Source: Bellilinea caldifistulae | GTDB taxonomy: Bacteria > Chloroflexota > Anaerolineae > Anaerolineales > Anaerolineaceae | NCBI RefSeq assembly: GCF_001306055.1 | Contig: NZ_LGHJ01000017.1 | Span: forward strand, 1 to 32,000 | Length of the DNA: 32,000 bases | Reading direction: 5' to 3' | In this document: positions 1 to 32,000 of the stretch, piece after piece | Layout of the letters: every line of letters begins with the position of its first letter | Position numbering within the stretch: the stretch's first letter is position 1 | Program-made: the position numbers and the translations under genes | The notes under the pieces: model-generated | Database searches by the model: none | What the model was told of the DNA's origin: nothing | The model's input: the letters and a program-made list of their open reading frames with translations, nothing else

Positions 1-149
1 TGGAGGTGAAGAGGTCAAATCAAGATACACAGCCCCTTTGTTTTAGGGTGGATACCCCATCGAGTGCGGCTTTTCCACCCCTCAAACAGTCTGCTCGGCG
101 TATTACGCTTGATTTTTCAACTCTCTCTGAGGGCTGCCAGTTTTCGAGC

Positions 150-1790
150 TTAACCTTCCTTGAAGGCCACAAAGCGGCCCCACATGGATTCGGCTTCCAT
201 GGCTTTCTGTACAAAACAGCCAATGTAGTAGCGTCCACTGGGAGCATCCGCAATCTGGTAGCCAAGGTTCTCGGCATGCACGATCTTCTTGGGGAAGAGA
301 TTGAGGTGCATGTCTTGATAGTACTGATCGAGCGGGAACATTTCATCCCACGACTTACCGAAGTCGCGTTTGAGTTTTTCGTTGGCTTCTTCAAATGTCT
401 TGGGATGCCAGATACGCTGAATGGTGTTCATCGGGTGGTCGGCAGCAACGCAGTCCACACCAATCCATTTGATTTTCTTTTCGGCAGCCCATTGAGCAAA
501 ATCAGCGGAGGGGCCGGGGTGCTTGATCATGTAGCGGAACTCGTCCGAATCCGGGCTGATCCAGCCGTATTTATACCAGCCGGTCTTGATGATCAGGATA
601 TCGCCTTCGCGCACTTCAACGACCTTTTCGATCATCTCTGGCGAATACACGCTGGAATTGCTGACCATGCCGGAAATATCGGCAATCACACCCGGGCCGA
701 CCCACTCTTCCAGCGGCACCTGACCAATGGTGCGCCCGTTCGGGTAAAAGTGCTTTTCGCCATCCATGTGGGTTGCGAGGTGAATCGAGGCATTGCAGAT
801 CGAGCCGTTGCGCGCCATGCCGTAGTGAGCGCCGCCAACCCGCTTGAAGTACTTGACCGTCAGCGGCTCGTAATTGGCCCACTGTGGCGAACGTACCGAG
901 AACGGCACCGTCATGTCAATCATCTGGGCGCGGTCCATCGCCTCGTAGAATTCTTTTTCTTCCATCCACTCGGGCGGTTGATAAGCCACCACGCGCGCCC
1001 AGGCGGTTTCCACTTCCATGAAGGGGATTGGCATCACGGCAATCCATGCCCGCTGATTCTTGAGTTTATCAATGTCACCGACTATCGATTCGACAAACAG
1101 CAGATGATTCTTGGGCAGGGTAATATGAGTCATCTCATAGTACCAGTCCTGTGGGAACATTTCATCCCACGTCTTGCCGTATTCTTTAATCAATTTGGCT
1201 TCAGCCTTCTTGAACTCGTTTTCGTGCAGCCGGCGGATGGGGGTGTTCATCGGGTGTTCGGCGCAACCGCAATCCACACCGATCCACTTCAGCTTCATGT
1301 CCAGCGCCCACTGGAAGAACTCCGGTGAGGGACCGGGATGCCGTACCAGGAAACCAAACTCTTTGGATTCAACCCCGCCTTGAGCGTTCGGGTTATACAC
1401 ATCCGGTTGGTCCCATGAGTAGCGGTGATAACCGGTGTTGATGATCAGAATATCGCCTTTGCGCACATCGGCTTTCTTCATGATCATTTCCGGGGTGTAG
1501 AGGCTGTAATCCGAAACCATGTCGGAAATATCCACTACCACACCCTGACCGCACAGGTCGCTCAAGGGGATGTCGGAAATTGCCCGCCCGCCGGAATGAA
1601 AGGCCGTTTCACCGACCAGATGGGTGCCAACCGTGTTCGACCAGTTCAAAATCTGACCGTTAGCGCCAGCTCCGCCGCCATACGCGCCGGTTACCCGTTT
1701 GAAGAAATGAACTTCCAGGGCTTTATCGCCGGGGAAAGGCGGTGTGAAGATACTGCATCCCTGAGTCAGATCATATAATTTGGCTTCCGC
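150..1790 (-). repeat. Intragenic tandem duplication, period 819 bp (273 codons)
   Basis: Identical strings recur exactly 819 nt apart and in frame: GGGAACATTTCATCCCACG at 334 and 1153; GGTGTTCATCGGGTG at 423 and 1242. Confidence 0.8.
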
Positions 1791-1820
1791 CATCATTTTG
1801 ACAAACTTTTCACGATCCAT
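150..1820 (-). CDS. Internally duplicated putative cyclase / arylformamidase-family protein (two cyclase-like domains in one chain)
   Basis: ORF 150..1871. The two halves are homologous (HPGPSPEFFQWALDMKLKWIGVDCGCAEHPMNT vs HPGPSADFAQWAAEKKIKWIGVDCVAADHPMNT). The C-terminal half keeps an HxxxHxDxxxH motif (HLATHMDGEKH) typical of kynurenine-formamidase-like cyclases. Start placed at ATG 1820, with GGAGTGGAGGG about 7 nt upstream, rather than TTG 1871, which would overlap the upstream gene. Confidence 0.8.
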   Translation of the reverse strand: MDREKFVKMMAEAKLYDLTQGCSIFTPPFPGDKALEVHFFKRVTGAYGGGAGANGQILNWSNTVGTHLVGETAFHSGGRAISDIPLSDLCGQGVVVDISDMVSDYSLYTPEMIMKKADVRKGDILIINTGYHRYSWDQPDVYNPNAQGGVESKEFGFLVRHPGPSPEFFQWALDMKLKWIGVDCGCAEHPMNTPIRRLHENEFKKAEAKLIKEYGKTWDEMFPQDWYYEMTHITLPKNHLLFVESIVGDIDKLKNQRAWIAVMPIPFMEVETAWARVVAYQPPEWMEEKEFYEAMDRAQMIDMTVPFSVRSPQWANYEPLTVKYFKRVGGAHYGMARNGSICNASIHLATHMDGEKHFYPNGRTIGQVPLEEWVGPGVIADISGMVSNSSVYSPEMIEKVVEVREGDILIIKTGWYKYGWISPDSDEFRYMIKHPGPSADFAQWAAEKKIKWIGVDCVAADHPMNTIQRIWHPKTFEEANEKLKRDFGKSWDEMFPLDQYYQDMHLNLFPKKIVHAENLGYQIADAPSGRYYIGCFVQKAMEAESMWGRFVAFKEG

Positions 1821-1848
1821 TTTTTCCCTCCACTCCTGATCAAAAGGT

Positions 1849-3093
1849 TTAGATGCCGTACTTGTCGGCAAAGGCGATCAAAGCATCCTCAAATGCCGAC
1901 ATGGGCATACTCACCACACCCGCGCCAACCTGGCCAACACCGGGATCTTTGTGGGCTACACCCGTATTGACACGCGGCGGAAGTTGTTTTTCCACCACTT
2001 TACGGATATCCACGCCGGTGGGTGTGCCGCGGAAATCCAGATAGGGGATGGTGTAGTATTTATGCTCGGCGGTAGTAATCTCGTACATATCCAATGTGGT
2101 GCGAATGGCATCCTGCGCTGTACCGCCGATGAAAGTCACAATCGCCGGGGCGGCTGCCATGGCAAAACCGCCGATACCGGTTGTTTCAGTGATCACACTA
2201 TCGCCAATGTCGGGGTTGGCGTCTTTCTCGGTAAAGCCGGCAAAATACAGGGCTTTTACATGCGGGGCGGGTGCGGTAAACCAGCGGTCGCCCAAACCGC
2301 TGACTTTCAAACCAAAATCTGTACCATTGCGTCCCATAATCGACACAACCGTACTGCCTTCGACGCCATGGGCGGCCATTGAAGCGGTTTTACAGCCTGC
2401 CATCACGGGGTTCAAGATAGTGAGCGCATTTTCGCCCATGAACTTCAACACATCGAAGGCAATATCAGAGTTCTTAGCAACTTTCGAAACATGCGGTGCC
2501 AGCACAGTGGTAAACAAAATTGAAGCCGCATCAAGCCGGTTGTGGCCGTCATCACCCATGTGCAGCGCCTTGCCCAATAGGGAGCGCAGATCAACGCCGC
2601 CACTGTTTTTCAAGGCAGCATCCACCGTTGGGCCAAACACCTCGTTTAGCCAGCGCATGCGTTGAATGACATCCTCGCTGTAAGCACCCATCCGCATCAC
2701 CTTGCCGCGCCCCTCGTTGAGCCCGGAAAAGGCTTTATTGCCAAATACCTGATCTTCAACGATGTAAACCATCATTTCAGGCGAAATCACTCCCGCCATC
2801 GGGCCCACCGAAGCGTAATCATGACACGGGGCGAATTTGAACTTACCGGAGGCCAGCATGGCTTCGGCTTCTTTAGCATCCTTAGCCTTGCCCTCAAACA
2901 GCAGGGCGCCGATCATGTTGCCCTTCATCGGGCCAGCCATCCGCTCCCAGGTCACTGGCGGGCCAGCGTGCAGTAAAAGATCATCGGTCATGCCGGGAAT
3001 GACTTCTTTGGCTGGGGCTACCCCAACCACCACCGGCCGGGCTTCCATCATATTTTCAACCGCTTTTCTATTGGCATCTTCAATATTGATCAT
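1849..3093 (-). CDS. DUF1116 family protein (YlbE/AllG-like)
   Basis: 414-aa ORF. Its length and its position directly downstream of fdrA match E. coli ylbE. GGAGGAGG RBS lies upstream of ATG 3093. The family call is from recalled similarity and gene context. Confidence 0.75.
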   Translation of the reverse strand: MINIEDANRKAVENMMEARPVVVGVAPAKEVIPGMTDDLLLHAGPPVTWERMAGPMKGNMIGALLFEGKAKDAKEAEAMLASGKFKFAPCHDYASVGPMAGVISPEMMVYIVEDQVFGNKAFSGLNEGRGKVMRMGAYSEDVIQRMRWLNEVFGPTVDAALKNSGGVDLRSLLGKALHMGDDGHNRLDAASILFTTVLAPHVSKVAKNSDIAFDVLKFMGENALTILNPVMAGCKTASMAAHGVEGSTVVSIMGRNGTDFGLKVSGLGDRWFTAPAPHVKALYFAGFTEKDANPDIGDSVITETTGIGGFAMAAAPAIVTFIGGTAQDAIRTTLDMYEITTAEHKYYTIPYLDFRGTPTGVDIRKVVEKQLPPRVNTGVAHKDPGVGQVGAGVVSMPMSAFEDALIAFADKYGI

Positions 3094-3137
3094 GATCCTC
3101 CTCCAAAAAATTTTCTGGGTGATTCTGTCAAATCATC

Positions 3138-4880
3138 TCAACTGGCGGAAAGTTTTTTCATCCGCTCCAAAATGCTGGCCAGTTTTTCGTTACCACCAGC
3201 CGGTGGCCGCCAATCTACCTGGATAACAGGGGTTTCCTGAGCGGTGAGATTTTCGGCAAACGATTCGAGCCCGACATTGAAGGCTTTGACCGGCTTTTTA
3301 AGTATTTCCAAATCCACCGGTGCAGCCGACGACTGCGCTTCATCCAGCGGCTGGTTGAGCGCCTGGATAATTTGACCGGCATAGCGTACGGCGGCTTCAT
3401 TGCTGGTTTCCACCCACGCTCCGCCCTGTTTCAACTGGCGGATTTGATGACTGAGTTTTTGCGGGTCTTCCTCCGTACCTGTGCAAACGACCACCACTTC
3501 CAGATAGCGCCCGGCTTTTTCGGCTTTGGCTTTGGCTTTGGCTTCGGCAATCGCCGGGCCAAGTTCGCTGGCCGGGTCGGGATGCGAACCGAAACCAATC
3601 ACCACATCCATCAAAATCACCGCCACCTCGGGGTCATTCGCCTCCTCCATCAAACGCCGAATACGCAGGTCGTTATCCATCATCGGGTGCAGGCGGCCGA
3701 CCGTGAACTCGTCTTCGCCCAGGTCTACAATGGTATGCTCAACGCTCACCAGCGAGTCTTTGAGTTTGTTCTCCTTGTTGATGGGCGCATTGGCATACAC
3801 TTTTGGCACATATTCGGTCAGCAGGTGCTGGGCCTCGTAAGCCAGTGTGCCGCCGGAAAACAGACCCCGCAGGTATTTTTGGCCGGGGGCAAATCGTTCC
3901 AGTTTCAGATCCGGTTCGACCTCCAGCACGGGCGGGCTTTTAGCAAGCTCAACTGCCAGCGCGGCTGCATCATCCAGCCCGGAGGCAAAAAACAAATTCC
4001 CCACCCGCCGCGAAATCGGGGTACGTCCAATAAAGTTGACCACTACCGGTTTACCGGCCTTACGCGCCACCCGCAGCACCTGATCAGCCACTTTGGGGGA
4101 AGGCGGCTTGGACACCAGCACAATCACTTTGGTATCCGGGTCACGGCTGAGAGCATCCAGCCCCATCAGGAAGGTCACGCCTCCCACTTTTTCGGAGAGA
4201 TCCCGCCCGCCCGTGCCAATTCCAAAGGTCATACCGCCACCCAGCTGGTCAATGCGGGAGGCTACCTGCTGTAAACCGGTGCCGGCGGCTGCGACCACAC
4301 CAATCGGCCCGCGCCGGACTTTGTTGGCGAAACCCAGACCGATGCCATTAATCATCGCAGTACCGCAGTCCGGACCCATGACGAGCAGACCCTTCTGAGC
4401 TGCCTCCGCTTTTAAAGAAATTTCCTCTTCAACGGGTACATTATCGCTGAAGAGGAAAACGTGCTTGTTGAGCCGTAATGCTTCGCGGGCGACACCGGCG
4501 GCATAACGGCCAGCCACCGAAATCAACACCCAGTTGGCATCCGGCATCATACTCTGGGCGCCTTCCAGACTGCGCGGCCGGTAATCCTGCTGGATGCTGG
4601 ACTTGCGCGCCGAGAGCAGCTCGTCCACTCGTTGGAGGGCATCACTGGCAGCCCGTTCATCGCCAGCTCGCACCACAATCACCAGATCATTTTCCTTGGC
4701 CTGTTCCACCTCGGTGGTTACCAGATTGACCCGAACGAGCAATTCTTTGTTCGTAGGGGTACCCATAATCACGCCGGCGTCTTCGACACCGGGCAAGTCC
4801 GCCAGTGACCGCTGCAGCTGCATCAAAACGGCTGAATCGTAGTAAACACCGCTGCGAATTTCGGCTTTAATCACGCTCAT
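3138..4880 (-). CDS. fdrA: FdrA family protein (acyl-CoA synthetase / succinyl-CoA-synthetase-alpha-like)
   Basis: 580 aa. Long collinear matches to E. coli FdrA as I recall it (SVAGRYAA...FSDNVPVEEEISLK...KGLLVMGPDCGTAMI; VIGFGSHPDPA; LAGGNEKLASILERM at the C-terminus). GGAG RBS before the ATG. Confidence 0.85.
   Translation of the reverse strand: MSVIKAEIRSGVYYDSAVLMQLQRSLADLPGVEDAGVIMGTPTNKELLVRVNLVTTEVEQAKENDLVIVVRAGDERAASDALQRVDELLSARKSSIQQDYRPRSLEGAQSMMPDANWVLISVAGRYAAGVAREALRLNKHVFLFSDNVPVEEEISLKAEAAQKGLLVMGPDCGTAMINGIGLGFANKVRRGPIGVVAAAGTGLQQVASRIDQLGGGMTFGIGTGGRDLSEKVGGVTFLMGLDALSRDPDTKVIVLVSKPPSPKVADQVLRVARKAGKPVVVNFIGRTPISRRVGNLFFASGLDDAAALAVELAKSPPVLEVEPDLKLERFAPGQKYLRGLFSGGTLAYEAQHLLTEYVPKVYANAPINKENKLKDSLVSVEHTIVDLGEDEFTVGRLHPMMDNDLRIRRLMEEANDPEVAVILMDVVIGFGSHPDPASELGPAIAEAKAKAKAEKAGRYLEVVVVCTGTEEDPQKLSHQIRQLKQGGAWVETSNEAAVRYAGQIIQALNQPLDEAQSSAAPVDLEILKKPVKAFNVGLESFAENLTAQETPVIQVDWRPPAGGNEKLASILERMKKLSAS
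3522..3545. repeat. Hexanucleotide microsatellite (GGCTTT)x3 + GGCTTC inside fdrA
   Basis: ggctttggctttggctttggcttc. On the minus strand it encodes the AKAKAKAE(K) linker of FdrA. It stays in frame. Confidence 0.9.
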
Positions 4881-5112
4881 GTTTCACTCCTATTCCTGGA
4901 ATCATCCAAATAACCGAACAGAAATAAGCTCCTGTCGGTTGATTTTGGCTGGTAAAAGTAATTTGAAAATCCATTTTCAGTCTGTGCCTGAAAAGGGAAT
5001 GCCTTTTGGTGTGATGTTTTGCTTCGCTTTTGGGTTTCAGCTTTTGTATGGGTAGAGGAAAACTCGGCAGAGTTCTGGCCGGGAAAAGAAATGTTTGACA
5101 ACTGACAAATTG

Positions 5113-5141
5113 AGTATAGCACTTCAGGATAATCGAGTCAA
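5113..5141 (-). promoter_or_regulatory. Sigma70-like promoter for the fdrA operon (TTGACT-17-TATACT)
   Basis: Minus strand reads TTGACT cgattatcctgaagtgc TATACT, with an exact 17-nt spacer. It lies about 230 nt upstream of the fdrA ATG. Confidence 0.45.
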
Positions 5142-5173
5142 TTGGGGTAATTTCATCATGATGACTGTTTCAA

Positions 5174-5208
5174 CCGGTCTGACCCGTTTTTGGAACAGGT
5201 CAGACCGG
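5174..5208 (-). terminator. Perfect 11-bp hairpin downstream of the GNAT-like gene (possible terminator, no clear U-tract)
   Basis: CCGGTCTGACC (5174-5184) and GGTCAGACCGG (5198-5208) flank a 13-nt loop, 20 nt after the stop of the 5228..5881 CDS. Confidence 0.3.
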
Positions 5209-5227
5209 CACACTACACCCAGCAACT

Positions 5228-5881
5228 TTAAAGTTCAAGAGTTTCCGGCACGCGCAGTACCGCGTTGGCCTTGCGCACTTCTTCCGGCACATCGAAGTTC
5301 AGGTCATTACCGACCGCATCTACCAGATATTGCTTAAGCTGGATATTCCAGTGATCCTGATTGACGTAGAAGACTTTGGCGCCGCCCAGTTCATGCTGGT
5401 ATTCCGGCCACGGTTTGGTGGGTTGCGCCATTGCCAAACCGGCCATCCGCCAGCCATTGTAACTTTCGAAAGTTGACCACCACTCCTTGGCTTTGCAGAT
5501 TTCCATGGCGTAGTAGGTTTTGGCGTAGTACATTGCCCAGCCGACCCGTCCGCGGCGCGAAAAGGCCATCGTGTGCAGACTGATAGCAAGGTCTTTGTTC
5601 CAGAAACGTCCGTTGGCAAAACCAACAAATTCACCGTCAATCAAACCGAGAATAGTGAAAGCATCCTTGATGCGTTTGCGTTTGACCGCCAGAATTTCGC
5701 CATAGACGCGCACACCGACAATGTCATAAAAATCTTTTTCGACCTTCATCACCCGTTCCATGAAACCGAGCAGAGTGGGGATGTCATCCTCGGTCATTGA
5801 GCGCAGGTAAAGGGTGCGGCCGTCTTTGAGTTGGAAAGTCGCTTCCGGCCATGGCGGTAATTGCATGGGATAACCCTGCAA
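5228..5881 (-). CDS. GNAT-family N-acetyltransferase-like protein (tentative)
   Basis: 217 aa. The opening LRSMTEDDIPTLLGFM is GNAT-like, and RRGRVGWA fits the Q/RxxGxG/A acetyl-CoA loop. The start is ambiguous: TTG 5881 (GAGG 5 nt upstream) or ATG 5866. Confidence 0.5.
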   Translation of the reverse strand: MQGYPMQLPPWPEATFQLKDGRTLYLRSMTEDDIPTLLGFMERVMKVEKDFYDIVGVRVYGEILAVKRKRIKDAFTILGLIDGEFVGFANGRFWNKDLAISLHTMAFSRRGRVGWAMYYAKTYYAMEICKAKEWWSTFESYNGWRMAGLAMAQPTKPWPEYQHELGGAKVFYVNQDHWNIQLKQYLVDAVGNDLNFDVPEEVRKANAVLRVPETLEL

Positions 5882-5910
5882 AATTGCCTCAACTTCGCCA
5901 ATGTCAATCG

Positions 5911-5952
5911 TTAACGTGTCAACGGATACGGGAGTTGGGGGGTAAGTTTCAT
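5911..5952 (-). CDS. Candidate 13-codon leader peptide (MKLTPQLPYPLTR)
   Basis: ATG at 5952 is preceded by AGGAG with an 8-nt spacer, and TAA is at 5911-5913. It sits inside the predicted leader of the GNAT-like gene. There is no other support. Confidence 0.2.
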   Translation of the reverse strand: MKLTPQLPYPLTR

Positions 5953-6034
5953 CTGGTCTGCTCCTAATAAAAATTTGGGATTAACGGAAGGTTTCCAGTC
6001 CTCCGGGCAAGGTTGACTCATTTGAGAGGAATGG

Positions 6035-6077
6035 AAACAAAACAACCCGCAAGGTTTTTACACCTGCTGGACGGGTT
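6035..6077 (-). promoter_or_regulatory. Terminator-like leader hairpin plus U-run (possible attenuator)
   Basis: Minus-strand RNA: AACCCG...(22 nt)...CGGGUU followed by GUUUUGUUU. It lies between the predicted promoter (6142-6170) and the sORF/GNAT start. Confidence 0.25.
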
Positions 6078-6141
6078 TTACAACTACATTGTGTGGATAT
6101 TGATGGTATTGCCTTATGAAACTGTAGGGTGAAGTACTTTT

Positions 6142-6170
6142 ATTATAGCCAATCCAAAAACCTCAGTCAA
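6142..6170 (-). promoter_or_regulatory. Sigma70-like promoter (TTGACT-17-TATAAT)
   Basis: Minus strand reads TTGACT gaggtttttggattggc TATAAT, with an exact 17-nt spacer. It is about 255 nt upstream of the GNAT-like CDS. Confidence 0.45.
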
Positions 6171-6230
6171 TAACACTTGTAATTTTAGCGTCGGATAATT
6201 GTCATACAAATTATCGTCTATTGGCTGGGG

Positions 6231-6872
6231 TCAAGGCCGGCGGATGGCCAGTTGACCCTCGATGATTTCGCTCAAATAAGCCAGAGAAGGCGGCCCGAAG
6301 ATTTTTTCACCGTTCAGCCAGAAGGCCGGGGTAACGCTGAAGCCATTTTCACCAGCCCGGCGCATGTCAAATTCCACCTTGCGGCGCATCTGACTCTCGT
6401 CCAGGCATTGATTGAAAATCGGCATATCCAGACCCAGCCGGGAAGCATACCCTTTCAATGCCTCCACTCCCAGTCCGGCATCCTGCTCATACAGCAGGTC
6501 ATGGTACTCCCAAAAACGCCCCTGGTTATGGGCACACTGACCGGCCTCGGCGGCTTTGATAGAAGCCGTACTTCGTCTGGCGTTATCCCGCCAGATGAAC
6601 AGCACCTGATCGGGGTAACGCTGCAACAGCCCCTCGCGCACCTGAGCGCGGTGCCACAGGCGGCAGACTTCGCAGGCGTAATCCCCATATTCAATCAAGA
6701 CAATCGCCGCATCCGGGTTGCCCAAAAAGGGGTCATCCAGGAGGCGCCGATCGGCCACCTCCGGATAATTCGGCTTTGGCAACAGGAGTACCAGTCCCAG
6801 CAAAGTAATGATCAAAATCATGACCAAAACCGCCGGGCGGCTCTTTATGGCATCCAGTAATTTGAGCGACAT
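6231..6872 (-). CDS. DsbA-family thioredoxin-fold thiol:disulfide oxidoreductase, N-terminal membrane anchor
   Basis: 213 aa. Hydrophobic anchor PAVLVMILIITLLGLVLLL, CxxC motif (YACEVC), GGAGA RBS 8 nt before the ATG. Confidence 0.75.
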   Translation of the reverse strand: MSLKLLDAIKSRPAVLVMILIITLLGLVLLLPKPNYPEVADRRLLDDPFLGNPDAAIVLIEYGDYACEVCRLWHRAQVREGLLQRYPDQVLFIWRDNARRSTASIKAAEAGQCAHNQGRFWEYHDLLYEQDAGLGVEALKGYASRLGLDMPIFNQCLDESQMRRKVEFDMRRAGENGFSVTPAFWLNGEKIFGPPSLAYLSEIIEGQLAIRRP

Positions 6873-6947
6873 GGTAATTTCTCCGTAAAATTACATCCTG
6901 TTTGTTTTTTAGATGCCAGAACGGCCGTTTTTCTTACCCAAAGACCA

Positions 6948-6975
6948 TTGACAATTCAATAAAGGTTCATAAAAT
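6948..6975 (+). promoter_or_regulatory. Sigma70-like promoter (TTGACA-16-TAAAAT) for the IclR-like gene
   Basis: ttgaca at 6948-6953, taaaat at 6970-6975. This would give a very short leader to ATG 6995. Confidence 0.35.
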
Positions 6976-7002
6976 TATACCTGAGTATAAATATATGAAC
7001 AA
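6974..7002 (-). promoter_or_regulatory. Possible divergent promoter (TTGTTC-17-TATAAT) for the DsbA-like gene
   Basis: Minus-strand TATAAT at 6974-6979 overlaps the plus-strand -10 element. The -35 is weak at 6997-7002. Confidence 0.25.
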
Positions 7003-8161
7003 TAATTTTCAAAAGGACTCGCTGGTTTCTACCGCCGAACGCACCCTCAAACTGGTTGAATTATTCCTCAACCATTCTGAGGGATTGACCCCCCAGGAAA
7101 TTCTGCCTCATTTGGGGATTTCTCGCGGCGCATTGTTCTTGCTGCTGCGCACCCTAAAAAACGCCGGTTACCTCGAACAAAGCGAACGGCGCGGGCGTTA
7201 TCGAGCCGGATCTCGTTTAGCCGCCTGGCGCACCACCAGCAGCGAGTTTCACCAAAATCTGATGGATGCTTTCTATCAGGAAGTCCGTCACCACCCCTGC
7301 TCGGAAACCCTGCTCATCACGGTGCCTGCCGCTCCAGGTGTGCTGACATTGGCACAGGTCGAAAGCCGCCAAACCGTCCGCAGTGCCTATCCGGTTGGAG
7401 AAGTGATTGGCATCCCCAGCCCTGCCGAAGACATCTTCCAATCGCCGCCAGCGGTCTCGGTCCTGCGCAACGGCTATTCGCTGAAACGCTCAAACGAGAT
7501 TATCGAACTGGCTCTACCGGTTTGCCCGGACGGGATTCATCCTCAAGCCGCCCTGCTGCTCAGTGCGCCAGCCTTTCGCTGGACGGAAGAGACCCTCGTC
7601 CAACAATGGCTGGCCGAATTGCGCGCTCTGGCTGCGCGGCTCTCCTACCGTCTTGGGGCTGCCACCTACACCCCCTATCAGGTTCAGCAGCCCGGCCAGT
7701 TGCCCGCCGAAGCTCCCCTGAATCCTCAGGAAATCCGCCGCTTTTTACAGGGGCCCTGGACCGCGCGGCTGGCCTGCCTGCGTCCTGACGGCAAGCCGCA
7801 TGTCATCCCGGTCTGGCAGGAGTGGGACGGCAAGGCTTTTTACCTGATCGCCTGGCGGGGTTCGCTGTGGGCTGAATACCTGCTCAACAACCCGGAAGCC
7901 TCGCTGACAATTGACGAACCCTGGCCGCCGCTGCGCCGGGTTTCTGCCCGCGGTAAAGCCTTTCCTCTGCCTCTTGGTAAGGACGACCCGCAATTGAACG
8001 ACCTTTTACGCCGCCTTTCCGAGCGTTACCTCGGTGAAGCCGCCCTCGCCCCTTCCACTGAACAGATTCAACAGGTCTTTCAAATCATTCCCGAAACCCT
8101 GCGCGGCTGGAAAGGTCTGCTAACTGCCCAATCGCCCAAAGATGAGGTTACTGCTCCATGA
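6995..8161 (+). CDS. Fusion regulator: IclR-type winged-HTH N-terminus plus C-terminal pyridoxamine-5'-phosphate-oxidase-like (PNPOx/FMN- or F420-binding split-barrel) domain
   Basis: N-terminus TAERTLKLVELFLNHSEGLTPQEILPHLGISRGALFLLLRTLKNAGYLEQ is IclR-HTH-like. C-terminus WTARLACLRPDGKPHVIPVWQEWDGKAFYLIAWRGSLWAEYLLNNPEASLTIDE is PNPOx-like. ATG 6995 was chosen over TTG 6902 because the predicted promoter lies inside the longer ORF. Confidence 0.65.
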   Translation: MNNNFQKDSLVSTAERTLKLVELFLNHSEGLTPQEILPHLGISRGALFLLLRTLKNAGYLEQSERRGRYRAGSRLAAWRTTSSEFHQNLMDAFYQEVRHHPCSETLLITVPAAPGVLTLAQVESRQTVRSAYPVGEVIGIPSPAEDIFQSPPAVSVLRNGYSLKRSNEIIELALPVCPDGIHPQAALLLSAPAFRWTEETLVQQWLAELRALAARLSYRLGAATYTPYQVQQPGQLPAEAPLNPQEIRRFLQGPWTARLACLRPDGKPHVIPVWQEWDGKAFYLIAWRGSLWAEYLLNNPEASLTIDEPWPPLRRVSARGKAFPLPLGKDDPQLNDLLRRLSERYLGEAALAPSTEQIQQVFQIIPETLRGWKGLLTAQSPKDEVTAP

Positions 8162-8916
8162 AGGTCGAAATCGCCGCCCTCAACCATACCTTTTTTACCC
8201 CTCAACCTCGCCCGGCGCTCCTTAATCTTGATTTACACATCCCCAGCGGGCAATTCGCTGCCATCATTGGACCGAGCGGATGCGGAAAGTCCACCCTGCT
8301 GCGGCTGATCGCCGGCCTGCTTCAGCCGACCAGCGGCAGTATCCTTCTGGATGGCAAAACCCCGGCGGAAGCCAACGCCGCCCGGCAGGTCGCCTGGCTG
8401 GCGCAAAGTCCGGCACTGCTACCCTGGCTGACAGTGGAAGGCAACATTGCGCTGGCTCGTAAACTGCTGGCAACCCGTCTCAACCATCAAATGAGCGTTC
8501 AACAGGCCCTCCAGCGGGTTGGGTTGGAAAATGCCGCCCGTGCCTACCCCTTTACCCTCTCCGGCGGTATGCAGCAGCGCCTTGCGCTGGCCCGCCTGCT
8601 GATTCAAAACGCTGGCCTGTGGCTGATGGACGAACCCTTTGCTGCTCTGGACGAAATCACCCGTGAACAACTGGCTGCCATGCTGCTCGATCTGTGGCAG
8701 CCGGCCCAGCCCACCGTTTTATGGGTCACCCACAATATTTACGAAGCCCTTCGCCTGGCCGAACGAGTAATCGTCCTTTCGCCAGCCCCCGGCCAGATGG
8801 TTGCCGATTTCAGCGTGGCTCTGCCGCATCCGCGTCGCGAAGATACACCCGCCTTTCAAAATCTGCTGTACGAAGTACGGACAGCCCTCAATCAGGCGGT
8901 GGAGGCAGCCGCATGA
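8158..8916 (+). CDS. ABC transporter ATP-binding protein, NitT/TauT (nitrate/sulfonate/bicarbonate-type) family
   Basis: Walker [10 protein letters not shown], signature LSGGMQQR, Walker [17 protein letters not shown] overlap with the regulator's stop. Confidence 0.9.
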
Positions 8917-9677
8917 AGAAACCGCAGCCGGGCGGCGGTCAGATAGCCGTGCTGATTGTGCTGTTCTTCCTGCTGGTTTGGGAAGCCGCCGTCAGCCTGT
9001 CGCAAATTCCAGTCTATCTGCTGCCGGCCCCCAGCCGCATCCTGCAAACCCTGTTTGAACACCCGCAACTCTACGCCCAGGCCAGCCTGCTGACCCTGGG
9101 CGAGGCGTTCGCCGGCCTGCTGATCGGCCTGCTGGCAGGGGTGTTGATTGCTTCGCTACTGACGCTGATGCCCGGTTTGGAAGAGGGGGTCATGACGCTC
9201 GCCATCTTGCTTAAATCCACCCCTCTTGTCGCAATTGCCCCGCTACTGACCATCTGGCTGGGGTTTGGTATTCTGCCCAAAATCATCATCACTGCACTGC
9301 TGACCTTCTTTCCGGTGCTGGTCAACGTCCTCAGCGGTCTCCAGAAGGCCGAAAATCACCATCTGGAGTTATTCCACTCCTGGCACGCCTCGCGCGGGGA
9401 GGTCTTTCGTTACCTGCGTGCCCCCAACGCCCTCCCCTACCTGTTTGCCGCCCTTAAAATTTCCGCTCCGCTGGCGTTGATCGGCGCGGTGGTAGCCGAG
9501 TGGACCGGCGCATCCGGCGGGTTGGGGCGGGTAATGTGGCTGGCCTACACCAACTTAAACCTTCCTTTTCTGTTTGCAGCCATTTTTATCCTCGCCGCGG
9601 CTGGTATGTCACTCTATCGCCTGACCGTCTGGTTGGAACGACGAATCATCTTCTGGCAATCCCATCCCGAACCTTGA
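8913..9677 (+). CDS. ABC transporter permease (SsuC/TauC-like)
   Basis: Start ATG 8913 overlaps the ATPase stop (ATGA). The protein is multi-TM with a BPD-transporter-like core. The longer ORF from 8694 is an in-frame artefact inside the ATPase gene. Confidence 0.85.
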
Positions 9678-9686
9678 GAGGTGAAC

Positions 9687-10682
9687 ATGCAACGCTTTAC
9701 TTCCCTTTCTCTGCTCCTCGTTCTCTTTCTGCTGGTTTCCGCCTGCACTCCTGCAGCCCCGCAGCCCTCACCAACCCCTGAGCCAGTTGCCCTGACTTTT
9801 ATGGCTGGTTACAAACCGCAGGCCAATTTACCGTTCGTGGGGGCTTATGTTGCCAAAGAAAAAGGTTTTTTTGAACGCGAAGGACTGGAAGTAACCATTG
9901 AGCATTCCGCCGGCCAGGGTGAGCATCTCCAACTGCTTACCGCCGGCAAGATTCAGGTGACCACCCAGGATGCCGCGGTGCTGCTGCAACGCCGCGCCGA
10001 CCCGGGTCTGCCACTGGTTTCGATTGCGCTGATCGGACAGCGCGGTCAGCAAGCCTACGCCGCCCTGGCTTCCTCCGGCATTCAAACGCCCAAAGACTGG
10101 GAAGGGCGTACGGTCGGATACAAGGGCACTCCCCCGCCCGACCTGTTCGCCCTGCTCAAAGCTGCCGGCGCCGATCCAGAGAAAATCTCGCTGGTCAATG
10201 TTGGCTTTGACCCGCGCATCCTCACCGAGGGCAAGGTAGATGTCTACCCGGTCTTCAAGTCCAACGAACCCTACCTGATTCGCTCTTGGGGGTATGAATT
10301 AACTCTTTGGGAAGCCGCCGATTACGACGTGCCGACCCTTGGCCTGACCTATGTAACTACGGAAACCATCCTGCAAGAACAACCGGAAGCCCTGCGCCGC
10401 TTTCTCAAAGCCGCCCTGGAGGGCATCCGCTACGCCGAGCAGCACCCCGACGAGGCAGTAGAGATTGTGCTGAAGTACACCGGCCCGCAGGCCGATCCGC
10501 AGCACATGCGCTACATGCTGGAAACCGAACTTGGCGATGCGAAATCCCCGCTGACCGAACAGTACGGCTACGGCTGGCAAACCCAGGAGCAGTGGTCGGC
10601 TTTGGCCGACTTGCTGGTACAGCAGGGCATCCTTCCGGCGGTAGAGGTTGAAAAGGCGTTTACTACCGACTTGTTGAAGTAG
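9687..10682 (+). CDS. ABC substrate-binding lipoprotein, NMT1/THI5 (SsuA-like) family
   Basis: Signal peptide with lipobox LVSAC. GAGAGG RBS 5 nt before ATG 9687. The family call is from general sequence similarity. Confidence 0.8.
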   Translation: MQRFTSLSLLLVLFLLVSACTPAAPQPSPTPEPVALTFMAGYKPQANLPFVGAYVAKEKGFFEREGLEVTIEHSAGQGEHLQLLTAGKIQVTTQDAAVLLQRRADPGLPLVSIALIGQRGQQAYAALASSGIQTPKDWEGRTVGYKGTPPPDLFALLKAAGADPEKISLVNVGFDPRILTEGKVDVYPVFKSNEPYLIRSWGYELTLWEAADYDVPTLGLTYVTTETILQEQPEALRRFLKAALEGIRYAEQHPDEAVEIVLKYTGPQADPQHMRYMLETELGDAKSPLTEQYGYGWQTQEQWSALADLLVQQGILPAVEVEKAFTTDLLK

Positions 10683-10794
10683 CTCGGCATGATCGTTACA
10701 TATATCACTAAAAAGAGATGTACTGATGCAGCCTGTTTTATGGTAAACTAATTTTCGCTGGCGGAGCACGCAGCCTTCGGCATGATAACGACAG

Positions 10795-10853
10795 CCTCAA
10801 AGGTGCAAACCGGTTCATCCGGTAGGGGCATGAGCATCTTTGAGGTTATTTTT
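10795..10853 (+). promoter_or_regulatory. Structured element plus T-run immediately upstream of the CDF gene RBS (candidate attenuator/riboswitch platform)
   Basis: CCTCAAAG (10795-10802) pairs with CTTTGAGG (10838-10845) and encloses a CCGG-ttcat-CCGG hairpin (10810-10822). It is followed by TTATTTTT, then GGAG and ATG 10871. Confidence 0.25.
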
Positions 10854-10870
10854 AATATAATGGAGAATGT

Positions 10871-11767
10871 ATGCGCTGGGTACGCGATTACACACCACAA
10901 CCCACCGAAAACGGTTTGTACCGGTCGGCATTACTGGTTACCATCAGTGGGAACGTTCTGCTGGCAGCCGTAAAAAGTCTGGCGGCTTACTTTTCCGGTT
11001 CGGTTGCCCTCTACTCGGATGCGGCTAACTCCATCTCGGATGTGTTGTATTCCGTCATGATGGTGCTGGGGCTGTATCTGGCTCAACGACCGCCCGATCT
11101 TTCACACCCACAGGGCCACAGCCGCTTCGAGCCGCTGGTCGGCACACTGATTTCGTTCTCGATGGCTTTTGCCGGTTATGAAGCCCTGCGTGCCTCCTTT
11201 ATCCGCTTTCAACAGGGCGGTCTGGCAATTGAACCTGGCTTACCGACGATTGCCCTGCTGTTCAGCGCAGCCGTTAAAGTGGGCATGTACCTCTTCATCC
11301 GCAACACGGCCCGCAAACTGACCAGCCCGACCCTCAACACCGCTGCTAAAGACAACTTGAGCGATGTGCTGACCTCCAGTGCCGCCTTCGTGGGAGCGTT
11401 TGGCTCCAAACTGATCCATCCGATCACCGACCCGATTGCTGGTTTTCTGGTGGCTATCTGGATCTTCCGCGCCGCTTTTCTGGCTGCCCGCGAAAATCTC
11501 AACTTCCTTACCGGTGCTGGCGCCTCGGAGGAATTGCGCCAGCGGATCATTCAGGAAGCCTCCTCCGTACCGGGCGTGCTGCGTGTCCATCACCTGATGA
11601 CCGATTACTCCGGGCCGCGCCTGATTGCCGACCTGCATGTCAACGTGGATGGCAACACCACCCTGACCGAGTCGCACCGGATTACCGATGAAATCATCGC
11701 CAGATTAGAAGCCATGCCCGAAATTGATCGCGCCTACGTTCACCTTGAACCCGACGATTGGGAATAA
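10871..11767 (+). CDS. Cation diffusion facilitator (CDF) family metal efflux transporter
   Basis: 298 aa. SGSVALYSDAANSISD in TM2 and HPQGHSRFEPL are typical CDF motifs. C-terminal cytoplasmic domain present. Confidence 0.85.
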   Translation: MRWVRDYTPQPTENGLYRSALLVTISGNVLLAAVKSLAAYFSGSVALYSDAANSISDVLYSVMMVLGLYLAQRPPDLSHPQGHSRFEPLVGTLISFSMAFAGYEALRASFIRFQQGGLAIEPGLPTIALLFSAAVKVGMYLFIRNTARKLTSPTLNTAAKDNLSDVLTSSAAFVGAFGSKLIHPITDPIAGFLVAIWIFRAAFLAARENLNFLTGAGASEELRQRIIQEASSVPGVLRVHHLMTDYSGPRLIADLHVNVDGNTTLTESHRITDEIIARLEAMPEIDRAYVHLEPDDWE

Positions 11768-11793
11768 ACACCTGGAGTTTAGGAAGGAACCCC

Positions 11794-13539
11794 ATGCGCC
11801 TGTCCGAACTGTTCAGCCAGACCCTGCGGGAATCCCCCGCGGAAGCCCAATCGCCCGGTTATGCCTGTTTATTACGCGCCGGATATTTCCGACAAGTAGC
11901 TGCAGGCATCTTTGCTGCGCTGCCACTCGGCCTGCGCGTTCAACGCAAAATTGAGCGCATCCTGCGCGAAGAAATGCAATCCATTGGCGGGCAGGAAGTC
12001 AGTCTGCCGGTGGTGCTACCAGCCGAGATTTGGAAGGAAAGCGGACGCTGGTACCGCATTGGAGCCGAAATGGCGCGCTTCAAAGACCGAGCCGAACGCG
12101 ATCTGGTGCTGGCAATGACCCACGAGGAATCGGTAGCCGATCTGGTGCGCCGCGAAATCCGCTCTCACCGTCAACTGCCGCGCTTGATCTACCAGATTCA
12201 AACCAAATTCCGCGATGATCCCCGCCCGCGTGCCGGATTGATCCGCGTGCGCGAGTTCATCATGAAAGACTCCTACTCGCTGGATGCTGACTGGGCGGGG
12301 CTGGAAAAGCAGTATCAGGCGCATTATGAGGCTTATCTGCGCATCTTCCGGCGAGTTGGGCTGCCGGTGATTGCCGTTGCCTCCGACAGTGGCATGATGG
12401 GCGGCAAACGCTCGCACGAATTCATGTACCTCAACCCGATTGGCGAGGATACGCTGATGCTGTGCGATGCCTGCGGTTATGCTGCTAACCGGCAGGTAGC
12501 CCGTTTTGCCAAACCGCAGCCACCGCAGGAAGAAGCCCTGCCTGTGGAGAAAGTCCACACGCCGCATACGCGCACCATCGAATCGCTGGCACGTTTTCTG
12601 GGCATCCCCGAATCCAGAACCGCCAAAGCCGTCTTTCTGACCGCCACCCTTGTCGAAAACAAGCAGTCTCAAGAACGGCTGGTGATGGTCATCGTGCGCG
12701 GGGATATGGAACTCAACGAGACCAAACTGGCTAACCTGATCGGCGCAGTTGACCTGCGCCCGGCAACTGAAGAAGAAATCCGCACCAGCGGAGCGGTGCC
12801 GGGATTTGCCTCCCCGGTTGGACTGCATGACTTACTGGTGGTGGTGGATGACCTTATACCCCATTCCCCCAATCTGGTAGCCGGCGCCAACGAGGAAGAT
12901 TATCACCTCCGGAATGTCAACTTCGGCAGGGACTATACCACGCCGCTGGTGGCCGATCTCACCGCCGCGCGAGAGGGCGATCCCTGTCCGCACTGTCAGG
13001 CGCCCCTGCGCGCCGAGCGCGGCATCGAAGTGGGCAACATTTTCCAACTCGGCACGGCTTATTCCGAAGCGATGGGATGCACCTTTCAGGACGAAGACGG
13101 GCAGGTCAAACCGGTAGTGATGGGCTCCTACGGCATCGGGGTGGGAAGGCTGATTGGCTGTCTGGCCGAAGCCTATCACGACGAAAAAGGCCTCAAATTG
13201 CCGGCGGTGGTCGCTCCGTATCAGGTTCATCTCGTATTGCTCAGCGGTAAGGACGGCGAAGCCGCCCGGCAAACTGCCGAGCGGCTCTACGAGCAAATGC
13301 AGGCAGCCGGTCTGGAAGTGCTTTATGACGACCGCGAAGAAAGCCCCGGTGTCAAATTCAACGACGCCGACCTGATCGGCATTCCCCTGCGCGTCACGGT
13401 TTCGAAGCGCACGCTTGAAAATGGAACGGTGGAAATTAAACCTCGCGGTGAGGAAGAAAAAGTCACCCTCCCGCTGGAAAACGGGCTGGCGTACCTTCAA
13501 GAACAACTCGCCCGGCAGAAAGAACAATTCAATTTTTAG
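11794..13539 (+). CDS. proS: Proline--tRNA ligase (bacterial type with editing insertion domain)
   Basis: MRLSELF...TLRE start, AMTHEE, class II motifs, about 580 aa. AGGAAGGA RBS before ATG 11794. Confidence 0.95.
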   Translation: MRLSELFSQTLRESPAEAQSPGYACLLRAGYFRQVAAGIFAALPLGLRVQRKIERILREEMQSIGGQEVSLPVVLPAEIWKESGRWYRIGAEMARFKDRAERDLVLAMTHEESVADLVRREIRSHRQLPRLIYQIQTKFRDDPRPRAGLIRVREFIMKDSYSLDADWAGLEKQYQAHYEAYLRIFRRVGLPVIAVASDSGMMGGKRSHEFMYLNPIGEDTLMLCDACGYAANRQVARFAKPQPPQEEALPVEKVHTPHTRTIESLARFLGIPESRTAKAVFLTATLVENKQSQERLVMVIVRGDMELNETKLANLIGAVDLRPATEEEIRTSGAVPGFASPVGLHDLLVVVDDLIPHSPNLVAGANEEDYHLRNVNFGRDYTTPLVADLTAAREGDPCPHCQAPLRAERGIEVGNIFQLGTAYSEAMGCTFQDEDGQVKPVVMGSYGIGVGRLIGCLAEAYHDEKGLKLPAVVAPYQVHLVLLSGKDGEAARQTAERLYEQMQAAGLEVLYDDREESPGVKFNDADLIGIPLRVTVSKRTLENGTVEIKPRGEEEKVTLPLENGLAYLQEQLARQKEQFNF

Positions 13540-15410
13540 CTGAATAACACATAATCCTGCAAAAAGCGCTCGGTTTGCTGGTAGAAGTCCTCAATCGTCT
13601 CCGGAGCGCGAAAGCCATGCCCTTCGCCGGGGTACAGGCGGAAGAGGTGCGGCACACCCAATCCGCGCAGACGTTCGACCAGCGCCTGATTTTGCGCGGG
13701 CGGTACAGCCTTATCTTCCTCACCTTGAAAGATCGCCAGCGCATCGCGAATTTGTGAAGCCTGAAAGAGCGGCGAGCGCTTGCGGTAGAGCGCGGCCGCC
13801 TGCGGAAATGGCGCAATCAGGCGATCGGTGTAGTAGCGCTCAAAGCGGTGCGTTTCACGCGCCAGCGCAATCAGGTCGGCTACCGGATAAAGCGCAATCC
13901 CGGCTTTGAACACGCCCGGGTAGCGTACCAGACAATTCAGCACGGTATAACCGCCGGCGCTGCCGCCCATCACCGCCATGCGCTGTTCATCCACCCGGCC
14001 CTGCTGAGCCAGAAAACGCGCCAGGCTGACCGTGTCCACTACGTCCGCCTCGCCCCAATGACCGTTCAAAGCCTGCTGGTACGTGCGCCCGTAACCGCTG
14101 CTGCCGCGGTGATTGACCTCCAGCCAGGCGTAGCCGCGGCTGGTGAAGTAAGCCGCTTCGCGTGGAAAATCCAGCACCACCGCCGAGGTCGGCCCGCCAT
14201 GGACGTGAACGATGAGCGGCGGCAGACCTTCGCCTTGCACCTGCGGATTCTGCGGCGGGTAAAACCAGCCGTAAACCCGACCCCCATCCGGGAGATTGCA
14301 TTCAATGGCTTGTGGCTCGGCAAACCACGTCTCCGGCAGCAGCCACGCATCCGTACAGGCAATCTCCTGCCAGCGGCTTCCATCCCAGCGCAAAACTCGC
14401 TCGGCCAGGCGCGGTGAGGATGCCAGCAAGGCAATTTCACCGCTGAGTGGGTGAACACTCAACTGGCGCAGCCATGTATAAGGTGCGGTGGGAATCACCC
14501 GCACCGCGCCGCTTTCGACTTCCACTTCACACAATTCTGCCAGCCCGGCGCGGTTGCGAATCACCAGCAACCGTCTACCGTCAGGCAGCCAGGCCAGCGT
14601 GCGCTGTCCCTGCACCCAGGCCGGCGTGCTGAGGTGAAAACCCTGCGCCGCGTAAACCAGCCGCTTTTCACCGCTACTCAGATCCAACACGATCAGATCA
14701 TCCCACTCCCCCTGCGCAGCAAGGTAGGCCAGCCGGCGGCCATCCGGCGAAAAGCACGGCTGGGCGAAGGCCGCCTCTTCGTGCCCGCCGGCAATCATCA
14801 CCTTTTCGGCAACTTGCGGCACTTCTCCTGCCAGCCGTGCCATTACCACCCTCGTGGCATCCCAGGGCATGTTCGGGTTCTCCCATTCCACCCACGCCAG
14901 CGCATTTCCATCCGGCGACCAGGCCGGCTGCATGTAAAAATCCGCCCGGCTGTCCAGGAGAATTGGCCAGCCGCCGTTGGACTCAACCAAACCTAATGCA
15001 GCCCGATCCCCATCCTCATGAACAAAAGCCAGCCAGCGGCCATCCGGTGAAGGCGCCGGTGCGCTGAACGCCCCCCAGGCTGGCGTCACAGCTCGAACGG
15101 CAGCCGTTTCGAAATCGTAACGCATGATCTGGCGGCCCTGCTGGACAAAATACAGGCTGTCCCCGCTGGCAGTAAATTCCCCGCCGCCGTAACCCACCCC
15201 ACCGCGCGCCGAATGCTCGAAGAGCAAATCGCGGCGGGCGCTACCTCCGGGTTGATAGACCAGCTGGCCCTGCTTTCCGCGGTTTTCCAGCCAGACCAAT
15301 CCATTGCCGCCAAACTGAACATCCTCCAGCCGGGCGCGCTGGGCCATGCGCCGCGCGCTGATGATGCTGGGCCAAAATCCGTAGGGCTGCCTGCGCTTTG
15401 CGTTACTCAT
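13536..15410 (-). CDS. S9 family serine peptidase (acylaminoacyl-peptidase / prolyl oligopeptidase-like) with N-terminal beta-propeller
   Basis: 624 aa. PD40-like repeats (WSPDG, FSPDGRRLAY), nucleophile elbow GGSAGGY, catalytic His context PGEGHGF. GGAGGAGGAAG RBS. Confidence 0.85.
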   Translation of the reverse strand: MSNAKRRQPYGFWPSIISARRMAQRARLEDVQFGGNGLVWLENRGKQGQLVYQPGGSARRDLLFEHSARGGVGYGGGEFTASGDSLYFVQQGRQIMRYDFETAAVRAVTPAWGAFSAPAPSPDGRWLAFVHEDGDRAALGLVESNGGWPILLDSRADFYMQPAWSPDGNALAWVEWENPNMPWDATRVVMARLAGEVPQVAEKVMIAGGHEEAAFAQPCFSPDGRRLAYLAAQGEWDDLIVLDLSSGEKRLVYAAQGFHLSTPAWVQGQRTLAWLPDGRRLLVIRNRAGLAELCEVEVESGAVRVIPTAPYTWLRQLSVHPLSGEIALLASSPRLAERVLRWDGSRWQEIACTDAWLLPETWFAEPQAIECNLPDGGRVYGWFYPPQNPQVQGEGLPPLIVHVHGGPTSAVVLDFPREAAYFTSRGYAWLEVNHRGSSGYGRTYQQALNGHWGEADVVDTVSLARFLAQQGRVDEQRMAVMGGSAGGYTVLNCLVRYPGVFKAGIALYPVADLIALARETHRFERYYTDRLIAPFPQAAALYRKRSPLFQASQIRDALAIFQGEEDKAVPPAQNQALVERLRGLGVPHLFRLYPGEGHGFRAPETIEDFYQQTERFLQDYVLFS

Positions 15411-15460
15411 CTGCTTCCTCCTCCTATTTGGTTAATTCTACCGGAAAAGCGCCATTGGAA

Positions 15461-15490
15461 TAAAAAAGACTGCCCGCTGAGGGGCAGTCT
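15461..15490 (-). terminator. Rho-independent terminator of trxA
   Basis: AGACTGCCC (15467-15475) pairs with GGGCAGTCT (15482-15490) around a 6-nt loop. On the minus strand it is followed by TTTTTTA. It sits 19 nt after the trxA stop. Confidence 0.6.
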
Positions 15491-15508
15491 TTTCGCATCC
15501 CAACCGCA

Positions 15509-15850
15509 TCAATCCTGCGGATGTACAACCAGATACGGCTCAAGGGTTTCTTTCAAGCGTTGCAAGGGCTGAAAACCGCTCATCCGCTTGACGGCCTCGC
15601 CGTTTTGGAACAGGATCAGGGTCGGCACACTCAGCACCATGAACTGCATGGCAAGGTCTGAAGCCTCATCCACATCCACCGATAAAATTTCCAGACGGTC
15701 ACCCCATTCCTGACTCAGGCGGGCAAGCTCGGGTTCCAGTCGCTTACAGGGACCGCACCAGACCGCCCCGAACTCAACCAGTACCGGTTTTTCCGTGCCA
15801 AGTACCCGTTGTTCAAACTCCTCTTCCGAAATGGTTTCGATTTCTTTCAT
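15509..15850 (-). CDS. trxA: Thioredoxin
   Basis: WCGPCK active site. Start placed at ATG 15850, 8 nt after GGAGG at 15859-15863. A minus-strand TATAAT at 15886-15891 makes the ORF-track start at 15883 unlikely. Confidence 0.85.
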   Translation of the reverse strand: MKEIETISEEEFEQRVLGTEKPVLVEFGAVWCGPCKRLEPELARLSQEWGDRLEILSVDVDEASDLAMQFMVLSVPTLILFQNGEAVKRMSGFQPLQRLKETLEPYLVVHPQD

Positions 15851-15943
15851 TCGCATTTCCTCCACTTCAACTAATGGTATCATTGATTATACTCCACGTG
15901 TCAAGACAACAATTCCATTTAGCAAAAAGATAACCAAACCTTA

Positions 15944-17035
15944 ATGAAACTTCAACTTCCCCATGGTCATCTTGACTTTCCCGCCTTTCTGCCGGACGCA
16001 ACTCTGGCGGTAGTGCGTACAGTCGATTCGCGTGACCTGCGCGCCTGCGGTATTCCGGCTCTGATGATGAACGCCTTTCACCTCATGCAAAAGCCGGGTT
16101 CCAGCGTGATTCAGGCTTTGGGCGGCCTGCACCGGATGAGCAACTGGGATCGCCCAATCTTTACCGATTCGGGTGGTTTTCAGGCTTATTCGCTCATCCG
16201 TCAAAATCCGCGCTTCGGCAAAATGGACGAACGCGGAATCACCTTTCAGCCGGAAGGCGGCCAGCGTAAATTCCTGCTCACACCGGAAAAGAGCGTTCAA
16301 CTGCAAATCGGCTATGACAGCGATGTGGTCATCTGTCTGGATGATTGCACCCATGTGGAAGCGCCCCGCAGCGAGCAGGAACTCTCTGTGCAGCGCACCA
16401 TTGCCTGGGCCAAGCGCGCCCGGCGCGAATATGATCGTTTGATGGAACAAAAGAAACTGACCGGAGGTCAGAGACCGCTCATTTTTGCGGTCATTCAGGG
16501 CGGAGGCGAACTTGACCTGCGCCGTCAATGCGCCGATGCCCTGTTAGAAATTGGTTTTGATGGCTACGGCTTCGGCGGTTGGCCGTTGGACTCTTCCGGA
16601 AGTCTACTGAGCGAGATTCTCGAATATACCCGCCAGTTAGTCCCAGCCCAGTATCCCCTCCACGCCCTGGGAATTGGGCATCCGCACAACGTGGTAACCG
16701 GCTGGCAGCTGGGTTACAGCATTTTCGACTGCGCCATGCCAACCCGTGATGCCCGTCATGGCCGTTTGTACACCTTCACCAATCCTCCCGGACAGGATGG
16801 CGGATTGAACGGCAACTGGCTGGAATACCTCTACATCAACGACGAACGCCACATGCGATCCAGCCGCCCCATCTCCGAGTGGTGCGACTGTCCGACCTGC
16901 CAGCAATATAGCCTCGGCTACTTACGCCACCTGTTCAAGATCAACGACAGCCTCTTTTTAAGGCTGGCAACCATCCATAATTTGCGCTTTATGACCCAGC
17001 TGACCGAGCGCATCCGCCTGAATTCCCATGCCTGA
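15944..17035 (+). CDS. tRNA-guanine transglycosylase (TGT) family protein, divergent
   Basis: 363 aa. TDSGGFQ, IFDCAMPTRDARHG, Zn motif CDCPTCQQYSLGYLRH, IHNLRF. Substrate-pocket segments differ from E. coli Tgt as I recall it (FLPDAT vs FMPVGT; GFGGWPLDSSG vs AVGGLAVGE; LHALGIGHP vs YLMGVGKP). Confidence 0.8.
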   Translation: MKLQLPHGHLDFPAFLPDATLAVVRTVDSRDLRACGIPALMMNAFHLMQKPGSSVIQALGGLHRMSNWDRPIFTDSGGFQAYSLIRQNPRFGKMDERGITFQPEGGQRKFLLTPEKSVQLQIGYDSDVVICLDDCTHVEAPRSEQELSVQRTIAWAKRARREYDRLMEQKKLTGGQRPLIFAVIQGGGELDLRRQCADALLEIGFDGYGFGGWPLDSSGSLLSEILEYTRQLVPAQYPLHALGIGHPHNVVTGWQLGYSIFDCAMPTRDARHGRLYTFTNPPGQDGGLNGNWLEYLYINDERHMRSSRPISEWCDCPTCQQYSLGYLRHLFKINDSLFLRLATIHNLRFMTQLTERIRLNSHA

Positions 17036-17840
17036 GCCGGTGGACATTGATGCCCTGATTCGCGCCGTACAGGCCAACCCGCGCTACGCCGCCATAGACC
17101 CCGGCTTGATTCGCGGGTTAATTGAACGCTATCAGAGCAGCATTCACCAGCCGCGTGAATTGATTAAGGCTGTGCGCAATAAACTTCATCAGGTTGGCGG
17201 GGCTTATCTGGAAAAGCCAATAGACTATGCGAATTGGGGCGAACGCCTTGCAATCCTGCCCCGTGACCTGCATCATCCCCAGGTCAAAGAATTTTGCCGA
17301 CAAATGATGGCGCTGCACGCCTCCACCCGCGAACGCCTTCCAATCCTCGACCGGTTTTATGCGGAAACCCTCACCAGTCTTCAGCCCATTCATTCCATCC
17401 TCGATCTGGCTTGTGGGCTCAACCCGCTGGCTCTACCGTGGATGCCGGTCAACCCCGCTACCCAAATTTACGTTTGCGACATTTACAGCGACCAGATTAA
17501 CTTTTTACAGCAATTTTTCAACCATTTTGGCATCCATGGGCAGGCAACCCTTTGCGACCTGACCCGCAGTCTGCCTCAACAGTCGGTTCAGGTGGCTTTC
17601 CTGCTCAAATCCATCCCCTGTCTGGAGCAATTGGATAAGACCATCGCCACACGTTTGCTGCACGGCATTCCCGCAAAATACTGGCTGATTTCGTTTCCGG
17701 CTCACAGTCTGGGAGGGCGCGGCAAAGGGATGCGCCAGCACTACCGCCAGCACTTTGAGGAACTGATTCGCGGTTGGGCGGTACAATTGCGGTCTTTTGA
17801 ATTCCCCGGTGAACTGGTTTTCCTGCTTTCCCCTGCCTGA
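17028..17840 (+). CDS. FmrO/Rmt-family 16S rRNA (guanine1405-N7)-methyltransferase-like protein, copy 1
   Basis: 270 aa. HASTRERL, DLACGLNPLALPW and SFPAHSLGGRGKGM closely match recalled RmtB motifs (HASTKERL, DIACGLNPLAL, SFPTRSLGGRGKGM). 8-nt overlap (ATGCCTGA) with the TGT gene. Confidence 0.8.
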   Translation: MPEPVDIDALIRAVQANPRYAAIDPGLIRGLIERYQSSIHQPRELIKAVRNKLHQVGGAYLEKPIDYANWGERLAILPRDLHHPQVKEFCRQMMALHASTRERLPILDRFYAETLTSLQPIHSILDLACGLNPLALPWMPVNPATQIYVCDIYSDQINFLQQFFNHFGIHGQATLCDLTRSLPQQSVQVAFLLKSIPCLEQLDKTIATRLLHGIPAKYWLISFPAHSLGGRGKGMRQHYRQHFEELIRGWAVQLRSFEFPGELVFLLSPA

Positions 17841-17938
17841 TTCATCCTGCAGACCTAGCCGCAATCCATTTCGGGACGGATGGCACACCGAAAGGACTCG
17901 GCTATGATAGGGTCATCAAACCACAAGGAGAAACAATC

Positions 17939-18229
17939 ATGGAAAACCAAGTCGAAATCAGAAATACACTCAAGACCAATCCACTGGCAATTGCCAGCCT
18001 GGTTCTATCCGCCGGCGGTTTCAGCTTCCTCCCTCTGATCGGAAGTATCGCCGGCATTGTGACCGGGTACATGGCACGTCGCGAGATACGCGAGAATTCC
18101 CACCTCTACAACGGCGAGAGCCTTGCCAAAACGGCGATCATCCTCGGATGGATTGGGATTGTGCTGCCAATCGTGATCCTCACCTTTGGCATACTCTTCA
18201 TGTTTCCTGCGACGACGATCTTCCGCTAA
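17939..18229 (+). CDS. DUF4190-like small membrane protein, paralog 1
   Basis: 96 aa, two TM segments flanking a charged loop (GSIAGIVTGYMARREI...GESLAKTAIILGWIG). AAGGAG RBS. Confidence 0.65.
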   Translation: MENQVEIRNTLKTNPLAIASLVLSAGGFSFLPLIGSIAGIVTGYMARREIRENSHLYNGESLAKTAIILGWIGIVLPIVILTFGILFMFPATTIFR

Positions 18230-18246
18230 TGACGGGCTGACCTATG

Positions 18247-18324
18247 AACGGGAATGGGTTGAGGAAATTTCCTGTGTTTATCCCTCGTTGGAGATGACCA
18301 AAACCCATTCCTGGATCCCGTTTT
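18247..18324 (+). other. Long interrupted hairpin with T-run between the DUF4190 paralogs
   Basis: GGAATGGGTT (18251-18260) pairs with AACCCATTCC (18302-18311). The stem is extended by AACG/CGTT across a 7-nt bulge. A GGAAATTTCC palindrome sits in the apical part at 18263-18272, and TTTT follows. Confidence 0.25.
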
Positions 18325-18391
18325 CCCAAAAAGATAAAAAAACAAGGTTAAAATAAACTTGTCTGCACACTCATACGAAAGAAAAAATCTC

Positions 18392-18697
18392 ATGGAAAGA
18401 ACCCCGCAAATTGAACATGTTTCCTCTCATCCTCTCGCCATTGTTGGCCTGGTGCTTGGTATTCTTGGGCTGATCGGCGTGTTACCGTTGGTCGGCTCAA
18501 TTGGGGCATTGATCGCCGGCAAAATGGCTCAAAAGGAAATTCTGGAAAAACCAGAACTTTACACAGGTGAGAATTTTGCCCGCGCCGGCATCATCATGGG
18601 ATGGATAGGACTCGCCATTGGGGTTGTCATTTGTGTGCTGGTAGCGGTTGCTTTTCTGTTCTTCATGCCGGTTGGCATACAAACCATGCCTCAATAA
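18392..18697 (+). CDS. DUF4190-like small membrane protein, paralog 2
   Basis: About 50% identical by eye to paralog 1 (GSIGALIAGKMAQKEI...GENFARAGIIMGWIG). Start is ATG 18392, with TTG 18359 as an alternative. Confidence 0.65.
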   Translation: MERTPQIEHVSSHPLAIVGLVLGILGLIGVLPLVGSIGALIAGKMAQKEILEKPELYTGENFARAGIIMGWIGLAIGVVICVLVAVAFLFFMPVGIQTMPQ

Positions 18698-18703
18698 CCC
18701 ACG

Positions 18704-19804
18704 ATGAACCTGCACAGCCGCTGGCAACAATTTACGAATCGTTTTCTGAACCGTCTGCGCTGGCGGCTGACCCTGAGTTTCACGCTGGTCACCCTGGCGG
18801 CAATCTTAATGGCAGCCTGGTGGAGCTTCCTGGCGCTGAATGTATATCTTTCTCGCACCATGCCGGATCTGTTTACCGGCTCATCAGCCAGCCAGATGCT
18901 TCCCGGTCTCCTTCAACTGGCAGGACAGGCTCTGCTGGTGCTGATCATTCCGGCTGTGCTGGTAGGAACGTTGTTCGGTTTTTTAACCGCACGCTGGCTG
19001 GAAAGCCGGCTTGACCATTTGCGAAACACCACCGAGGCATGGGCAAACGGCAACTTCAAGCCCCGCATCAACGACCTTGCTCAGGATGAAATTGCCCGCT
19101 TCGGCAGGCAATTGAATCAAATGGCTGCGGAACTGGAAACCCTGATGTCAACCCGTCAGCAGTTAGCTGCCATGGAAGAACGGAATCAGCTCGCCCGCGA
19201 CCTGCACGATTCGGTTAAGCAAAATCTGACTGCGGCCATCTTGCAGCTGAACACCGCTGCAGTGCTGATCGCAACCGAACCTCAGGCTGCCCAACAGACC
19301 CTTCAAAGAGCCGAGGATCTTGCAGTGCAGGCTCAGCAGGAACTCACCAATGTGATATTAGAACTTCGTCCGGCGATGCTGCACCAAAAGAACCTGCCCG
19401 GTGCATTGAAAGATTACCTGCAACGATGGCAACAGCAAAATCAAATTGTCGTGGACTTCACTCACACCGAAAACCTCCAGCTGACATTCAGTCAGGAATT
19501 AACCCTTTTCCGAATAGTGCAGGAAGCCCTTGCCAATGTCATCCGCCACAGCAGTGCAACCCATGTCAACGTTTCTCTTGATTGCGACTCGCACCAGATC
19601 ATGTTGAGAATTCAGGACAATGGCCGCGGCTTTGACCTCAGCCGGTCAGGTTCTTCCGGCTTTGGTTTGAAAAGCATGCGCGACCGGGTGGAAGAAATTG
19701 GCGGTCGGCTGGAGATTGAAAGCAGCATCGGACAGGGAACAACGGTCAGCGCCTCCGTTCCGATCAAACTTGAACCGCGAAATGAGGAAATCCTCAATGG
19801 ATAA
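18704..19804 (+). CDS. Sensor histidine kinase, HisKA_3 (LiaS/DesK/NarX-type), two TM segments with a short loop, HAMP domain
   Basis: H-box LARDLHDSVKQNL, N-box EALANVIRHS, G-boxes IQDNGRGF and GFGLKSM. The loop between the two N-terminal TM segments is only about 20 aa. Confidence 0.85.
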   Translation: MNLHSRWQQFTNRFLNRLRWRLTLSFTLVTLAAILMAAWWSFLALNVYLSRTMPDLFTGSSASQMLPGLLQLAGQALLVLIIPAVLVGTLFGFLTARWLESRLDHLRNTTEAWANGNFKPRINDLAQDEIARFGRQLNQMAAELETLMSTRQQLAAMEERNQLARDLHDSVKQNLTAAILQLNTAAVLIATEPQAAQQTLQRAEDLAVQAQQELTNVILELRPAMLHQKNLPGALKDYLQRWQQQNQIVVDFTHTENLQLTFSQELTLFRIVQEALANVIRHSSATHVNVSLDCDSHQIMLRIQDNGRGFDLSRSGSSGFGLKSMRDRVEEIGGRLEIESSIGQGTTVSASVPIKLEPRNEEILNG

Positions 19805-20462
19805 AACGCCCAACCCAATTACGGTAATTATTGTGGATGACCACGCCGTTGTTCGGCAGGGTTTGATCGCTTTTCTACAAACACAGGAAGACATCGAAAT
19901 CATCGGTGAGGCTGAAAATGGGGCGCAGTTGCTTAAGTTACTCCCCCATAGCGTGCCGGATGTCCTGCTGATGGATCTGATCATGCCGGATATGGACGGG
20001 GTTGAGGCGACCCGCCGGGTAAAAGCCATCAGCCCTCATACGCAGGTCATCATTTTCACCTCTTATTACAAGGATGAACATATTTTTCCGGCTGTTCGGG
20101 CCGGAGCGCTCTCGTATATTTTGAAAGACACCAAACCCGCCGAACTGGTTGATGCCATTCGAAAAGCTTCGCGGGGTGAAGCCGTTCTTCATCCGCGTGT
20201 TGCAGCCCGGCTTGTGCAGGAAGTACAGGGCATACGCAGCGAAACCATCAACCCGTTTTCAGAATTGAGTGACCGTGAGTTGGAAATTCTGCGCCTGATC
20301 GCCAGCGGCATTTCCAATCGCGAGATTGCCGAAGTTCTGTTCATCAGCGAAAAAACAGTCAAGAGCCATGTGAGCAACATTCTCTCCAAACTGCACCTGG
20401 CCGACCGCACCCAGGCTGCCGTTTACGCCTGGAATCAAGGAATTGTCAGACGGGATGAATAA
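19797..20462 (+). CDS. Response regulator, NarL/FixJ family (REC + LuxR-type HTH)
   Basis: VIIVDDHAVVRQGL, LMDLIMPDMDG, LSDRELEILRLIASGISNREIAEVLFISEKTVKSHVSNIL. 8-nt overlap (ATGGATAA) with the kinase gene. Confidence 0.9.
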   Translation: MDKTPNPITVIIVDDHAVVRQGLIAFLQTQEDIEIIGEAENGAQLLKLLPHSVPDVLLMDLIMPDMDGVEATRRVKAISPHTQVIIFTSYYKDEHIFPAVRAGALSYILKDTKPAELVDAIRKASRGEAVLHPRVAARLVQEVQGIRSETINPFSELSDRELEILRLIASGISNREIAEVLFISEKTVKSHVSNILSKLHLADRTQAAVYAWNQGIVRRDE

Positions 20463-21282
20463 AACTGCTTCTGTTTCTGAAGATGAAATTCGCAAATGGA
20501 TTGGAATGCTGCGCGCCATTCGAAAGTATCGCTCGCTGGATTTACCCGATGCCCTCCTGCGCGATTTGATTGTGGAGGAGCTGTCCCGTCATTCCTCTTC
20601 CAGTGAGGCGTTGAAAGCCGTTCGCCGTAAACTCCACAACATCGTTGCCCCTTACCTTGGCGATCCAGACTACACCACCGCCCAAAAAGCCCTGGAGGCT
20701 GCTTTTACCGACGGAAGCCCACAATCTGTCCGAGAATTCTGCCTGTCCATGCTGGCCAGTCACGCCTCCACCCGTGAGCGGATTCCGCTCCTCGATGAGT
20801 TTTACTCCCGTTTGTGGAAAATCACCGGACTACCCCAGACACTCCTTGACCTGGCTTGTGGAATGCAACCGTTTGCCCTGCCGTGGATGGGCTTGCCCAC
20901 CTTGACCCGCTATTTCGCCTATGATCTGCACCGGCCGCGCGTTGATTTGATCAACCAGTTTTTTCAACGGAGCGGCTGCCGCGGTTCTGCCATTCACGAG
21001 GATATTTTGGTCAATCCTCCGCAGATAGAAGCCGAAGTTGCCCTGTTTTTCAAAGAAGCCCACCGTTTTGAACAACGCCGCCGCGGGGCCTGTTTGCCTT
21101 TCTTTCAAGCCCTGCGCGTTCGCTGGCTGCTGGTATCACTGCCAATCAGCAGCCTGAAAGGCACCCGTGATTTAGAAGATCGTCAACGCAGGTTGATGCA
21201 GTCCATCCTTGGCGGTCAAACCTGGGAGGTCACAGAAATCCGTTTTGAGAACGAGTTGGTGTTCTGTATTCAAAAAACATGA
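20455..21282 (+). CDS. FmrO/Rmt-family 16S rRNA methyltransferase-like protein, copy 2 (divergent)
   Basis: HASTRERIP and DLACGMQPFALPW are conserved, but the SLxGxxKGM segment is replaced by SLKGTRDLE. ATG 20455 overlaps the RR stop by 8 nt (ATGAATAA), with TTG 20443 as an alternative start. ATGA overlap with the next gene. Confidence 0.7.
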   Translation: MNKTASVSEDEIRKWIGMLRAIRKYRSLDLPDALLRDLIVEELSRHSSSSEALKAVRRKLHNIVAPYLGDPDYTTAQKALEAAFTDGSPQSVREFCLSMLASHASTRERIPLLDEFYSRLWKITGLPQTLLDLACGMQPFALPWMGLPTLTRYFAYDLHRPRVDLINQFFQRSGCRGSAIHEDILVNPPQIEAEVALFFKEAHRFEQRRRGACLPFFQALRVRWLLVSLPISSLKGTRDLEDRQRRLMQSILGGQTWEVTEIRFENELVFCIQKT

Positions 21283-22772
21283 GCCGTCGTAAAAAAACTT
21301 CCTCAACCGCTCCCTACCCTGCCATTTCAGCACGAGAGACGGCGCTGGAACAATTCCGCGCCTTGCTTGCGCCGGAGGATTTTCAAGCCCTGCTCGAAGA
21401 GCTGGAGCGCCCGCTGTTGCCCGCCTTTCGGATCAACCCACTCAAAACTTCGCCGCAAGCCGTTGCAGACTGGTGCAACTGGTACGGTTGGGAGGTCCAG
21501 CCGGTAGTGTTTTGCCCAACCGGCTGGCAGGTTCGCCAGGCGCGTACACCGCTCAGCCAGACCCTGGAACACCGGTTGGGGCACTACTACATTCAGGATG
21601 CGGCTTCGATGCTTCCGGCAGAATTATTCGACCTGCCAGCGTCTCCCTACCCGCTGATTCTTGACCTGGCCGCTTCGCCCGGGGGAAAGACCACCCACCT
21701 GATCAGCCGCACCCTTGACCGCGGGTTGGTACTGGCCAACGATGCCGGACTCGAACGGATCACCCCACTGCGTTTGGTGCTGCAAAATTGGGGGACGGTC
21801 AATACCGCTGTCACCCGCTTTCCAGCCGAAAAGTTTGGGCGCTGGTTTCCGGCCACCTTCGATTGGGTGTTGCTGGATGCACCGTGCAGCATGCAATCCC
21901 TCCGACCGACCGAATCGCATCCGATGCGGAGCATCTCTCAGCGCGAGCAATCCCATCTGGCACGCCGCCAAACGGCAATGCTCCTCTCCGCCCTGGCAGC
22001 GGTCAAACCCGGCGGTCAGGTGGTCTACTCGACCTGTACCCTCGCTCCGCAAGAAGACGAAGCCGTTCTGGATGAGATTATCCGCCGCCTGCCGTTCAGT
22101 GTTCAAATCAACCCGGTCACCGACCGGCTCCCCGCCCCTGCCCCAGCACTCGCCAATGCGTTTGGTCAAGTCTTCCATCCGCAGGTACAAAACGCCCTGC
22201 GCCTCTGGCCACATCGCTTTTCGACATCCGGTTTTTTTGCGGCCCGCTTAACCCGCACTGGTGAAGTTGAATTACCCATCGAACCGCCACCTGCCCGCCC
22301 CCTGCGCGAAACCGGTCAGGAGCCGCTCAACCGCTCAAACCTGCAAGAGATCACCCACTGGCTACAAAATACCTACGCTTTTGACCTGCTCAGCGTACTG
22401 GAAACCTATCGCTTAGAACTGTGGCACAGCCAGACCTCCGTTTTTGCCGTTCCCATTGCTTTTCTGGAAAGATTCAACGAACTGCCGTGTCAAATGCTGG
22501 GTCTCAAGGTATTGGAAGAAACCCCCGATGGCTGGCAGCCCGCCCATGAATGGGTCAATCGTTTTTTCAATCTCTTTCACGCCGGACGATTAGTCCTACC
22601 GAATGAAATGATGGACGAATGGCTGAAAGGCAAGGATGTTCCCCTGCCGGTTTCCGCCGCTAATCCTCCCGCCGTCTGGTTGGTGTTTGATGAACGCAAC
22701 CGCTTTGTGGGGAGGGGACGCTCCAGTGGTCCCTGGTTGAAAAACCTGCTGCCGCGTCGCCTGATTGGGTAA
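21279..22772 (+). CDS. rsmF: 16S rRNA (cytosine1407-C5)-methyltransferase RsmF-like (NOL1/NOP2/Sun family with C-terminal extension)
   Basis: 497 aa. The architecture is collinear with E. coli RsmF as recalled (EDFQALLEELERPLLPAFRINPLK; YYIQDAASMLP; DLAASPGGKTTH; LLDAPCS; VYSTCTLAPQEDE; C-terminal LKNLLPRRLIG vs LKNSYPRELV). No NusB-like N-domain, so not RsmB-type. Confidence 0.75.
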   Translation: MSRRKKTSSTAPYPAISARETALEQFRALLAPEDFQALLEELERPLLPAFRINPLKTSPQAVADWCNWYGWEVQPVVFCPTGWQVRQARTPLSQTLEHRLGHYYIQDAASMLPAELFDLPASPYPLILDLAASPGGKTTHLISRTLDRGLVLANDAGLERITPLRLVLQNWGTVNTAVTRFPAEKFGRWFPATFDWVLLDAPCSMQSLRPTESHPMRSISQREQSHLARRQTAMLLSALAAVKPGGQVVYSTCTLAPQEDEAVLDEIIRRLPFSVQINPVTDRLPAPAPALANAFGQVFHPQVQNALRLWPHRFSTSGFFAARLTRTGEVELPIEPPPARPLRETGQEPLNRSNLQEITHWLQNTYAFDLLSVLETYRLELWHSQTSVFAVPIAFLERFNELPCQMLGLKVLEETPDGWQPAHEWVNRFFNLFHAGRLVLPNEMMDEWLKGKDVPLPVSAANPPAVWLVFDERNRFVGRGRSSGPWLKNLLPRRLIG

Positions 22773-22780
22773 GAGACGCT

Positions 22781-23755
22781 TCAATCAGAAAGGCTAATTT
22801 CAGCGGTGCGAATGTTCAGCCGGTAGCGCAAACCGAATTGATCCTGAATCAACAGGGTTTCGCCCTCATCCCAGGAAACTGGCAGGTATTGACCCTGCCG
22901 ATTTTCGACAATATAACGCACCACACCGCTGATCAGGTCAACCAGCACAAATGAGGTTTGCATCTCCGCTGGTTGTTGAATATTGCCCAAAATGCCAAAA
23001 GCCAGCCGGCTGTTATCGGGCGCCCAGACCAACCCGCCGGCCTGCCAGTTATCTCCTTGATCCAGCTGCAGTAAGTTTGTGAAGGCAATTTCGCGGAGAA
23101 CCTCCCCCGACAAACTGTGAATGACCAGACGGCCACCCTGCAAAACAGCAAAGGTTTCAACGTCCCCCGCCGCCCGCAACAAACCGCATTCACCGGTTAG
23201 TTGGGTTCTTTCACCGTTTTGCAAATTGACGCGATAAAGACCGCAATCAAATCCGACGATGGTCGGGCTACCATCCGGTATACCATGCTCGGTGTAAAAA
23301 AATTGACTTCCATCTTGGCTCCAGTGGAATTGAGCCGGTAAGGTATAACCCAGCCCAAAGGGGCGTTCTTCATCGAGGATCGGCCAGCGCAACCCGCCAT
23401 CCTTGCGGAACACCGACAGCGAAAGCCGGTAAGTTTCGCCGCTTACCCTGCCATCGGCTGCAACTGGAAAGATGGTGCTGACCTGTACCGTCCATTGACC
23501 ATCCGGCGAGGGGTAAAACCAGTCCTCATGGGTTGTTTTTGGCGGGGCAGGAGACGAAGTCGGGGTTGACCGAATAGCTTCGGTGGATGGGGGCGCCAAA
23601 GTTTCTACCTGGCGAAGTTCAACCGCCGGCGTCGGCGATACCAGTGGAGGTTGAATGACCGCAGTTGGTAGAGACGGCGCAGCCGTTGAACAGGCTGCTA
23701 TTCCGATGCACGCCCCTATCCAGACCAGATTACGCAGCCATTTGGTCATCATCAT
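22781..23755 (-). CDS. Lipoprotein of unknown function, PD40/beta-propeller-like repeats
   Basis: Signal peptide plus lipobox (GIAAC). WSQDGSQFFY and WAPDNSRLAF are repeat-like strings. The start overlaps the rsmE stop (ATGATGATGA). Confidence 0.6.
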   Translation of the reverse strand: MMMTKWLRNLVWIGACIGIAACSTAAPSLPTAVIQPPLVSPTPAVELRQVETLAPPSTEAIRSTPTSSPAPPKTTHEDWFYPSPDGQWTVQVSTIFPVAADGRVSGETYRLSLSVFRKDGGLRWPILDEERPFGLGYTLPAQFHWSQDGSQFFYTEHGIPDGSPTIVGFDCGLYRVNLQNGERTQLTGECGLLRAAGDVETFAVLQGGRLVIHSLSGEVLREIAFTNLLQLDQGDNWQAGGLVWAPDNSRLAFGILGNIQQPAEMQTSFVLVDLISGVVRYIVENRQGQYLPVSWDEGETLLIQDQFGLRYRLNIRTAEISLSD

Positions 23756-24507
23756 CTCCTTTTCGCATAATCCTGTTCTTCAAAAAGGGCCAGCAGTAAA
23801 GCAGCCCCGACAATCGCAGCCGTTTCGGTGCGCAAGATGCGTTTCCCTAAACTCACCGGCAGCCAGCCGGCCTGTTCGGCTGCTTGAACTTCCTCGGCTT
23901 CCCAGCCGCCTTCAGGCCCGATCAGCAAGCCGGCGTGGGCAGCGCTATCCGCTGGTAAAACAGCCGCCGCGCCGATCATCCGTTGGGTTTCACCCTCCCA
24001 CGCCATCAATCCAATCTCAAAGTTTTGCCTGAACGGAAGAAAATCCGGCAGCCATCGCGGTTCATCCAGGCGCGGGATCATTCCCCGTCCGGCTTGTTCG
24101 GCCGCCTCCTGCAAAATTCGTTGCCAGCGGGGATACTTTTCCAGGGCCAATGCAGGATGCTGCACCAGACTGCGCCGGGTGATCAGCGGCACAATCCTGC
24201 TCACCCCCACTTCGGTCACTTTTTGGAGCGTCCACTCAAATTTTTCCCGCTGGGTCAAAGCCAAACCGAGCGTCAGGTGTAAAGCAGGTTCTCGTTCGTT
24301 TTTCTGCCAGCCCAACAAAACCCCGCTTGCTTCTCGTACCGAGAGAGCGGTTAATTCGACTACCGCTTCGTTACCCGAACCATCCAGTGCCATCACCCTG
24401 CAGCCGGGGGTAAGTCGCAAGACTTGCGCCATCTGACGGGCGCACTCCGGTGGAAATTGAACCCGATTCCCCTCAAATGCTGTCGGCGGGATAAAGAAAC
24501 GGTGCAT
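23752..24507 (-). CDS. rsmE: 16S rRNA (uracil1498-N3)-methyltransferase
   Basis: MHRFFIP start typical of RsmE, about 250 aa, C-terminal LLIGPEGGW...E...LG.RILRTETA SPOUT motif. The TTG start at 24549 directly abuts GGAGG and was rejected. Confidence 0.85.
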   Translation of the reverse strand: MHRFFIPPTAFEGNRVQFPPECARQMAQVLRLTPGCRVMALDGSGNEAVVELTALSVREASGVLLGWQKNEREPALHLTLGLALTQREKFEWTLQKVTEVGVSRIVPLITRRSLVQHPALALEKYPRWQRILQEAAEQAGRGMIPRLDEPRWLPDFLPFRQNFEIGLMAWEGETQRMIGAAAVLPADSAAHAGLLIGPEGGWEAEEVQAAEQAGWLPVSLGKRILRTETAAIVGAALLLALFEEQDYAKRR

Positions 24508-24661
24508 ACCCCAATTGTACCTGATGGAATTCGATTTTTCAGGTTTCAACCTCCTGAATTAATTTGAATGAAATTTGTAATCCGTGGGGTGTGTCATTTG
24601 TCGGTACAGATTCGACCCCACATTTCTTAAAATTGAAACATCCCTTCTGGAGATTGTTTGT

Positions 24662-25465
24662 ATGAAAACGGCCAAACTTCGCCCCACAAACCGCATGGAA
24701 GCAGTGACCAGCCGTTGGTGGTTCCTGCTGATTGTCATTTTGATCAGTTTTTTTCCTCTTTATTCCCAACAGCCCTACGACCCGCGCCAAACCTCCGAAG
24801 TCATCAGCGCGGTACTGGCTTCACCGCTGATTTACTCGTTGCCAGCACTCTTTCCTCTGTTCAAAATCATCCCGCTGGCTTTGACCGTCTGGCTATTGTT
24901 TGAGCCGATTAAGGCGCTGCGCTGGTTTGCCCTCTATGCTGCGCTCAATCTGTTCGGAATTGCCTTCTTTCAGAACAGCGCCCTCACCTCCCAGTATGGA
25001 CTGGTGATTATCACCGGAAATGTAATTCTCTTCGGCGCAATCGGCGCAGCATGGCTTGCGGAGGCAATGAATCCCCGCTTAATTTTTTCAACCCGTCCTT
25101 TGACGACCCGGGCTTTGATCCTTGTGCCGTTGATGTTGCTTGCCTTCTGGATGCCGATTCAAACCGAAACTATGCGCCTGAATCTCGATCCAGCATTGCT
25201 TTTTACCAATGAAGCGGGATTGACCGGCTGCATGATGCTACCCCTTTATACCGGCATGCTGGTGATTGCTTACCCTCAGGTTAACCGGGTTTTGCTGCGC
25301 CTGAGCGGCTTCATCGGTCTGCTAATCGCCTTTTTTAATTTACTGACCCATTTTGTTTTTGTGCCTGCCAATTTCTGGATGGGCGTGCTGCATCTGCCGT
25401 TGTTCTTCATCTCCCTGACGGCATTTGTCTTATCGCTGCGGAAACCAACCTCTCAACCGGCCTGA
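24662..25465 (+). CDS. Polytopic membrane protein, unknown function
   Basis: 267 aa with at least 6 hydrophobic segments. GGAG lies 10 nt before ATG 24662. No recognisable motif. Confidence 0.55.
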   Translation: MKTAKLRPTNRMEAVTSRWWFLLIVILISFFPLYSQQPYDPRQTSEVISAVLASPLIYSLPALFPLFKIIPLALTVWLLFEPIKALRWFALYAALNLFGIAFFQNSALTSQYGLVIITGNVILFGAIGAAWLAEAMNPRLIFSTRPLTTRALILVPLMLLAFWMPIQTETMRLNLDPALLFTNEAGLTGCMMLPLYTGMLVIAYPQVNRVLLRLSGFIGLLIAFFNLLTHFVFVPANFWMGVLHLPLFFISLTAFVLSLRKPTSQPA

Positions 25466-25521
25466 ACCAGCCGCCCTGAAATTAACCCAAGCCGCGCGCC
25501 ATCCGGTATAATTGGCGCGGT

Positions 25522-26235
25522 ATGGAAAAATGGGTCAAAGACCTGAAAACACTGGTGGGGATCCAACTGACCGCCCGGCAAATTGCCGCCTTTCAGCGTT
25601 ATGAGGATGAACTGCTGGAATGGAACAGCCGCATGAATCTGACCGCCATCCGCGATCGCGAGGGGATACGCACCAAACATTTCCTTGACTCGCTCAGTTG
25701 TATTCTTGCTTTTCGCGAACGCCCCCCCGAACGTCTGATTGACATCGGCACCGGAGCCGGATTTCCGGGTATTCCCCTCAAAATCATTTACCCGCGCATG
25801 AAACTTACGCTGGTTGAATCGGTTGGCAAGAAGCTGGAATTTTGCCGTCATATCGTTCAAACGCTCAAGCTGGAGGATGTAACCCTGCTCCAGGCCCGTG
25901 CTGAAGCGCTCGGCCAGGATCGCGCCTACCGCGAGCAGTATGACTGGGCAGTTGCCCGGGCGGTTGCCACCCTGCCCGTTTTAGCCGAATATCTACTACC
26001 GCTGGTTGCGCTGGGCGGAAAAATGCTGGCACAAAAAGGAGAAAGTGCCCATACCGAAGCGGTTGCCGCGGAAAAAGCCATCCGCGTACTGGGAGGTGAG
26101 CTCCAGCAAATCATTCCCGTTCTGGTACCGGGCATTGCCGAAGAACGTTATTTGGTCGTGGTGGATAAAGTCGCTATTACTCCGCCCGGTTATCCAAGGC
26201 GGGTTGGCTTACCTGCTCGCCGTCCAATTCAGTAA
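25522..26235 (+). CDS. rsmG: 16S rRNA (guanine527-N7)-methyltransferase
   Basis: NSRMNLTAIRD, KHFLDSL, DIGTGAGFPGIPLKI, 237 aa. Confidence 0.9.
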   Translation: MEKWVKDLKTLVGIQLTARQIAAFQRYEDELLEWNSRMNLTAIRDREGIRTKHFLDSLSCILAFRERPPERLIDIGTGAGFPGIPLKIIYPRMKLTLVESVGKKLEFCRHIVQTLKLEDVTLLQARAEALGQDRAYREQYDWAVARAVATLPVLAEYLLPLVALGGKMLAQKGESAHTEAVAAEKAIRVLGGELQQIIPVLVPGIAEERYLVVVDKVAITPPGYPRRVGLPARRPIQ

Positions 26236-27450
26236 TCAGGCGGGTTGATCAACCCGCTGCACACAGCCGGCCTGTACCTGCCAGACGGTACATTGACGCA
26301 CGAAAGCCTCATGGAACATATTCAAGTCGGTAGTGGTCAACAACGCCTGATCACACTCTCTCAGCGCGTTCAGCAAGTCGGCGCGCCGCTGAAGATCCAG
26401 CTCTGCCAGGGTTTCATCCAGCAGCAGCACCGGCCATTCCCCAATTTTTTCCCGCATCCAGGCGACCTCGGCCAGTTTTAACGCCATGAGGGCCGTGCGC
26501 ACCTGCCCGCGCGAGCCAAAATCCCCCAGATCAATCCCGTTAGCAGTAAAACGCACCTCATCGCGGTGCGGCCCGATGGTGGTCACTCCACGCTGGATCT
26601 CTTCGGCCCTCAGCGCCCGCAAGCGAGCAAGGAAACCTTCGCGGATCTGCTCCTCCGTGAATCCACTGCGATCAACCGTCGTTTCGATGGGCAGGCTGTA
26701 CTGAGTCCGCAAGGCAACCGCAGGGTTATAAGCGGGACGGTAAACCAACCGAAGCACCTCCCTGCCTTCCGTCAGGCGGTCATGGATGCGTGCAGACAGT
26801 CTTTCCAGTTCGCTCAAAGCGCGAATGCGTTCCTGAATCAGAAATGCTCCCCGCTGCGCCAAAAGAGTGTCCCAGTAGGTCAACTGCTCGCTGTCCCCGC
26901 CACGCTCGGCCAATTGCTTCAACAAAGCATTGCGTTGGGTCACCACCTGCACATATTCGGTCAGTGCCTGAGCGTAACCCGGCACAATCTGCGAAAGGGT
27001 CAGGTTCAGGTAACGGCGGCGTTCGTCAGGGCCTCCTTCCAGAATCTGGGTCATTTGTGGCAGAAACAGAACGGCGTTGAAGCTGCCCATGGCTTCCTGC
27101 ATGGAACGTTTGACACCGTCCATCAGAATTTCTTTGCGCAGTCGTGCACCGTTTGCGCCTACTGCATCTTGAATCAGACGAATCTCCAAACGGTGCATTT
27201 TGCCGCCGCGCTGAAAATCGGCCACCACCCGGGCAAACGGCAGGCTCTCTTCTTCCGCCATGAAATTAATCAGTTGCCGGTCATGAGCGGCGTGAAAAGA
27301 AGTAAACGTCGCCAAAAAGTACACCGCTTCCAGCAGGGTGGTTTTCCCCTGCGCATTATCCCCCACCAGCAAGAGAATCTGACGCGGAACCTCTACATCC
27401 AGTCGGCTAAAGGCTCGGAAATTGGTCAGGGAAAGGTGGGTCAGATGCAT
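26236..27450 (-). CDS. recF: DNA replication and repair protein RecF
   Basis: LSLTNFRAF..., Walker A GDNAQGKTTLLEA, C-terminal LLLDETLAELD. Confidence 0.9.
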   Translation of the reverse strand: MHLTHLSLTNFRAFSRLDVEVPRQILLLVGDNAQGKTTLLEAVYFLATFTSFHAAHDRQLINFMAEEESLPFARVVADFQRGGKMHRLEIRLIQDAVGANGARLRKEILMDGVKRSMQEAMGSFNAVLFLPQMTQILEGGPDERRRYLNLTLSQIVPGYAQALTEYVQVVTQRNALLKQLAERGGDSEQLTYWDTLLAQRGAFLIQERIRALSELERLSARIHDRLTEGREVLRLVYRPAYNPAVALRTQYSLPIETTVDRSGFTEEQIREGFLARLRALRAEEIQRGVTTIGPHRDEVRFTANGIDLGDFGSRGQVRTALMALKLAEVAWMREKIGEWPVLLLDETLAELDLQRRADLLNALRECDQALLTTTDLNMFHEAFVRQCTVWQVQAGCVQRVDQPA

Positions 27451-27480
27451 GAAGGCAAATCGCTAAGGCTGATCAGTGGA

Positions 27481-27993
27481 TTAATCCAGCAAAGTGGCTT
27501 CTTCTTCCGGGGTCGGCTTCCAAACCCGCGTCGCCCGGTCGGTGAACAGGATGCCTTCGAGATGATCAATCTCATGCTGGAAAATCCGTGCCAGCCAGCC
27601 TTTGGCTTTAATGCGCAGCGGCTGTCCGCGCCGGTTCTGGCCGCGAATCACCACCTGAAGCGGACGCTCCACCTCCCCAACCAGCCCGGGGATGGAAAGA
27701 CAACCTTCAATGCCTTTCTCCGTCTCCGTTGAAACTTTGACAATTTCGGGATTGGCCACCACGAACAGTTTTTTGGGGGCATCATCTTCCTCATCGTTCT
27801 CAGCGTATTCCACCACAATCAGCCGCTCGGAAACGCCCACCTGTGGAGCCGCCAGTCCAACGCCCGGCGCCTGCCGCATGGTTTCCACCATGTCGTCAAT
27901 CAATTTTTGTAAATTTGCATCAAACACCGTCACCTTACGGGCTTTTCGGCGCAGCACCTCATCCGGAACGGTAACAATTTCTCGAATTGCCAT
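27481..27993 (-). CDS. def: Peptide deformylase
   Basis: GVGLAAPQVG, EGCLSIPG, QHEIDHLEG. Confidence 0.95.
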   Translation of the reverse strand: MAIREIVTVPDEVLRRKARKVTVFDANLQKLIDDMVETMRQAPGVGLAAPQVGVSERLIVVEYAENDEEDDAPKKLFVVANPEIVKVSTETEKGIEGCLSIPGLVGEVERPLQVVIRGQNRRGQPLRIKAKGWLARIFQHEIDHLEGILFTDRATRVWKPTPEEEATLLD

Positions 27994-28042
27994 AAACTTT
28001 TACCCTGCTCTTAAGGAAGAATTGTACAGCCTGTAAATTGTA

Positions 28043-29710
28043 CTACGAATTTTCGCCCAATCGTGTCGGATTTTTACCGTTGCTCTTCCCCTGCACCATG
28101 CGGTGATACTCTTCGATCCAATCCGCCAGTTGTTCGTTGATCGAGGCTTCTGCCCGTTCTTCTTCACGCTGTTTGAATTCCATGAAACGTTGGAACAATT
28201 CGCGTTGCACCTCGGACGGCGCCATCACATTGTTGAAAGTCAGGGTCGAGTCGCCCACCCGAATGTAGACCGTGCCAAAGTTTAAGATCAAACCGATCAA
28301 CCCCAGCCGTTCAAAATCAATACTCAAAATATTTTTCAGGGGAGCTGAACGTTTTTGTTCGGTGCCGAGCGGCTTTTTATACACATCAATGATCGTATCG
28401 CGGGTGATGATATAACGGTCGTTCCGCCAATCGAAGTAGTTATATACCAACCAACCCGCTGTAATTGGCAGGAACAAAACCCCAATTACCAGCGCCAAAA
28501 CCGGCGGTAGTGGGAGAATACCAGCGAAAATGGAAATCATGGCCGCTACAACCACAAGTGACAAAAGGAATGGAAGCATCGTTTTCTTAAACAAGATAAA
28601 CCAGTGGGTGCGGTAAATGATGGTACCGTCCTGCTCAACCCGCAGCATGAACAAATCGGATAGGAACTGGGTCAACTTACCGCTCTTGACCACCGGTTTG
28701 ACTTCCTGCGAGGATGGCTGCGGGAGTGGTTCGTCAGCGCCGAGGTTCAAACGCCGCCGGATAATCTGGTCAATCGATTCTAGCCGGGCGCGTTTGCGGC
28801 TGGCTTTGGCCCTCTCGCGCATTTCATTAATCAGATTGACAATCAGGTAGGGCTGAGCCAGCCGCGAAAGGATCAACTCGCCGGTATATGTTCGGACGAT
28901 AATATCCCCATAGCCAATAATTCGTCCCAGTTGGGTGGTTCGCACATCATCAGCCAGCACGGCATCAAGCGGCACTTCCTGCCGGCTGTCGTAGATTAAT
29001 AAAATTTTTCGCAAATAAGCCACCCGACGGTTGGTGACGATCGAATAATCATTGTAAAAATCAACCACCACCCACACCAACCAGCCAAGATTGATCAGCA
29101 CTACCAGCAATAGTAACCCCATCCCCAACGCCGAGCCGCGAAACAGCACCACATCCAGATAAGAAGTAACAATCGTGGTCAACAAGGCCAAGAAAACCGG
29201 CAAAATCAGGCGCAGCACCAGAAAAATGGGATGATGCCTGCCGATGTAGTGAACCACCTCGCGCGGGCCCCGCCAGGGCATACGCGTCCGCATGGCGAGA
29301 TGATAACTGGCAGCCACCAGCCGAAAGGCAGCCTCCACTTTGGGGTATTCTTTTTTCAATTCATCAATCAGTTCGCCGTTGAAGCGCAGCACAATCACAT
29401 TCGTCAGCGCAGTGGCTGTAGCAAGGCGCGGCGGCGGGGTATCCGCCAGAGCCTCTTCTCCAAAATAATCCGGCTCGCTGAGAATGACTTTAATTTCCTC
29501 ATCTTTATAATGGCGCACCAGTTCAACCCGACCGCTGAACAGGAAATAAAAACTTTCCACGGGGGCATCCTGTTCAAAAATTACCTGCTTTTCCTGATAC
29601 AAAAAAGCCTCAACCCTGTTGGCGATCTCCTCAATTTGGGCCGGACTCAGGCTGATGAACAGATGCGACCCGCGCAACAGATCAATCACATCGCTGCGGT
29701 TGACTTCCAT
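28043..29710 (-). CDS. Membrane protein: N-terminal cyclic-nucleotide-binding domain fused to two TM/bacterial-PH (bPH_2, YdbT-like) modules
   Basis: The N-terminus has a cNMP-binding-domain-like pattern (LFISLSPAQIEEIANRV...IFEQDAPVESFYFLFSGRVEL). Two TM hairpins are each followed by YSIVTNRRVAYLRK / RYIITRDTIIDVYK type bPH strings. Confidence 0.65.
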   Translation of the reverse strand: MEVNRSDVIDLLRGSHLFISLSPAQIEEIANRVEAFLYQEKQVIFEQDAPVESFYFLFSGRVELVRHYKDEEIKVILSEPDYFGEEALADTPPPRLATATALTNVIVLRFNGELIDELKKEYPKVEAAFRLVAASYHLAMRTRMPWRGPREVVHYIGRHHPIFLVLRLILPVFLALLTTIVTSYLDVVLFRGSALGMGLLLLVVLINLGWLVWVVVDFYNDYSIVTNRRVAYLRKILLIYDSRQEVPLDAVLADDVRTTQLGRIIGYGDIIVRTYTGELILSRLAQPYLIVNLINEMRERAKASRKRARLESIDQIIRRRLNLGADEPLPQPSSQEVKPVVKSGKLTQFLSDLFMLRVEQDGTIIYRTHWFILFKKTMLPFLLSLVVVAAMISIFAGILPLPPVLALVIGVLFLPITAGWLVYNYFDWRNDRYIITRDTIIDVYKKPLGTEQKRSAPLKNILSIDFERLGLIGLILNFGTVYIRVGDSTLTFNNVMAPSEVQRELFQRFMEFKQREEERAEASINEQLADWIEEYHRMVQGKSNGKNPTRLGENS

Positions 29711-29734
29711 GAGTTAAAGTATATACGAAAATGA

Positions 29735-31444
29735 CTACTTCTTCGCTAAACGGCTCTGTTCCTTTTCGAAAATTCGCCTCAGAATGGCAACACTGGTGGC
29801 ATAGGTCGAGTCCATCCCAAAGTAAGAAAGCGTGCCCGCCCCCAAATTTTTACCTTTGCTCAAGGGAGTATCCGAAGCATAATGGAGAATGCCCAGATCA
29901 AAGGGAACTTCATAAAGATTGACCACTTCATTGATCGGGTGCCGCTTGGGACGAAACATCTCATACACCGCAGAAAGATAAGGGCCGGCTTCCATTTCAA
30001 TATCGGTATAACCTTCGCGGTAAATCACGTCCATGATACGGGCATTTTGTAAAAAGGTACCGTACACGCTGACTGCTTTTTGATTATCTAAAACCGTGCC
30101 GTACAACAAATACCGTGCCACATGCGAGGCATTGAACGCATTCTGGAACAGGAAGGTATTTTCGGAATGTTCATCCTGGACTACATTGGGAATCATCACA
30201 TCCCCAAGCCGGCCGTTCAAGGTAGCCGCCTTTCCCATGATATACACCCCCAAAATAGGATGAACGTGTTCGGAAATTTTGACCAGCAAATTATAGGCAG
30301 CCACCCCAAGGGGATAATCAATGTTCAAAATCAGAGCATCACTGCGTTCCAGCCAGGCAAGTTCGCCGTGTTTAATGCGTGGATCCATCCGAGCCGGGTC
30401 TAAACGGCGCAATTCAATTACCTGAGCTTCCACATCGAAATAATGCTCGCTCGGTATGCGCACAATCCCCAAATTGACTTCATCCATCGCCTGTGCATGA
30501 AGTAACGCTCGCCCTTCGCTGGTCTGCTGATATTTCTTCAAAACATAATACAGGAAGTTCTCCTGACTGGAAGGCACCTGCCCATTGCAAATGCTCTCCC
30601 ACTCGCGCTTGAGATCCTCGTTTTCCTTGCGATCCAGAAAGCGCATCAATTCATCACGATGTTGCAGGGCAAAACCGGTCGTCAGATTAATTAAGGAATG
30701 GGTGTTGCTGGAGACGAAATAAACCGGGCGGCCGGTCAGGATGGGACAGCATCGTTGGATATTATCCCACCAGGCCTGGGTAGCCCGGCGGTAGTCCGCC
30801 AGCGAACCGCTCAGCAGGCGCACCCCAATCCGGCAGCGTTTATGAGCAATCCGCTGTAAATTTGCGTAAAATTCCCGCCCCCACACCGTCCGCAGCCGTT
30901 CGAGGTCTTCCACCGTCATTTCCAGCGTATTAGCCAGTTGCCGAAAGGCATCTTCGTCCTTTGCCAGCGTCCGGGCATTCAGCGGACGCTGCCATCTTTG
31001 CAATAAGTTGTGTAATTTATTCCACTCAATCTGGTAAGCCGTCAGGGTTGGAATAATGTCATCAATATCCGAGCGGCTGGCAATGTAGCAGGCCAGCGTA
31101 TCTTTCCCGTTGAAAAAACAACGCCGGCGGCGAGCGCGCGCCGAAACCGGCTGCCAGTTTTCCACCTGACTGTAACCGTGCTGGTTAAAAACACTGGCGC
31201 TCTGCCCCAAAACCACCGAGCGCACCTCGGTCATGCAATCCGGCAGGCGCAGCGAGCTGTAAATCAGCGCAGAAATGTCCGGAGTGACTTTGCGCGCATC
31301 CGGGTGCAGAGATGAGTTGGTCGCCGCATGAACTTCTTCCAACGAGCGGATTTGAACCTCGGCTGAAGTTCGCAGTAACGAGTAAATGGTACGCAGGTAC
31401 AGGTCAATTTCTTCCGAAGCCGTGCTGGGAACTGTTCTCTCCAT
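29735..31444 (-). CDS. Protein with C-terminal nucleoside phosphorylase (PNP/UDP/AMP-nucleosidase) fold and about 350-aa N-terminal region of unknown function
   Basis: The C-terminus NIDYPLGVAAYNLL...YIMGKAATLNGRLGDVMIP...TDIEMEAGPY...HYASDTPL parallels UDP/Amn core strings (GIGGPS..., IGTTG...GDV, YEMESA, CVSDKPL) as recalled. Start is ATG 31444, with TTG 31474 as an alternative. Confidence 0.6.
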   Translation of the reverse strand: MERTVPSTASEEIDLYLRTIYSLLRTSAEVQIRSLEEVHAATNSSLHPDARKVTPDISALIYSSLRLPDCMTEVRSVVLGQSASVFNQHGYSQVENWQPVSARARRRRCFFNGKDTLACYIASRSDIDDIIPTLTAYQIEWNKLHNLLQRWQRPLNARTLAKDEDAFRQLANTLEMTVEDLERLRTVWGREFYANLQRIAHKRCRIGVRLLSGSLADYRRATQAWWDNIQRCCPILTGRPVYFVSSNTHSLINLTTGFALQHRDELMRFLDRKENEDLKREWESICNGQVPSSQENFLYYVLKKYQQTSEGRALLHAQAMDEVNLGIVRIPSEHYFDVEAQVIELRRLDPARMDPRIKHGELAWLERSDALILNIDYPLGVAAYNLLVKISEHVHPILGVYIMGKAATLNGRLGDVMIPNVVQDEHSENTFLFQNAFNASHVARYLLYGTVLDNQKAVSVYGTFLQNARIMDVIYREGYTDIEMEAGPYLSAVYEMFRPKRHPINEVVNLYEVPFDLGILHYASDTPLSKGKNLGAGTLSYFGMDSTYATSVAILRRIFEKEQSRLAKK

Positions 31445-31457
31445 GTCCCAAATTGTA

Positions 31458-31994
31458 TCACGAGGGCTCCCCAAACATACGGCTTAACGCCCGGCTTATG
31501 TGAATGACAGCCTTTTTGACCGGCACGCTGAGGGGCGCGTCAAACTCCAGGGTTTCAGGTTGAATGCCCAACAACACCACCCGGCAGCCCAGTTCTCTTT
31601 GTAAAAATTCTGCCAGCACCGAAGGTGGCAGGGTATGCGTCGAAGCACTTAAACCGTCCAGGGCTTCAACCTCAACCAGCATAACGCTGCCGGCTGACCG
31701 GCCCATCTCGGCGCTATCCACCATCACCACCACCTGTGGACGAAAGCGGCGCAGCCTTCCGGTCACATTCTCCGGGGCTGTGCCGCCTTCAATCAGCAGG
31801 AGATGATCCGATTGGTTTAATTTTTTCTGGAGGGTGCGCACGACCAGCACCCCAGCGGCATCATCTCCGTTGAACTGGTTACCAATACCGATAACTGCAA
31901 TCCGCAGCGGATGACCAACCTCACTCGCAAGGCGATTCAACAGGCTGCGCAGCTGCGCGCTCCATGAGGAAGCGGATGTCCTCGTCTTTTCCAT
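31458..31994 (-). CDS. Hydrogenase maturation endopeptidase (HycI/HoxW/HybD family)
   Basis: IAVIGIGNQFNGDDAAG, VVMVDSAEMG, SASTHTLPPS. 178 aa. Confidence 0.8.
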   Translation of the reverse strand: MEKTRTSASSWSAQLRSLLNRLASEVGHPLRIAVIGIGNQFNGDDAAGVLVVRTLQKKLNQSDHLLLIEGGTAPENVTGRLRRFRPQVVVMVDSAEMGRSAGSVMLVEVEALDGLSASTHTLPPSVLAEFLQRELGCRVVLLGIQPETLEFDAPLSVPVKKAVIHISRALSRMFGEPS

Positions 31995-32000
31995 AATAGA

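Follow-up and report, generated by a model that had tools for sequence, protein, structure and literature searches.

To our knowledge, AllFGH has been known as an enzyme only since 2024, and only from the allantoin pathway of Escherichia coli. The oxidative pyrimidine pathway of Rhodococcus comprises uracil dehydrogenase, barbiturase and ureidomalonase. For E. coli, it was shown that AllFGH is an oxalurate/oxamate carbamoyltransferase and that all three genes are needed (PMC11326118). Two further groups of proteins are related to those described here, namely kynurenine formamidase (KynB) and isatin hydrolase from the cyclase fold family (PF04199; PDB 4CO9, 4CZ1 and 1R61), and the DUF1116 protein from Enterococcus faecalis (PDB 3CLQ), a structural-genomics entry which adds no mechanism, since no function has been assigned to it.

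The DNA analysed here, referred to as the window, comprises 32,000 nucleotides from the start of a contig (C23) of Bellilinea caldifistulae. Reading of its open reading frames identified three co-directional genes on the minus strand, coding for FdrA, AllG and a two-domain cyclase, designated Cyc2 (Table 1). FdrA reached 570.9 bits against the NCBIfam family NF004760, 'acyl-CoA synthetase FdrA' (cut-off 433), which identifies it as an AllF subunit, and E. coli FdrA (PDB 3DMY) aligns with it with an E value of 1e-100. Above the cut-off, the genome contains FdrA only once. A phosphohistidine like that of SCS was considered for FdrA and dropped, because Asn occupies the aligned position in this protein and in its E. 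coli counterpart alike. AllG, also present in one copy, was identified as the AllG subunit with 290.6 bits against PF06545 (cut-off 27). Its AlphaFold model (pLDDT 85) matches 3CLQ with a TM score of 0.94 and 46% identity; this was the only structure returned by the fold search, which thus gave no mechanistic lead.

Table 1. Features of the fdrA-allG-cyc2 region, with positions in the window.
Feature	Position	Strand	Remarks
Multi-copy repeat end	1-128		Matches of 97-100% identity located at or close to contig ends, on at least 17 other contigs
Cyc2, two-domain cyclase family (PF04199)	150-1820	-	556 aa; Pfam 6.9e-58
AllG-Cyc2 spacer	1821-1848	-	28 nt; Shine-Dalgarno-like GGAGTGGAGGG, read directly
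AllG (DUF1116/YlbE family)	1849-3093	-	414 aa; PF06545 8.4e-87
FdrA (AllF family)	3138-4880	-	580 aa; Pfam Ligase_CoA 9.8e-34 and CoA_binding
Promoter-like site upstream of fdrA	5113-5141	-	TTGACT-17-TATACT; leader about 230 nt (region 4881-5141)
orf8, GNAT-fold protein	5228-5952	-	Upstream of fdrA; structure model
Promoter-like site upstream of orf8	6142-6170	-	TTGACT-17-TATAAT, 11/12 matches; consensus match only

The spacer between fdrA and allG is 44 nt long. The true start of cyc2 is the ATG at 1820, which is preceded by GGAGTGGAGGG and is located exactly 28 nt past the AllG stop codon; the gene was therefore delimited as in Table 1. The three genes and this spacing are real, as the earlier note had described them. 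The AllG-Cyc2 spacer is too short for a promoter. In a promoter scan of the minus strand, neither promoter-like nor terminator-like sites were detected between the three genes. The same scan gave scores no better than shuffled controls, and the promoter-like site upstream of fdrA is therefore weak evidence. No Rfam family was found in either leader (4700-6400), and no riboswitch hints at a ligand. An 81-codon open reading frame at 4877-5122, which has no Pfam hit and a low-complexity translation, is probably not a gene.

Cyc2 scored 195.3 bits against PF04199 in two matched stretches, above the gathering score, and in a genome-wide search with this family the two halves reached 112.8 and 88.9 bits. 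In the N-terminal half (about 966-1820) the metal site is degenerate: in an alignment of the halves, T, V and A occupy three of the four motif ligand positions in all eight aligned orthologues. The C-terminal half (150-965) contains the full ligand set, HxATHxDxxxH with a further His and Glu, the motif reading HLATHMDGEKH, and in the same alignment the set is intact in Cyc1, a paralogous single-domain cyclase encoded elsewhere in the genome. The HxGTHxDxxxH motif, distal His and Glu of KynB and isatin hydrolase are thus kept in the C-terminal half of Cyc2 and in Cyc1, and the kynurenine formamidase structures 4CO9 and 1R61 align to this half only. However, the cyclase domains of the cluster are each about 270-290 residues long and contain a long insertion ahead of the distal His. 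In Cyc2, two domains are fused in tandem and the N-terminal one has lost three ligands, and a tryptophan-pathway context is missing from the cluster. Against the tryptophan-pathway arylformamidase TIGR03035, Cyc2 reached 54.2 bits with a cut-off of 223.

As stated earlier, the window ends 149 nt past the cyclase gene, and its first base is the first base of C23, so that nothing is readable further left. Contig and window start there because the end of a multi-copy repeat lies at this position. The other end of the repeat, which has at least 15 copies, was found on the matching end of contig C29. The repeat is probably an insertion sequence, and its end on C29 may contain the start of an open reading frame for a putative transposase. 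The earlier note had asked what lies to the left of the window, and it was right that neither DUF2877 nor carbamate kinase is located next to Cyc2 here, which distinguishes this locus from allFGHK. The operon nevertheless continues, with molybdenum hydroxylase and permease genes. The repeat begins 21 nt past the Cyc2 stop codon, and about 147 nt beyond it starts the gene for the FAD subunit of the hydroxylase (MoFAD), which together with the MoFeS, MoL, CoxG, permease and NmrA genes is intact on C29 (208124-218138). In the closest relative, locus L004, the same order is uninterrupted, orf8-FdrA-AllG-Cyc2-MoFAD-MoFeS-MoL-CoxG-permease-NmrA.

The C29 genes code for all three subunits of an enzyme from the xanthine dehydrogenase/aerobic CO dehydrogenase family. 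The FAD_binding_5, Fer2_2 and MoCoBD domains were identified in the L004 orthologues, to which the subunits of this genome are 95-97% identical. The hydroxylase scored best against group 5 of CO dehydrogenase (815 bits, cut-off 950) and reached 415 bits against XdhA (cut-off 780), and the permease matched uracil permease best among the NCBIfam families, then RutG and xanthine permease, all below their cut-offs. Since both proteins stay below every equivalog cut-off, the substrate class can be given only as a leaning.

Upstream of fdrA, orf8 had no Pfam hit. Its structure model (pLDDT 82) matches GNAT acetyltransferases (Foldseek E 2e-6); a malonyl-CoA-decarboxylase-like GNAT was also considered and rejected, as the fold search gave generic GNAT acetyltransferases and nothing specific. 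An alignment of the DNA with L004, L007 and L008 revealed a -1 frameshift at codon 5, with six C at 5937-5942 and seven in the relatives. A restart at an in-frame TTG or ATG would keep 212-217 of the 241 residues.

Comparison covered 80 related loci from different species, mostly Anaerolineae, with Cyc2 homologues of 76-98% identity. AllG is located directly upstream of Cyc2 in 74 loci; the majority of the others are truncated at the end of a contig, and L015 is the one clear exception. The arrangement is not due to chance. In all 59 loci compared, Cyc2 is better conserved than the other two proteins, with a median identity of 81% versus 66-67%. Of 201 sampled genomes of the class, 71 contain AllG, 69 the cyclase subfamily and 66 both, and AllG lies within 5 kb of a cyclase of the subfamily in 49 of the 71 AllG genomes. 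The coupling of FdrA and DUF1116 to a metal amidohydrolase-type protein, proposed from this single locus, is thereby borne out. The GNAT-fold protein is conserved both beside FdrA, which it adjoins in about 30 loci, and beside Cyc1. The other annotated conserved neighbours are molybdenum hydroxylase, CoxG, a permease or ABC importer, NmrA, CN-hydrolase and CoA-transferase, the CN-hydrolase and a family III CoA-transferase being present inside the cluster in other lineages. For many loci it had been expected that the gap of about 950 nt between FdrA and AllG contains AllH; the gene in the gap turned out to be the CN-hydrolase.

The genome contains exactly one AllH (DUF2877), on contig C18 (19959-20843; PF11392 3.5e-20, 73-75 bits with a cut-off of 25), beside the divergently oriented Cyc1 gene and a paralogue of orf8. 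Contig C18 is flanked by the same repeat as the ends of C23 and C29, and the C23 and C18 loci form one cluster in relatives: in G149, a stretch of about 25 kb carries FdrA, AllG, Cyc2, Cyc1 and AllH on the same strand. The genome analysed here further encodes a single carbamate kinase (C29:101910-102842), about 116 kb from the end of C29 that carries the cluster, and none of the 80 related loci has a gene for this enzyme within 10 kb of Cyc2. As carbamate kinase occurs in 171 of the 201 genomes of the class, its presence carries little weight and its co-occurrence is uninformative. Compared to E. coli AllFGH, homologues of all three subunits are thus present in single copies together with a carbamate kinase. 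However, AllH and carbamate kinase are located outside the operon, a dedicated cyclase-fold hydrolase follows AllG, a GNAT-fold protein accompanies the system, and molybdenum hydroxylase and nucleobase permease genes take the place of allantoin genes.

On balance, we favour the interpretation that the FdrA-AllG-Cyc2 triad is the conserved core of an Anaerolineae catabolic cluster comprising about 12 to 20 genes, forming a cyclase-assisted module of the AllFGH type. The cluster is probably used by anaerobic Chloroflexota for nucleobase breakdown by an oxidative route, probably that of a pyrimidine, in which its module would cleave a ureide. Four components would be brought together in it. One is a molybdenum hydroxylase of three subunits accompanied by CoxG. 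A second would import the nucleobase and is an NCS2 permease in this genome and an ABC system of the Bmp type in other lineages. The third consists of Cyc1 and Cyc2, the latter as a fused pseudo-dimer, which form their own subfamily of metal amidohydrolases with the cyclase fold, dedicated to the system, and the fourth is an AllF/AllG/AllH-type enzyme. An N-heterocycle, most likely a pyrimidine such as uracil, would be imported and oxidised by the hydroxylase, giving a barbiturate-type cyclic acyl-ureide. The ring would then be opened, or an amide trimmed, by the one metal site that is intact in Cyc2 or by the sites of Cyc1, and the resulting linear N-acyl-ureide would be cleaved with phosphate by FdrA-AllG and the AllH from C18, yielding carbamoyl phosphate in parallel to the cleavage of oxalurate by E. 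coli AllFGH. The single carbamate kinase of the genome would finally convert carbamoyl phosphate to ATP. We infer the substrate, the order of the steps, the phosphorolysis and the role of the cyclase, either as a subunit of the complex or as a separate enzyme. The presence of a GNAT-fold protein and a CoA-transferase hints at reactions involving CoA, for which this scheme accounts only loosely.

The scheme resembles the oxidative pyrimidine pathway of Rhodococcus in the oxidation of the ring by a hydroxylase, the hydrolytic opening of a cyclic ureide and the splitting of an N-acyl-ureide. In contrast to Rhodococcus, the last step would be phosphorolytic via AllFGH rather than hydrolytic, the hosts of the cluster are anaerobes, and the barbiturase family PF09663 was found in none of the 201 Anaerolineae genomes, an absence that is weakly shown, as the search had no positive control.

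Several other explanations have to be weighed. The earlier note had proposed that FdrA and DUF1116 have the double cyclase as their third partner instead of DUF2877, which would make an AllH-independent variant enzyme. Cyc2 indeed sits right after AllG, at the position of AllH in E. coli, its degenerate N-terminal half could be a purely structural module, and six of the 34 sampled Cyc2 genomes gave no AllH match. These six (G053, G066, G067, G108, G128 and G171) are 91-98% complete and include each of the three genomes sampled from genus g63. However, the single AllH gene of this genome is retained beside a paralogous cyclase, AllH is found in the same proportion of Cyc2 genomes (28 of 34) as of AllG genomes (58 of 71), and orders with both proteins exist, like AllH-Cyc1-FdrA-AllG-Cyc2, AllG-cyclase-AllH in G121 and AllG-Cyc2-AllH-dihydropyrimidinase in G046, where AllH starts 2 nt past the end of Cyc2. 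Replacement of AllH is thus very unlikely; the triad itself is conserved, as the neighbourhood statistics called for in that note indicate, but AllH is kept in most Cyc2 genomes and in some relatives is co-clustered. It is just as improbable that the enzyme is an ordinary oxamate carbamoyltransferase of the oxalurate (allantoin) branch, as in E. coli, with the cyclase as an unrelated neighbour. The scores of FdrA, AllG and AllH above the cut-offs of the NCBIfam family and of the Pfam families that take their names from the E. coli enzyme would be expected in this case, as would the carbamate kinase of the genome, although the latter is not adjacent. Genes of the allantoin pathway (allB/C/D/E), among them those for allantoinase, allantoate amidohydrolase and ureidoglycolate dehydrogenase, were absent from the annotated conserved gene clusters of the 80 loci, which instead contain the molybdenum hydroxylase, permease and GNAT-fold genes, and the presence of a cyclase in 66 of 71 AllG genomes, usually adjacent, is not a matter of chance neighbourhood.

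FdrA-AllG might also catalyse a CoA-dependent activation or transfer of an organic acid in partnership with the GNAT-fold protein and the CoA-transferase, the cyclases being plain amidases and carbamoyl phosphate not being formed. This is suggested by the CoA_binding and Ligase_CoA domains of FdrA, the GNAT-fold proteins conserved by FdrA and by Cyc1, and the family III CoA-transferase that immediately precedes FdrA in about 20 loci. We regard it as unlikely, since the only activity determined experimentally for the family is a carbamoyl transfer without CoA (PMC11326118), the SCS phosphohistidine is missing from FdrA, and AllH, known only from the carbamoyltransferase, has been retained. A similarly low probability is given to the cluster being silent or in decay in this strain. 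The repeat between Cyc2 and MoFAD, which would uncouple the hydroxylase genes from the fdrA promoter, the location of AllH, Cyc1 and the orf8 paralogue on a separate contig flanked by that repeat, and the frameshift in orf8 point in this direction. In contrast, the remaining open reading frames of the cluster are full length with 75-97% identity to the closest relative, the shortened C run could be a homopolymer length error of the assembly, and a restart would preserve most of orf8. Within the preferred nucleobase pathway, the interrupted operon and the frameshift imply that the route may be impaired in this strain.

The cluster apparently has not been described so far: in the literature on FdrA, DUF1116 or DUF2877 together with a cyclase and in that on the oxidative pyrimidine enzymes, searched outside subscription-only papers, no description of it was found. 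A machine of the AllFGH type recurs in a different setting in about a third of the sampled Anaerolineae genomes, where AllG is nearly always accompanied by one cyclase-fold subfamily and, in most related loci examined, by a molybdenum hydroxylase and a nucleobase importer. The labels 'kynurenine formamidase' and 'acyl-CoA synthetase FdrA' are probably wrong in these genomes. More tentatively, and rather as a possibility than as an expectation, the cyclase subfamily may be an obligate fourth partner, and possibly a physical subunit, of AllF/AllG/AllH-type enzymes, which together with the molybdenum hydroxylase would form an oxygen-independent oxidative route for pyrimidines of the uracil type, from a ureide via carbamoyl phosphate to ATP. 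If the nucleobase route favoured above is correct, it would provide functions for DUF1116, DUF2877, a large orphan branch of 'cyclases' and a form-II CoxL-like hydroxylase group, as well as a concrete panel of substrates for probing the AllFGH mechanism, and it would add an energy-conserving fermentation of nucleobases to the metabolism of abundant anaerobic bacteria in digesters and sediments.

The arrangement claimed in the earlier note, an fdrA gene and a DUF1116 gene followed by a double cyclase, was borne out as written by the open reading frames, the family matches and the spacer, with exactly 28 nt separating the stop codon of the DUF1116 gene from the start of the cyclase gene. For FdrA (the AllF family), the NCBIfam FdrA model gave 570.9 bits and thus passes the cut-off of 433, and E. 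coli FdrA (PDB 3DMY) was aligned with an E-value of 1e-100. For AllG, the DUF1116 protein, the predicted model (pLDDT 85) was placed on the DUF1116 structure 3CLQ with a TM score of 0.94. The true start of the cyclase, designated Cyc2, is the ATG at 1820, which is preceded by the Shine-Dalgarno-like sequence GGAGTGGAGGG. In a consensus scan of the minus strand, no promoter- or terminator-like sites were identified between the three genes; the scan, which gave the promoter-like site listed in the table, did not exceed its shuffled controls and therefore only weakly suggests co-transcription of FdrA, AllG and Cyc2. No Rfam match was identified in the fdrA leader of about 230 nt. An 81-codon reading frame overlapping this leader gave no family match and is probably not a gene.

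Positions of the features in the window, on contigs C18 and C29 of the same genome and in the related locus L052
Feature	Position	Strand	Description
Repeat at contig start	1-128
Triad	150-4880	minus	three tightly spaced ORFs
Cyc2	150-1820	minus	556 aa; PF04199 matched twice
AllG (DUF1116)	1849-3093	minus	414 aa; PF06545, 8.4e-87
FdrA	3138-4880	minus	580 aa; Ligase_CoA and CoA_binding domains
81-codon ORF	4877-5122	minus	low-complexity translation
Promoter-like site	5113-5141		consensus scan
13-codon 'uORF'	5911-5952
orf8 frameshift	5937-5952	minus	-1, at codon 5
DsbA-like gene to ABC importer	6231-10682
AllH (DUF2877)	C18:19959-20843
Repeats at C18 ends	C18:1-127 and 43038-43164
Carbamate kinase cluster (L093)	C29:98000-108000
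Counterparts of post-Cyc2 genes	C29:208124-218138
Repeat at C29 end	C29:218138-218264
PF05635 gene	L052:4982-5470		between AllG and Cyc2

Both halves of eight Cyc2 orthologues were aligned with seven orthologues of Cyc1, a single-domain paralogue. The motif H-x-[GA]-T-H-x-D-x-x-x-H and the distal His and Glu are kept in the C-terminal half of Cyc2 and in Cyc1; in the N-terminal half, three of the four motif positions are occupied by Thr, Val and Ala in every aligned orthologue. Kynurenine formamidase structures align with the C-terminal half alone. Cyc2 resembles a fused pseudo-dimer with only one active site. The duplication is old, since the halves are about 40% identical to one another and to Cyc1. 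Cyc2 scores far under the arylformamidase equivalog cut-off, so that its annotation in databases as 'kynurenine formamidase' or 'arylformamidase' is unlikely to be correct.

The neighbourhood was compared across 80 related loci of different species, whose ORFs were called and clustered before representatives were annotated. AllG adjoins Cyc2 in 74 of the 80 loci, and most of the remaining loci end at contig ends. Cyc2 is the best conserved of the three proteins in 59 of the 59 loci with all three at full length (median identities of 80.7% for Cyc2, 66.3% for FdrA and 67.4% for AllG). The Bellilinea-type order starts with a GNAT-fold protein (orf8), FdrA, AllG and Cyc2, followed by the FAD, 2Fe-2S and molybdopterin subunits (MoFAD, MoFeS, MoL) of an XDH/CODH-family molybdenum hydroxylase, CoxG and an NCS2 nucleobase permease, and then by an NmrA-like protein, two small proteins without known family and a MoaD/ThiS-like protein. 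Depending on the lineage, other clusters have a family III CoA-transferase ahead of FdrA, a CN-hydrolase separating FdrA from AllG, a DinB/MST-like protein behind Cyc2 or a Bmp-type ABC importer instead of the permease. AllG and Cyc2 are separated by an inserted gene for a 23S rRNA intervening-sequence protein in several relatives (loci L052, L021, L026, L044 and L061).

In the window, orf8 contains six C residues at a position where three relatives have seven, a frameshift which could be a homopolymer assembly error. The 13-codon 'uORF' of the earlier note turned out to be the displaced original N-terminus of orf8. Genes for a DsbA-like protein, a fusion regulator of the IclR-HTH/PNPOx-like type and an ABC importer occupy the same place beside the cluster in only about 11 Bellilinea-type loci; they may provide the cluster with its local regulator and with a further uptake system.

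Base 1 of the window is base 1 of contig C23, and at least 17 other contigs carry the repeat located there at their ends or close to them (copy number at contig ends at least 15-18). In L004, the closest relative, an uncultured Bellilinea with a 98% identical Cyc2, nine further genes follow Cyc2 in the same direction. Their counterparts in the window's genome, all intact and with protein identities of 75-97% to L004, were identified on contig C29, reaching to 127 bases from its end. These final 127 bases belong to a multi-copy repeat of the same kind, of which they form the opposite end, and contain an apparent ORF start, which may be that of a transposase. The operon is divided by the repeat between C23 and C29. 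From the repeat ends at the C23 start and the C29 end, an insertion-sequence-like element is placed 21 nt past the Cyc2 stop codon and about 147 nt ahead of the next gene, the first molybdenum-hydroxylase gene; the unique spacer on both sides sums to 168 nt, compared to 165 nt in L004. Genes for DUF2877 (AllH) and carbamate kinase (arcC) were looked for directly downstream of Cyc2 through the C29 continuation, and, as the earlier note had supposed, neither is there.

The first reading was half right: the triad stands, and its view that the cyclase takes the place of DUF2877 does not. The AllH family is matched just once in the genome, on contig C18, by a gene transcribed divergently from that of Cyc1 (310 aa, metal motif intact), which is followed by an orf8 paralogue. 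FdrA (among matches that pass the cut-off), AllG and AllH each occur only once in the genome, and the C18 AllH is therefore the sole available partner for the FdrA-AllG of the window. In relatives, the C18 locus and that of the window are found as one. The order AllH-Cyc1-FdrA-AllG-Cyc2 was identified in L083 and AllG-cyclase-AllH in genome G121, and genome G046 contains MoFAD-MoFeS-MoL-AllG-Cyc2-AllH-dihydropyrimidinase, with 2 nt between the Cyc2 end and the AllH start. In G149, a genome from the same order as that of the window, about 25 kb of one strand carry CoA-transferase, FdrA, CN-hydrolase, AllG, Cyc2, NmrA, DinB, hydroxylase, CoxG, ABC importer, Cyc1 and AllH. The copies of the same repeat at both ends of C18 (43.6 kb) fit with a rearrangement that divided the cluster in this strain, and are compatible with a repeat-mediated rearrangement of an ancestral supercluster.

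Co-occurrence was counted in 201 genomes of the class Anaerolineae (completeness of at least 80%); the sampled genomes are related, and the counts are therefore given without a test statistic. AllG was identified in 71 genomes, AllH in 64, Cyc2 in 34 and the cyclase subfamily of the Cyc1/Cyc2 type in 69. AllG and this subfamily occur together in 66 genomes, a pattern extending over many families, and in 49 of the 71 AllG genomes a cyclase of this type lies no more than 5 kb from AllG. Of the 34 Cyc2 genomes, 33 contain AllG and 28 contain AllH, and AllH is present in 58 of the 71 AllG genomes. The cyclase thus adds to the AllF/G/H system and does not substitute for AllH. No AllH match was identified in 6 of the 34 Cyc2 genomes; among these six are all three sampled genomes of genus g63 (G067, G108 and G171, 91-96% complete), which have Cyc1-FdrA-AllG-Cyc2 and the hydroxylase; AllH may be dispensable or too diverged for detection in some lineages.

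Barbiturate ring opening yields ureidomalonate, the one-carbon homologue of oxalurate. An operon that combines an AllFGH-type enzyme with a hydroxylase, a nucleobase importer and ring- or amide-hydrolases is most economically read as a five-step pathway. An N-heterocycle would be imported and hydroxylated to a cyclic acyl-ureide, the cyclase would open the ring hydrolytically or trim an amide, the linear N-acyl-ureide would be phosphorolysed to carbamoyl phosphate, and carbamate kinase would then form ATP. In other lineages, the leftover amide or acid could be handled by the CN-hydrolase and the CoA-transferase. We lean towards a pyrimidine as substrate because of the homology of ureidomalonate to oxalurate, the best permease scores, which were to uracil permease and RutG (both under the cut-off), and the true dihydropyrimidinase after AllH in G046; a purine-derived ureide is a possible substrate as well. 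The only carbamate kinase of the genome is located elsewhere, in what resembles a second catabolic cluster for nucleobases or ureides, along with genes for two carbamoyltransferases of the OTCase family, a GntR/UTRA regulator, adenine deaminase, a further amidohydrolase and a Bmp-type ABC importer.

In the literature, no published FdrA/DUF1116 system with a cyclase or molybdenum hydroxylase was found. Peculiar to the window are a fused double cyclase in which one site is dead, the relocation of AllH and Cyc1 to another locus, the inserted repeat and the orf8 frameshift. In E. coli, AllF-AllG-AllH interconvert oxalurate plus phosphate and oxamate plus carbamoyl phosphate, for which all three genes are required (PMC11326118). 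The Bellilinea system would not be classed as an oxamate carbamoyltransferase, because neither of the two defining context features tested was found. It has the three core proteins in common with E. coli allFGHK, but differs in gene content and context and probably in substrate. The FdrA-AllG-Cyc2 feature is real and conserved, and its proposed function is testable.

Follow-up and report, generated by a model that had tools for sequence, protein, structure and literature searches.

Canonical bacterial Tgt binds guanine versus preQ1 through the Leu231/Ala232 peptide NH and Glu235 (PMC3660597), and substrate specificity varies with the GGLAVG pocket motif (PMC11570991). In DpdA/DpdM systems, a TGT-family base exchanger and methyltransferases act on nucleic acid other than tRNA position 34 (PMC10516641, PMC10164549). 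For the FmrO methyltransferases, a published family tree (bioRxiv 10.1101/712810) has already included Chloroflexi members under the label "uncharacterized homologs". ArmA and NpmA reportedly block endogenous decoding-centre methylation and affect host fitness (PMC3923132).

The window, a 32,000-nucleotide stretch of a Bellilinea caldifistulae contig, carried eight coding sequences between positions 15944 and 22772, all on the + strand. Reading of the sequence confirmed the coordinates and each junction given in the original prediction, and independent gene calls (GCA_001050215.2) agreed with the coordinates of all eight genes. The family assignments (TGT, two FmrO, two DUF4190, kinase, regulator and RsmF) were upheld by domain profile searches. 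The features of the region were as follows:

15944..17035, + strand, TGT-like base-exchange enzyme, 363 aa, 'P-D-A-T / GGWPLD' subfamily (PF01702, 1.2e-93)
17028..17840, + strand, Rmt1-type FmrO methyltransferase, Sgm/Rmt-like, 270 aa (PF07091, 1.8e-41)
17880..17908, + strand, promoter-like site ATGGCA-17-TATGAT in the 98-nt rmt1-DUF4190a gap (from a scan at chance level overall)
17939..18229, + strand, DUF4190 two-TM membrane protein a, 96 aa (PF13828, 5e-19)
18249..18313, + strand, stable hairpin followed by GUUUU in the 162-nt gap, a possible partial terminator or attenuator
18392..18697, + strand, DUF4190 two-TM membrane protein b, 101 aa (PF13828, 2.9e-14)
18704..19804, + strand, intramembrane-sensing histidine kinase (HK), LiaS/NarX-like, 366 aa (HAMP, HisKA_3, HATPase_c)
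19797..20462, + strand, NarL/LuxR-type response regulator (RR), 221 aa (Response_reg and GerE)
20455..21282, + strand, Rmt2-type FmrO methyltransferase, divergent paralog, 275 aa (PF07091, 3.2e-40)
21279..22772, + strand, RsmF-like 16S rRNA m5C methyltransferase, 497 aa (RsmF_N, RsmB/F catalytic domain and a weak PUA)
22781..23755, - strand, 324-aa protein without a family match, between rsmF and rsmE in the Bellilinea group only
23752..24507, - strand, RsmE, 16S m3U1498 methyltransferase family (PF04452 in gene calls), conserved convergent neighbour

By direct reading, the tgt-like and rmt1 genes shared an 8-nt overlap (ATGCCTGA, 17028-17035), and spacings of +98, +162 and +6 nt separated rmt1 from DUF4190a, DUF4190a from DUF4190b (start 18392) and DUF4190b from the kinase gene, respectively. 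The kinase and regulator genes overlapped at ATGGATAA (19797-19804), the regulator gene and rmt2 at ATGAATAA (20455-20462), and rmt2 and rsmF at ATGA (21279-21282). No intrinsic terminator-like site was detected in any junction of the chain by a scan that, like the promoter scan, performed at chance level overall.

Synteny across 80 species-level Anaerolineaceae genomes showed that the conserved unit consists of closely packed tgt-like, rmt1, rmt2 and rsmF genes with a convergent rsmE, inherited in a vertical, family-wide pattern; rmt1 was directly followed by rmt2 in about 60 of these genomes. In the junction statistics, which include the source locus in three redundant copies (L001-L003), tgt-like and rmt1 overlapped in 67 of 74 loci, and gaps of ≤30 nt were recorded between rmt1 and rmt2 (52/73) and between rmt2 and rsmF (51/60). 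The kinase and regulator genes overlapped in all nine loci, and the regulator-rmt2 spacing was ≤0 in 10 of 10 table rows, nine of them real cassette loci and one (L040) a spurious weak response-regulator match. Since the tight junctions were conserved across species, the arrangement is more than chance, and the predicted co-directional chain with overlaps of the coupling type held. We infer that the chain is co-transcribed. An rsmF-like gene lay 3' of rmt2 in about 59 orthologous loci, and rsmE lay downstream of rsmF in 51, at a distance of ≤30 nt outside the Bellilinea group. The intervening 324-aa protein, which gave no match in a Pfam search, had orthologs in only eight other loci. The helix-44 decoding-site theme of the original prediction gained support from RsmE (U1498) as a conserved convergent neighbour and from the presence of RsmI (C1402) in the cluster in other lineages.

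The TGT-like protein, which is named Tgt in RefSeq, passed the TIGR00430 cutoff marginally (315.6 bits, cutoff 306.75), and its gene was the most conserved of the block (median 68% identity). Asp102/156/280 and the Zn CCCH site were invariant in 74 TGT-like orthologs; two further features of tRNA-type Tgt, Arg286/Arg289 and the aromatic residues at the dimer interface, were also kept. The substitutions V45D, G46A, L231W, A232P, V233L, G234D, Y258H, M260L, K264H and N290H were equally invariant in the 74 orthologs, and Glu235 was lost, with a variable residue in its place. Among the best 150 cluster representatives at 50% identity, the D-A-T/GGWP signature was present in most full-length matches of the top 65 or so, and canonical Tgt first appeared at 273 bits. 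The TGT is, as had been claimed, truly divergent; its base pocket is rebuilt, and it belongs to a large, separate subfamily.

Rmt1 scored 205 bits against NF000466 (cutoff 250) and matched Sgm (3LCU) with E=1e-36. It kept the Sgm residues R108, D131, G135, D156, D182, K199 and P229, an aromatic residue at 64 and the K-G-M loop; the Rmt1 type retains the full set of residues known to be required to bind SAM and guanine and to distort helix 44. Rmt2, which was 32% identical to Rmt1 and scored 158 bits against the same cutoff of 250, retained its SAM site, the N-domain H/Y and a counterpart of K199; its motif IV is FFKEAHRFEQ, the K-G-M loop was not conserved, and this paralog type also occurred outside Anaerolineaceae. 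In support of the original prediction, both paralogs retained the cofactor- and guanine-binding residues of Sgm. Against the functional inference, both paralogs and the RsmF-like protein (246.7 bits against PRK11933 RsmF, cutoff 588) scored below the NCBIfam equivalog cutoffs.

The strongest signal, absent from the original prediction, was the pairing of the TGT-like enzyme with FmrO, which is obligate and sometimes a fusion, together with its association with RsmI. FmrO (Rmt/Sgm-type) adjoined TGT-like in all 24 evaluable GG[WY]PL metagenome loci, and RsmI in nine; in the same scan, FmrO adjacency was seen for none of 16 canonical Tgt, whose loci had the classic QueA/QueH/YajC/SecDF context. 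The queA/yajC context found at canonical tgt in that scan was present in none of about 130 TGT-like loci; at one (L114), a QueA-like ORF with an in-frame stop lay 2 kb upstream. The subfamily ranged over three Chloroflexota classes and one MAG labelled Acidobacteria, and the TGT-like/FmrO pair was found, with differing flanks and gene orders, in Chloroflexus aggregans, Ktedonobacterales and the Acidobacteria-labelled MAG. Three deep lineages carried TGT-like::FmrO fusions, whose disordered linkers were by estimate about 40-110 aa long, and one protein was an RsmI::TGT-like fusion. AlphaFold gave no usable inter-domain signal for a fusion protein. The RsmI neighbours scored above the TIGR00096 cutoff.

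On balance, the operon is probably an ancient modifier of the decoding site of the 30S subunit, at the top of helix 44, in which the TGT-like enzyme and the Rmt1-type FmrO form an obligate core pair and into which the signalling cassette was later inserted at rmt1|rmt2. The TGT-like enzyme and Rmt1 would be made together from an upstream promoter, and Rmt2 and RsmF by read-through. Rmt1 would make m7G1405 on assembled 30S subunits. Because Pro232 is present and Glu235 is missing, the TGT-like enzyme would be unable to form the canonical guanine-N7 hydrogen-bond state, and its pocket has gained two acidic residues; together these features suggest as its substrate a guanine with position 7 blocked or cationic, which could be its partner's product, m7G, or a base resembling preQ1. 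It would act on the same rRNA site as Rmt1 rather than on tRNA, and we infer that the TGT-like enzyme and FmrO act jointly on 16S helix 44. Against this reading, neither 7-deazaguanine nor base exchange is known from rRNA. The TGT-like enzyme might have a tRNA role, which would be more likely if its gene were the only tgt in its genome.

The full DUF4190-HK-RR block between rmt1 and rmt2 was limited to L005-L008, L011, L014 and L015, in a Bellilinea subgroup. At this junction, DUF4190 without the HK-RR pair was found in L013, L017 and L019, and elsewhere the junction carried MFS, TetR and ClpB genes or a glycosyltransferase gene. Homologous DUF4190-HK-RR modules were free-standing in three unrelated neighbourhoods, and the homologous kinase gene was directly preceded by a DUF4190 gene in all unrelated contexts examined. 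On the strength of this distribution, the free-standing modules and the unrelated cargo, the two-component system is a recent insertion confined to one genus-level group, an autonomous cassette that has a promoter-like site of its own. These observations did not support the view, as originally put, of the signal-transduction pair as integral to the module.

Within the cassette, DUF4190 protein a had two hydrophobic segments and 42% identity to paralog b. The kinase, with two TM segments and a loop of about 14 aa, had LiaS as its top NCBIfam match (140 bits, below the cutoff of 450), and the regulator scored 178 bits against NarL (below the cutoff of 250). The -10 element of the promoter-like site (TATGAT/TAAGAT) was conserved in seven cassette-bearing species, as were the Shine-Dalgarno sequence AAGGAG and an upstream element, AATCC..GACGGATG, in the 98-nt gap. 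Folding of the 105-nt region containing the hairpin (18226-18330) gave an MFE of -35.7 kcal/mol (z = -2.76); the hairpin arms were conserved in L005-L007, and L008 had at this place, as judged by eye, an apparently different self-complementary sequence. Every real cassette-bearing locus has an 8-nt overlap between the regulator stop and the start of rmt2; because of this overlap the cassette could make rmt2-rsmF signal-responsive in this genome, where they would also be distal genes of the cassette transcript. At most, it would add a second, signal-dependent input to rmt2-rsmF. Since rmt1, with its complete G1405-type residue set, lies upstream of the cassette, the suggested inducible aminoglycoside tolerance found no specific support.

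It is possible, but rather unlikely, that the locus is a housekeeping cluster in which the TGT-like enzyme is the lineage's tRNA-guanine(34) transglycosylase, perhaps for another queuosine precursor, and is co-expressed with 16S methylases with which it shares no substrate. The TIGR00430 pass, the RefSeq name, the intact catalytic, Zn and Arg286/Arg289 residues, the high conservation of the gene, the QueA-like ORF near L114 and RsmI and RsmE neighbours that resemble housekeeping copies are in its favour. However, the pocket element of all Q-forming Tgt (GGL[AS]VGE, with the Leu231/Ala232 NH and Glu235) was replaced in every TGT-like member, and the queA/yajC context was missing at all of about 130 loci. 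Moreover, the FmrO adjacency was specific to the subfamily and outlasted gene-order shuffling and flank changes across classes, and fusions had arisen repeatedly with two different 30S-acting methylases.

On the model that follows the original prediction, all eight genes would make up a single, integrated module for stimulus-responsive ribosome modification, whose two-component system evolved to control G1405/C1407 modification, for example as inducible aminoglycoside tolerance. This model now seems improbable, given that the cassette is missing from about 60 of 80 related genomes, in which rmt1 abuts rmt2, that homologous modules stand alone, that other lineages carry unrelated cargo at the junction and that a complete G1405-type paralog precedes the cassette. 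The conserved regulator/rmt2 overlap, the lack of a terminator-like site between these genes and the conserved promoter-like site upstream of the cassette would fit it. A NarL-type pair also lies between FmrO and TGT-like in a second, unrelated lineage (L176), but this may be coincidence, since HisKA_3/GerE pairs are very common in Chloroflexota. Far less likely still is antibiotic self-resistance, with FmrO protecting a cell that produces an aminoglycoside-like or 7-deazapurine compound, in whose biosynthesis the TGT-like enzyme would serve. FmrO/Sgm-type enzymes are classically encoded by producer self-resistance genes (PMC2896518), and TGT-family and 7-deazaguanine enzymes are found in secondary metabolism (PMC5699537). 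Nevertheless, no biosynthetic genes flanked the window locus or about 130 related loci, the neighbours being ProRS, thioredoxin, RsmE, RsmG, RsmI and RecF-like genes; inheritance was vertical and family-wide, and PADLOC/Dpd gave no match.

The TGT-like enzyme of the putative decoding-site modifier resembles bacterial Tgt (Z. mobilis / E. coli type, EC 2.4.2.29) in its PF01702 fold family, in about 38% identity to Z. mobilis Tgt and in the nucleophile Asp280, Asp102, Asp156, Gln203, the Zn site CxCxxC..H and Arg286/Arg289. It differs in its GGWPLD motif (canonical GGLAVGE), in Pro232, which eliminates the peptide NH by which guanine N7 is bound, in the loss of Glu235, the gain of Asp45 and Asp234 and the changes Met260->Leu, Lys264->His and Tyr258->His, in a shorter N-terminus and a 14-residue insertion after Arg289, and in having FmrO/RsmI rather than queA/yajC/secDF as genomic partners. 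As in the DpdA and phage DpdA 7-deazaguanine DNA transglycosylase systems with the preQ1 methyltransferase DpdM, a TGT-family enzyme stands alongside methyltransferases with a proposed target other than tRNA position 34; unlike DpdA, it is much closer to bacterial Tgt, it gave no PADLOC/Dpd match and had no dpd or restriction genes nearby, and its partners are 30S-specific methylases.

The cassette is similar to LiaFSR and other intramembrane-sensing, NarL-type three-component envelope-stress systems in its HisKA_3 kinase, which has a very short loop and two TM helices, its NarL/LuxR regulator, the small membrane protein gene directly upstream and its LiaS top match, but the accessory protein is DUF4190, not LiaF, and the scores are far below the equivalog cutoffs. 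With the Arm/Rmt/Sgm 16S rRNA (guanine1405-N7)-methyltransferases of aminoglycoside resistance, the Rmt1 type shares the SAM-binding, guanine-binding and helix-44-distorting residues of Sgm and RmtC. In contrast to them, the FmrO genes described here are chromosomal and vertically inherited in non-producers, fall below the NF000466 cutoff, invariably partner a TGT-like enzyme, with fusion in some cases, and include a second paralog without the K-G-M loop. In E. coli, m7G1405 writers and RsmF (C1407), which represent these two enzyme families and act on neighbouring nucleotides, interfere; here a single operon encodes both families with translational coupling, which implies that their action would be coordinated rather than conflicting.

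The gene coordinates of B. caldifistulae GOMI-1 (GCA_001050215.2, scaffold DF967971.1) bore out the eight plus-strand coding sequences at 15944-22772 described in the original prediction, which encode proteins GAP11561-GAP11568. In order, these are a TGT-like protein, an FmrO-type methyltransferase (rmt1), two DUF4190 proteins (DUF4190a and DUF4190b), a kinase (HK), a regulator (RR), a second FmrO paralog (rmt2) and RsmF. The family assignments were upheld by Pfam and NCBIfam; among the specific NCBIfam models for the chain proteins, Tgt alone cleared its curated cutoff and all others fell below. Evidence on co-transcription of the eight genes was indirect: overlaps were present and terminator-like sites absent at the junctions, and an internal promoter-like site and a hairpin were located in the two long gaps. 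Rfam and tRNA scans across the window gave no match. The junctions were as originally claimed.

Junctions of the chain, all on the plus strand and read directly off the sequence
tgt-like/rmt1: overlap ATGCCTGA
rmt1 to DUF4190a: +98 nt
DUF4190a to DUF4190b: +162 nt
DUF4190b to HK: +6 nt
HK/RR: overlap ATGGATAA
RR/rmt2: overlap ATGAATAA
rmt2/rsmF: overlap ATGA

Five predicted 16S rRNA methyltransferase genes were observed within approximately 10 kb, including two located no more than 3.5 kb downstream of the chain.

Methyltransferase genes downstream of the chain
23752-24507, minus strand: RsmE (m3U1498 family)
25522-26235, plus strand: RsmG/GidB (m7G527 family)

To compare gene neighbourhoods, 80 species-level genome loci were fetched via an alignment of FmrO homologs and 16 proteins from the window were mapped onto them; all of the loci were Anaerolineaceae-like (Bellilinea, Longilinea, Anaerolinea, Brevefilum and MAGs). 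The tgt-like, rmt1, rmt2 and rsmF genes were kept as a block across these loci, with rsmE convergent just downstream. With L001-L003, three loci that duplicate the source locus, included in the counts, tgt-like and rmt1 overlapped in 67 of 74 loci, and gaps of 30 nt or less were found between rmt1 and rmt2 in 52/73 loci and between rmt2 and rsmF in 51/60. The predicted neighbourhood was conserved as far as this four-gene core was concerned, whereas the two-component block was present only in Bellilinea-like loci; rmt1 directly abutted rmt2 in about 60 other genomes. The comparisons showed the core to be a conserved, predicted operon in three Chloroflexota classes and in one MAG labelled Acidobacteria.

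The TGT-like protein was aligned to Z. mobilis Tgt for residue numbering. Asp156, Asp280, Gln203, Arg286 and Arg289, together with the zinc site (Cys318/Cys320/Cys323/His349), were invariant in 74/74 TGT-like orthologs, and Asp102 was kept in 73/74. All 74 also carried the substitutions V45D, G46A, L231W, A232P, V233L and G234D, as well as Y258H, M260L, K264H and N290H. The canonical pocket, GGL[AS]VGE, was replaced in each of them by GGWPLD[S/G/K/A], with a proline at position 232, the loss of Glu235 and a gain of two acidic residues. In canonical Tgt the Leu231/Ala232 peptide binds guanine through its NH and preQ1 through its C=O, and Glu235 supports both states (PMC3660597); substrate specificity is tracked by the GGLAVG motif (PMC11570991), and there were no Chloroflexi rows in the supplement tables of the latter study. 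Because Pro232 has no NH, the canonical guanine-binding state cannot form in the TGT-like enzyme. Judged by its residues, the protein was shown to be catalytically equipped but without the canonical base-recognition switch.

An exhaustive HMMER search starting from the TGT-like protein was carried out against 1.84 billion cluster representatives and the 150 best matches were examined. The P-D-A-T / GGWP signature was present in most full-length matches within the top ~65 of these 150; canonical Tgt first appeared at 273 bits and 38% identity, as a separate, lower-scoring group. At the level of sequence, the search shows that the TGT-like proteins form a large, distinct subfamily. Further Asp45-type subgroups with GGRHxD or GARPxD pockets and without an FmrO neighbour were observed at five loci (L113, L123, L133, L135 and L143), in a conserved position behind a DUF11-repeat protein of ~650 aa, with pyruvate kinase and enolase downstream in L135; the neighbours of these subgroups were housekeeping genes that gave no functional clue. 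A single ENA metagenome protein, P0381 (581 aa), combined a TGT-like domain with a C-terminal RVT_3 (RNase H-like) domain.

The association between the TGT-like and FmrO genes extended to gene fusions. TGT-like::FmrO fusions were found in three lineages that were 36-50% identical (P0249/P0391, 628 aa; P0392/P0370/P0393, 667 aa; P0395, 709 aa; P0396, 636 aa), and an RsmI::TGT-like fusion was found in P0253 (710 aa). The linkers of the FmrO fusions were of low complexity and an estimated 40-110 residues or so in length, so the fusions did not arise artificially from a frameshift where two genes overlap. An AlphaFold2 model of P0396 had a pTM of 0.54, with the FmrO half poorly modelled from a mixed alignment, and gave no information on how the TGT and FmrO domains are arranged. 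The TGT-like gene overlapped FmrO between unrelated flanks in Chloroflexus aggregans, and RsmI, TGT-like and FmrO all overlapped in a Ktedonobacterales MAG. The gene order was TGT-like, FmrO, RsmI, FmrO in the MAG labelled Acidobacteria, and RsmI preceded the TGT-like::FmrO fusion at two fusion loci. The TP_methylase neighbours scored 208-222 bits, above the RsmI equivalog cutoff of 167.9.

Distant members of the subfamily were used to seed a metagenome scan, and the 80 loci that it yielded were sorted by pocket type.

Neighbours of TGT genes in metagenome loci, by pocket type
GG[WY]PL (TGT-like) pocket: 24 loci evaluable, FmrO adjacent in 24, RsmI adjacent in 9
Canonical Tgt pocket: 16 loci evaluable, FmrO adjacent in 0, RsmI adjacent in 0
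Other Asp45-type pockets: 20 loci evaluable, FmrO adjacent in 3, RsmI adjacent in 1

Gene orders in these loci included RsmI-TGT-FmrO, FmrO-RsmI-TGT and FmrO-TGT, so that adjacency survived reshuffling. These results showed that the TGT-like genes are selectively linked, and at times fused, to relatives of the 30S methylases that act at C1402, G1405, C1407 and U1498. Literature searches found nothing relevant that tied TGT to FmrO or 16S methyltransferases, or Chloroflexi to queuosine; uncharacterized Chloroflexi FmrO homologs are noted in a figure legend (bioRxiv 10.1101/712810). The TGT-like/FmrO/RsmI association appears to be undescribed, and the comparative sequence evidence supports it robustly.

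Both FmrO paralogs had a full-length FmrO domain (PF07091, 1.8e-41 for Rmt1 and 3.2e-40 for Rmt2), and both scored under the 250-bit equivalog cutoff of NF000466 (205.0 and 157.7 bits, respectively). Rmt1 was closest to Sgm (E = 1e-36). The Sgm residues R108, D131, G135, D156, D182, K199 and P229 and the aromatic residue at 64, which have SAM- and guanine-binding roles (PMC2896518), were conserved when consensus sequences of 78 Rmt1-type and 70 Rmt2-type orthologs were aligned to Sgm. A K-G-M loop (SLgGr.KGM; SLGQRSKGM in Sgm) was conserved across the 78 Rmt1-type orthologs and is the counterpart of the loop with which RmtC distorts helix 44, residues 237-246 with Arg241 and Met245 (PMC10054953); this region was not conserved in the Rmt2 type. 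Rmt2 was 32% identical to Rmt1 and kept the cofactor site, the Lys199 equivalent and the N-domain His/Tyr, with a different motif IV (FFKEAHRFEQ). The FmrO partner of the TGT-like gene was nearly always of the Rmt1 type. Since the Rmt2 type also occurred outside Anaerolineaceae, the FmrO duplication is old. RsmF had the expected architecture (PF17125, 1.1e-12; PF01189, 1.8e-32; and a weak PUA-like PF13636, 1.4e-3); RsmF was its best NCBIfam match, outranking RsmB and tRNA m5C models, at 246.7 bits against a cutoff of 588 for NF008898.

The original prediction had treated the two-component pair as an integral part of the module, and this claim was not supported. The full cassette (two DUF4190 genes, kinase and regulator) was found between rmt1 and rmt2 in L005-L008, L011 and L014 only, together with the cut-off locus L015, and a single DUF4190 gene was found there in L013, L017 and L019; all of these loci were Bellilinea-like, and some 60 genomes lacked the cassette. 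Unrelated cargo occupied the same junction in other lineages: in L010 (MAG chromosome OY969938.1, 10796-17559) the insert measured 6.7 kb and encoded an MFS transporter, a TetR regulator and ClpB, and in L044 a PIG-V-like glycosyltransferase was present. The rmt1|rmt2 junction appears to be a recurrent cargo landing site. Three kinase homologs (~45% identical) each belonged to a DUF4190-kinase-regulator trio of the same kind; their neighbourhoods were unrelated and lacked FmrO and RsmF genes. The 98-nt gap upstream of the cassette contained a -10 element (TATGAT), a Shine-Dalgarno sequence and an AATCC..GACGGATG element, which were kept in seven cassette-bearing species; a search for extra copies of AATCC..GACGGATG in the window, in which the spacer was mis-set, gave matches at chance level. 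The distribution of the cassette, the alternative cargo, the stand-alone trios and this promoter-like site together showed an autonomous cassette and a derived insertion into an older operon. The coupling to the two-component pair is local and arose recently.

The 162-nt gap contained a stable hairpin followed by GUUUU; the folded region had a free energy of -35.7 kcal/mol (z = -2.76).

Hairpin in the 162-nt gap
18249-18313, plus strand: long hairpin (outer stem of 12 bp) in the space separating DUF4190a from DUF4190b, with GUUUU after it

At the position of this hairpin, L008 had a different self-complementary sequence, as judged by eye. A conserved TAAAAT -10-like element followed the hairpin, upstream of DUF4190b. 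The hairpin and this element suggest differential expression of the first small membrane protein. Because the RR gene overlapped rmt2 in every real cassette-bearing locus, rmt2-rsmF have probably been turned into the distal genes of the cassette transcript; the insertion would then exemplify an autonomous sensor cassette capturing the distal half of a housekeeping operon.

Two further gene arrangements were observed. Between rsmF and rsmE, at 22781-23755 on the minus strand, was a gene for a 324-aa protein with a lipoprotein-like N-terminus (..GIAACSTAA..) and no Pfam match. The gene was confined to the Bellilinea group and, since rsmF and rsmE are elsewhere convergent and 30 nt or less apart, it represents a second lineage-specific insertion. 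In an unrelated lineage (L176:497-8158), the FmrO and TGT-like genes were 5.5 kb apart and were separated by an M48 peptidase, a GAF-HisKA_3 kinase and a GerE response regulator; this second NarL-type pair lodged between the partners may be a coincidence.

Overall, the observation of the chain was confirmed, and its interpretation as a stimulus-responsive modification module was supported only in part. We infer that the TGT-like enzyme shares its rRNA target site with its FmrO partner and handles a guanine with position 7 methylated or otherwise cationic; m7G could be the leaving base, or a preQ1-like base could be the incoming one, later methylated by the FmrO paralogs. A bolder and distinctly tentative reading is that the enzyme is the first rRNA transglycosylase, docked on the 30S subunit with FmrO or fused to it, and swaps another base in for a guanine of the upper helix 44, with G1405 as the simplest candidate. 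By one route, N7-methylation by Rmt1 would prime the base as a good leaving group for the TGT-like enzyme; by the other, the enzyme would insert a preQ1-like 7-deazaguanine for subsequent methylation by the FmrO paralogs.

The main rival explanation is that the TGT-like protein is simply the tRNA Tgt of these organisms. Its RefSeq name is Tgt, and it passed the TIGR00430 equivalog cutoff marginally (315.6 bits against 306.75). When the fetched 20-kb loci were searched by tblastn for relatives of Z. mobilis Tgt, none of them contained a second TGT. As a positive control, canonical loci in the same metagenome scan displayed the gene orders typical of the queuosine context (QueA-Tgt-QueH, QueA-Tgt and Tgt-YajC-SecDF), with QueA in 8/22 and YajC in 6/22; no queA, queH/G or yajC-secDF gene was adjacent to a TGT-like gene in about 130 loci. 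The automatic annotation of TGT-like proteins as Tgt may be wrong. Producer self-resistance and chance juxtaposition were also considered and were rejected.

The sole TGT-like locus among these approximately 130 with any que-type gene nearby was L114 (metagenome contig Ga0080006_1257477). There, a divergent QueA-like ORF (L114:2809-3990; 26-34% identical to canonical QueA) with an in-frame TAG at 3457-3459 was located 2 kb upstream of a GGWPLDS TGT-like and FmrO pair. This ORF may be a pseudogene, may reflect a sequencing error or may hint at a coexisting queuosine pathway.

TGT enzymes are known to exchange bases in tRNA and, as found more recently, in DNA; such exchange is not known to have been reported for ribosomal RNA. 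Predicted operon structure and translational coupling, together with repeated fusion, tie a large, conserved TGT subfamily to decoding-site enzymes of the assembled 30S subunit, and an rRNA role is directly testable in the cultivable B. caldifistulae and C. aggregans. If this role is real, the decoding centre of ribosomes in Chloroflexota, and possibly Acidobacteriota, would contain a non-canonical base, perhaps of the 7-deaza kind, with intrinsic insensitivity to 4,6-disubstituted deoxystreptamine aminoglycosides as a by-product. The original prediction had raised the possibility of inducible aminoglycoside tolerance; were Rmt1 to form m7G1405 constitutively, organisms would be intrinsically resistant, with no need for induction. 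G1405 methyltransferases now cause pan-aminoglycoside resistance in pathogens, and the findings bear on the origin and native function of these enzymes, which in these phyla look like housekeeping partners of another enzyme and not stand-alone resistance genes.

The system is unlike Dpd/DpdA 7-deazaguanine DNA modification-restriction, since PADLOC gave no defence-system match for the TGT-like protein or its neighbours and the flanks contained no dpd-like genes. The kinase had transmembrane segments at approximately 20-49 and 64-99; the loop of about 14 residues between them makes it an intramembrane-sensing, LiaS-like type. It scored 140 bits against the NCBIfam LiaS model (cutoff 450). The cassette differs from LiaFSR in its accessory genes, which encode DUF4190 proteins in place of a LiaF-family protein; it is LiaFSR-like in its HisKA_3 kinase with two transmembrane helices and a minimal extracytoplasmic loop, and in its NarL/LuxR regulator.

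Follow-up and report, generated by a model that had tools for sequence, protein, structure and literature searches.

Enzymes of the FmrO family give pathogens resistance to all gentamicin-type antibiotics. Two genes of this family, fmrO1 and fmrO2, lie in the chromosome of Bellilinea caldifistulae, where they belong to an apparently housekeeping operon that is conserved in Anaerolineae. The question is what such a pair does there. A 32,000-nucleotide stretch of contig NZ_LGHJ01000017.1 (positions 1 to 32,000 of the forward strand; the window) was analysed together with related loci. Homology, protein fold, conserved residues, gene order, overlapping start and stop codons and the clades of the tree were computed; from these we infer a substrate, a methylated position, a housekeeping role and a functional difference between the two copies. 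On balance, we lean towards a vertically inherited operon for modification of the decoding centre, which would contain two non-redundant FmrO enzymes and would not be an acquired resistance determinant.

Gene organization of the locus

The first gene of the cluster is tgt (15944..17035, + strand), which encodes tRNA-guanine34 transglycosylase (Pfam TGT, E 1e-93; 315.6 bits against the TIGR00430 equivalog, above its cutoff of 306.75). The stop of tgt overlaps the start of fmrO1 (copy 1; 17028..17840, + strand; 270 aa) by 8 nt (ATGCCTGA). Downstream of fmrO1 are two genes for small DUF4190 membrane proteins (17939..18229, + strand, PF13828 E 5e-19; and 18359..18697, + strand, PF13828 E 4e-14, with an alternative ATG about 33 nt downstream), followed by genes for a LiaS/NarX-like sensor histidine kinase (18704..19804, + strand) and a NarL/LuxR-type response regulator (19797..20462, + strand). 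The kinase has Pfam HAMP, HisKA_3 and HATPase_c domains and scores 140 bits against the NCBIfam LiaS-like model, under the cutoff. The response regulator has Response_reg and GerE domains, and its first 8 nt are shared with the end of the kinase gene. At its other end it shares 8 nt with the start of fmrO2 (copy 2; 20455..21282, + strand; ATGAATAA). The longest open reading frame of fmrO2 begins at TTG 20443; the ATG at 20455 (MNKT...) agrees with the N-termini of its orthologs. The stop of fmrO2 overlaps by 4 nt (ATGA) the start of an rsmF-like gene (21279..22772, + strand) for a 16S rRNA m5C methyltransferase of the C1407 family. The rsmF product shows Pfam Methyltr_RsmF_N and RsmB-F domains with a weak PUA match, aligns over its full length to E. 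coli YebU/RsmF (2FRX, E 1e-54), carries the DAPCS and STCT motifs and scores 246.7 bits against NCBIfam NF008898 (cutoff 588). Convergent with the cluster is an rsmE-type gene for a 16S rRNA m3U1498 methyltransferase (23752..24549, - strand; PF04452 E 1e-45; 156 bits against the TIGR00046 RsmE subfamily, cutoff 41).

Pfam matches elsewhere in the window comprise proS, an S9 peptidase, thioredoxins, ABC transporter parts, rsmE, rsmG, recF, def and hycI. Transposase, integrase and aminoglycoside-biosynthesis domains were absent from a Pfam scan of the window's other open reading frames of at least 150 aa, in agreement with the initial annotation, which had described the genes as free of any mobile or biosynthetic context. 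No local GC anomaly was seen in the window, and promoter and terminator scans gave matches at chance level only.

Family membership of FmrO1 and FmrO2

The two open reading frames lie on the + strand with the motifs that the initial annotation had named, namely HASTRERL, DLACGLNPLALPW and SLGGRGKGM in FmrO1 and HASTRERI, DLACGMQPFALPW and SLKGTRDLE in FmrO2. Their proposed place in the FmrO/Rmt family is borne out by the Pfam FmrO profile (PF07091, gathering threshold 27), against which FmrO1 scores 142.7 bits (E 2e-41, profile positions 4-243 of 255) and FmrO2 138.5 bits (E 3e-40, profile positions 3-253 of 255). The two proteins share 32% identity over 264 residues (E 7e-43), as expected of the paralogs that they had been taken to be. 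The solved structures that match both of them best in sequence are Sgm, RmtB, RmtF, ArmA and RmtC, with Sgm at the head (E 1e-36 for FmrO1 and E 2e-29 for FmrO2). Both AF2 models (pLDDT 91.0 and 90.3) contain a helical N-terminal domain (N1 and N2) and a class I seven-stranded SAM methyltransferase domain. Full-length TM values in Foldseek are 0.83-0.92 to Sgm and 0.66-0.89 to RmtB, RmtC and RmtF for the two models, and the matches that follow the m7G1405 enzymes are other methyltransferases with TM below 0.47. The FmrO1 model reaches 0.88/0.91 to Sgm (3lcu), and the FmrO2 model reaches 0.83/0.88 to Sgm and 0.77 to 30S-bound RmtC (8ghu). Against NF000466, the NCBIfam equivalog for Rmt family 16S rRNA G1405 N7-methyltransferases (cutoff 250), FmrO1 scores 205 and FmrO2 157.6 bits, both below the cutoff, and both proteins are far under the cutoffs of the RmtA-H 'exception' models of NCBIfam. 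The SAM-binding and catalytic residues of RmtC (H105, S107, E110, R111, D134, D160, Y60 and K204) are present in both window proteins and are 97-100% conserved among 66 FmrO1 and 77 FmrO2 orthologs. Both proteins are very probably active FmrO-family enzymes that act on helix 44 (h44) of the 30S subunit.

FmrO1 as a predicted m7G1405 enzyme

FmrO1 appears to be an orthodox Arm/Rmt/Kgm-type enzyme and is likely to make m7G1405 in 16S rRNA, because nearly all residues that are essential in RmtC are retained. The equivalents R20, Y21, K47, R50, H54, Y60, S107, D134, D160, K204, G240, R241 and M245 are all present, and the N1 positions for docking on the h24/h27/h44/h45 surface (K20, Y21, K47, R50 and H54 in RmtC) read R, Y, K, R and H. 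Substitution of the RmtC counterparts of these kept residues abolishes the resistance that RmtC confers (PMC10288597, 10.1101/712810). Among the 66 orthologs, Y21, R50, H54, Y60, S107, D134, D160, K204 and G240 are kept in about 100%, K47 is kept in 64, position 241 is R or K in 50, and position 245 is M or L in all 66. The predicted h44-distorting loop SLGGRGKGM fits RmtC Loop237-246 (G240, R241 and K243-G244-M245), but position 236, K in RmtC, is His. Position 236 varies in the clade, being His, Arg or another residue. K236 has been described as conserved in all known enzymes, yet this position is non-Lys in FmrO1 and non-basic in FmrO2.

FmrO2 as a second, divergent paralog

FmrO2 is divergent and strongly constrained. 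Its N1 docking positions read K, Y, K, R and H. K20 is found in 76 of the 77 orthologs, and Y21, H54, Y60, S107, D134, D160 and K204 each in 77/77; K47 is kept in only 32/77. The initial annotation had pointed to an altered loop, and this holds across the clade: G244 is deleted in 77/77 orthologs, which makes the predicted h44-gripping loop (SLKGTRD-LE) one residue shorter. Position 243 is D, S or N, so that the loop Lys is lost, and M245 is replaced by L. Position 241 is T in the window protein and R in 30/77 orthologs, and position 236 is S, A, T or E. The helix around K204 is also altered (KEAHRFEQRRRG), with a fixed signature KEAHRF and an invariant His207 in the 77 orthologs, against K-T/S-I/L-P-C-L. 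These changes suggest that the RNA-gripping surface of FmrO2 has been changed.

The two clades are fixed differently at ten positions. Nine of the ten (55, 59, 162, 203, 205, 207, 208, 209 and 244) are no more than 3 residues away from an RmtC contact residue, as against 13 of 28 identically fixed positions (one-sided Fisher p=0.018). As judged from these alignments, the divergence between FmrO1 and FmrO2 is focused on the pocket. An unrooted neighbour-joining tree of 260 columns with six reference enzymes recovers the FmrO2 clade in 300/300 bootstraps. The distance from Sgm to FmrO1 (1.42) is smaller than that from FmrO1 to FmrO2 (1.63); by this estimate of the age of the duplication, fmrO1 and fmrO2 are old sister genes.

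The best reading of FmrO2 is a second, active, non-redundant paralog. Whether it differs from FmrO1 in target or substrate state is an evenly balanced matter. FmrO2 most likely binds the same 30S surface, because its SAM pocket is intact and Lys204 (directing N7), Tyr60 (stacking) and the principal docking residues are all present. The initial annotation had raised a pseudo-enzyme or regulatory partner as one option for copy 2. This is unlikely: about 77/77 orthologs retain every residue for SAM binding, catalysis and main docking, and FmrO2 is more conserved than FmrO1 in 57 of 62 genomes.

Conservation of the gene cluster in Anaerolineae

With a scan for the FmrO2 pattern, relatives were confirmed in 201 genomes, each representing one species. 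All 80 that were listed belong to Anaerolineae, among them the cultured Ornatilinea apprima, Leptolinea tardivitalis and Leptolinea sp. HRD-7. In the usual arrangement, fmrO1 and fmrO2 are adjacent within tgt-fmrO1-fmrO2-rsmF, often with a convergent rsmE. fmrO1 is upstream of fmrO2 in 61 of 69 informative loci, with a median gap of about 6 nt; tgt is directly upstream of fmrO1 in 61/61 fmrO1-bearing loci and also in loci L086, L088 and L090; rsmF adjoins fmrO2 in 69/71 loci; and a convergent rsmE is just downstream of rsmF in 43/80 loci and also in L088. The cluster is split in some genomes, with tgt-fmrO1 alone in L086, fmrO2-rsmF alone in about 8-10 loci and no rsmF in L090, and strict co-transcription is therefore dispensable.

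FmrO-family genes are usually set in an aminoglycoside biosynthetic cluster or on a plasmid, transposon or ISCR element. Neither setting is found here, and the neighbourhood consists of core genes across Anaerolineae. The same gene order recurs in at least 80 Anaerolineae genomes at species level, which strongly supports the intrinsic chromosomal nature of the genes that the initial annotation had also proposed. The same annotation had placed the two genes 2.6 kb apart. The gap of 2614 nt is real, but it is a derived state of a pair that is usually contiguous: the two DUF4190 genes and the two-component system in between are a lineage-specific insert, and DUF4190 genes lie between fmrO1 and fmrO2 in Bellilinea-like loci only.

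Proposed role and alternative explanations

In the proposed mechanism, tgt-fmrO1-fmrO2-rsmF and the convergent rsmE would serve modification of the decoding site, that is, the upper end of helix 44 in 16S rRNA together with the wobble position of tRNA. With His54 on one side and the GGRxKGM loop on the other, FmrO1 would grip h44, turn G1405 outwards and then methylate its N7 from SAM. m7G1405 would be a constitutive native modification, and insensitivity to 4,6-deoxystreptamine aminoglycosides would be a by-product and not a selected trait. FmrO2 would most likely dock on the same surface, with the side of the pincer whose RmtC equivalent holds C1407/A1408/C1409-A1492/A1493 rebuilt and then frozen. 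It may flip a different h44 nucleotide or act on a different substrate state, such as h44 already carrying, or awaiting, the m5C mark of RsmF, to whose gene fmrO2 is translationally coupled. For the gene neighbourhood (rsmF, rsmE and tgt), the argument is one of guilt by association.

A housekeeping role is somewhat more plausible than resistance as the selected function. The cultured members of Anaerolineaceae are strictly anaerobic, and cells need a respiration-driven membrane potential to take up aminoglycosides; resistance is therefore unlikely as the main selective force. Both genes might still be true resistance determinants against 4,6-DOS drugs of neighbouring actinomycetes, both targeting G1405, with two copies for dosage or differential regulation and, in this lineage, one copy made inducible by an envelope-stress-type two-component system. 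We consider this unlikely. Homology is specifically to m7G1405 resistance enzymes, every characterised family member confers resistance, and in the window fmrO2 is translationally coupled to a two-component system of the LiaS/NarL type. However, redundant G1405 enzymes would not both persist family-wide, each with its own frozen signature; the two-component-system insert is limited to one sublineage; the operon partners are housekeeping RNA-modification genes and not transporters or drug-modifying enzymes; the anaerobic hosts would take up aminoglycosides poorly; and the window holds neither a producer cluster nor a mobile element. The label 'aminoglycoside-resistance class' in the initial annotation is thus apt for homology, but not for a demonstrated or necessarily selected function.

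Tandem adjacency at a median of about 6 nt, co-occurrence of the pair in 61/69 loci and complementary differences in the RNA-contact segments could also be explained by an obligate heterodimer, in which one subunit methylates G1405 and the other mainly recognizes RNA, as in Trm6/Trm61. This is improbable, since characterised family members are monomeric on the 30S subunit (RmtC-30S cryo-EM, PMC10288597), the SAM site decays in known non-catalytic partners whereas the SAM and catalytic residues of FmrO2 are intact in 77/77 orthologs, and the genes stand apart in some genomes, each with a different partner, tgt or rsmF. It is more improbable still that one or both proteins act off the ribosome and methylate another RNA on the FmrO scaffold, either tRNA, as the tgt linkage would suggest, or 23S rRNA. 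The invariant tgt-fmrO1 coupling, the poor retention of the RmtC-docking K47 in FmrO2, the loss of K236 in both clades and the scores below the Rmt equivalog cutoff would fit such a target. Against it, both clades keep the h44/h45-docking residues K/R20, Y21, R50 and H54, as well as Y60 and K204, which contact G1405, essentially without variation; the N-terminal region still has its complete two-subdomain architecture; and the remaining partners in the cluster, rsmF and rsmE, have h44 as their target. A decoding-centre modification operon with two non-redundant enzymes is the reading that we retain. It suggests that G1405-type methylation is a native ribosome feature in these harmless, anaerobic Chloroflexi, and if the m7G1405 assignment is true, aminoglycoside insensitivity in Anaerolineae would be a side effect of a native modification.

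Relationship to known systems

The best match of both copies in sequence and structure is the Sgm/Kgm family of intrinsic m7G1405 enzymes of aminoglycoside-producing actinomycetes (PDB 3LCU/3LCV). Like these, the Anaerolineae genes are chromosomal and intrinsic, and FmrO1 shares with them the G-G-R-x-K-G-M loop, the LLK(T/S)(I/L)PCLE motif and the N1/N2 plus Rossmann architecture. Unlike them, the host is not a producer, there is no biosynthetic cluster, and the genes are tandem paralogs inside a tgt/rsmF/rsmE cluster. Identity to Sgm/Kgm is only about 28-30%, and FmrO2 differs further by its rebuilt K204 helix and its one-residue-shorter loop.

The acquired ArmA and RmtA-H enzymes of Gram-negative pathogens (RmtC, PDB 6PQB and 8GHU) belong to the same Pfam family and have the same fold, and the RmtC-essential K20/R, Y21, K47, R50, H54, Y60, K204, R241 and M245 are conserved in FmrO1. 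No plasmid, integron or ISCR element carries the Anaerolineae genes, in contrast to the acquired ones. FmrO1 and FmrO2 share 24-33% identity with ArmA and RmtB/C/E/F, and the acquired enzymes and Sgm group apart from both Anaerolineae clades in the neighbour-joining tree. With identity near 30% and separate clades, the Anaerolineae genes are implausible as direct progenitors of acquired Rmt/ArmA. The bearing on the origin of the acquired genes that the initial annotation had seen is therefore weak, also in view of the Rmt equivalog scores. A figure-legend entry in a 2019 bioRxiv paper (10.1101/712810, Fig. 1A) probably refers to the same proteins or close relatives, and the existence of the clade is therefore already on record; the literature searched gave no account of two paralog subfamilies, of the operon, of an FmrO2 signature or of any function.

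Homologs of E. coli RsmF (YebU, m5C1407), RsmE (m3U1498) and RsmG (m7G527) are all encoded near the FmrO pair. Like these, fmrO1 and fmrO2 behave like core genes passed on vertically in Anaerolineae; unlike them, they belong to a different protein family, and we know of no FmrO-type housekeeping enzyme in any model bacterium. Enzymes that make m7G1405 lower the fitness of E. coli and interfere there with RsmI or RsmF (PMC3923132), so that a constitutive native role would be non-trivial, whereas in Anaerolineae the genes are co-organised.

Two FmrO-type paralogs with the fold of m7G1405 methyltransferases

The window encodes two proteins, FmrO1 (fmrO1, 17028–17840, + strand; 270 aa) and FmrO2 (fmrO2, 20455–21282, + strand; 275 aa), each identified as an ORF with a match to the Pfam family FmrO (PF07091). 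The ATG start codon of fmrO2 at 20455 is backed by the N-termini of its orthologs; the longest reading frame opens with TTG at 20443. FmrO1 and FmrO2 score 142.7 and 138.5 bits, respectively, over nearly the whole profile, compared with a gathering score of 27. The family profile search proposed in the initial annotation therefore places both proteins inside PF07091, far beyond chance, and both ORFs and every motif that it quoted are present. Its interpretation holds in part, the option that copy 2 is a pseudo-enzyme being one part that fails. The two proteins share 32% identity (E 7e-43), and the best solved-structure matches of both are the m7G1405 enzymes Sgm, RmtF, RmtB, ArmA and RmtC. Both fall below the curated NCBIfam equivalog cutoff for Rmt (205 bits for FmrO1 and 158 bits for FmrO2 vs 250), and FmrO2 departs from the loop facing helix 44 (h44) of 16S rRNA that serves as a criterion of the FmrO family.

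AlphaFold2 models built from ortholog alignments have pLDDT values of 91.0 and 90.3 for the two proteins. In Foldseek searches, both models superpose over their full length on Sgm, with TM scores of 0.83–0.92, and also on RmtB, RmtF and RmtC, including the 30S-bound RmtC structure 8GHU. The next methyltransferases after the m7G1405 enzymes have TM scores below 0.47. The full-length superposition indicates that both proteins carry the family-specific N1/N2 helical domain in addition to the Rossmann core.

A conserved gene cluster in Anaerolineae

In homolog searches the window falls within the Anaerolineae (Chloroflexota), and the closest genome is a Bellilinea sp. MAG, in which the two FmrO proteins are 93% and 83% identical to those of the window. 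Each copy has its own large set of orthologs with 50–60% identity. A scan with a pattern derived from the copy-2 alignment, using one genome per GTDB species, confirmed 201 genomes, and all 80 of those listed belong to Anaerolineae. Cultured hosts among these 80 are Ornatilinea apprima P3M-1, Leptolinea tardivitalis YMTK-2 and Leptolinea sp. HRD-7, the last with a complete genome.

Gene neighborhoods were compared by tblastn of the window proteins against the 80 listed loci. fmrO1 lies upstream of fmrO2 on the same strand in 61 of the 69 loci with at least 3 kb of sequence upstream of fmrO2, and tgt is directly upstream of fmrO1 in all 61 loci that have fmrO1. An rsmF-like gene directly follows fmrO2 in 69 of the 71 loci whose downstream sequence extends for 1.5 kb or more, and an rsmE-type gene is convergent just past rsmF in 43 of the 80. 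The median gap between fmrO1 and fmrO2 in this set is about 6 nt. In the window, tgt and fmrO1 overlap, as ATGCCTGA, and fmrO2 and rsmF overlap, as ATGA. The rsmF-like protein of the window aligns over its full length with E. coli YebU/RsmF and has both catalytic Cys motifs; fmrO2 is coupled to the gene for this homolog of the C1407 methyltransferase.

Three further copy-1 homologs were looked up. Locus L088 has the full cluster including rsmE, L090 (6001–8579) has tgt-fmrO1-fmrO2 without rsmF, and L086 (6001–6813) has tgt-fmrO1 alone. These loci indicate that the cluster is in effect made up of two tight modules, [tgt-fmrO1] and [fmrO2-rsmF], which are usually fused. In L086, L016, L018, L019, L024, L030, L031, L033, L057, L064 and L083, the cluster is broken between the two fmrO genes, either with MFS/TetR genes after tgt-fmrO1 or with unrelated genes upstream of fmrO2-rsmF. 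A comparison of the flanks of L086 with those of loci having only fmrO2-rsmF gave no matches. In L090, a gene for a 236-aa protein without a Pfam match takes the place of rsmF, and genes for radical-SAM proteins and additional class I methyltransferases are nearby.

A two-component cassette between fmrO1 and fmrO2

The window differs from the typical arrangement by a cassette at 17939–20462, which encodes two small DUF4190 membrane proteins, a HisKA_3 kinase of LiaS/NarX-like type and a response regulator of the NarL type. Of the 80 loci, the six that are closest to the window are the only ones with a gap of about 2.6 kb; in each of them the paralogs are separated by one or two DUF4190 genes and by genes for a HisKA_3 kinase and a NarL-type regulator. 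The cassette is confined to this Bellilinea-like sublineage. Because it is absent from the more distant Leptolinea, Ornatilinea, Levilinea, Longilinea and Flexilinea, it is most simply explained as an insertion. The stop codon of the response regulator gene overlaps the start of fmrO2 by 8 nt, as ATGAATAA, and so fmrO2-rsmF may be co-translated with the two-component system, which possibly controls these two genes.

Residue-level differences between the two clades

Functional residues were taken from crystallographic, mutational and cryoEM studies of RmtC (10.1101/712810; PMC10288597) and mapped in an alignment with Sgm and with RmtC, ArmA, RmtB, RmtE and RmtF, whose sequences come from plasmids; conservation was counted in 66 copy-1 and 77 copy-2 orthologs. 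Y21, R50, H54, Y60, H105, S107, E110, R111, D134, D160, K204, P234 and G240 (RmtC numbering) are conserved at about 97–100% in both clades. The copy-1 clade has K47 in 64 of 66 orthologs, keeps Y249 and has a GGR-x-KGM loop, with Arg or Lys at 241 (50/66), Lys at 243 (63/66) and Met or Leu at 245 (66/66). Its only notable departure is His or Arg at position 236.

The copy-2 clade has Glu at 205, His207 and Arg208, the latter two in all 77 orthologs; position 207 is Pro in copy 1 and in most references. Its loop is shortened by deletion of G244 (77/77), with Asp, Ser or Asn at 243 and mostly Leu at 245, and position 249 is Gln or His and position 236 is non-basic. Positions 55, 59, 162, 203, 205, 207, 208, 209, 220 and 244, and one insertion, are fixed differently between the clades. 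Nine of the 10 differently fixed positions are within three residues of RmtC contact residues, compared with 13 of the 28 identically fixed ones (one-sided Fisher p = 0.018). In RmtC, the loop together with residues 207, 211, 245 and 248 makes up the side of the pincer that holds C1407/A1408/C1409 and A1492/A1493 as G1405 flips (10.1101/712810; PMC10288597).

Age of the duplication and relation to acquired resistance enzymes

Copy 2 is the better conserved of the two in 57 of 62 genomes, and identity to the window proteins averages 56.1% for copy 2, 50.8% for copy 1, 69.2% for tgt and 52.1% for rsmF. This conservation, together with the retained catalytic and other functional residues, speaks against copy 2 being a decaying pseudo-enzyme; the initial annotation had allowed for a pseudo-enzyme. 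An unrooted neighbor-joining tree with 300 bootstraps, a simple method, resolves three groups: the copy-1 clade (293/300), the copy-2 clade (300/300) and six reference resistance enzymes (233/300). Because Sgm is closer to copy 1 (distance of 1.42) than copy 2 is (1.63), the duplication reaches as far back as the family's known diversity; with the 32% identity and the robust clades, this excludes a recent duplication.

Both proteins are only 24–33% identical to the acquired enzymes, and the Anaerolineae genes are therefore not their direct source. The sub-cutoff NCBIfam scores and the tree likewise rule out a direct ancestor of acquired Rmt/ArmA, and the suggested bearing on the origin of the clinical genes does not extend to identifying that source. 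Horizontal acquisition or a mobile context is rejected on the basis of the synteny across the 80 Anaerolineae loci, the lack of a GC anomaly and the lack of mobile genes in the window.

A putative decoding-site modification operon

The data fit a vertically inherited operon for modification of the decoding site. FmrO1 possesses every feature that m7G1405 formation is known to require and is the likely G1405 enzyme. FmrO2 is inferred to be an active, non-redundant paralog, which probably binds the same 30S surface yet engages h44 in another way. Because its rebuilt residues correspond to RmtC contacts with the C1407/A1408 pocket, it may act on a different flipped nucleotide or substrate state. 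A bolder proposal, which we put forward tentatively and consider rather improbable, is that FmrO2 forms its own, new specificity class in the Arm/Rmt/Kgm fold: a native decoding-center methyltransferase with RmtC-like docking, whose rebuilt pincer, with its invariant His207-Arg208 and shorter loop, would direct it to some h44 nucleotide besides G1405 or let it act on G1405 only together with RsmF-dependent m5C marks. If so, the aminoglycoside-binding site of Anaerolineae ribosomes would be modified in a pattern not known before, and the origin of the clinical resistance enzymes would lie in an ancient housekeeping system, not in antibiotic producers.

Strict anaerobes such as the Anaerolineae hosts take up aminoglycosides poorly. 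This, the operon partners and the family-wide vertical pattern favor a housekeeping role over resistance. However, m7G1405 enzymes are costly in E. coli and interfere with RsmI or RsmF (PMC3923132), which counts against a housekeeping role. m7G1405 is currently described as evolutionarily recent and limited to aminoglycoside producers/actinomycetes and plasmid-borne resistance genes (2026 MMBR review, PMC13602947). The family-wide, vertical inheritance of such an operon in strict anaerobes that are not producers points to a native physiological role for the FmrO enzyme family. The operon joins two deep FmrO subfamilies with genes for C1407, U1498 and tRNA-G34 modification, and would offer a natural experiment on how G1405-type methylation can coexist with RsmF and RsmE, with which it conflicts in E. 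coli; FmrO2 would be a naturally re-engineered version of the h44 pincer, a present target of inhibitor design. What is new is the arrangement of the pair in a conserved operon and the recognition of FmrO2 as a subfamily in its own right; FmrO1 is a further member of the known FmrO family. The searchable literature held nothing on an FmrO paralog pair, operon or FmrO2 signature, and searches on FmrO in Anaerolineae, on the evolutionary source of the 16S-RMTases and on kanamycin phenotypes among isolates of Anaerolineae gave one relevant figure legend (10.1101/712810). The functions proposed for FmrO1 and FmrO2 are all predictions, and can be tested directly because cultured hosts exist (L. tardivitalis, O. 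apprima and Leptolinea sp. HRD-7).

Genomic surroundings

Five predicted 16S rRNA methyltransferase genes lie inside 9.2 kb of the window, including those for RsmE-type (m3U1498; 23752–24549, − strand) and RsmG (m7G527; 25522–26235, + strand) enzymes. Elsewhere the window carries housekeeping genes (proS, S9 peptidase, thioredoxins, rsmE, rsmG, recF, def and hycI). Genes for transposases, integrases or biosynthesis were not found in it, in agreement with the initial annotation, which had reported neither a mobile element nor a biosynthetic cluster, and its GC content shows no anomaly. An Rfam scan of the window gave no matches, and sigma-70 promoter and terminator counts over 15300–23900 were at chance level, so that transcription units cannot be defined from them.

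In 15 of the 80 loci, for the most part the ones closest to the window, the gene order continues with rsmG-recF-def. Between rsmF and rsmE is a 324-aa ORF (22781–23755, − strand) without a Pfam or NCBIfam match, which has a lipoprotein-like N-terminus (…IGIAAC…), overlaps the rsmE stop codon by 4 nt with its own start and was found in close relatives only (35–79% identity). Two further ORFs lack a Pfam family match, one of 293 aa (24584–25465, + strand) that is kept only in the three closest genomes and one of 217 aa (5228–5881, − strand). A DUF6909 gene (29735–31474, − strand; full-length match, 804 bits), from a family without an assigned function, adjoins genes for a cNMP-binding protein and the HycI hydrogenase maturation protease.

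Follow-up and report, generated by a model that had tools for sequence, protein, structure and literature searches.

In the genome of Bellilinea caldifistulae, a gene of the tRNA-guanine transglycosylase (TGT) family runs directly into FmrO1, a homologue of the methyltransferases acting on N7 of G1405 in 16S rRNA. This arrangement raises the question of which base the transglycosylase inserts, into which RNA, and whether its neighbour takes part in the reaction. We analysed the whole stretch of DNA around this gene, a window of 32,000 nucleotides (contig NZ_LGHJ01000017.1), together with related loci from other genomes. Judged from its sequence, the protein belongs to a previously undescribed, Chloroflexota-specific subfamily of bacterial-type TGT, here referred to as the GGWPLD TGT. 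The reading that we prefer, and to which we give an even chance of being right, is that of a lineage-specific Tgt which would place preQ1 at G34 and would be encoded, along with other enzymes that modify RNA of the decoding centre, in an ancient operon.

The protein is a TGT of the bacterial type, and its catalytic core and zinc site are intact. Profile searches matched it to Pfam TGT PF01702 with 314.5 bits and to the TIGR00430 equivalog with 315.6 bits, a marginal pass against the cutoff of 306.75. The closest solved structure was the Z. mobilis TGT (E 1e-67), matches to QTRT1 in PDB being weaker (E 1e-49), and an AF2 model with a pLDDT of 87 was superposed by Foldseek on the Z. mobilis enzyme with a TM of 0.83. 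Residue-by-residue alignment with this enzyme showed that TDSGGFQ, LDDC (D156/C158) and QGG (Q203) were conserved and that FDCAMPTRDARHG (D280, R286, R289) was intact. The zinc site, C314-x-C316-x-x-C319...H345, was unchanged in 24 aligned homologues, in which D75, D262, D133, Q185 and G211/G212, all aligned with their canonical counterparts, were invariant as well. D75 and D262, which correspond to Z. mobilis D102 and D280, are the putative catalytic residues, and D133, Q185 and G211/G212 would read the guanine face. Compared with canonical Tgt the protein is shorter by about 25 residues at the N-terminus and by about 20 at the C-terminus. The naming of its homologues by PGAP is uneven, some being called Tgt and others merely 'family protein'.

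Table 1. Features around the GGWPLD TGT gene, with positions in the 32,000-nt window
Feature	Position	Strand	Description	Basis
Thioredoxin gene	15509..15883	-	On the far side of the 60-nt intergenic region	ORF map
Divergent intergenic region, presumed operon promoter region	15884..15943	.	60 nt	ORF map and sequence
TGT-variant ORF	15944..17035	+	363 aa; GGWPLD-type tRNA-guanine transglycosylase	Profile matches, alignment, AF2 model
Stop/start overlap of TGT and FmrO1	17028..17035	+	8 nt, ATGCCTGA; TGA 17033-17035, ATG at 17028	Sequence
FmrO1, Rmt/Sgm-type SAM-dependent methyltransferase (16S rRNA m7G1405 family homologue)	17028..17840	+	270 aa	Profiles, alignment
FmrO2, more divergent FmrO paralogue	20443..21282	+	32% identity to FmrO1; lacks the GGRxKGM loop	
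RsmF/RsmB-type 16S rRNA m5C methyltransferase	21279..22772	+	4-nt overlap with FmrO2; conserved array member	
RsmE-type (m3U1498) RNA methyltransferase	23752..24549	-	Array member conserved in Anaerolineales relatives	

The initial annotation of this DNA had proposed that the TGT framework was kept while the segments contacting the base and the RNA were remodelled, and that the stop codon overlapped the start of an N7-guanine methyltransferase homologue by 8 nt. The alignments with Z. mobilis TGT and with the 24 homologues agreed with the former proposal, and the overlap was found as described (Table 1). FLPDAT replaces FMPVGT, GGWPLDSSG replaces GGLAVGEGQ, and LHALGIG replaces HYLMGVG. The canonical features of the preQ1 subsite, namely the Leu231/Ala232 peptide switch, Val233, Glu235 and the stacking Met260, whose functions we take to be those established by structural work on Z. 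mobilis TGT, are absent, and W213-P214-L215-D216-x and L242 are found in their place; D18, H240, H246 and N249 complete the rebuilt subsite. Relative to the Z. mobilis and E. coli enzymes, the changes L231W, A232P, V233L and G234D, with a variable position 235, leave no peptide switch. They are accompanied by V45D, G46A, Y258H, M260L, K264H and D267N and by two short insertions; K264H, D267N and V45D lie at positions that touch U35 and the ribose pockets, and their change counts against the preferred reading. The unusual motifs were invariant in the 24 homologues and occurred in nearly all family ORFs of 80 genomes, across which W-P-[LI]-D was fixed and position 235 was free (S/G/K/A/N/D). In view of this near-universality and of the extreme E-values, the pattern is not a product of chance.

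The subfamily comprises more than 535 genome loci, in Chloroflexota. Its members share only 34-36% identity with canonical Tgts, which among themselves reach about 50% across phyla, and identity inside the family is 60-90%. Such a low identity to canonical Tgts, combined with a high identity within the family, is a hallmark of a shift in specificity and counts against the preferred reading. In a literature search neither the subfamily nor its pairing with FmrO was found to be described, the sole mention being that of uncharacterised Chloroflexi Rmt homologues.

Judged by gene order, the pairing of the GGWPLD TGT with FmrO1 is real and ancient. A lack of conservation of the pairing elsewhere, which the initial annotation had named among the grounds for giving up its idea, was not what we found: an FmrO1-type gene comes next on the downstream side in 73 of the 75 Chloroflexota loci that could be tested, belonging to several classes. 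This adjacency was conserved far better than that of any other neighbour, the genes upstream varying between loci while FmrO1 stayed. Loose clusters of translation genes do not usually hold together so tightly, a point that also counts against the preferred reading. The junctions overlapped in most cases, by 4, 8 or 17 nt, which supports translational coupling of the two genes. At least four lineages have the TGT with no FmrO1 next to it, in two cases beside QueA, and no fusion of the two proteins was seen among the loci examined. A scan for consensus promoters and terminators around the pair gave nothing exceeding shuffled expectation, nor a sigma-70-like site in the 60-nt divergent region, where the operon promoter presumably lies.

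FmrO1 itself looks like an entirely conventional 30S-directed Rmt. It matched Pfam FmrO PF07091 with 142.7 bits, Sgm was its top PDB match over the full length (E 1e-36), and it retains the KLH, LHASTRERLP, DLACGLNPLA, LLKxxPCLE and SLGGRGKGMxxxY motifs, which were kept in 61 orthologues. Its SAM-binding motifs and the N-terminal region that docks on 30S are likewise present. The NF000466 Rmt_gen cutoff of 250 bits was reached neither by FmrO1 (205 bits) nor by FmrO2 (157.6 bits). In most relatives FmrO2 immediately follows FmrO1. The array further holds RsmF, RsmE and RsmI-like genes, all of them for decoding-centre enzymes.

The surroundings of the TGT gene in related genomes point to queuosine. 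In Caldilineales-type contigs (L058, L081/L082 and L084/L085) the gene order is RuvB, GATase, QueA and GGWPLD TGT, and in L081/L082 and L084/L085 queA is still immediately upstream of the TGT gene in the absence of FmrO. A transporter of the Vut_1/YhhQ family (164 bits) was found within a few genes of the TGT in 20 of 80 loci, that of Thermoflexus included, and QueA is common among Anaerolineae and Chloroflexota MAGs. The substrate of QueA is preQ1-tRNA. Since the queA-tgt position is held with or without FmrO and YhhQ/Vut_1 is nearby, the GGWPLD TGT has probably been kept in the queuosine pathway. The 32,000-nt window contains no que gene. No QueC, QueD, QueE or QueF was detected near the TGT by tblastn with approximate queries over 20 kb per genome, a weak negative, and Rfam searches at gathering thresholds found no regulatory RNA, preQ1 riboswitches included, in the window and five loci. 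We know of no biochemical work on the Q pathway for any Chloroflexota.

Two further suggestions of the initial annotation fared differently. A non-tRNA substrate, or a target guanine shared with or contested by the Rmt enzyme, drew no supporting evidence, and the queA-tgt position and YhhQ were found instead; that both enzymes would act on position 7 of guanine is an analogy and not evidence. A canonical tgt alongside the variant, which it had suspected, does occur in Ktedonobacteria-type genomes. On the L039 contig a full-length canonical Tgt (GGLSVGE) accompanies the pair of variant and FmrO1, and Ktedonobacteraceae are rich in canonical Tgts. A metagenome scan yielded Ktedonobacterial canonical Tgts with flanks free of QueA, the TGT variant and FmrO, as well as queA-tgt loci of other phyla, whose QueA was at most 56% identical to the set retrieved with the Caldilineae QueA of L058. 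When representative sequences were searched exhaustively with a Chloroflexota canonical Tgt, the best matches all belonged to unrelated phyla, at about 50% identity. As the variant is a second TGT in L039 and the Ktedonobacteria, simple redundancy would be unlikely to last, which also counts against the preferred reading.

According to the preferred reading, the GGWPLD TGT most likely puts preQ1, or a very close precursor, at G34 of GUN tRNAs and so feeds QueA, the precursor being salvaged through YhhQ where this transporter is present. The chemistry would be that of canonical Tgt, with an Asp nucleophile forming a covalent ribosyl intermediate and a 7-deazaguanine base being swapped in for guanine. 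The guanine face would also be read in the canonical manner, and only the 7-substituent subsite would differ, Trp-Pro-Leu-Asp replacing the Leu231/Ala232 switch, Val233 and Glu235. We infer that proline at position 232 deletes an amide NH which, in canonical Tgt, is presented to N7 of guanine. The pocket may in this way be locked in a carbonyl-out, preQ1-accepting state, in which D216 (possibly D18) and the Trp would touch the aminomethyl ammonium, and we propose that position 235 is free to vary because of this locking. The genes for the TGT and the Rmt/Sgm-type 16S rRNA m7G1405 methyltransferase form an ancient, translationally coupled operon, the Anaerolineales version of which also takes in FmrO2, RsmF, RsmE, YhhQ and RsmI. 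The reason for the coupling would most plausibly be co-expression of enzymes that jointly tune the decoding centre, at the tRNA wobble base and the top of helix 44, and not a shared substrate.

Other readings of the same data have to be weighed. The GGWPLD TGT might be a substrate-specialised isozyme, still acting on tRNA G34 and inserting another 7-deazaguanine base, for example salvaged preQ0 or a precursor imported by YhhQ. Such an enzyme would complement canonical Tgt where both exist and replace it under salvage only, the linkage to FmrO1 reflecting co-expression. The co-existence with canonical Tgt and the YhhQ/Vut_1 linkage fit this picture, as does a 7-substituent subsite rebuilt next to a retained guanine face; L231W and V233L would moreover make a smaller pocket, suited to a small substituent and unfavourable to queuine. 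The adjacency of QueA, however, implies that the primary aminomethyl group of preQ1 ends up in tRNA, no queF-type gene for the reduction of preQ0 was seen nearby, and the Rfam search of the window and five loci detected neither a preQ1 riboswitch nor any further regulatory RNA. We regard the isozyme as unlikely. The disfavoured view that the two genes have stayed together through vertical inheritance, as a frozen accident without selective meaning, with pocket changes due to neutral drift in an ordinary Tgt, can draw on the facts that every locus comes from one phylum, that tgt sits in different operons in other phyla and that queA-tgt is common among the non-Chloroflexota loci. It is very unlikely, given that FmrO1 is retained with an overlapping junction while the upstream neighbours turn over, and that residues invariant across classes are not what drift produces.

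It is also conceivable, but quite unlikely, that the TGT has been neofunctionalised and works with FmrO1 on the same RNA or sequentially, perhaps as a complex. Guanine might be exchanged in 16S helix 44, where C1404-G1405-U1406 resembles U33-G34-U35; the m7G made by FmrO1 might be exchanged, methylation activating the glycosidic bond; or the inserted base might be methylated by FmrO1. Adjacency in 73 of 75 loci across Chloroflexota classes, with the stop/start overlap and with other neighbours varying, would be expected of such partners. At least one genome carries the variant as a paralogue of canonical Tgt, the divergence of the family was accelerated and then followed by strong conservation, and the new Trp and two new Asp of the subsite could suit a cationic ligand. 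Against this stand the lineages, at least four, in which the TGT has no adjacent FmrO1 and twice lies beside QueA, the conventional appearance of FmrO1 as a 30S-directed Rmt, and the absence of a fusion protein among the loci examined; we know of no precedent for a 7-deazaguanine in rRNA. The parallel of phage DpdM had suggested that FmrO1 might N-methylate preQ1, a role that was rejected: DpdM, the one known preQ1 N-methyltransferase, is a DUF3109/YkgJ protein of a family unrelated to FmrO. A system in which both enzymes act on a single guanine, by exchange at or beside G1405, by exchange primed by N7-methylation, or by insertion and subsequent methylation of a tRNA base, would be a long shot. 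If it did exist, it would be the sole job of the TGT variant in Ktedonobacteria, where canonical Tgt would already serve queuosine, and with exchange at or beside G1405, or exchange primed by N7-methylation, ribosomal RNA would for the first time be seen to carry a 7-deazaguanine or to undergo an enzymatic base swap.

The preferred reading, a preQ1-inserting Tgt in an operon of decoding-centre enzymes, leaves several points of wider interest. The best-studied specificity element of TGT, the Leu231/Ala232/Glu235 switch, is replaced throughout a phylum, which provides a natural experiment on base selection. Rmt-type m7G1405 methyltransferases are clinically known as pan-aminoglycoside resistance genes. 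In Chloroflexota, genes of this type appear to be ancient, chromosomal and housekeeping-like members of a decoding-centre operon, which bears on the origin of the resistance genes and predicts that Chloroflexota are intrinsically resistant to 4,6-deoxystreptamine aminoglycosides. The near-universal coupling, together with the presence of canonical Tgt in one class, raises the question of whether the two modifications are interdependent or whether the TGT has a new target.

Among known systems, FmrO1 resembles Sgm, RmtB, ArmA and RmtC of the FmrO family (PF07091) in its full-length alignment, its N-terminal K..R..LH helix and its C-terminal GGRxKGM loop. Unlike them it is chromosomal and Chloroflexota-wide, lies on no plasmid and in no aminoglycoside biosynthetic cluster, scores under the NF000466 cutoff and is accompanied by the loop-less paralogue FmrO2. 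On the side of the transglycosylase, the comparison with bacterial Tgt, ArcTGT and DpdA that had been proposed for this protein came out for the bacterial Tgt fold. The archaeal ArcTGT profile TIGR00432 gave 87.6 bits where 350 are required, the match to 1iq8 covered the core only (E 1e-8), and the 363 aa of the protein do not include the C-terminal, PUA-containing domains. DpdA DNA-guanine transglycosylases and Cap10 of CBASS, members of the superfamily remodelled for DNA and for a protein N-terminus, respectively, demonstrate that the scaffold can be repurposed, but the GGWPLD TGT is only very distantly related to them (7ui4, E 1e-4). A reading as DpdA or as part of a defence system was likewise discarded, the PADLOC DpdA profile giving just 13.9 bits (E 0.004) and the FmrO proteins having no PADLOC match; no DpdB, DpdC, QueC-like or defence genes were found near the TGT, whose neighbours are rRNA methyltransferases.

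The closest relatives remain the Tgts of Z. mobilis and E. coli (TIGR00430, EC 2.4.2.29), with which the GGWPLD TGT shares the fold, the Asp102/Asp280 pair, D156/Q203/G229-G230, C158, R286/R289 and the zinc site. The homodimer salt bridge is conserved in kind, K52/E339 of Z. mobilis corresponding to R25/D335, and genomic association with queA and YhhQ is common to both, whereas the operon with an Rmt-type methyltransferase sets the variant apart from canonical Tgt. Yuan and colleagues are said to have described, in 2019, a queuine-salvaging bacterial Tgt in Chlamydia. This enzyme and eukaryotic QTRT1 are precedents for a 7-substituent pocket re-tuned to another base with catalysis kept; they widen the pocket (V233G, C158V), whereas the GGWPLD TGT keeps C158 and carries bulkier residues at positions 231 and 233.

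The two overlapping reading frames proposed in the initial annotation, a GGWPLD-type member of the tRNA-guanine transglycosylase family (the TGT variant) and an Rmt/Sgm-type methyltransferase (FmrO1), were found as described by an ORF map and by the sequence of their 8-nt overlap, in which the TGA stop of the first (17033-17035) and the ATG start of the second (17028) both lie in ATGCCTGA. The TGT variant scored 314.5 bits against the Pfam TGT profile and 315.6 bits against the NCBIfam Tgt equivalog TIGR00430, marginally over the cutoff of 306.75. FmrO1 scored 142.7 bits against Pfam FmrO and 205 bits against the generic Rmt model NF000466, under its cutoff of 250. Other genes of the window encode RsmE, RsmG, RecF, Def and ProRS; neither a que gene nor a second tgt was found within it.

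Features of the TGT variant region and of the remainder of the window
Feature	Position	Strand	Remarks
TGT variant ORF	15944..17035	+	363 aa
FmrO1 ORF	17028..17840	+	270 aa
Inserted cassette	17939-20462		between FmrO1 and FmrO2; two DUF4190 membrane proteins, HAMP/HisKA_3 histidine kinase, NarL/LuxR-type response regulator
FmrO2 (second paralogue)	20443..21282		32% identical to FmrO1; overlaps RsmF/RsmB-type methyltransferase gene by 4 nt
FmrO2 with RsmF/RsmB-type m5C methyltransferase	20443-22772		translationally coupled
rRNA methyltransferase region	21279-26235		RsmF-like, RsmE, RsmG/GidB
Lipoprotein-like ORF	22781-23755	-	324 aa, between RsmF and RsmE; no Pfam match; N-terminal signal sequence with Cys, Pro/Thr/Ser-rich linker
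Putative polytopic membrane protein	24584-25465		293 aa; no Pfam match; ~7-8 hydrophobic segments
DUF6909 protein and neighbour	28043-31474	-	579 aa, very strong match (803.8 bits); adjoins 555-aa cyclic-nucleotide-binding-domain protein
Probable purine/allantoin-type catabolic module, unrelated to the TGT variant-FmrO1 pair	150-4880	-	tandem 'putative cyclase' protein, AllG (oxamate carbamoyltransferase subunit) homologue, CoA-ligase/CoA-binding protein

The best solved relative of the TGT variant was the Z. mobilis TGT (E 1e-67), and an AlphaFold model computed with 24 homologues (pLDDT 87.2, pTM 0.88) superposed on its structures with a TM of 0.83. Alignment with this enzyme, whose numbering is used here, showed that D102, S103, Q107, D156, C158, Q203, G229/G230, D280, R286 and R289 are kept, as is the zinc site C318/C320/C323/H349. 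The changes are V45D, G46A, L231W, A232P, V233L, G234D, E235S, Y258H, M260L, K264H and D267N, and the segments FLPDAT, GGWPLDSSG and LHALGIG had thus been correctly quoted. Compared with the canonical Tgt, the protein is shorter by about 25 residues at the N terminus and 20 at the C terminus. PDAT, GGWPLD, HALGxGHP and AMPTRDARHGR are invariant in the 24 aligned homologues (66-86% identical to the window protein), and the family ORFs from 80 genome loci all share W-P-[LI]-D, the two positions after it varying freely. Judged from these alignments, the TGT variant represents a conserved subfamily maintained by purifying selection, not a gene in decay.

Thousands of relatives came up in a protein search; the best 120 were all at least 66% identical, with Longilinea arvoryzae and Anaerolineae and Anaerolineaceae MAGs among the names. 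Scanning species-representative genomes gave more than 535 loci, and the neighbourhoods of the best 80 were surveyed by tblastn using the window's proteins as queries. Nearly all of these 80 carry a Chloroflexota label: Bellilinea (91% identity), other Anaerolineales, Caldilineales, Thermoflexus, Roseiflexaceae, Herpetosiphonaceae and Ktedonobacteria, including Dictyobacter and Ktedonospora isolates, are represented, together with a single locus (L070) from a bin labelled Chthonomonadaceae.

An FmrO1-type gene lies directly 3' of the TGT variant on the same strand in 73 of the 75 loci with enough downstream sequence, mostly with an overlap of 4, 8 or 17 nt. The pairing, whose absence elsewhere would have spoken against the link suggested in the initial annotation, is thus clearly conserved. 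The upstream thioredoxin, S9 peptidase and ProRS genes are retained by close Bellilinea relatives alone and are entirely different in the other loci, which provides an internal control that synteny in general does not persist at such depth. In Anaerolineales the typical array comprises the TGT variant, FmrO1, FmrO2, RsmF, then RsmE on the opposite strand, a Vut_1/YhhQ-family transporter and an RsmI-like TP_methylase; in Ktedonobacteria the pair is the sole constant part.

Full-length alignments of FmrO1 were obtained with Sgm (E 1e-36), RmtB, ArmA and RmtC, and the motifs KLH, HxSTxER, DxxCGLNP, LKxxPxLE and LGGRxKGMxxxY are kept in 61 orthologues, whereas the GGRxKGM loop is absent from 32 FmrO2 orthologues. 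By these sequence features it is FmrO1 that represents the conventional m7G1405 type; FmrO2 may act elsewhere than on G1405, and its coupling to the m5C methyltransferase gene is repeated across about 38 related loci. The cassette preceding FmrO2 is limited to the window and Bellilinea-type relatives (L001, L002, L006 and L007), and since its response regulator gene and FmrO2 share a stop/start overlap of 20 nt, it suggests that FmrO2-RsmF expression became tied to an inserted two-component system. Small-subunit rRNA methyltransferase genes are unusually concentrated in this neighbourhood of the window and in related loci, where relatives add RsmI-like genes and Ktedonobacteria carry RlmN close to the pair; the majority of these enzymes act on the decoding centre.

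Links to queuosine were sought by tblastn with an E. coli QueA query, validated by the match itself. In one Caldilineae locus (L058) QueA directly precedes the TGT variant, in the order RuvB, GATase, QueA, TGT variant, FmrO1, and this QueA used as a probe proved widespread in Anaerolineae and Chloroflexota MAGs. On two more independent long contigs (L081/L082 and L084/L085) RuvB, GATase and QueA precede a GGWPLD-type TGT that lacks a following FmrO. As QueA acts on preQ1-tRNA, this block corresponds to a classical queA-tgt operon with the TGT variant in the tgt slot. A member of YhhQ/Vut_1, described as a known preQ0/preQ1 transporter family (PMC5372724), occurs at a distance of a few genes from the TGT variant in 20 of the 80 loci, Thermoflexus included. 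In the window, the post-RsmE position that this transporter holds in related Anaerolineales is taken by the putative polytopic membrane protein, which may be a non-homologous replacement.

On a contig of 1.19 Mb whose synteny is of the Ktedonobacteria type (L039), a full-length canonical Tgt (397 aa, with FMPVGT, GGLSVGE and FDCVLPTRVARHG; 51% identical to Z. mobilis) is encoded 6 kb from a variant-FmrO1 pair. More than 120 relatives reach at least 79% identity to this canonical Tgt, and those with names are mostly labelled Tgt from Ktedonobacteraceae, a class in which the pair is common; no further same-contig combination was found in a metagenome scan. The window TGT variant shares 36% identity with the canonical Chloroflexota Tgt of L039, compared with 51-52% between the latter and the proteobacterial enzyme and 60-90% inside the variant family; such a pattern, in which sequences diverged quickly when the family arose and were strongly conserved afterwards, is what a specificity shift looks like. 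In the metagenome sample, QueAs adjoining a canonical Tgt were all at most 56% identical to the set retrieved with the Caldilineae QueA, which argues weakly against a queA-canonical-tgt operon in Anaerolineae. Behind the Ktedonobacterial canonical Tgt lies an LplA/LipB-type lipoate-protein ligase gene instead of queA (L039, 3114-4307; L086, 10001-12023), and QueA lay within 10 kb in none of about 29 metagenome loci, unlike in other phyla of the same scan, where queA-tgt operons were seen.

The best-supported reading, and as the most ordinary one still the likeliest, is that the TGT variant is a lineage-specific Tgt which still inserts preQ1, or some very similar precursor, at G34 of tRNA through a different 7-substituent subsite; we give it roughly an even chance. 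In the Z. mobilis enzyme the Leu231/Ala232 peptide flips, driven by Glu235: in one orientation its NH faces N7 of guanine, in the other its C=O faces the aminomethyl group of preQ1. A proline at 232, having no NH, would make this switch inoperable and hold the pocket in its C=O-out form. The free variation at position 235 would then make sense, and the invariant new D216, D18 and Trp213 (window numbering) would be candidate ligands of the ammonium group. We infer such a locked switch for the TGT variant. Its coupling to FmrO1 could then reflect an ancient operon of decoding-centre modifiers, acting on the tRNA wobble base and on G1405, C1407, U1498 and C1402 of 16S rRNA.

A substrate-specialised isozyme would account for the co-existence with a canonical Tgt, but we consider it unlikely. 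True neofunctionalisation, with the TGT variant and FmrO1 acting on a shared target, appears somewhat less probable still. At least four lineages (L068, L070, L081 and L084) have a TGT variant without an adjoining FmrO1, all still GGWPLD, which makes an obligate two-enzyme mechanism less likely. Least credible is that the pairing is frozen synteny without meaning, since all other neighbours turn over. Both robust and surprising, the pairing invites questions that can be tested directly.

No description of this TGT subfamily or of a TGT-FmrO operon was found in the searchable literature. DpdA, ArcTGT and Cap10 were rejected as the identity of the TGT variant, its remote solved relatives being ArcTGT at E 1e-8 and DpdA at E 1e-4 only. 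It probably works like bacterial Tgt and is marginally classified there, but lacks the preQ1-subsite signature typical of that family, and one class has it as a paralogue alongside the canonical Tgt.

Follow-up and report, generated by a model that had tools for sequence, protein, structure and literature searches.

The genes for Rmt2 and RsmF in Bellilinea caldifistulae form the overlapping tail of a four-gene module, tgt2-rmt1-rmt2-rsmF, which is probably a vertically inherited housekeeping operon for the decoding site in helix 44 (h44) of 16S rRNA, with Rmt2 as an active, neofunctionalised paralogue alongside RsmF. The first-pass annotation of the window, the whole 32,000-nucleotide stretch of DNA analysed, had presented these two genes as a stand-alone pair. 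To our knowledge, m7G1405 methyltransferases have been described almost exclusively as resistance determinants, either for self-protection in aminoglycoside producers or as plasmid-borne Rmt and ArmA in pathogens. The sequences examined here argue against an acquired resistance cassette and for m7G-type and m5C-type enzymes as compatible housekeeping functions in the Anaerolineaceae. Behind this view stand, as direct observations, which genes are present, which residues are conserved, the fold, the synteny and coupling, and the co-occurrence and co-loss of the genes.

Table 1. The module and neighbouring genes in the window
Feature	Position	Strand	Description
Tgt2	15944..17035	+	divergent second paralogue of tRNA-guanine transglycosylase; 8-nt overlap with the start of Rmt1
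Rmt1	17028..17840	+	canonical-looking FmrO-family methyltransferase; PF07091 142.7 bits
Two small DUF4190 membrane proteins	17939-18229, about 18392-18697	+	PF13828 68 and 53 bits
Histidine kinase	18704..19804	+	HAMP, HisKA_3, HATPase_c (Pfam); insertion between Rmt1 and Rmt2
NarL/LuxR-type response regulator	19797..20462	+	Response_reg and GerE (Pfam)
Rmt2	20455..21282	+	275 aa; diverged FmrO/Arm-Rmt-family SAM methyltransferase paralogue
ATGA stop/start overlap Rmt2/RsmF	21279..21282	+	read directly from the sequence
RsmF-architecture 16S rRNA m5C methyltransferase	21279..22772	+	497 aa; PF01189 and PF17125
RsmE (16S m3U1498 methyltransferase family)	23752..24549	-	PF04452 155 bits; convergent neighbour
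RsmG/GidB (16S m7G527 methyltransferase family)	25522..26235	+	PF02527 166.7 bits

The ATGA overlap proposed for 20455-22772 is confirmed in the sequence and its coordinates are exact. The junction reads ...AAAAACATGAGCC..., with the ATG of RsmF at 21279-21281 and the TGA of Rmt2 at 21280-21282, giving a 4-nt overlap. For Rmt2, the ATG at 20455 is favoured as the start over a TTG at 20443 by 275-aa orthologues, which cover 100% of the query. Its label as a second copy is also correct, Rmt1 being the first FmrO-family copy.

The arrangement is not peculiar to this genome. An RsmF gene comes next after Rmt2 in 74 of the 76 GTDB species loci that have enough (about 6 kb) downstream sequence, and in the other two no RsmF follows Rmt2 within about 6 kb. 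The spacing is 20 nt or less in 71 of the 74 adjacent loci and the genes overlap in 60, by 4 nt in 32 of them. This adjacency is far above chance expectation. FmrO and this RsmF are both present in 33 of 36 Anaerolineaceae genomes and both absent in the remaining three, and all 10 members of the family in a sample of the phylum carry both. The complete module occurs in essentially every Anaerolineaceae genus sampled, including the cultured strains Ornatilinea apprima P3M-1, Thermanaerothrix daxensis GNS-1, Longilinea arvoryzae KOME-1, Leptolinea tardivitalis YMTK-2 and Leptolinea sp. HRD-7. One of the three genomes with neither (G028), which is 100% complete, is without Tgt2 as well as both FmrO copies and RsmF, which indicates that the whole module was lost together. 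In at least one genome of the family (G027), RsmF lies on a different contig.

The dependence is obligate in neither direction. Three genomes have Rmt2-clade genes without this RsmF, and in two families (f13 and f23), where this RsmF is absent, the partner is rsmE, whose product is likewise an h44 modifier and which directly follows the Rmt2-clade gene on the same strand. Conversely, the Chloroflexota family f52 has an RsmF, 43% identical, without any FmrO gene. The earlier suggestion that the two enzymes are co-evolved and compatible rather than in conflict is borne out in part. Conservation of the pairing, its translational coupling and its loss as one block point to compatible, coordinated action on one substrate, but neither partner strictly needs the other.

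In the 497-aa protein PF01189 (113.1 bits) and PF17125, the N-terminal domain of RsmF (48.7 bits), both score above cut-off, and both are present in 13/13 orthologues. The protein gives the single PF01189 match in the genome, and its gene is the sole member of the NOL1/NOP2/Sun family there; the same profile search found no RsmB. Against the NCBIfam RsmF model (PRK11933/NF008898) it scores 246.7 bits, under the equivalog cut-off of 588, in an alignment that is full length (residues 29-496 to profile positions 20-470 of 480). A profile of the orthologues aligns with E. coli RsmF (YebU; 2FRX) at E 1.2e-90, residues 20-496 matching 11-469 of 479. The catalytic cysteines C203 (DAPCS, motif IV) and C253 (STCT, motif VI) are invariant, as is the SAM motif AASPGGKT. 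The PUA-like domain PF13636 is sub-threshold in the protein itself (19-21.5 bits, cut-off 27.6; PF21150 E 0.18) and is matched by 10 of the 13 orthologues, with a best E of 2.9e-7. The order of domains, RsmF_N, catalytic and then putative pre-PUA and PUA-like, would be that of the E. coli enzyme, to which the protein is about 30% identical, although the E. coli gene is not translationally coupled to an FmrO paralogue. In the RsmF of Thermus thermophilus (3M6U) the N-terminal and catalytic domains align with the profile (196.5 bits) but the C-terminal domains do not, whereas the protein in the window is YebU-like over its full length. The Thermus enzyme was reportedly described by Demirci et al. 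in 2010 as multi-site, making m5C1400, m5C1404 and m5C1407, so RsmF-type enzymes would be able to modify cytosines on either side of G1405.

The two FmrO copies differ in how closely they follow the resistance enzymes. Rmt1 retains all of the residues essential in RmtC (R50, H54, Y60, S107, D160, K204 and G240-R241-x-K-G244-M245) and clusters in the tree with Tgt-linked FmrO genes found across Chloroflexota. Its score against NCBIfam Rmt_gen is 205 bits, also under the cut-off of 250 that applies to Rmt2 below, and its residues make it a probable m7G1405 enzyme. For Rmt2, the Pfam FmrO model (PF07091) aligns over profile positions 3-253 of 255 and scores 138.6 bits, where the cut-off is 27, and Rmt_gen (NF000466) gives 157.7 bits, under the equivalog cut-off of 250. 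Its AF2 model (pLDDT 93.5, pTM 0.89) has two domains, a helical N1/N2 domain and a class I Rossmann C-terminal domain. Foldseek finds Sgm as the best PDB fold (TM 0.84-0.89), followed by RmtC, RmtB, RmtF and ArmA, with the closest hit outside the Arm/Rmt family at TM 0.46 or less; superposition on Sgm, RmtC and RmtB gives TM 0.76-0.89. The Rmt2 clade is monophyletic (SH-aLRT 100) and by this tree is a separate, undescribed FmrO subfamily.

Compared with the Arm/Rmt/Kgm enzymes (Sgm, RmtB, RmtC, RmtF and ArmA), Rmt2 shares the Pfam family, the two-domain fold and S107, D160, K204, Y60, R50 and H54, but it is chromosomal, vertically inherited, in a housekeeping context and in a clade of its own. 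Residues were tabulated for 22 members of the clade in RmtC numbering and compared in an alignment of 47 sequences. The equivalents of S107, D160, Y60 and K204 are each found in 22/22, and the corresponding S105, D157, Y67 and K200 are invariant in all 47 sequences; the D134, H54 and R50 equivalents are invariant or nearly so in both sets. At the docking positions, R50 is Arg in 20 members and Lys in two, H54 is His in 22/22, and K24 and Y25 of Rmt2, matching the RmtC docking pair K20/Y21, are nearly invariant. With its SAM-binding, catalytic (K204, Y60) and 30S-docking (R50, H54) residues kept and its fold predicted with confidence, Rmt2 looks active. The departures are elsewhere. Loop237-246 carries a one-residue deletion, G244 being missing in 22/22, and R241 is no longer fixed (Arg in only 7/22). 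Position 245 is Leu in 18/22, Leu being an accepted natural substitute for M245 in the RmtC-type loop (PMC10288597), with a basic residue, Arg or His, beside this wedge position in 20/22. The spacing from basic to hydrophobic residue has shifted from i+4 to i+2, position 236 is Ser, Thr or Ala so that the basic K236 equivalent is lost, and N248 has become Arg. The linker is remodelled as K204-E-A-H-R-F-E, within the motif KEAHRFEQR, and a second new invariant motif is APYLGDPDY. The changes P207-to-H and Y249-to-Q correlate with the presence of RsmF, a correlation that traces to a single evolutionary event. As the canonical G1405 residues are in copy 1 and copy 2 has a loop deletion and a remodelled linker, the description of the pair as enzymes for 1405 and 1407 was an assumption.

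The RmtC positions that match the remodelled loop and linker contact U1495, C1407-C1409, A1492/A1493 and A1408 (PMC10288597). It is a realistic possibility that Rmt2 methylates a guanine other than G1405, and a slightly less likely one that it methylates G1405 in another state of the substrate, for example h44 already bearing m5C1407; a smaller chance is left for some different activity. The remodelling could instead reflect a loss of h44 distortion with no new specificity. It is rather unlikely that Rmt1 and Rmt2 are isozymes that both make m7G1405, Rmt2 being reserved for h44 with m5C1407 or for an assembly intermediate and acting in order with RsmF. Every catalytic and 30S-docking residue is retained in Rmt2, the hydrophobic wedge and its basic neighbour are largely kept, the remodelled positions are those touching C1407 and A1408 in RmtC, and the gene is tightly coupled to RsmF, all of which would suit two such enzymes. 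However, two enzymes for one nucleotide would be unlikely to persist across a bacterial class, Rmt2-clade genes occur in lineages without this RsmF, and the loop register and position 236 have changed. This reading is that of the first-pass annotation in its strict form. A doubtful alternative is a specificity new to the FmrO family, in which Rmt2 would methylate N7 of some decoding-site guanine that is not G1405, with access opened by RsmF or RsmE flipping a neighbouring base. Guanines on the 3' strand of helix 44 would be the most attractive candidates, namely G1494, the pairing partner of the RsmF target C1407, and G1497, beside the RsmE target U1498. In the 16S rRNA of the genome itself, G1405, C1407 and A1408 are as usual, and positions 1492-1505 likewise follow the standard sequence.

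Acquired m7G1405 enzymes can disturb the host's own decoding-site methylation. The m7G1405 enzymes and RsmF act two nucleotides apart on the assembled 30S subunit (PMC3923132, PMC12406665). In E. coli, interference with RsmF has been reported for Sgm (Cubrilo 2009) and RmtC (Gutierrez 2012) (PMC3923132, PMC12406665), whereas ArmA blocks RsmI at C1402 and leaves RsmF unaffected (Lioy et al. 2014; PMC3923132). The earlier attribution of the interference to ArmA and RmtB was therefore imprecise, and antagonism between m7G1405 enzymes and RsmF is not universal. In those E. coli studies the two enzymes form a recent, heterologous and antagonistic combination, while the Anaerolineaceae pair is old, sits in an operon and is evidently either tolerated or of benefit.

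In the window, Rmt1 is separated from Rmt2 by the kinase and regulator genes, a genus-level insertion that leaves Rmt2-RsmF intact and is confined to the Bellilinea subclade (about 11/81 loci); the DUF4190 proteins belong to this insertion and co-occur with the kinase and regulator in these loci. The kinase gene overlaps the regulator gene by 8 nt, and the stop of the regulator overlaps the start of Rmt2 by 8 nt (ATGAATAA), an overlap kept in 10/10 insertion-bearing loci. This chaining suggests that expression of Rmt2 and RsmF may be signal-dependent in the Bellilinea subclade. It is very improbable, however, that the cluster is an inducible aminoglycoside-type resistance system in which Rmt2 and RsmF are turned on to protect the ribosome when the two-component system detects stress from antibiotics or in the envelope. 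The FmrO family is best known for resistance, and the kinase, the NarL-type regulator and the DUF4190 proteins lie directly upstream of Rmt2 and are coupled to it wherever they occur. Against this, so few loci have the insertion, the module is vertically inherited throughout the Anaerolineaceae, the regulated part does not include Rmt1, the copy of canonical resistance type, and the entire module has been lost in G028. No mobile element or aminoglycoside biosynthetic cluster was found around the module among the genes of the window by Pfam search; its neighbours are housekeeping genes (ProRS, Def, RecF, RsmE and RsmG). Anaerolineaceae are strict anaerobes.

Tgt2 scores 314.5 bits against PF01702, compared with 527.5 bits for the canonical Tgt of the genome (C4:58405-59460), and its base-pocket motif is GGWPLDS rather than GGLAVGE, although the Zn site and the catalytic aspartates are retained. 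Tgt2 and FmrO are paired in many Chloroflexota families and in one case fused in frame. With a Tgt paralogue coupled to it, the module could conceivably act on a different RNA, Tgt2 exchanging a guanine in a tRNA or other RNA and the FmrO- and RsmF-like enzymes methylating nearby. The only known relatives of Tgt2, with its TGT fold and intact catalytic site, act on tRNA or DNA, its pairing with FmrO is ancient, and the NOL1/NOP2/Sun enzymes include tRNA m5C methyltransferases. Such a role is nevertheless improbable, for the residues of the N1 domain by which RmtC docks on the 30S subunit are kept in both FmrO copies, the 497-aa protein finds its best match over the full length, putative PUA-like domain included, in the 16S enzyme YebU, and the neighbouring or alternative partners rsmE, rsmG and rsmH (the last in a plasmid array) all encode 16S enzymes.

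This array, rsmH-tgt-rmtG-(methyltransferase fragment), is carried by a clinical IncC plasmid, and a tgt-...-rmtB2 arrangement also occurs. The tgt gene encodes a Tgt2-type paralogue, 46% identical to the Tgt2 of the window, and overlaps the Rmt gene by 8 nt. The 'tRNA ribosyltransferase' upstream of rmtG has been mentioned in the literature merely in passing (PMC3904158). As in the window, the Rmt gene sits among helix-44 modification genes, here with rsmH flanking. Unlike the window, the array is mobilised by IS91/IS26 and has a single canonical resistance-type Rmt, no gene of the Rmt2 clade and no RsmF.

In the housekeeping operon that we favour, Rmt2 and RsmF would be the terminal, co-translated pair, with rsmE and rsmG nearby, and Rmt1 would act as the canonical m7G1405-type enzyme. 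Rmt2 would dock on the h24/h27/h44/h45 surface and present its lysine to the N7 of a purine, its h44-prying elements having apparently been rebuilt at positions whose counterparts in RmtC touch C1407, A1408 and U1495. RsmF would make m5C at C1407 and perhaps, like the Thermus enzyme, at C1404 or C1400 too. Rmt2 and RsmF would both work on late 30S subunits. As both enzyme types act on the assembled 30S subunit, stop-start coupling would give synthesis in a fixed ratio and at the same time, and adjacent nucleotides could then be modified compatibly, with neither enzyme blocking the other. These targets, the order in which the enzymes act and any physical contact between Rmt2 and RsmF are inferred.

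In this lineage of non-producers the FmrO family appears as an old part of the housekeeping equipment, duplicated there into two conserved subfamilies. One of these is translationally coupled to RsmF, which acquired Rmt enzymes reportedly block, and would offer a natural system for making m7G-type and m5C-type modification of adjacent nucleotides compatible. The module also gives a context for the origin of the rmt genes found in the clinic, whose travelling companions are rsmH and the same Tgt paralogue. As an FmrO subfamily not described before, the Rmt2 clade may act on a new target, and if Rmt2 does have a new specificity, tgt2-rmt1-rmt2-rsmF would be a hitherto unrecognised helix-44 hypermodification pathway with at least one rRNA modification never described.

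The gene for Rmt2, the second FmrO-family methyltransferase of the window (contig C23:1-32000 of a 3.66-Mb genome, 99.7% complete), runs directly into that for the RsmF-architecture m5C methyltransferase. The named organisms nearest to this genome are Bellilinea and other Anaerolineaceae of the phylum Chloroflexota. The junction reads AAAAACATGAGCC, with ATG at 21279 and TGA ending at 21282, so that ATGA is common to both genes; reading it confirmed the overlap of the two genes at 21279-21282 that the first-pass annotation had proposed. The host genome contains two FmrO genes in all and a single NOL1/NOP2/Sun gene. As the latter is the RsmF-type, the host is without a homologue of RsmB (m5C967); RsmB-like genes occur instead in sister families of the order. 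A promoter and terminator scan of 15300-24700 gave the same counts as shuffled controls and is therefore uninformative on operon boundaries.

Coordinates of the features discussed (entries with an empty locus cell lie in the window)
Feature	Locus	Position	Strand	Remarks
Tgt2, Tgt paralogue		15944-17035	+	upstream of Rmt1, 8-nt overlap; 314.5 bits
Rmt1, first FmrO copy		17028-17840	+	
Insertion between Rmt1 and Rmt2		17939-20462		two DUF4190 membrane proteins, HAMP/HisKA_3 kinase, NarL-type regulator
Rmt2		20455-21282	+	275 aa; PF07091 138.6 bits
RsmF		21279-22772	+	497 aa; RsmB/F catalytic domain and RsmF-specific N-terminal domain
Predicted lipoprotein-like protein		22781-23755	-	324 aa; no Pfam match
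Multi-pass membrane protein		24584-25465	+	293 aa; no Pfam match
cNMP-binding-domain protein, then DUF6909 protein		28043-31474	-	555 aa, then 579 aa (804 bits)
Canonical Tgt of the host	C4	58405-59460		527.5 bits
Frameshifted Rmt2	L041 (G020:C1)	5829-6664	-	about 7 kb inserted between Rmt1 and Rmt2
Tgt2-FmrO fusion, in frame	L153 (G096:C218)	2710-5019	-	open frame of ~770 codons, low-complexity linker
Lone RsmF-type gene, family f52	L154 (G273:C1)	5956-7401	-	flanked by DDE transposases and a Type ISP restriction-modification enzyme
rsmH-tgt-rmtG-(98-aa SAM-methyltransferase fragment)	L157 (NZ_CP021956.1, Klebsiella IncC plasmid)	4054-7120		beside IS91 and IS26

The 497-aa protein is a full-length match to E. 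coli YebU/RsmF, its top hit among solved structures (E 1.4e-54 in a single-sequence search). A profile of 13 orthologues aligns residues 20-496 with 11-469 of YebU (E 1.2e-90), and the runner-up, Nop2, scores 85 bits lower and matches in the catalytic part only. The SAM motif is invariant, as are the cysteines of motifs IV and VI; the PUA-like domain of RsmF is detected in 10 of these 13 proteins, and the window protein scores below the threshold for it. Alignment to NCBIfam RsmF PRK11933 is also full-length, at 246.7 bits under a cut-off of 588, and Rmt2 scores 157.7 bits against NCBIfam Rmt_gen, under the cut-off of 250. The host 16S rRNA carries the standard GCCCGUCAC and AAGUCGUAACAAGG, so G1405, C1407, A1408, G1494 and U1498 are all present.

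The pairing extends far beyond one genome. Window proteins were compared by tblastn with 20 regions from relatives and 80 loci of the GTDB species collection (80 of 348 Rmt2-type loci were retrieved), and the order tgt2-rmt1-rmt2-rsmF, in most cases with a convergent rsmE after it, was found in essentially all Anaerolineaceae genera. RsmF follows Rmt2 in 74 of the 76 loci with enough downstream sequence and is missing there in only two, which rules out adjacency by chance and disposes of the reservation, entered in the first-pass annotation, that the arrangement might be unique to this genome. Spacing is tight throughout: Rmt2 and RsmF overlap in 60/74 loci (32 by 4 nt) and lie no more than 20 nt apart in 71/74, Tgt2 and Rmt1 overlap in 51/62, and Rmt1 and Rmt2 overlap or are separated by at most 20 nt in 48/66. 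Conservation of the 324-aa and 293-aa proteins beside rsmF and rsmE does not extend past the genus.

The kinase-regulator insertion between Rmt1 and Rmt2 occurs in the window and in about ten other Bellilinea loci, is a genus-level feature and leaves Rmt2-RsmF intact. In all 10 insertion-carrying loci the regulator stop lies over the Rmt2 start with an 8-nt overlap, and the kinase overlaps the regulator by 8 nt. Such an arrangement suggests that expression of the rRNA-modification pair may be signal-dependent. It is also the sole pointer to the module being an inducible resistance cassette, a reading opposed by vertical inheritance across the whole family, by the housekeeping neighbours ProRS, Def, RecF, RsmE and RsmG, and by the absence of mobile and biosynthetic genes.

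Within the family, FmrO genes, nearly always two, are present in 33 of 36 genomes, and a full-length RsmF is present in the same 33. The three genomes without FmrO, two of them only 56-59% complete, are also those without RsmF. The third, G028, is 100% complete and has no Tgt2, neither FmrO gene and no RsmF-type gene; as it retains canonical Tgt alone, the four genes were lost together, and the whole tgt2-rmt1-rmt2-rsmF module is dispensable. In a sample of 401 Chloroflexota genomes an FmrO gene was found in 76, and all 10 family members included had both FmrO and RsmF. Outside Anaerolineaceae, many families of Chloroflexota have a single FmrO gene alongside Tgt2, a Tgt2-type gene adjoining FmrO in 14 of 20 regions from other families. 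Just two other families have Rmt2-type genes, which are followed there by rsmE (the m3U1498 family) and not by rsmF, and an RsmF of 43% identity stands alone in f52, an unrelated family without an FmrO gene. The association of Rmt2 with RsmF is thus strong and ancient within Anaerolineaceae, though neither strictly requires the other. An apparently truncated Rmt2 in the complete, single-contig genome G020 is not a case of decay: its frame shifts once near motif IV and the rest is intact in another frame, probably through an indel in the assembly or a mutation of very recent date.

In a maximum-likelihood tree of 65 FmrO proteins the Rmt2-type sequences form one clade (SH-aLRT 100), and Rmt1 groups with the other Tgt-linked Chloroflexota enzymes in a separate clade (SH-aLRT 99). 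Within the genus the Rmt1 and Rmt2 subtrees mirror one another, as expected under vertical co-inheritance. Residues known from cryo-EM (structure 8GHU) and mutagenesis of RmtC on the 30S subunit were mapped onto both clades (PMC10288597). R50 and H54, which serve 30S docking and h45 displacement, Y60, which stacks between SAM and G1405, S107 and D160, which bind SAM, and K204, which contacts N7 (PMC10288597), are kept in both. The G240-R241-x-K-G244-M245 loop is kept in Rmt1. In Rmt2 G244 is absent in 22/22 members, the arginine at 241 is not fixed, R or H stands one position past it, and M245 is L in 18/22; N248 is replaced by R, and the basic residue 236 by S, T or A. The sequence after K204 is E-A-H-R-F-E-Q-R as against x-x-P-x-L-E, and only the RsmF-coupled family shows the proline-to-histidine change, a correlation between substitution and RsmF presence that amounts to one evolutionary event. 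A new invariant motif, APYLGDPDY, follows Y60.

RmtC pries open helix 44, the decoding-site helix, with Loop237-246 and the 207-214 linker; the U1495 phosphate is bound by R241, M245 enters the pocket of C1407, A1408, C1409, A1492 and A1493, and A1408 is held by T207, R211 and N248 (PMC10288597). As these are the altered positions, Rmt2 has retained the catalytic engine and docking site while the surface facing RsmF's target and its neighbours was rebuilt. The initial description of this copy as an Rmt enzyme for G1405 stands in its catalytic and docking residues but not in its G1405-type loop or its clade. A dead pseudoenzyme is unlikely, judging from the invariant SAM-binding and catalytic residues and a well-folded AlphaFold2 model (47 sequences, pLDDT 93.5) that superposes on Sgm (TM 0.84-0.89), RmtC, RmtB and RmtF, far better than on any other methyltransferase. 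NCBI records name Rmt2 proteins 'hypothetical' or 'class I SAM-dependent methyltransferase', and the labels of one published Rmt tree give Chloroflexi homologues as 'uncharacterized'. Literature searches on FmrO plus Chloroflexi, on an FmrO paralogue pair and on RsmF linkage found no paper.

Tgt2, the divergent one of the two Tgt proteins, differs from Z. mobilis TGT in its base pocket (GGWPLDS versus GGLAVGE), and its zinc site and catalytic aspartates are intact. The in-frame Tgt2-FmrO fusion in G096 is real and provides a Rosetta-stone link between a transglycosylase paralogue and an rRNA methyltransferase family; a 936-aa FmrO 'fusion' in G195 is merely an open high-GC frame. On clinical plasmids Tgt genes also accompany acquired methyltransferases. 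That of the IncC plasmid is 46% identical to Tgt2 and overlaps rmtG by 8 nt, as Tgt2 overlaps Rmt1, and Providencia plasmid L158 carries tgt-metallophosphoesterase-rmtB2. The plasmid 'tRNA ribosyltransferase' receives only passing mention in the literature (PMC3904158), and a literature search on Tgt paralogues linked to methyltransferases gave nothing relevant. The presence of a Tgt paralogue suggests a rival reading, that the module acts on tRNA; this is opposed by the conservation of the 30S-docking residues and by neighbours that are all directed at 16S rRNA.

The simplest account of the gene content and its conservation would be an intrinsic decoding-site modification operon. Stop-start coupling would deliver Rmt2 and RsmF together, in a fixed ratio, to one late assembly substrate. 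E. coli RsmF reportedly acts on 30S subunits (the work of Andersen and Douthwaite in 2006). Arm/Rmt enzymes require the mature 30S subunit (PMC10288597). Rmt2 may methylate a guanine other than G1405 or, at only slightly lower odds, G1405 itself when the substrate is in another state. An attractive candidate would be the 3' strand of helix 44 (G1494, G1497), given the alternative partner rsmE and the remodelled elements that contact U1495 and A1408. The interference of Rmt enzymes with RsmF cited in the first-pass annotation is true of Sgm and RmtC, which impede RsmF in E. coli (PMC3923132, PMC12406665), but not of ArmA, which blocks RsmI and not RsmF (PMC3923132); the antagonism is therefore enzyme-specific. 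For Rmt2 and RsmF, which have long resided together and of which one has had its contact surface rebuilt, evolved compatibility is plausible.
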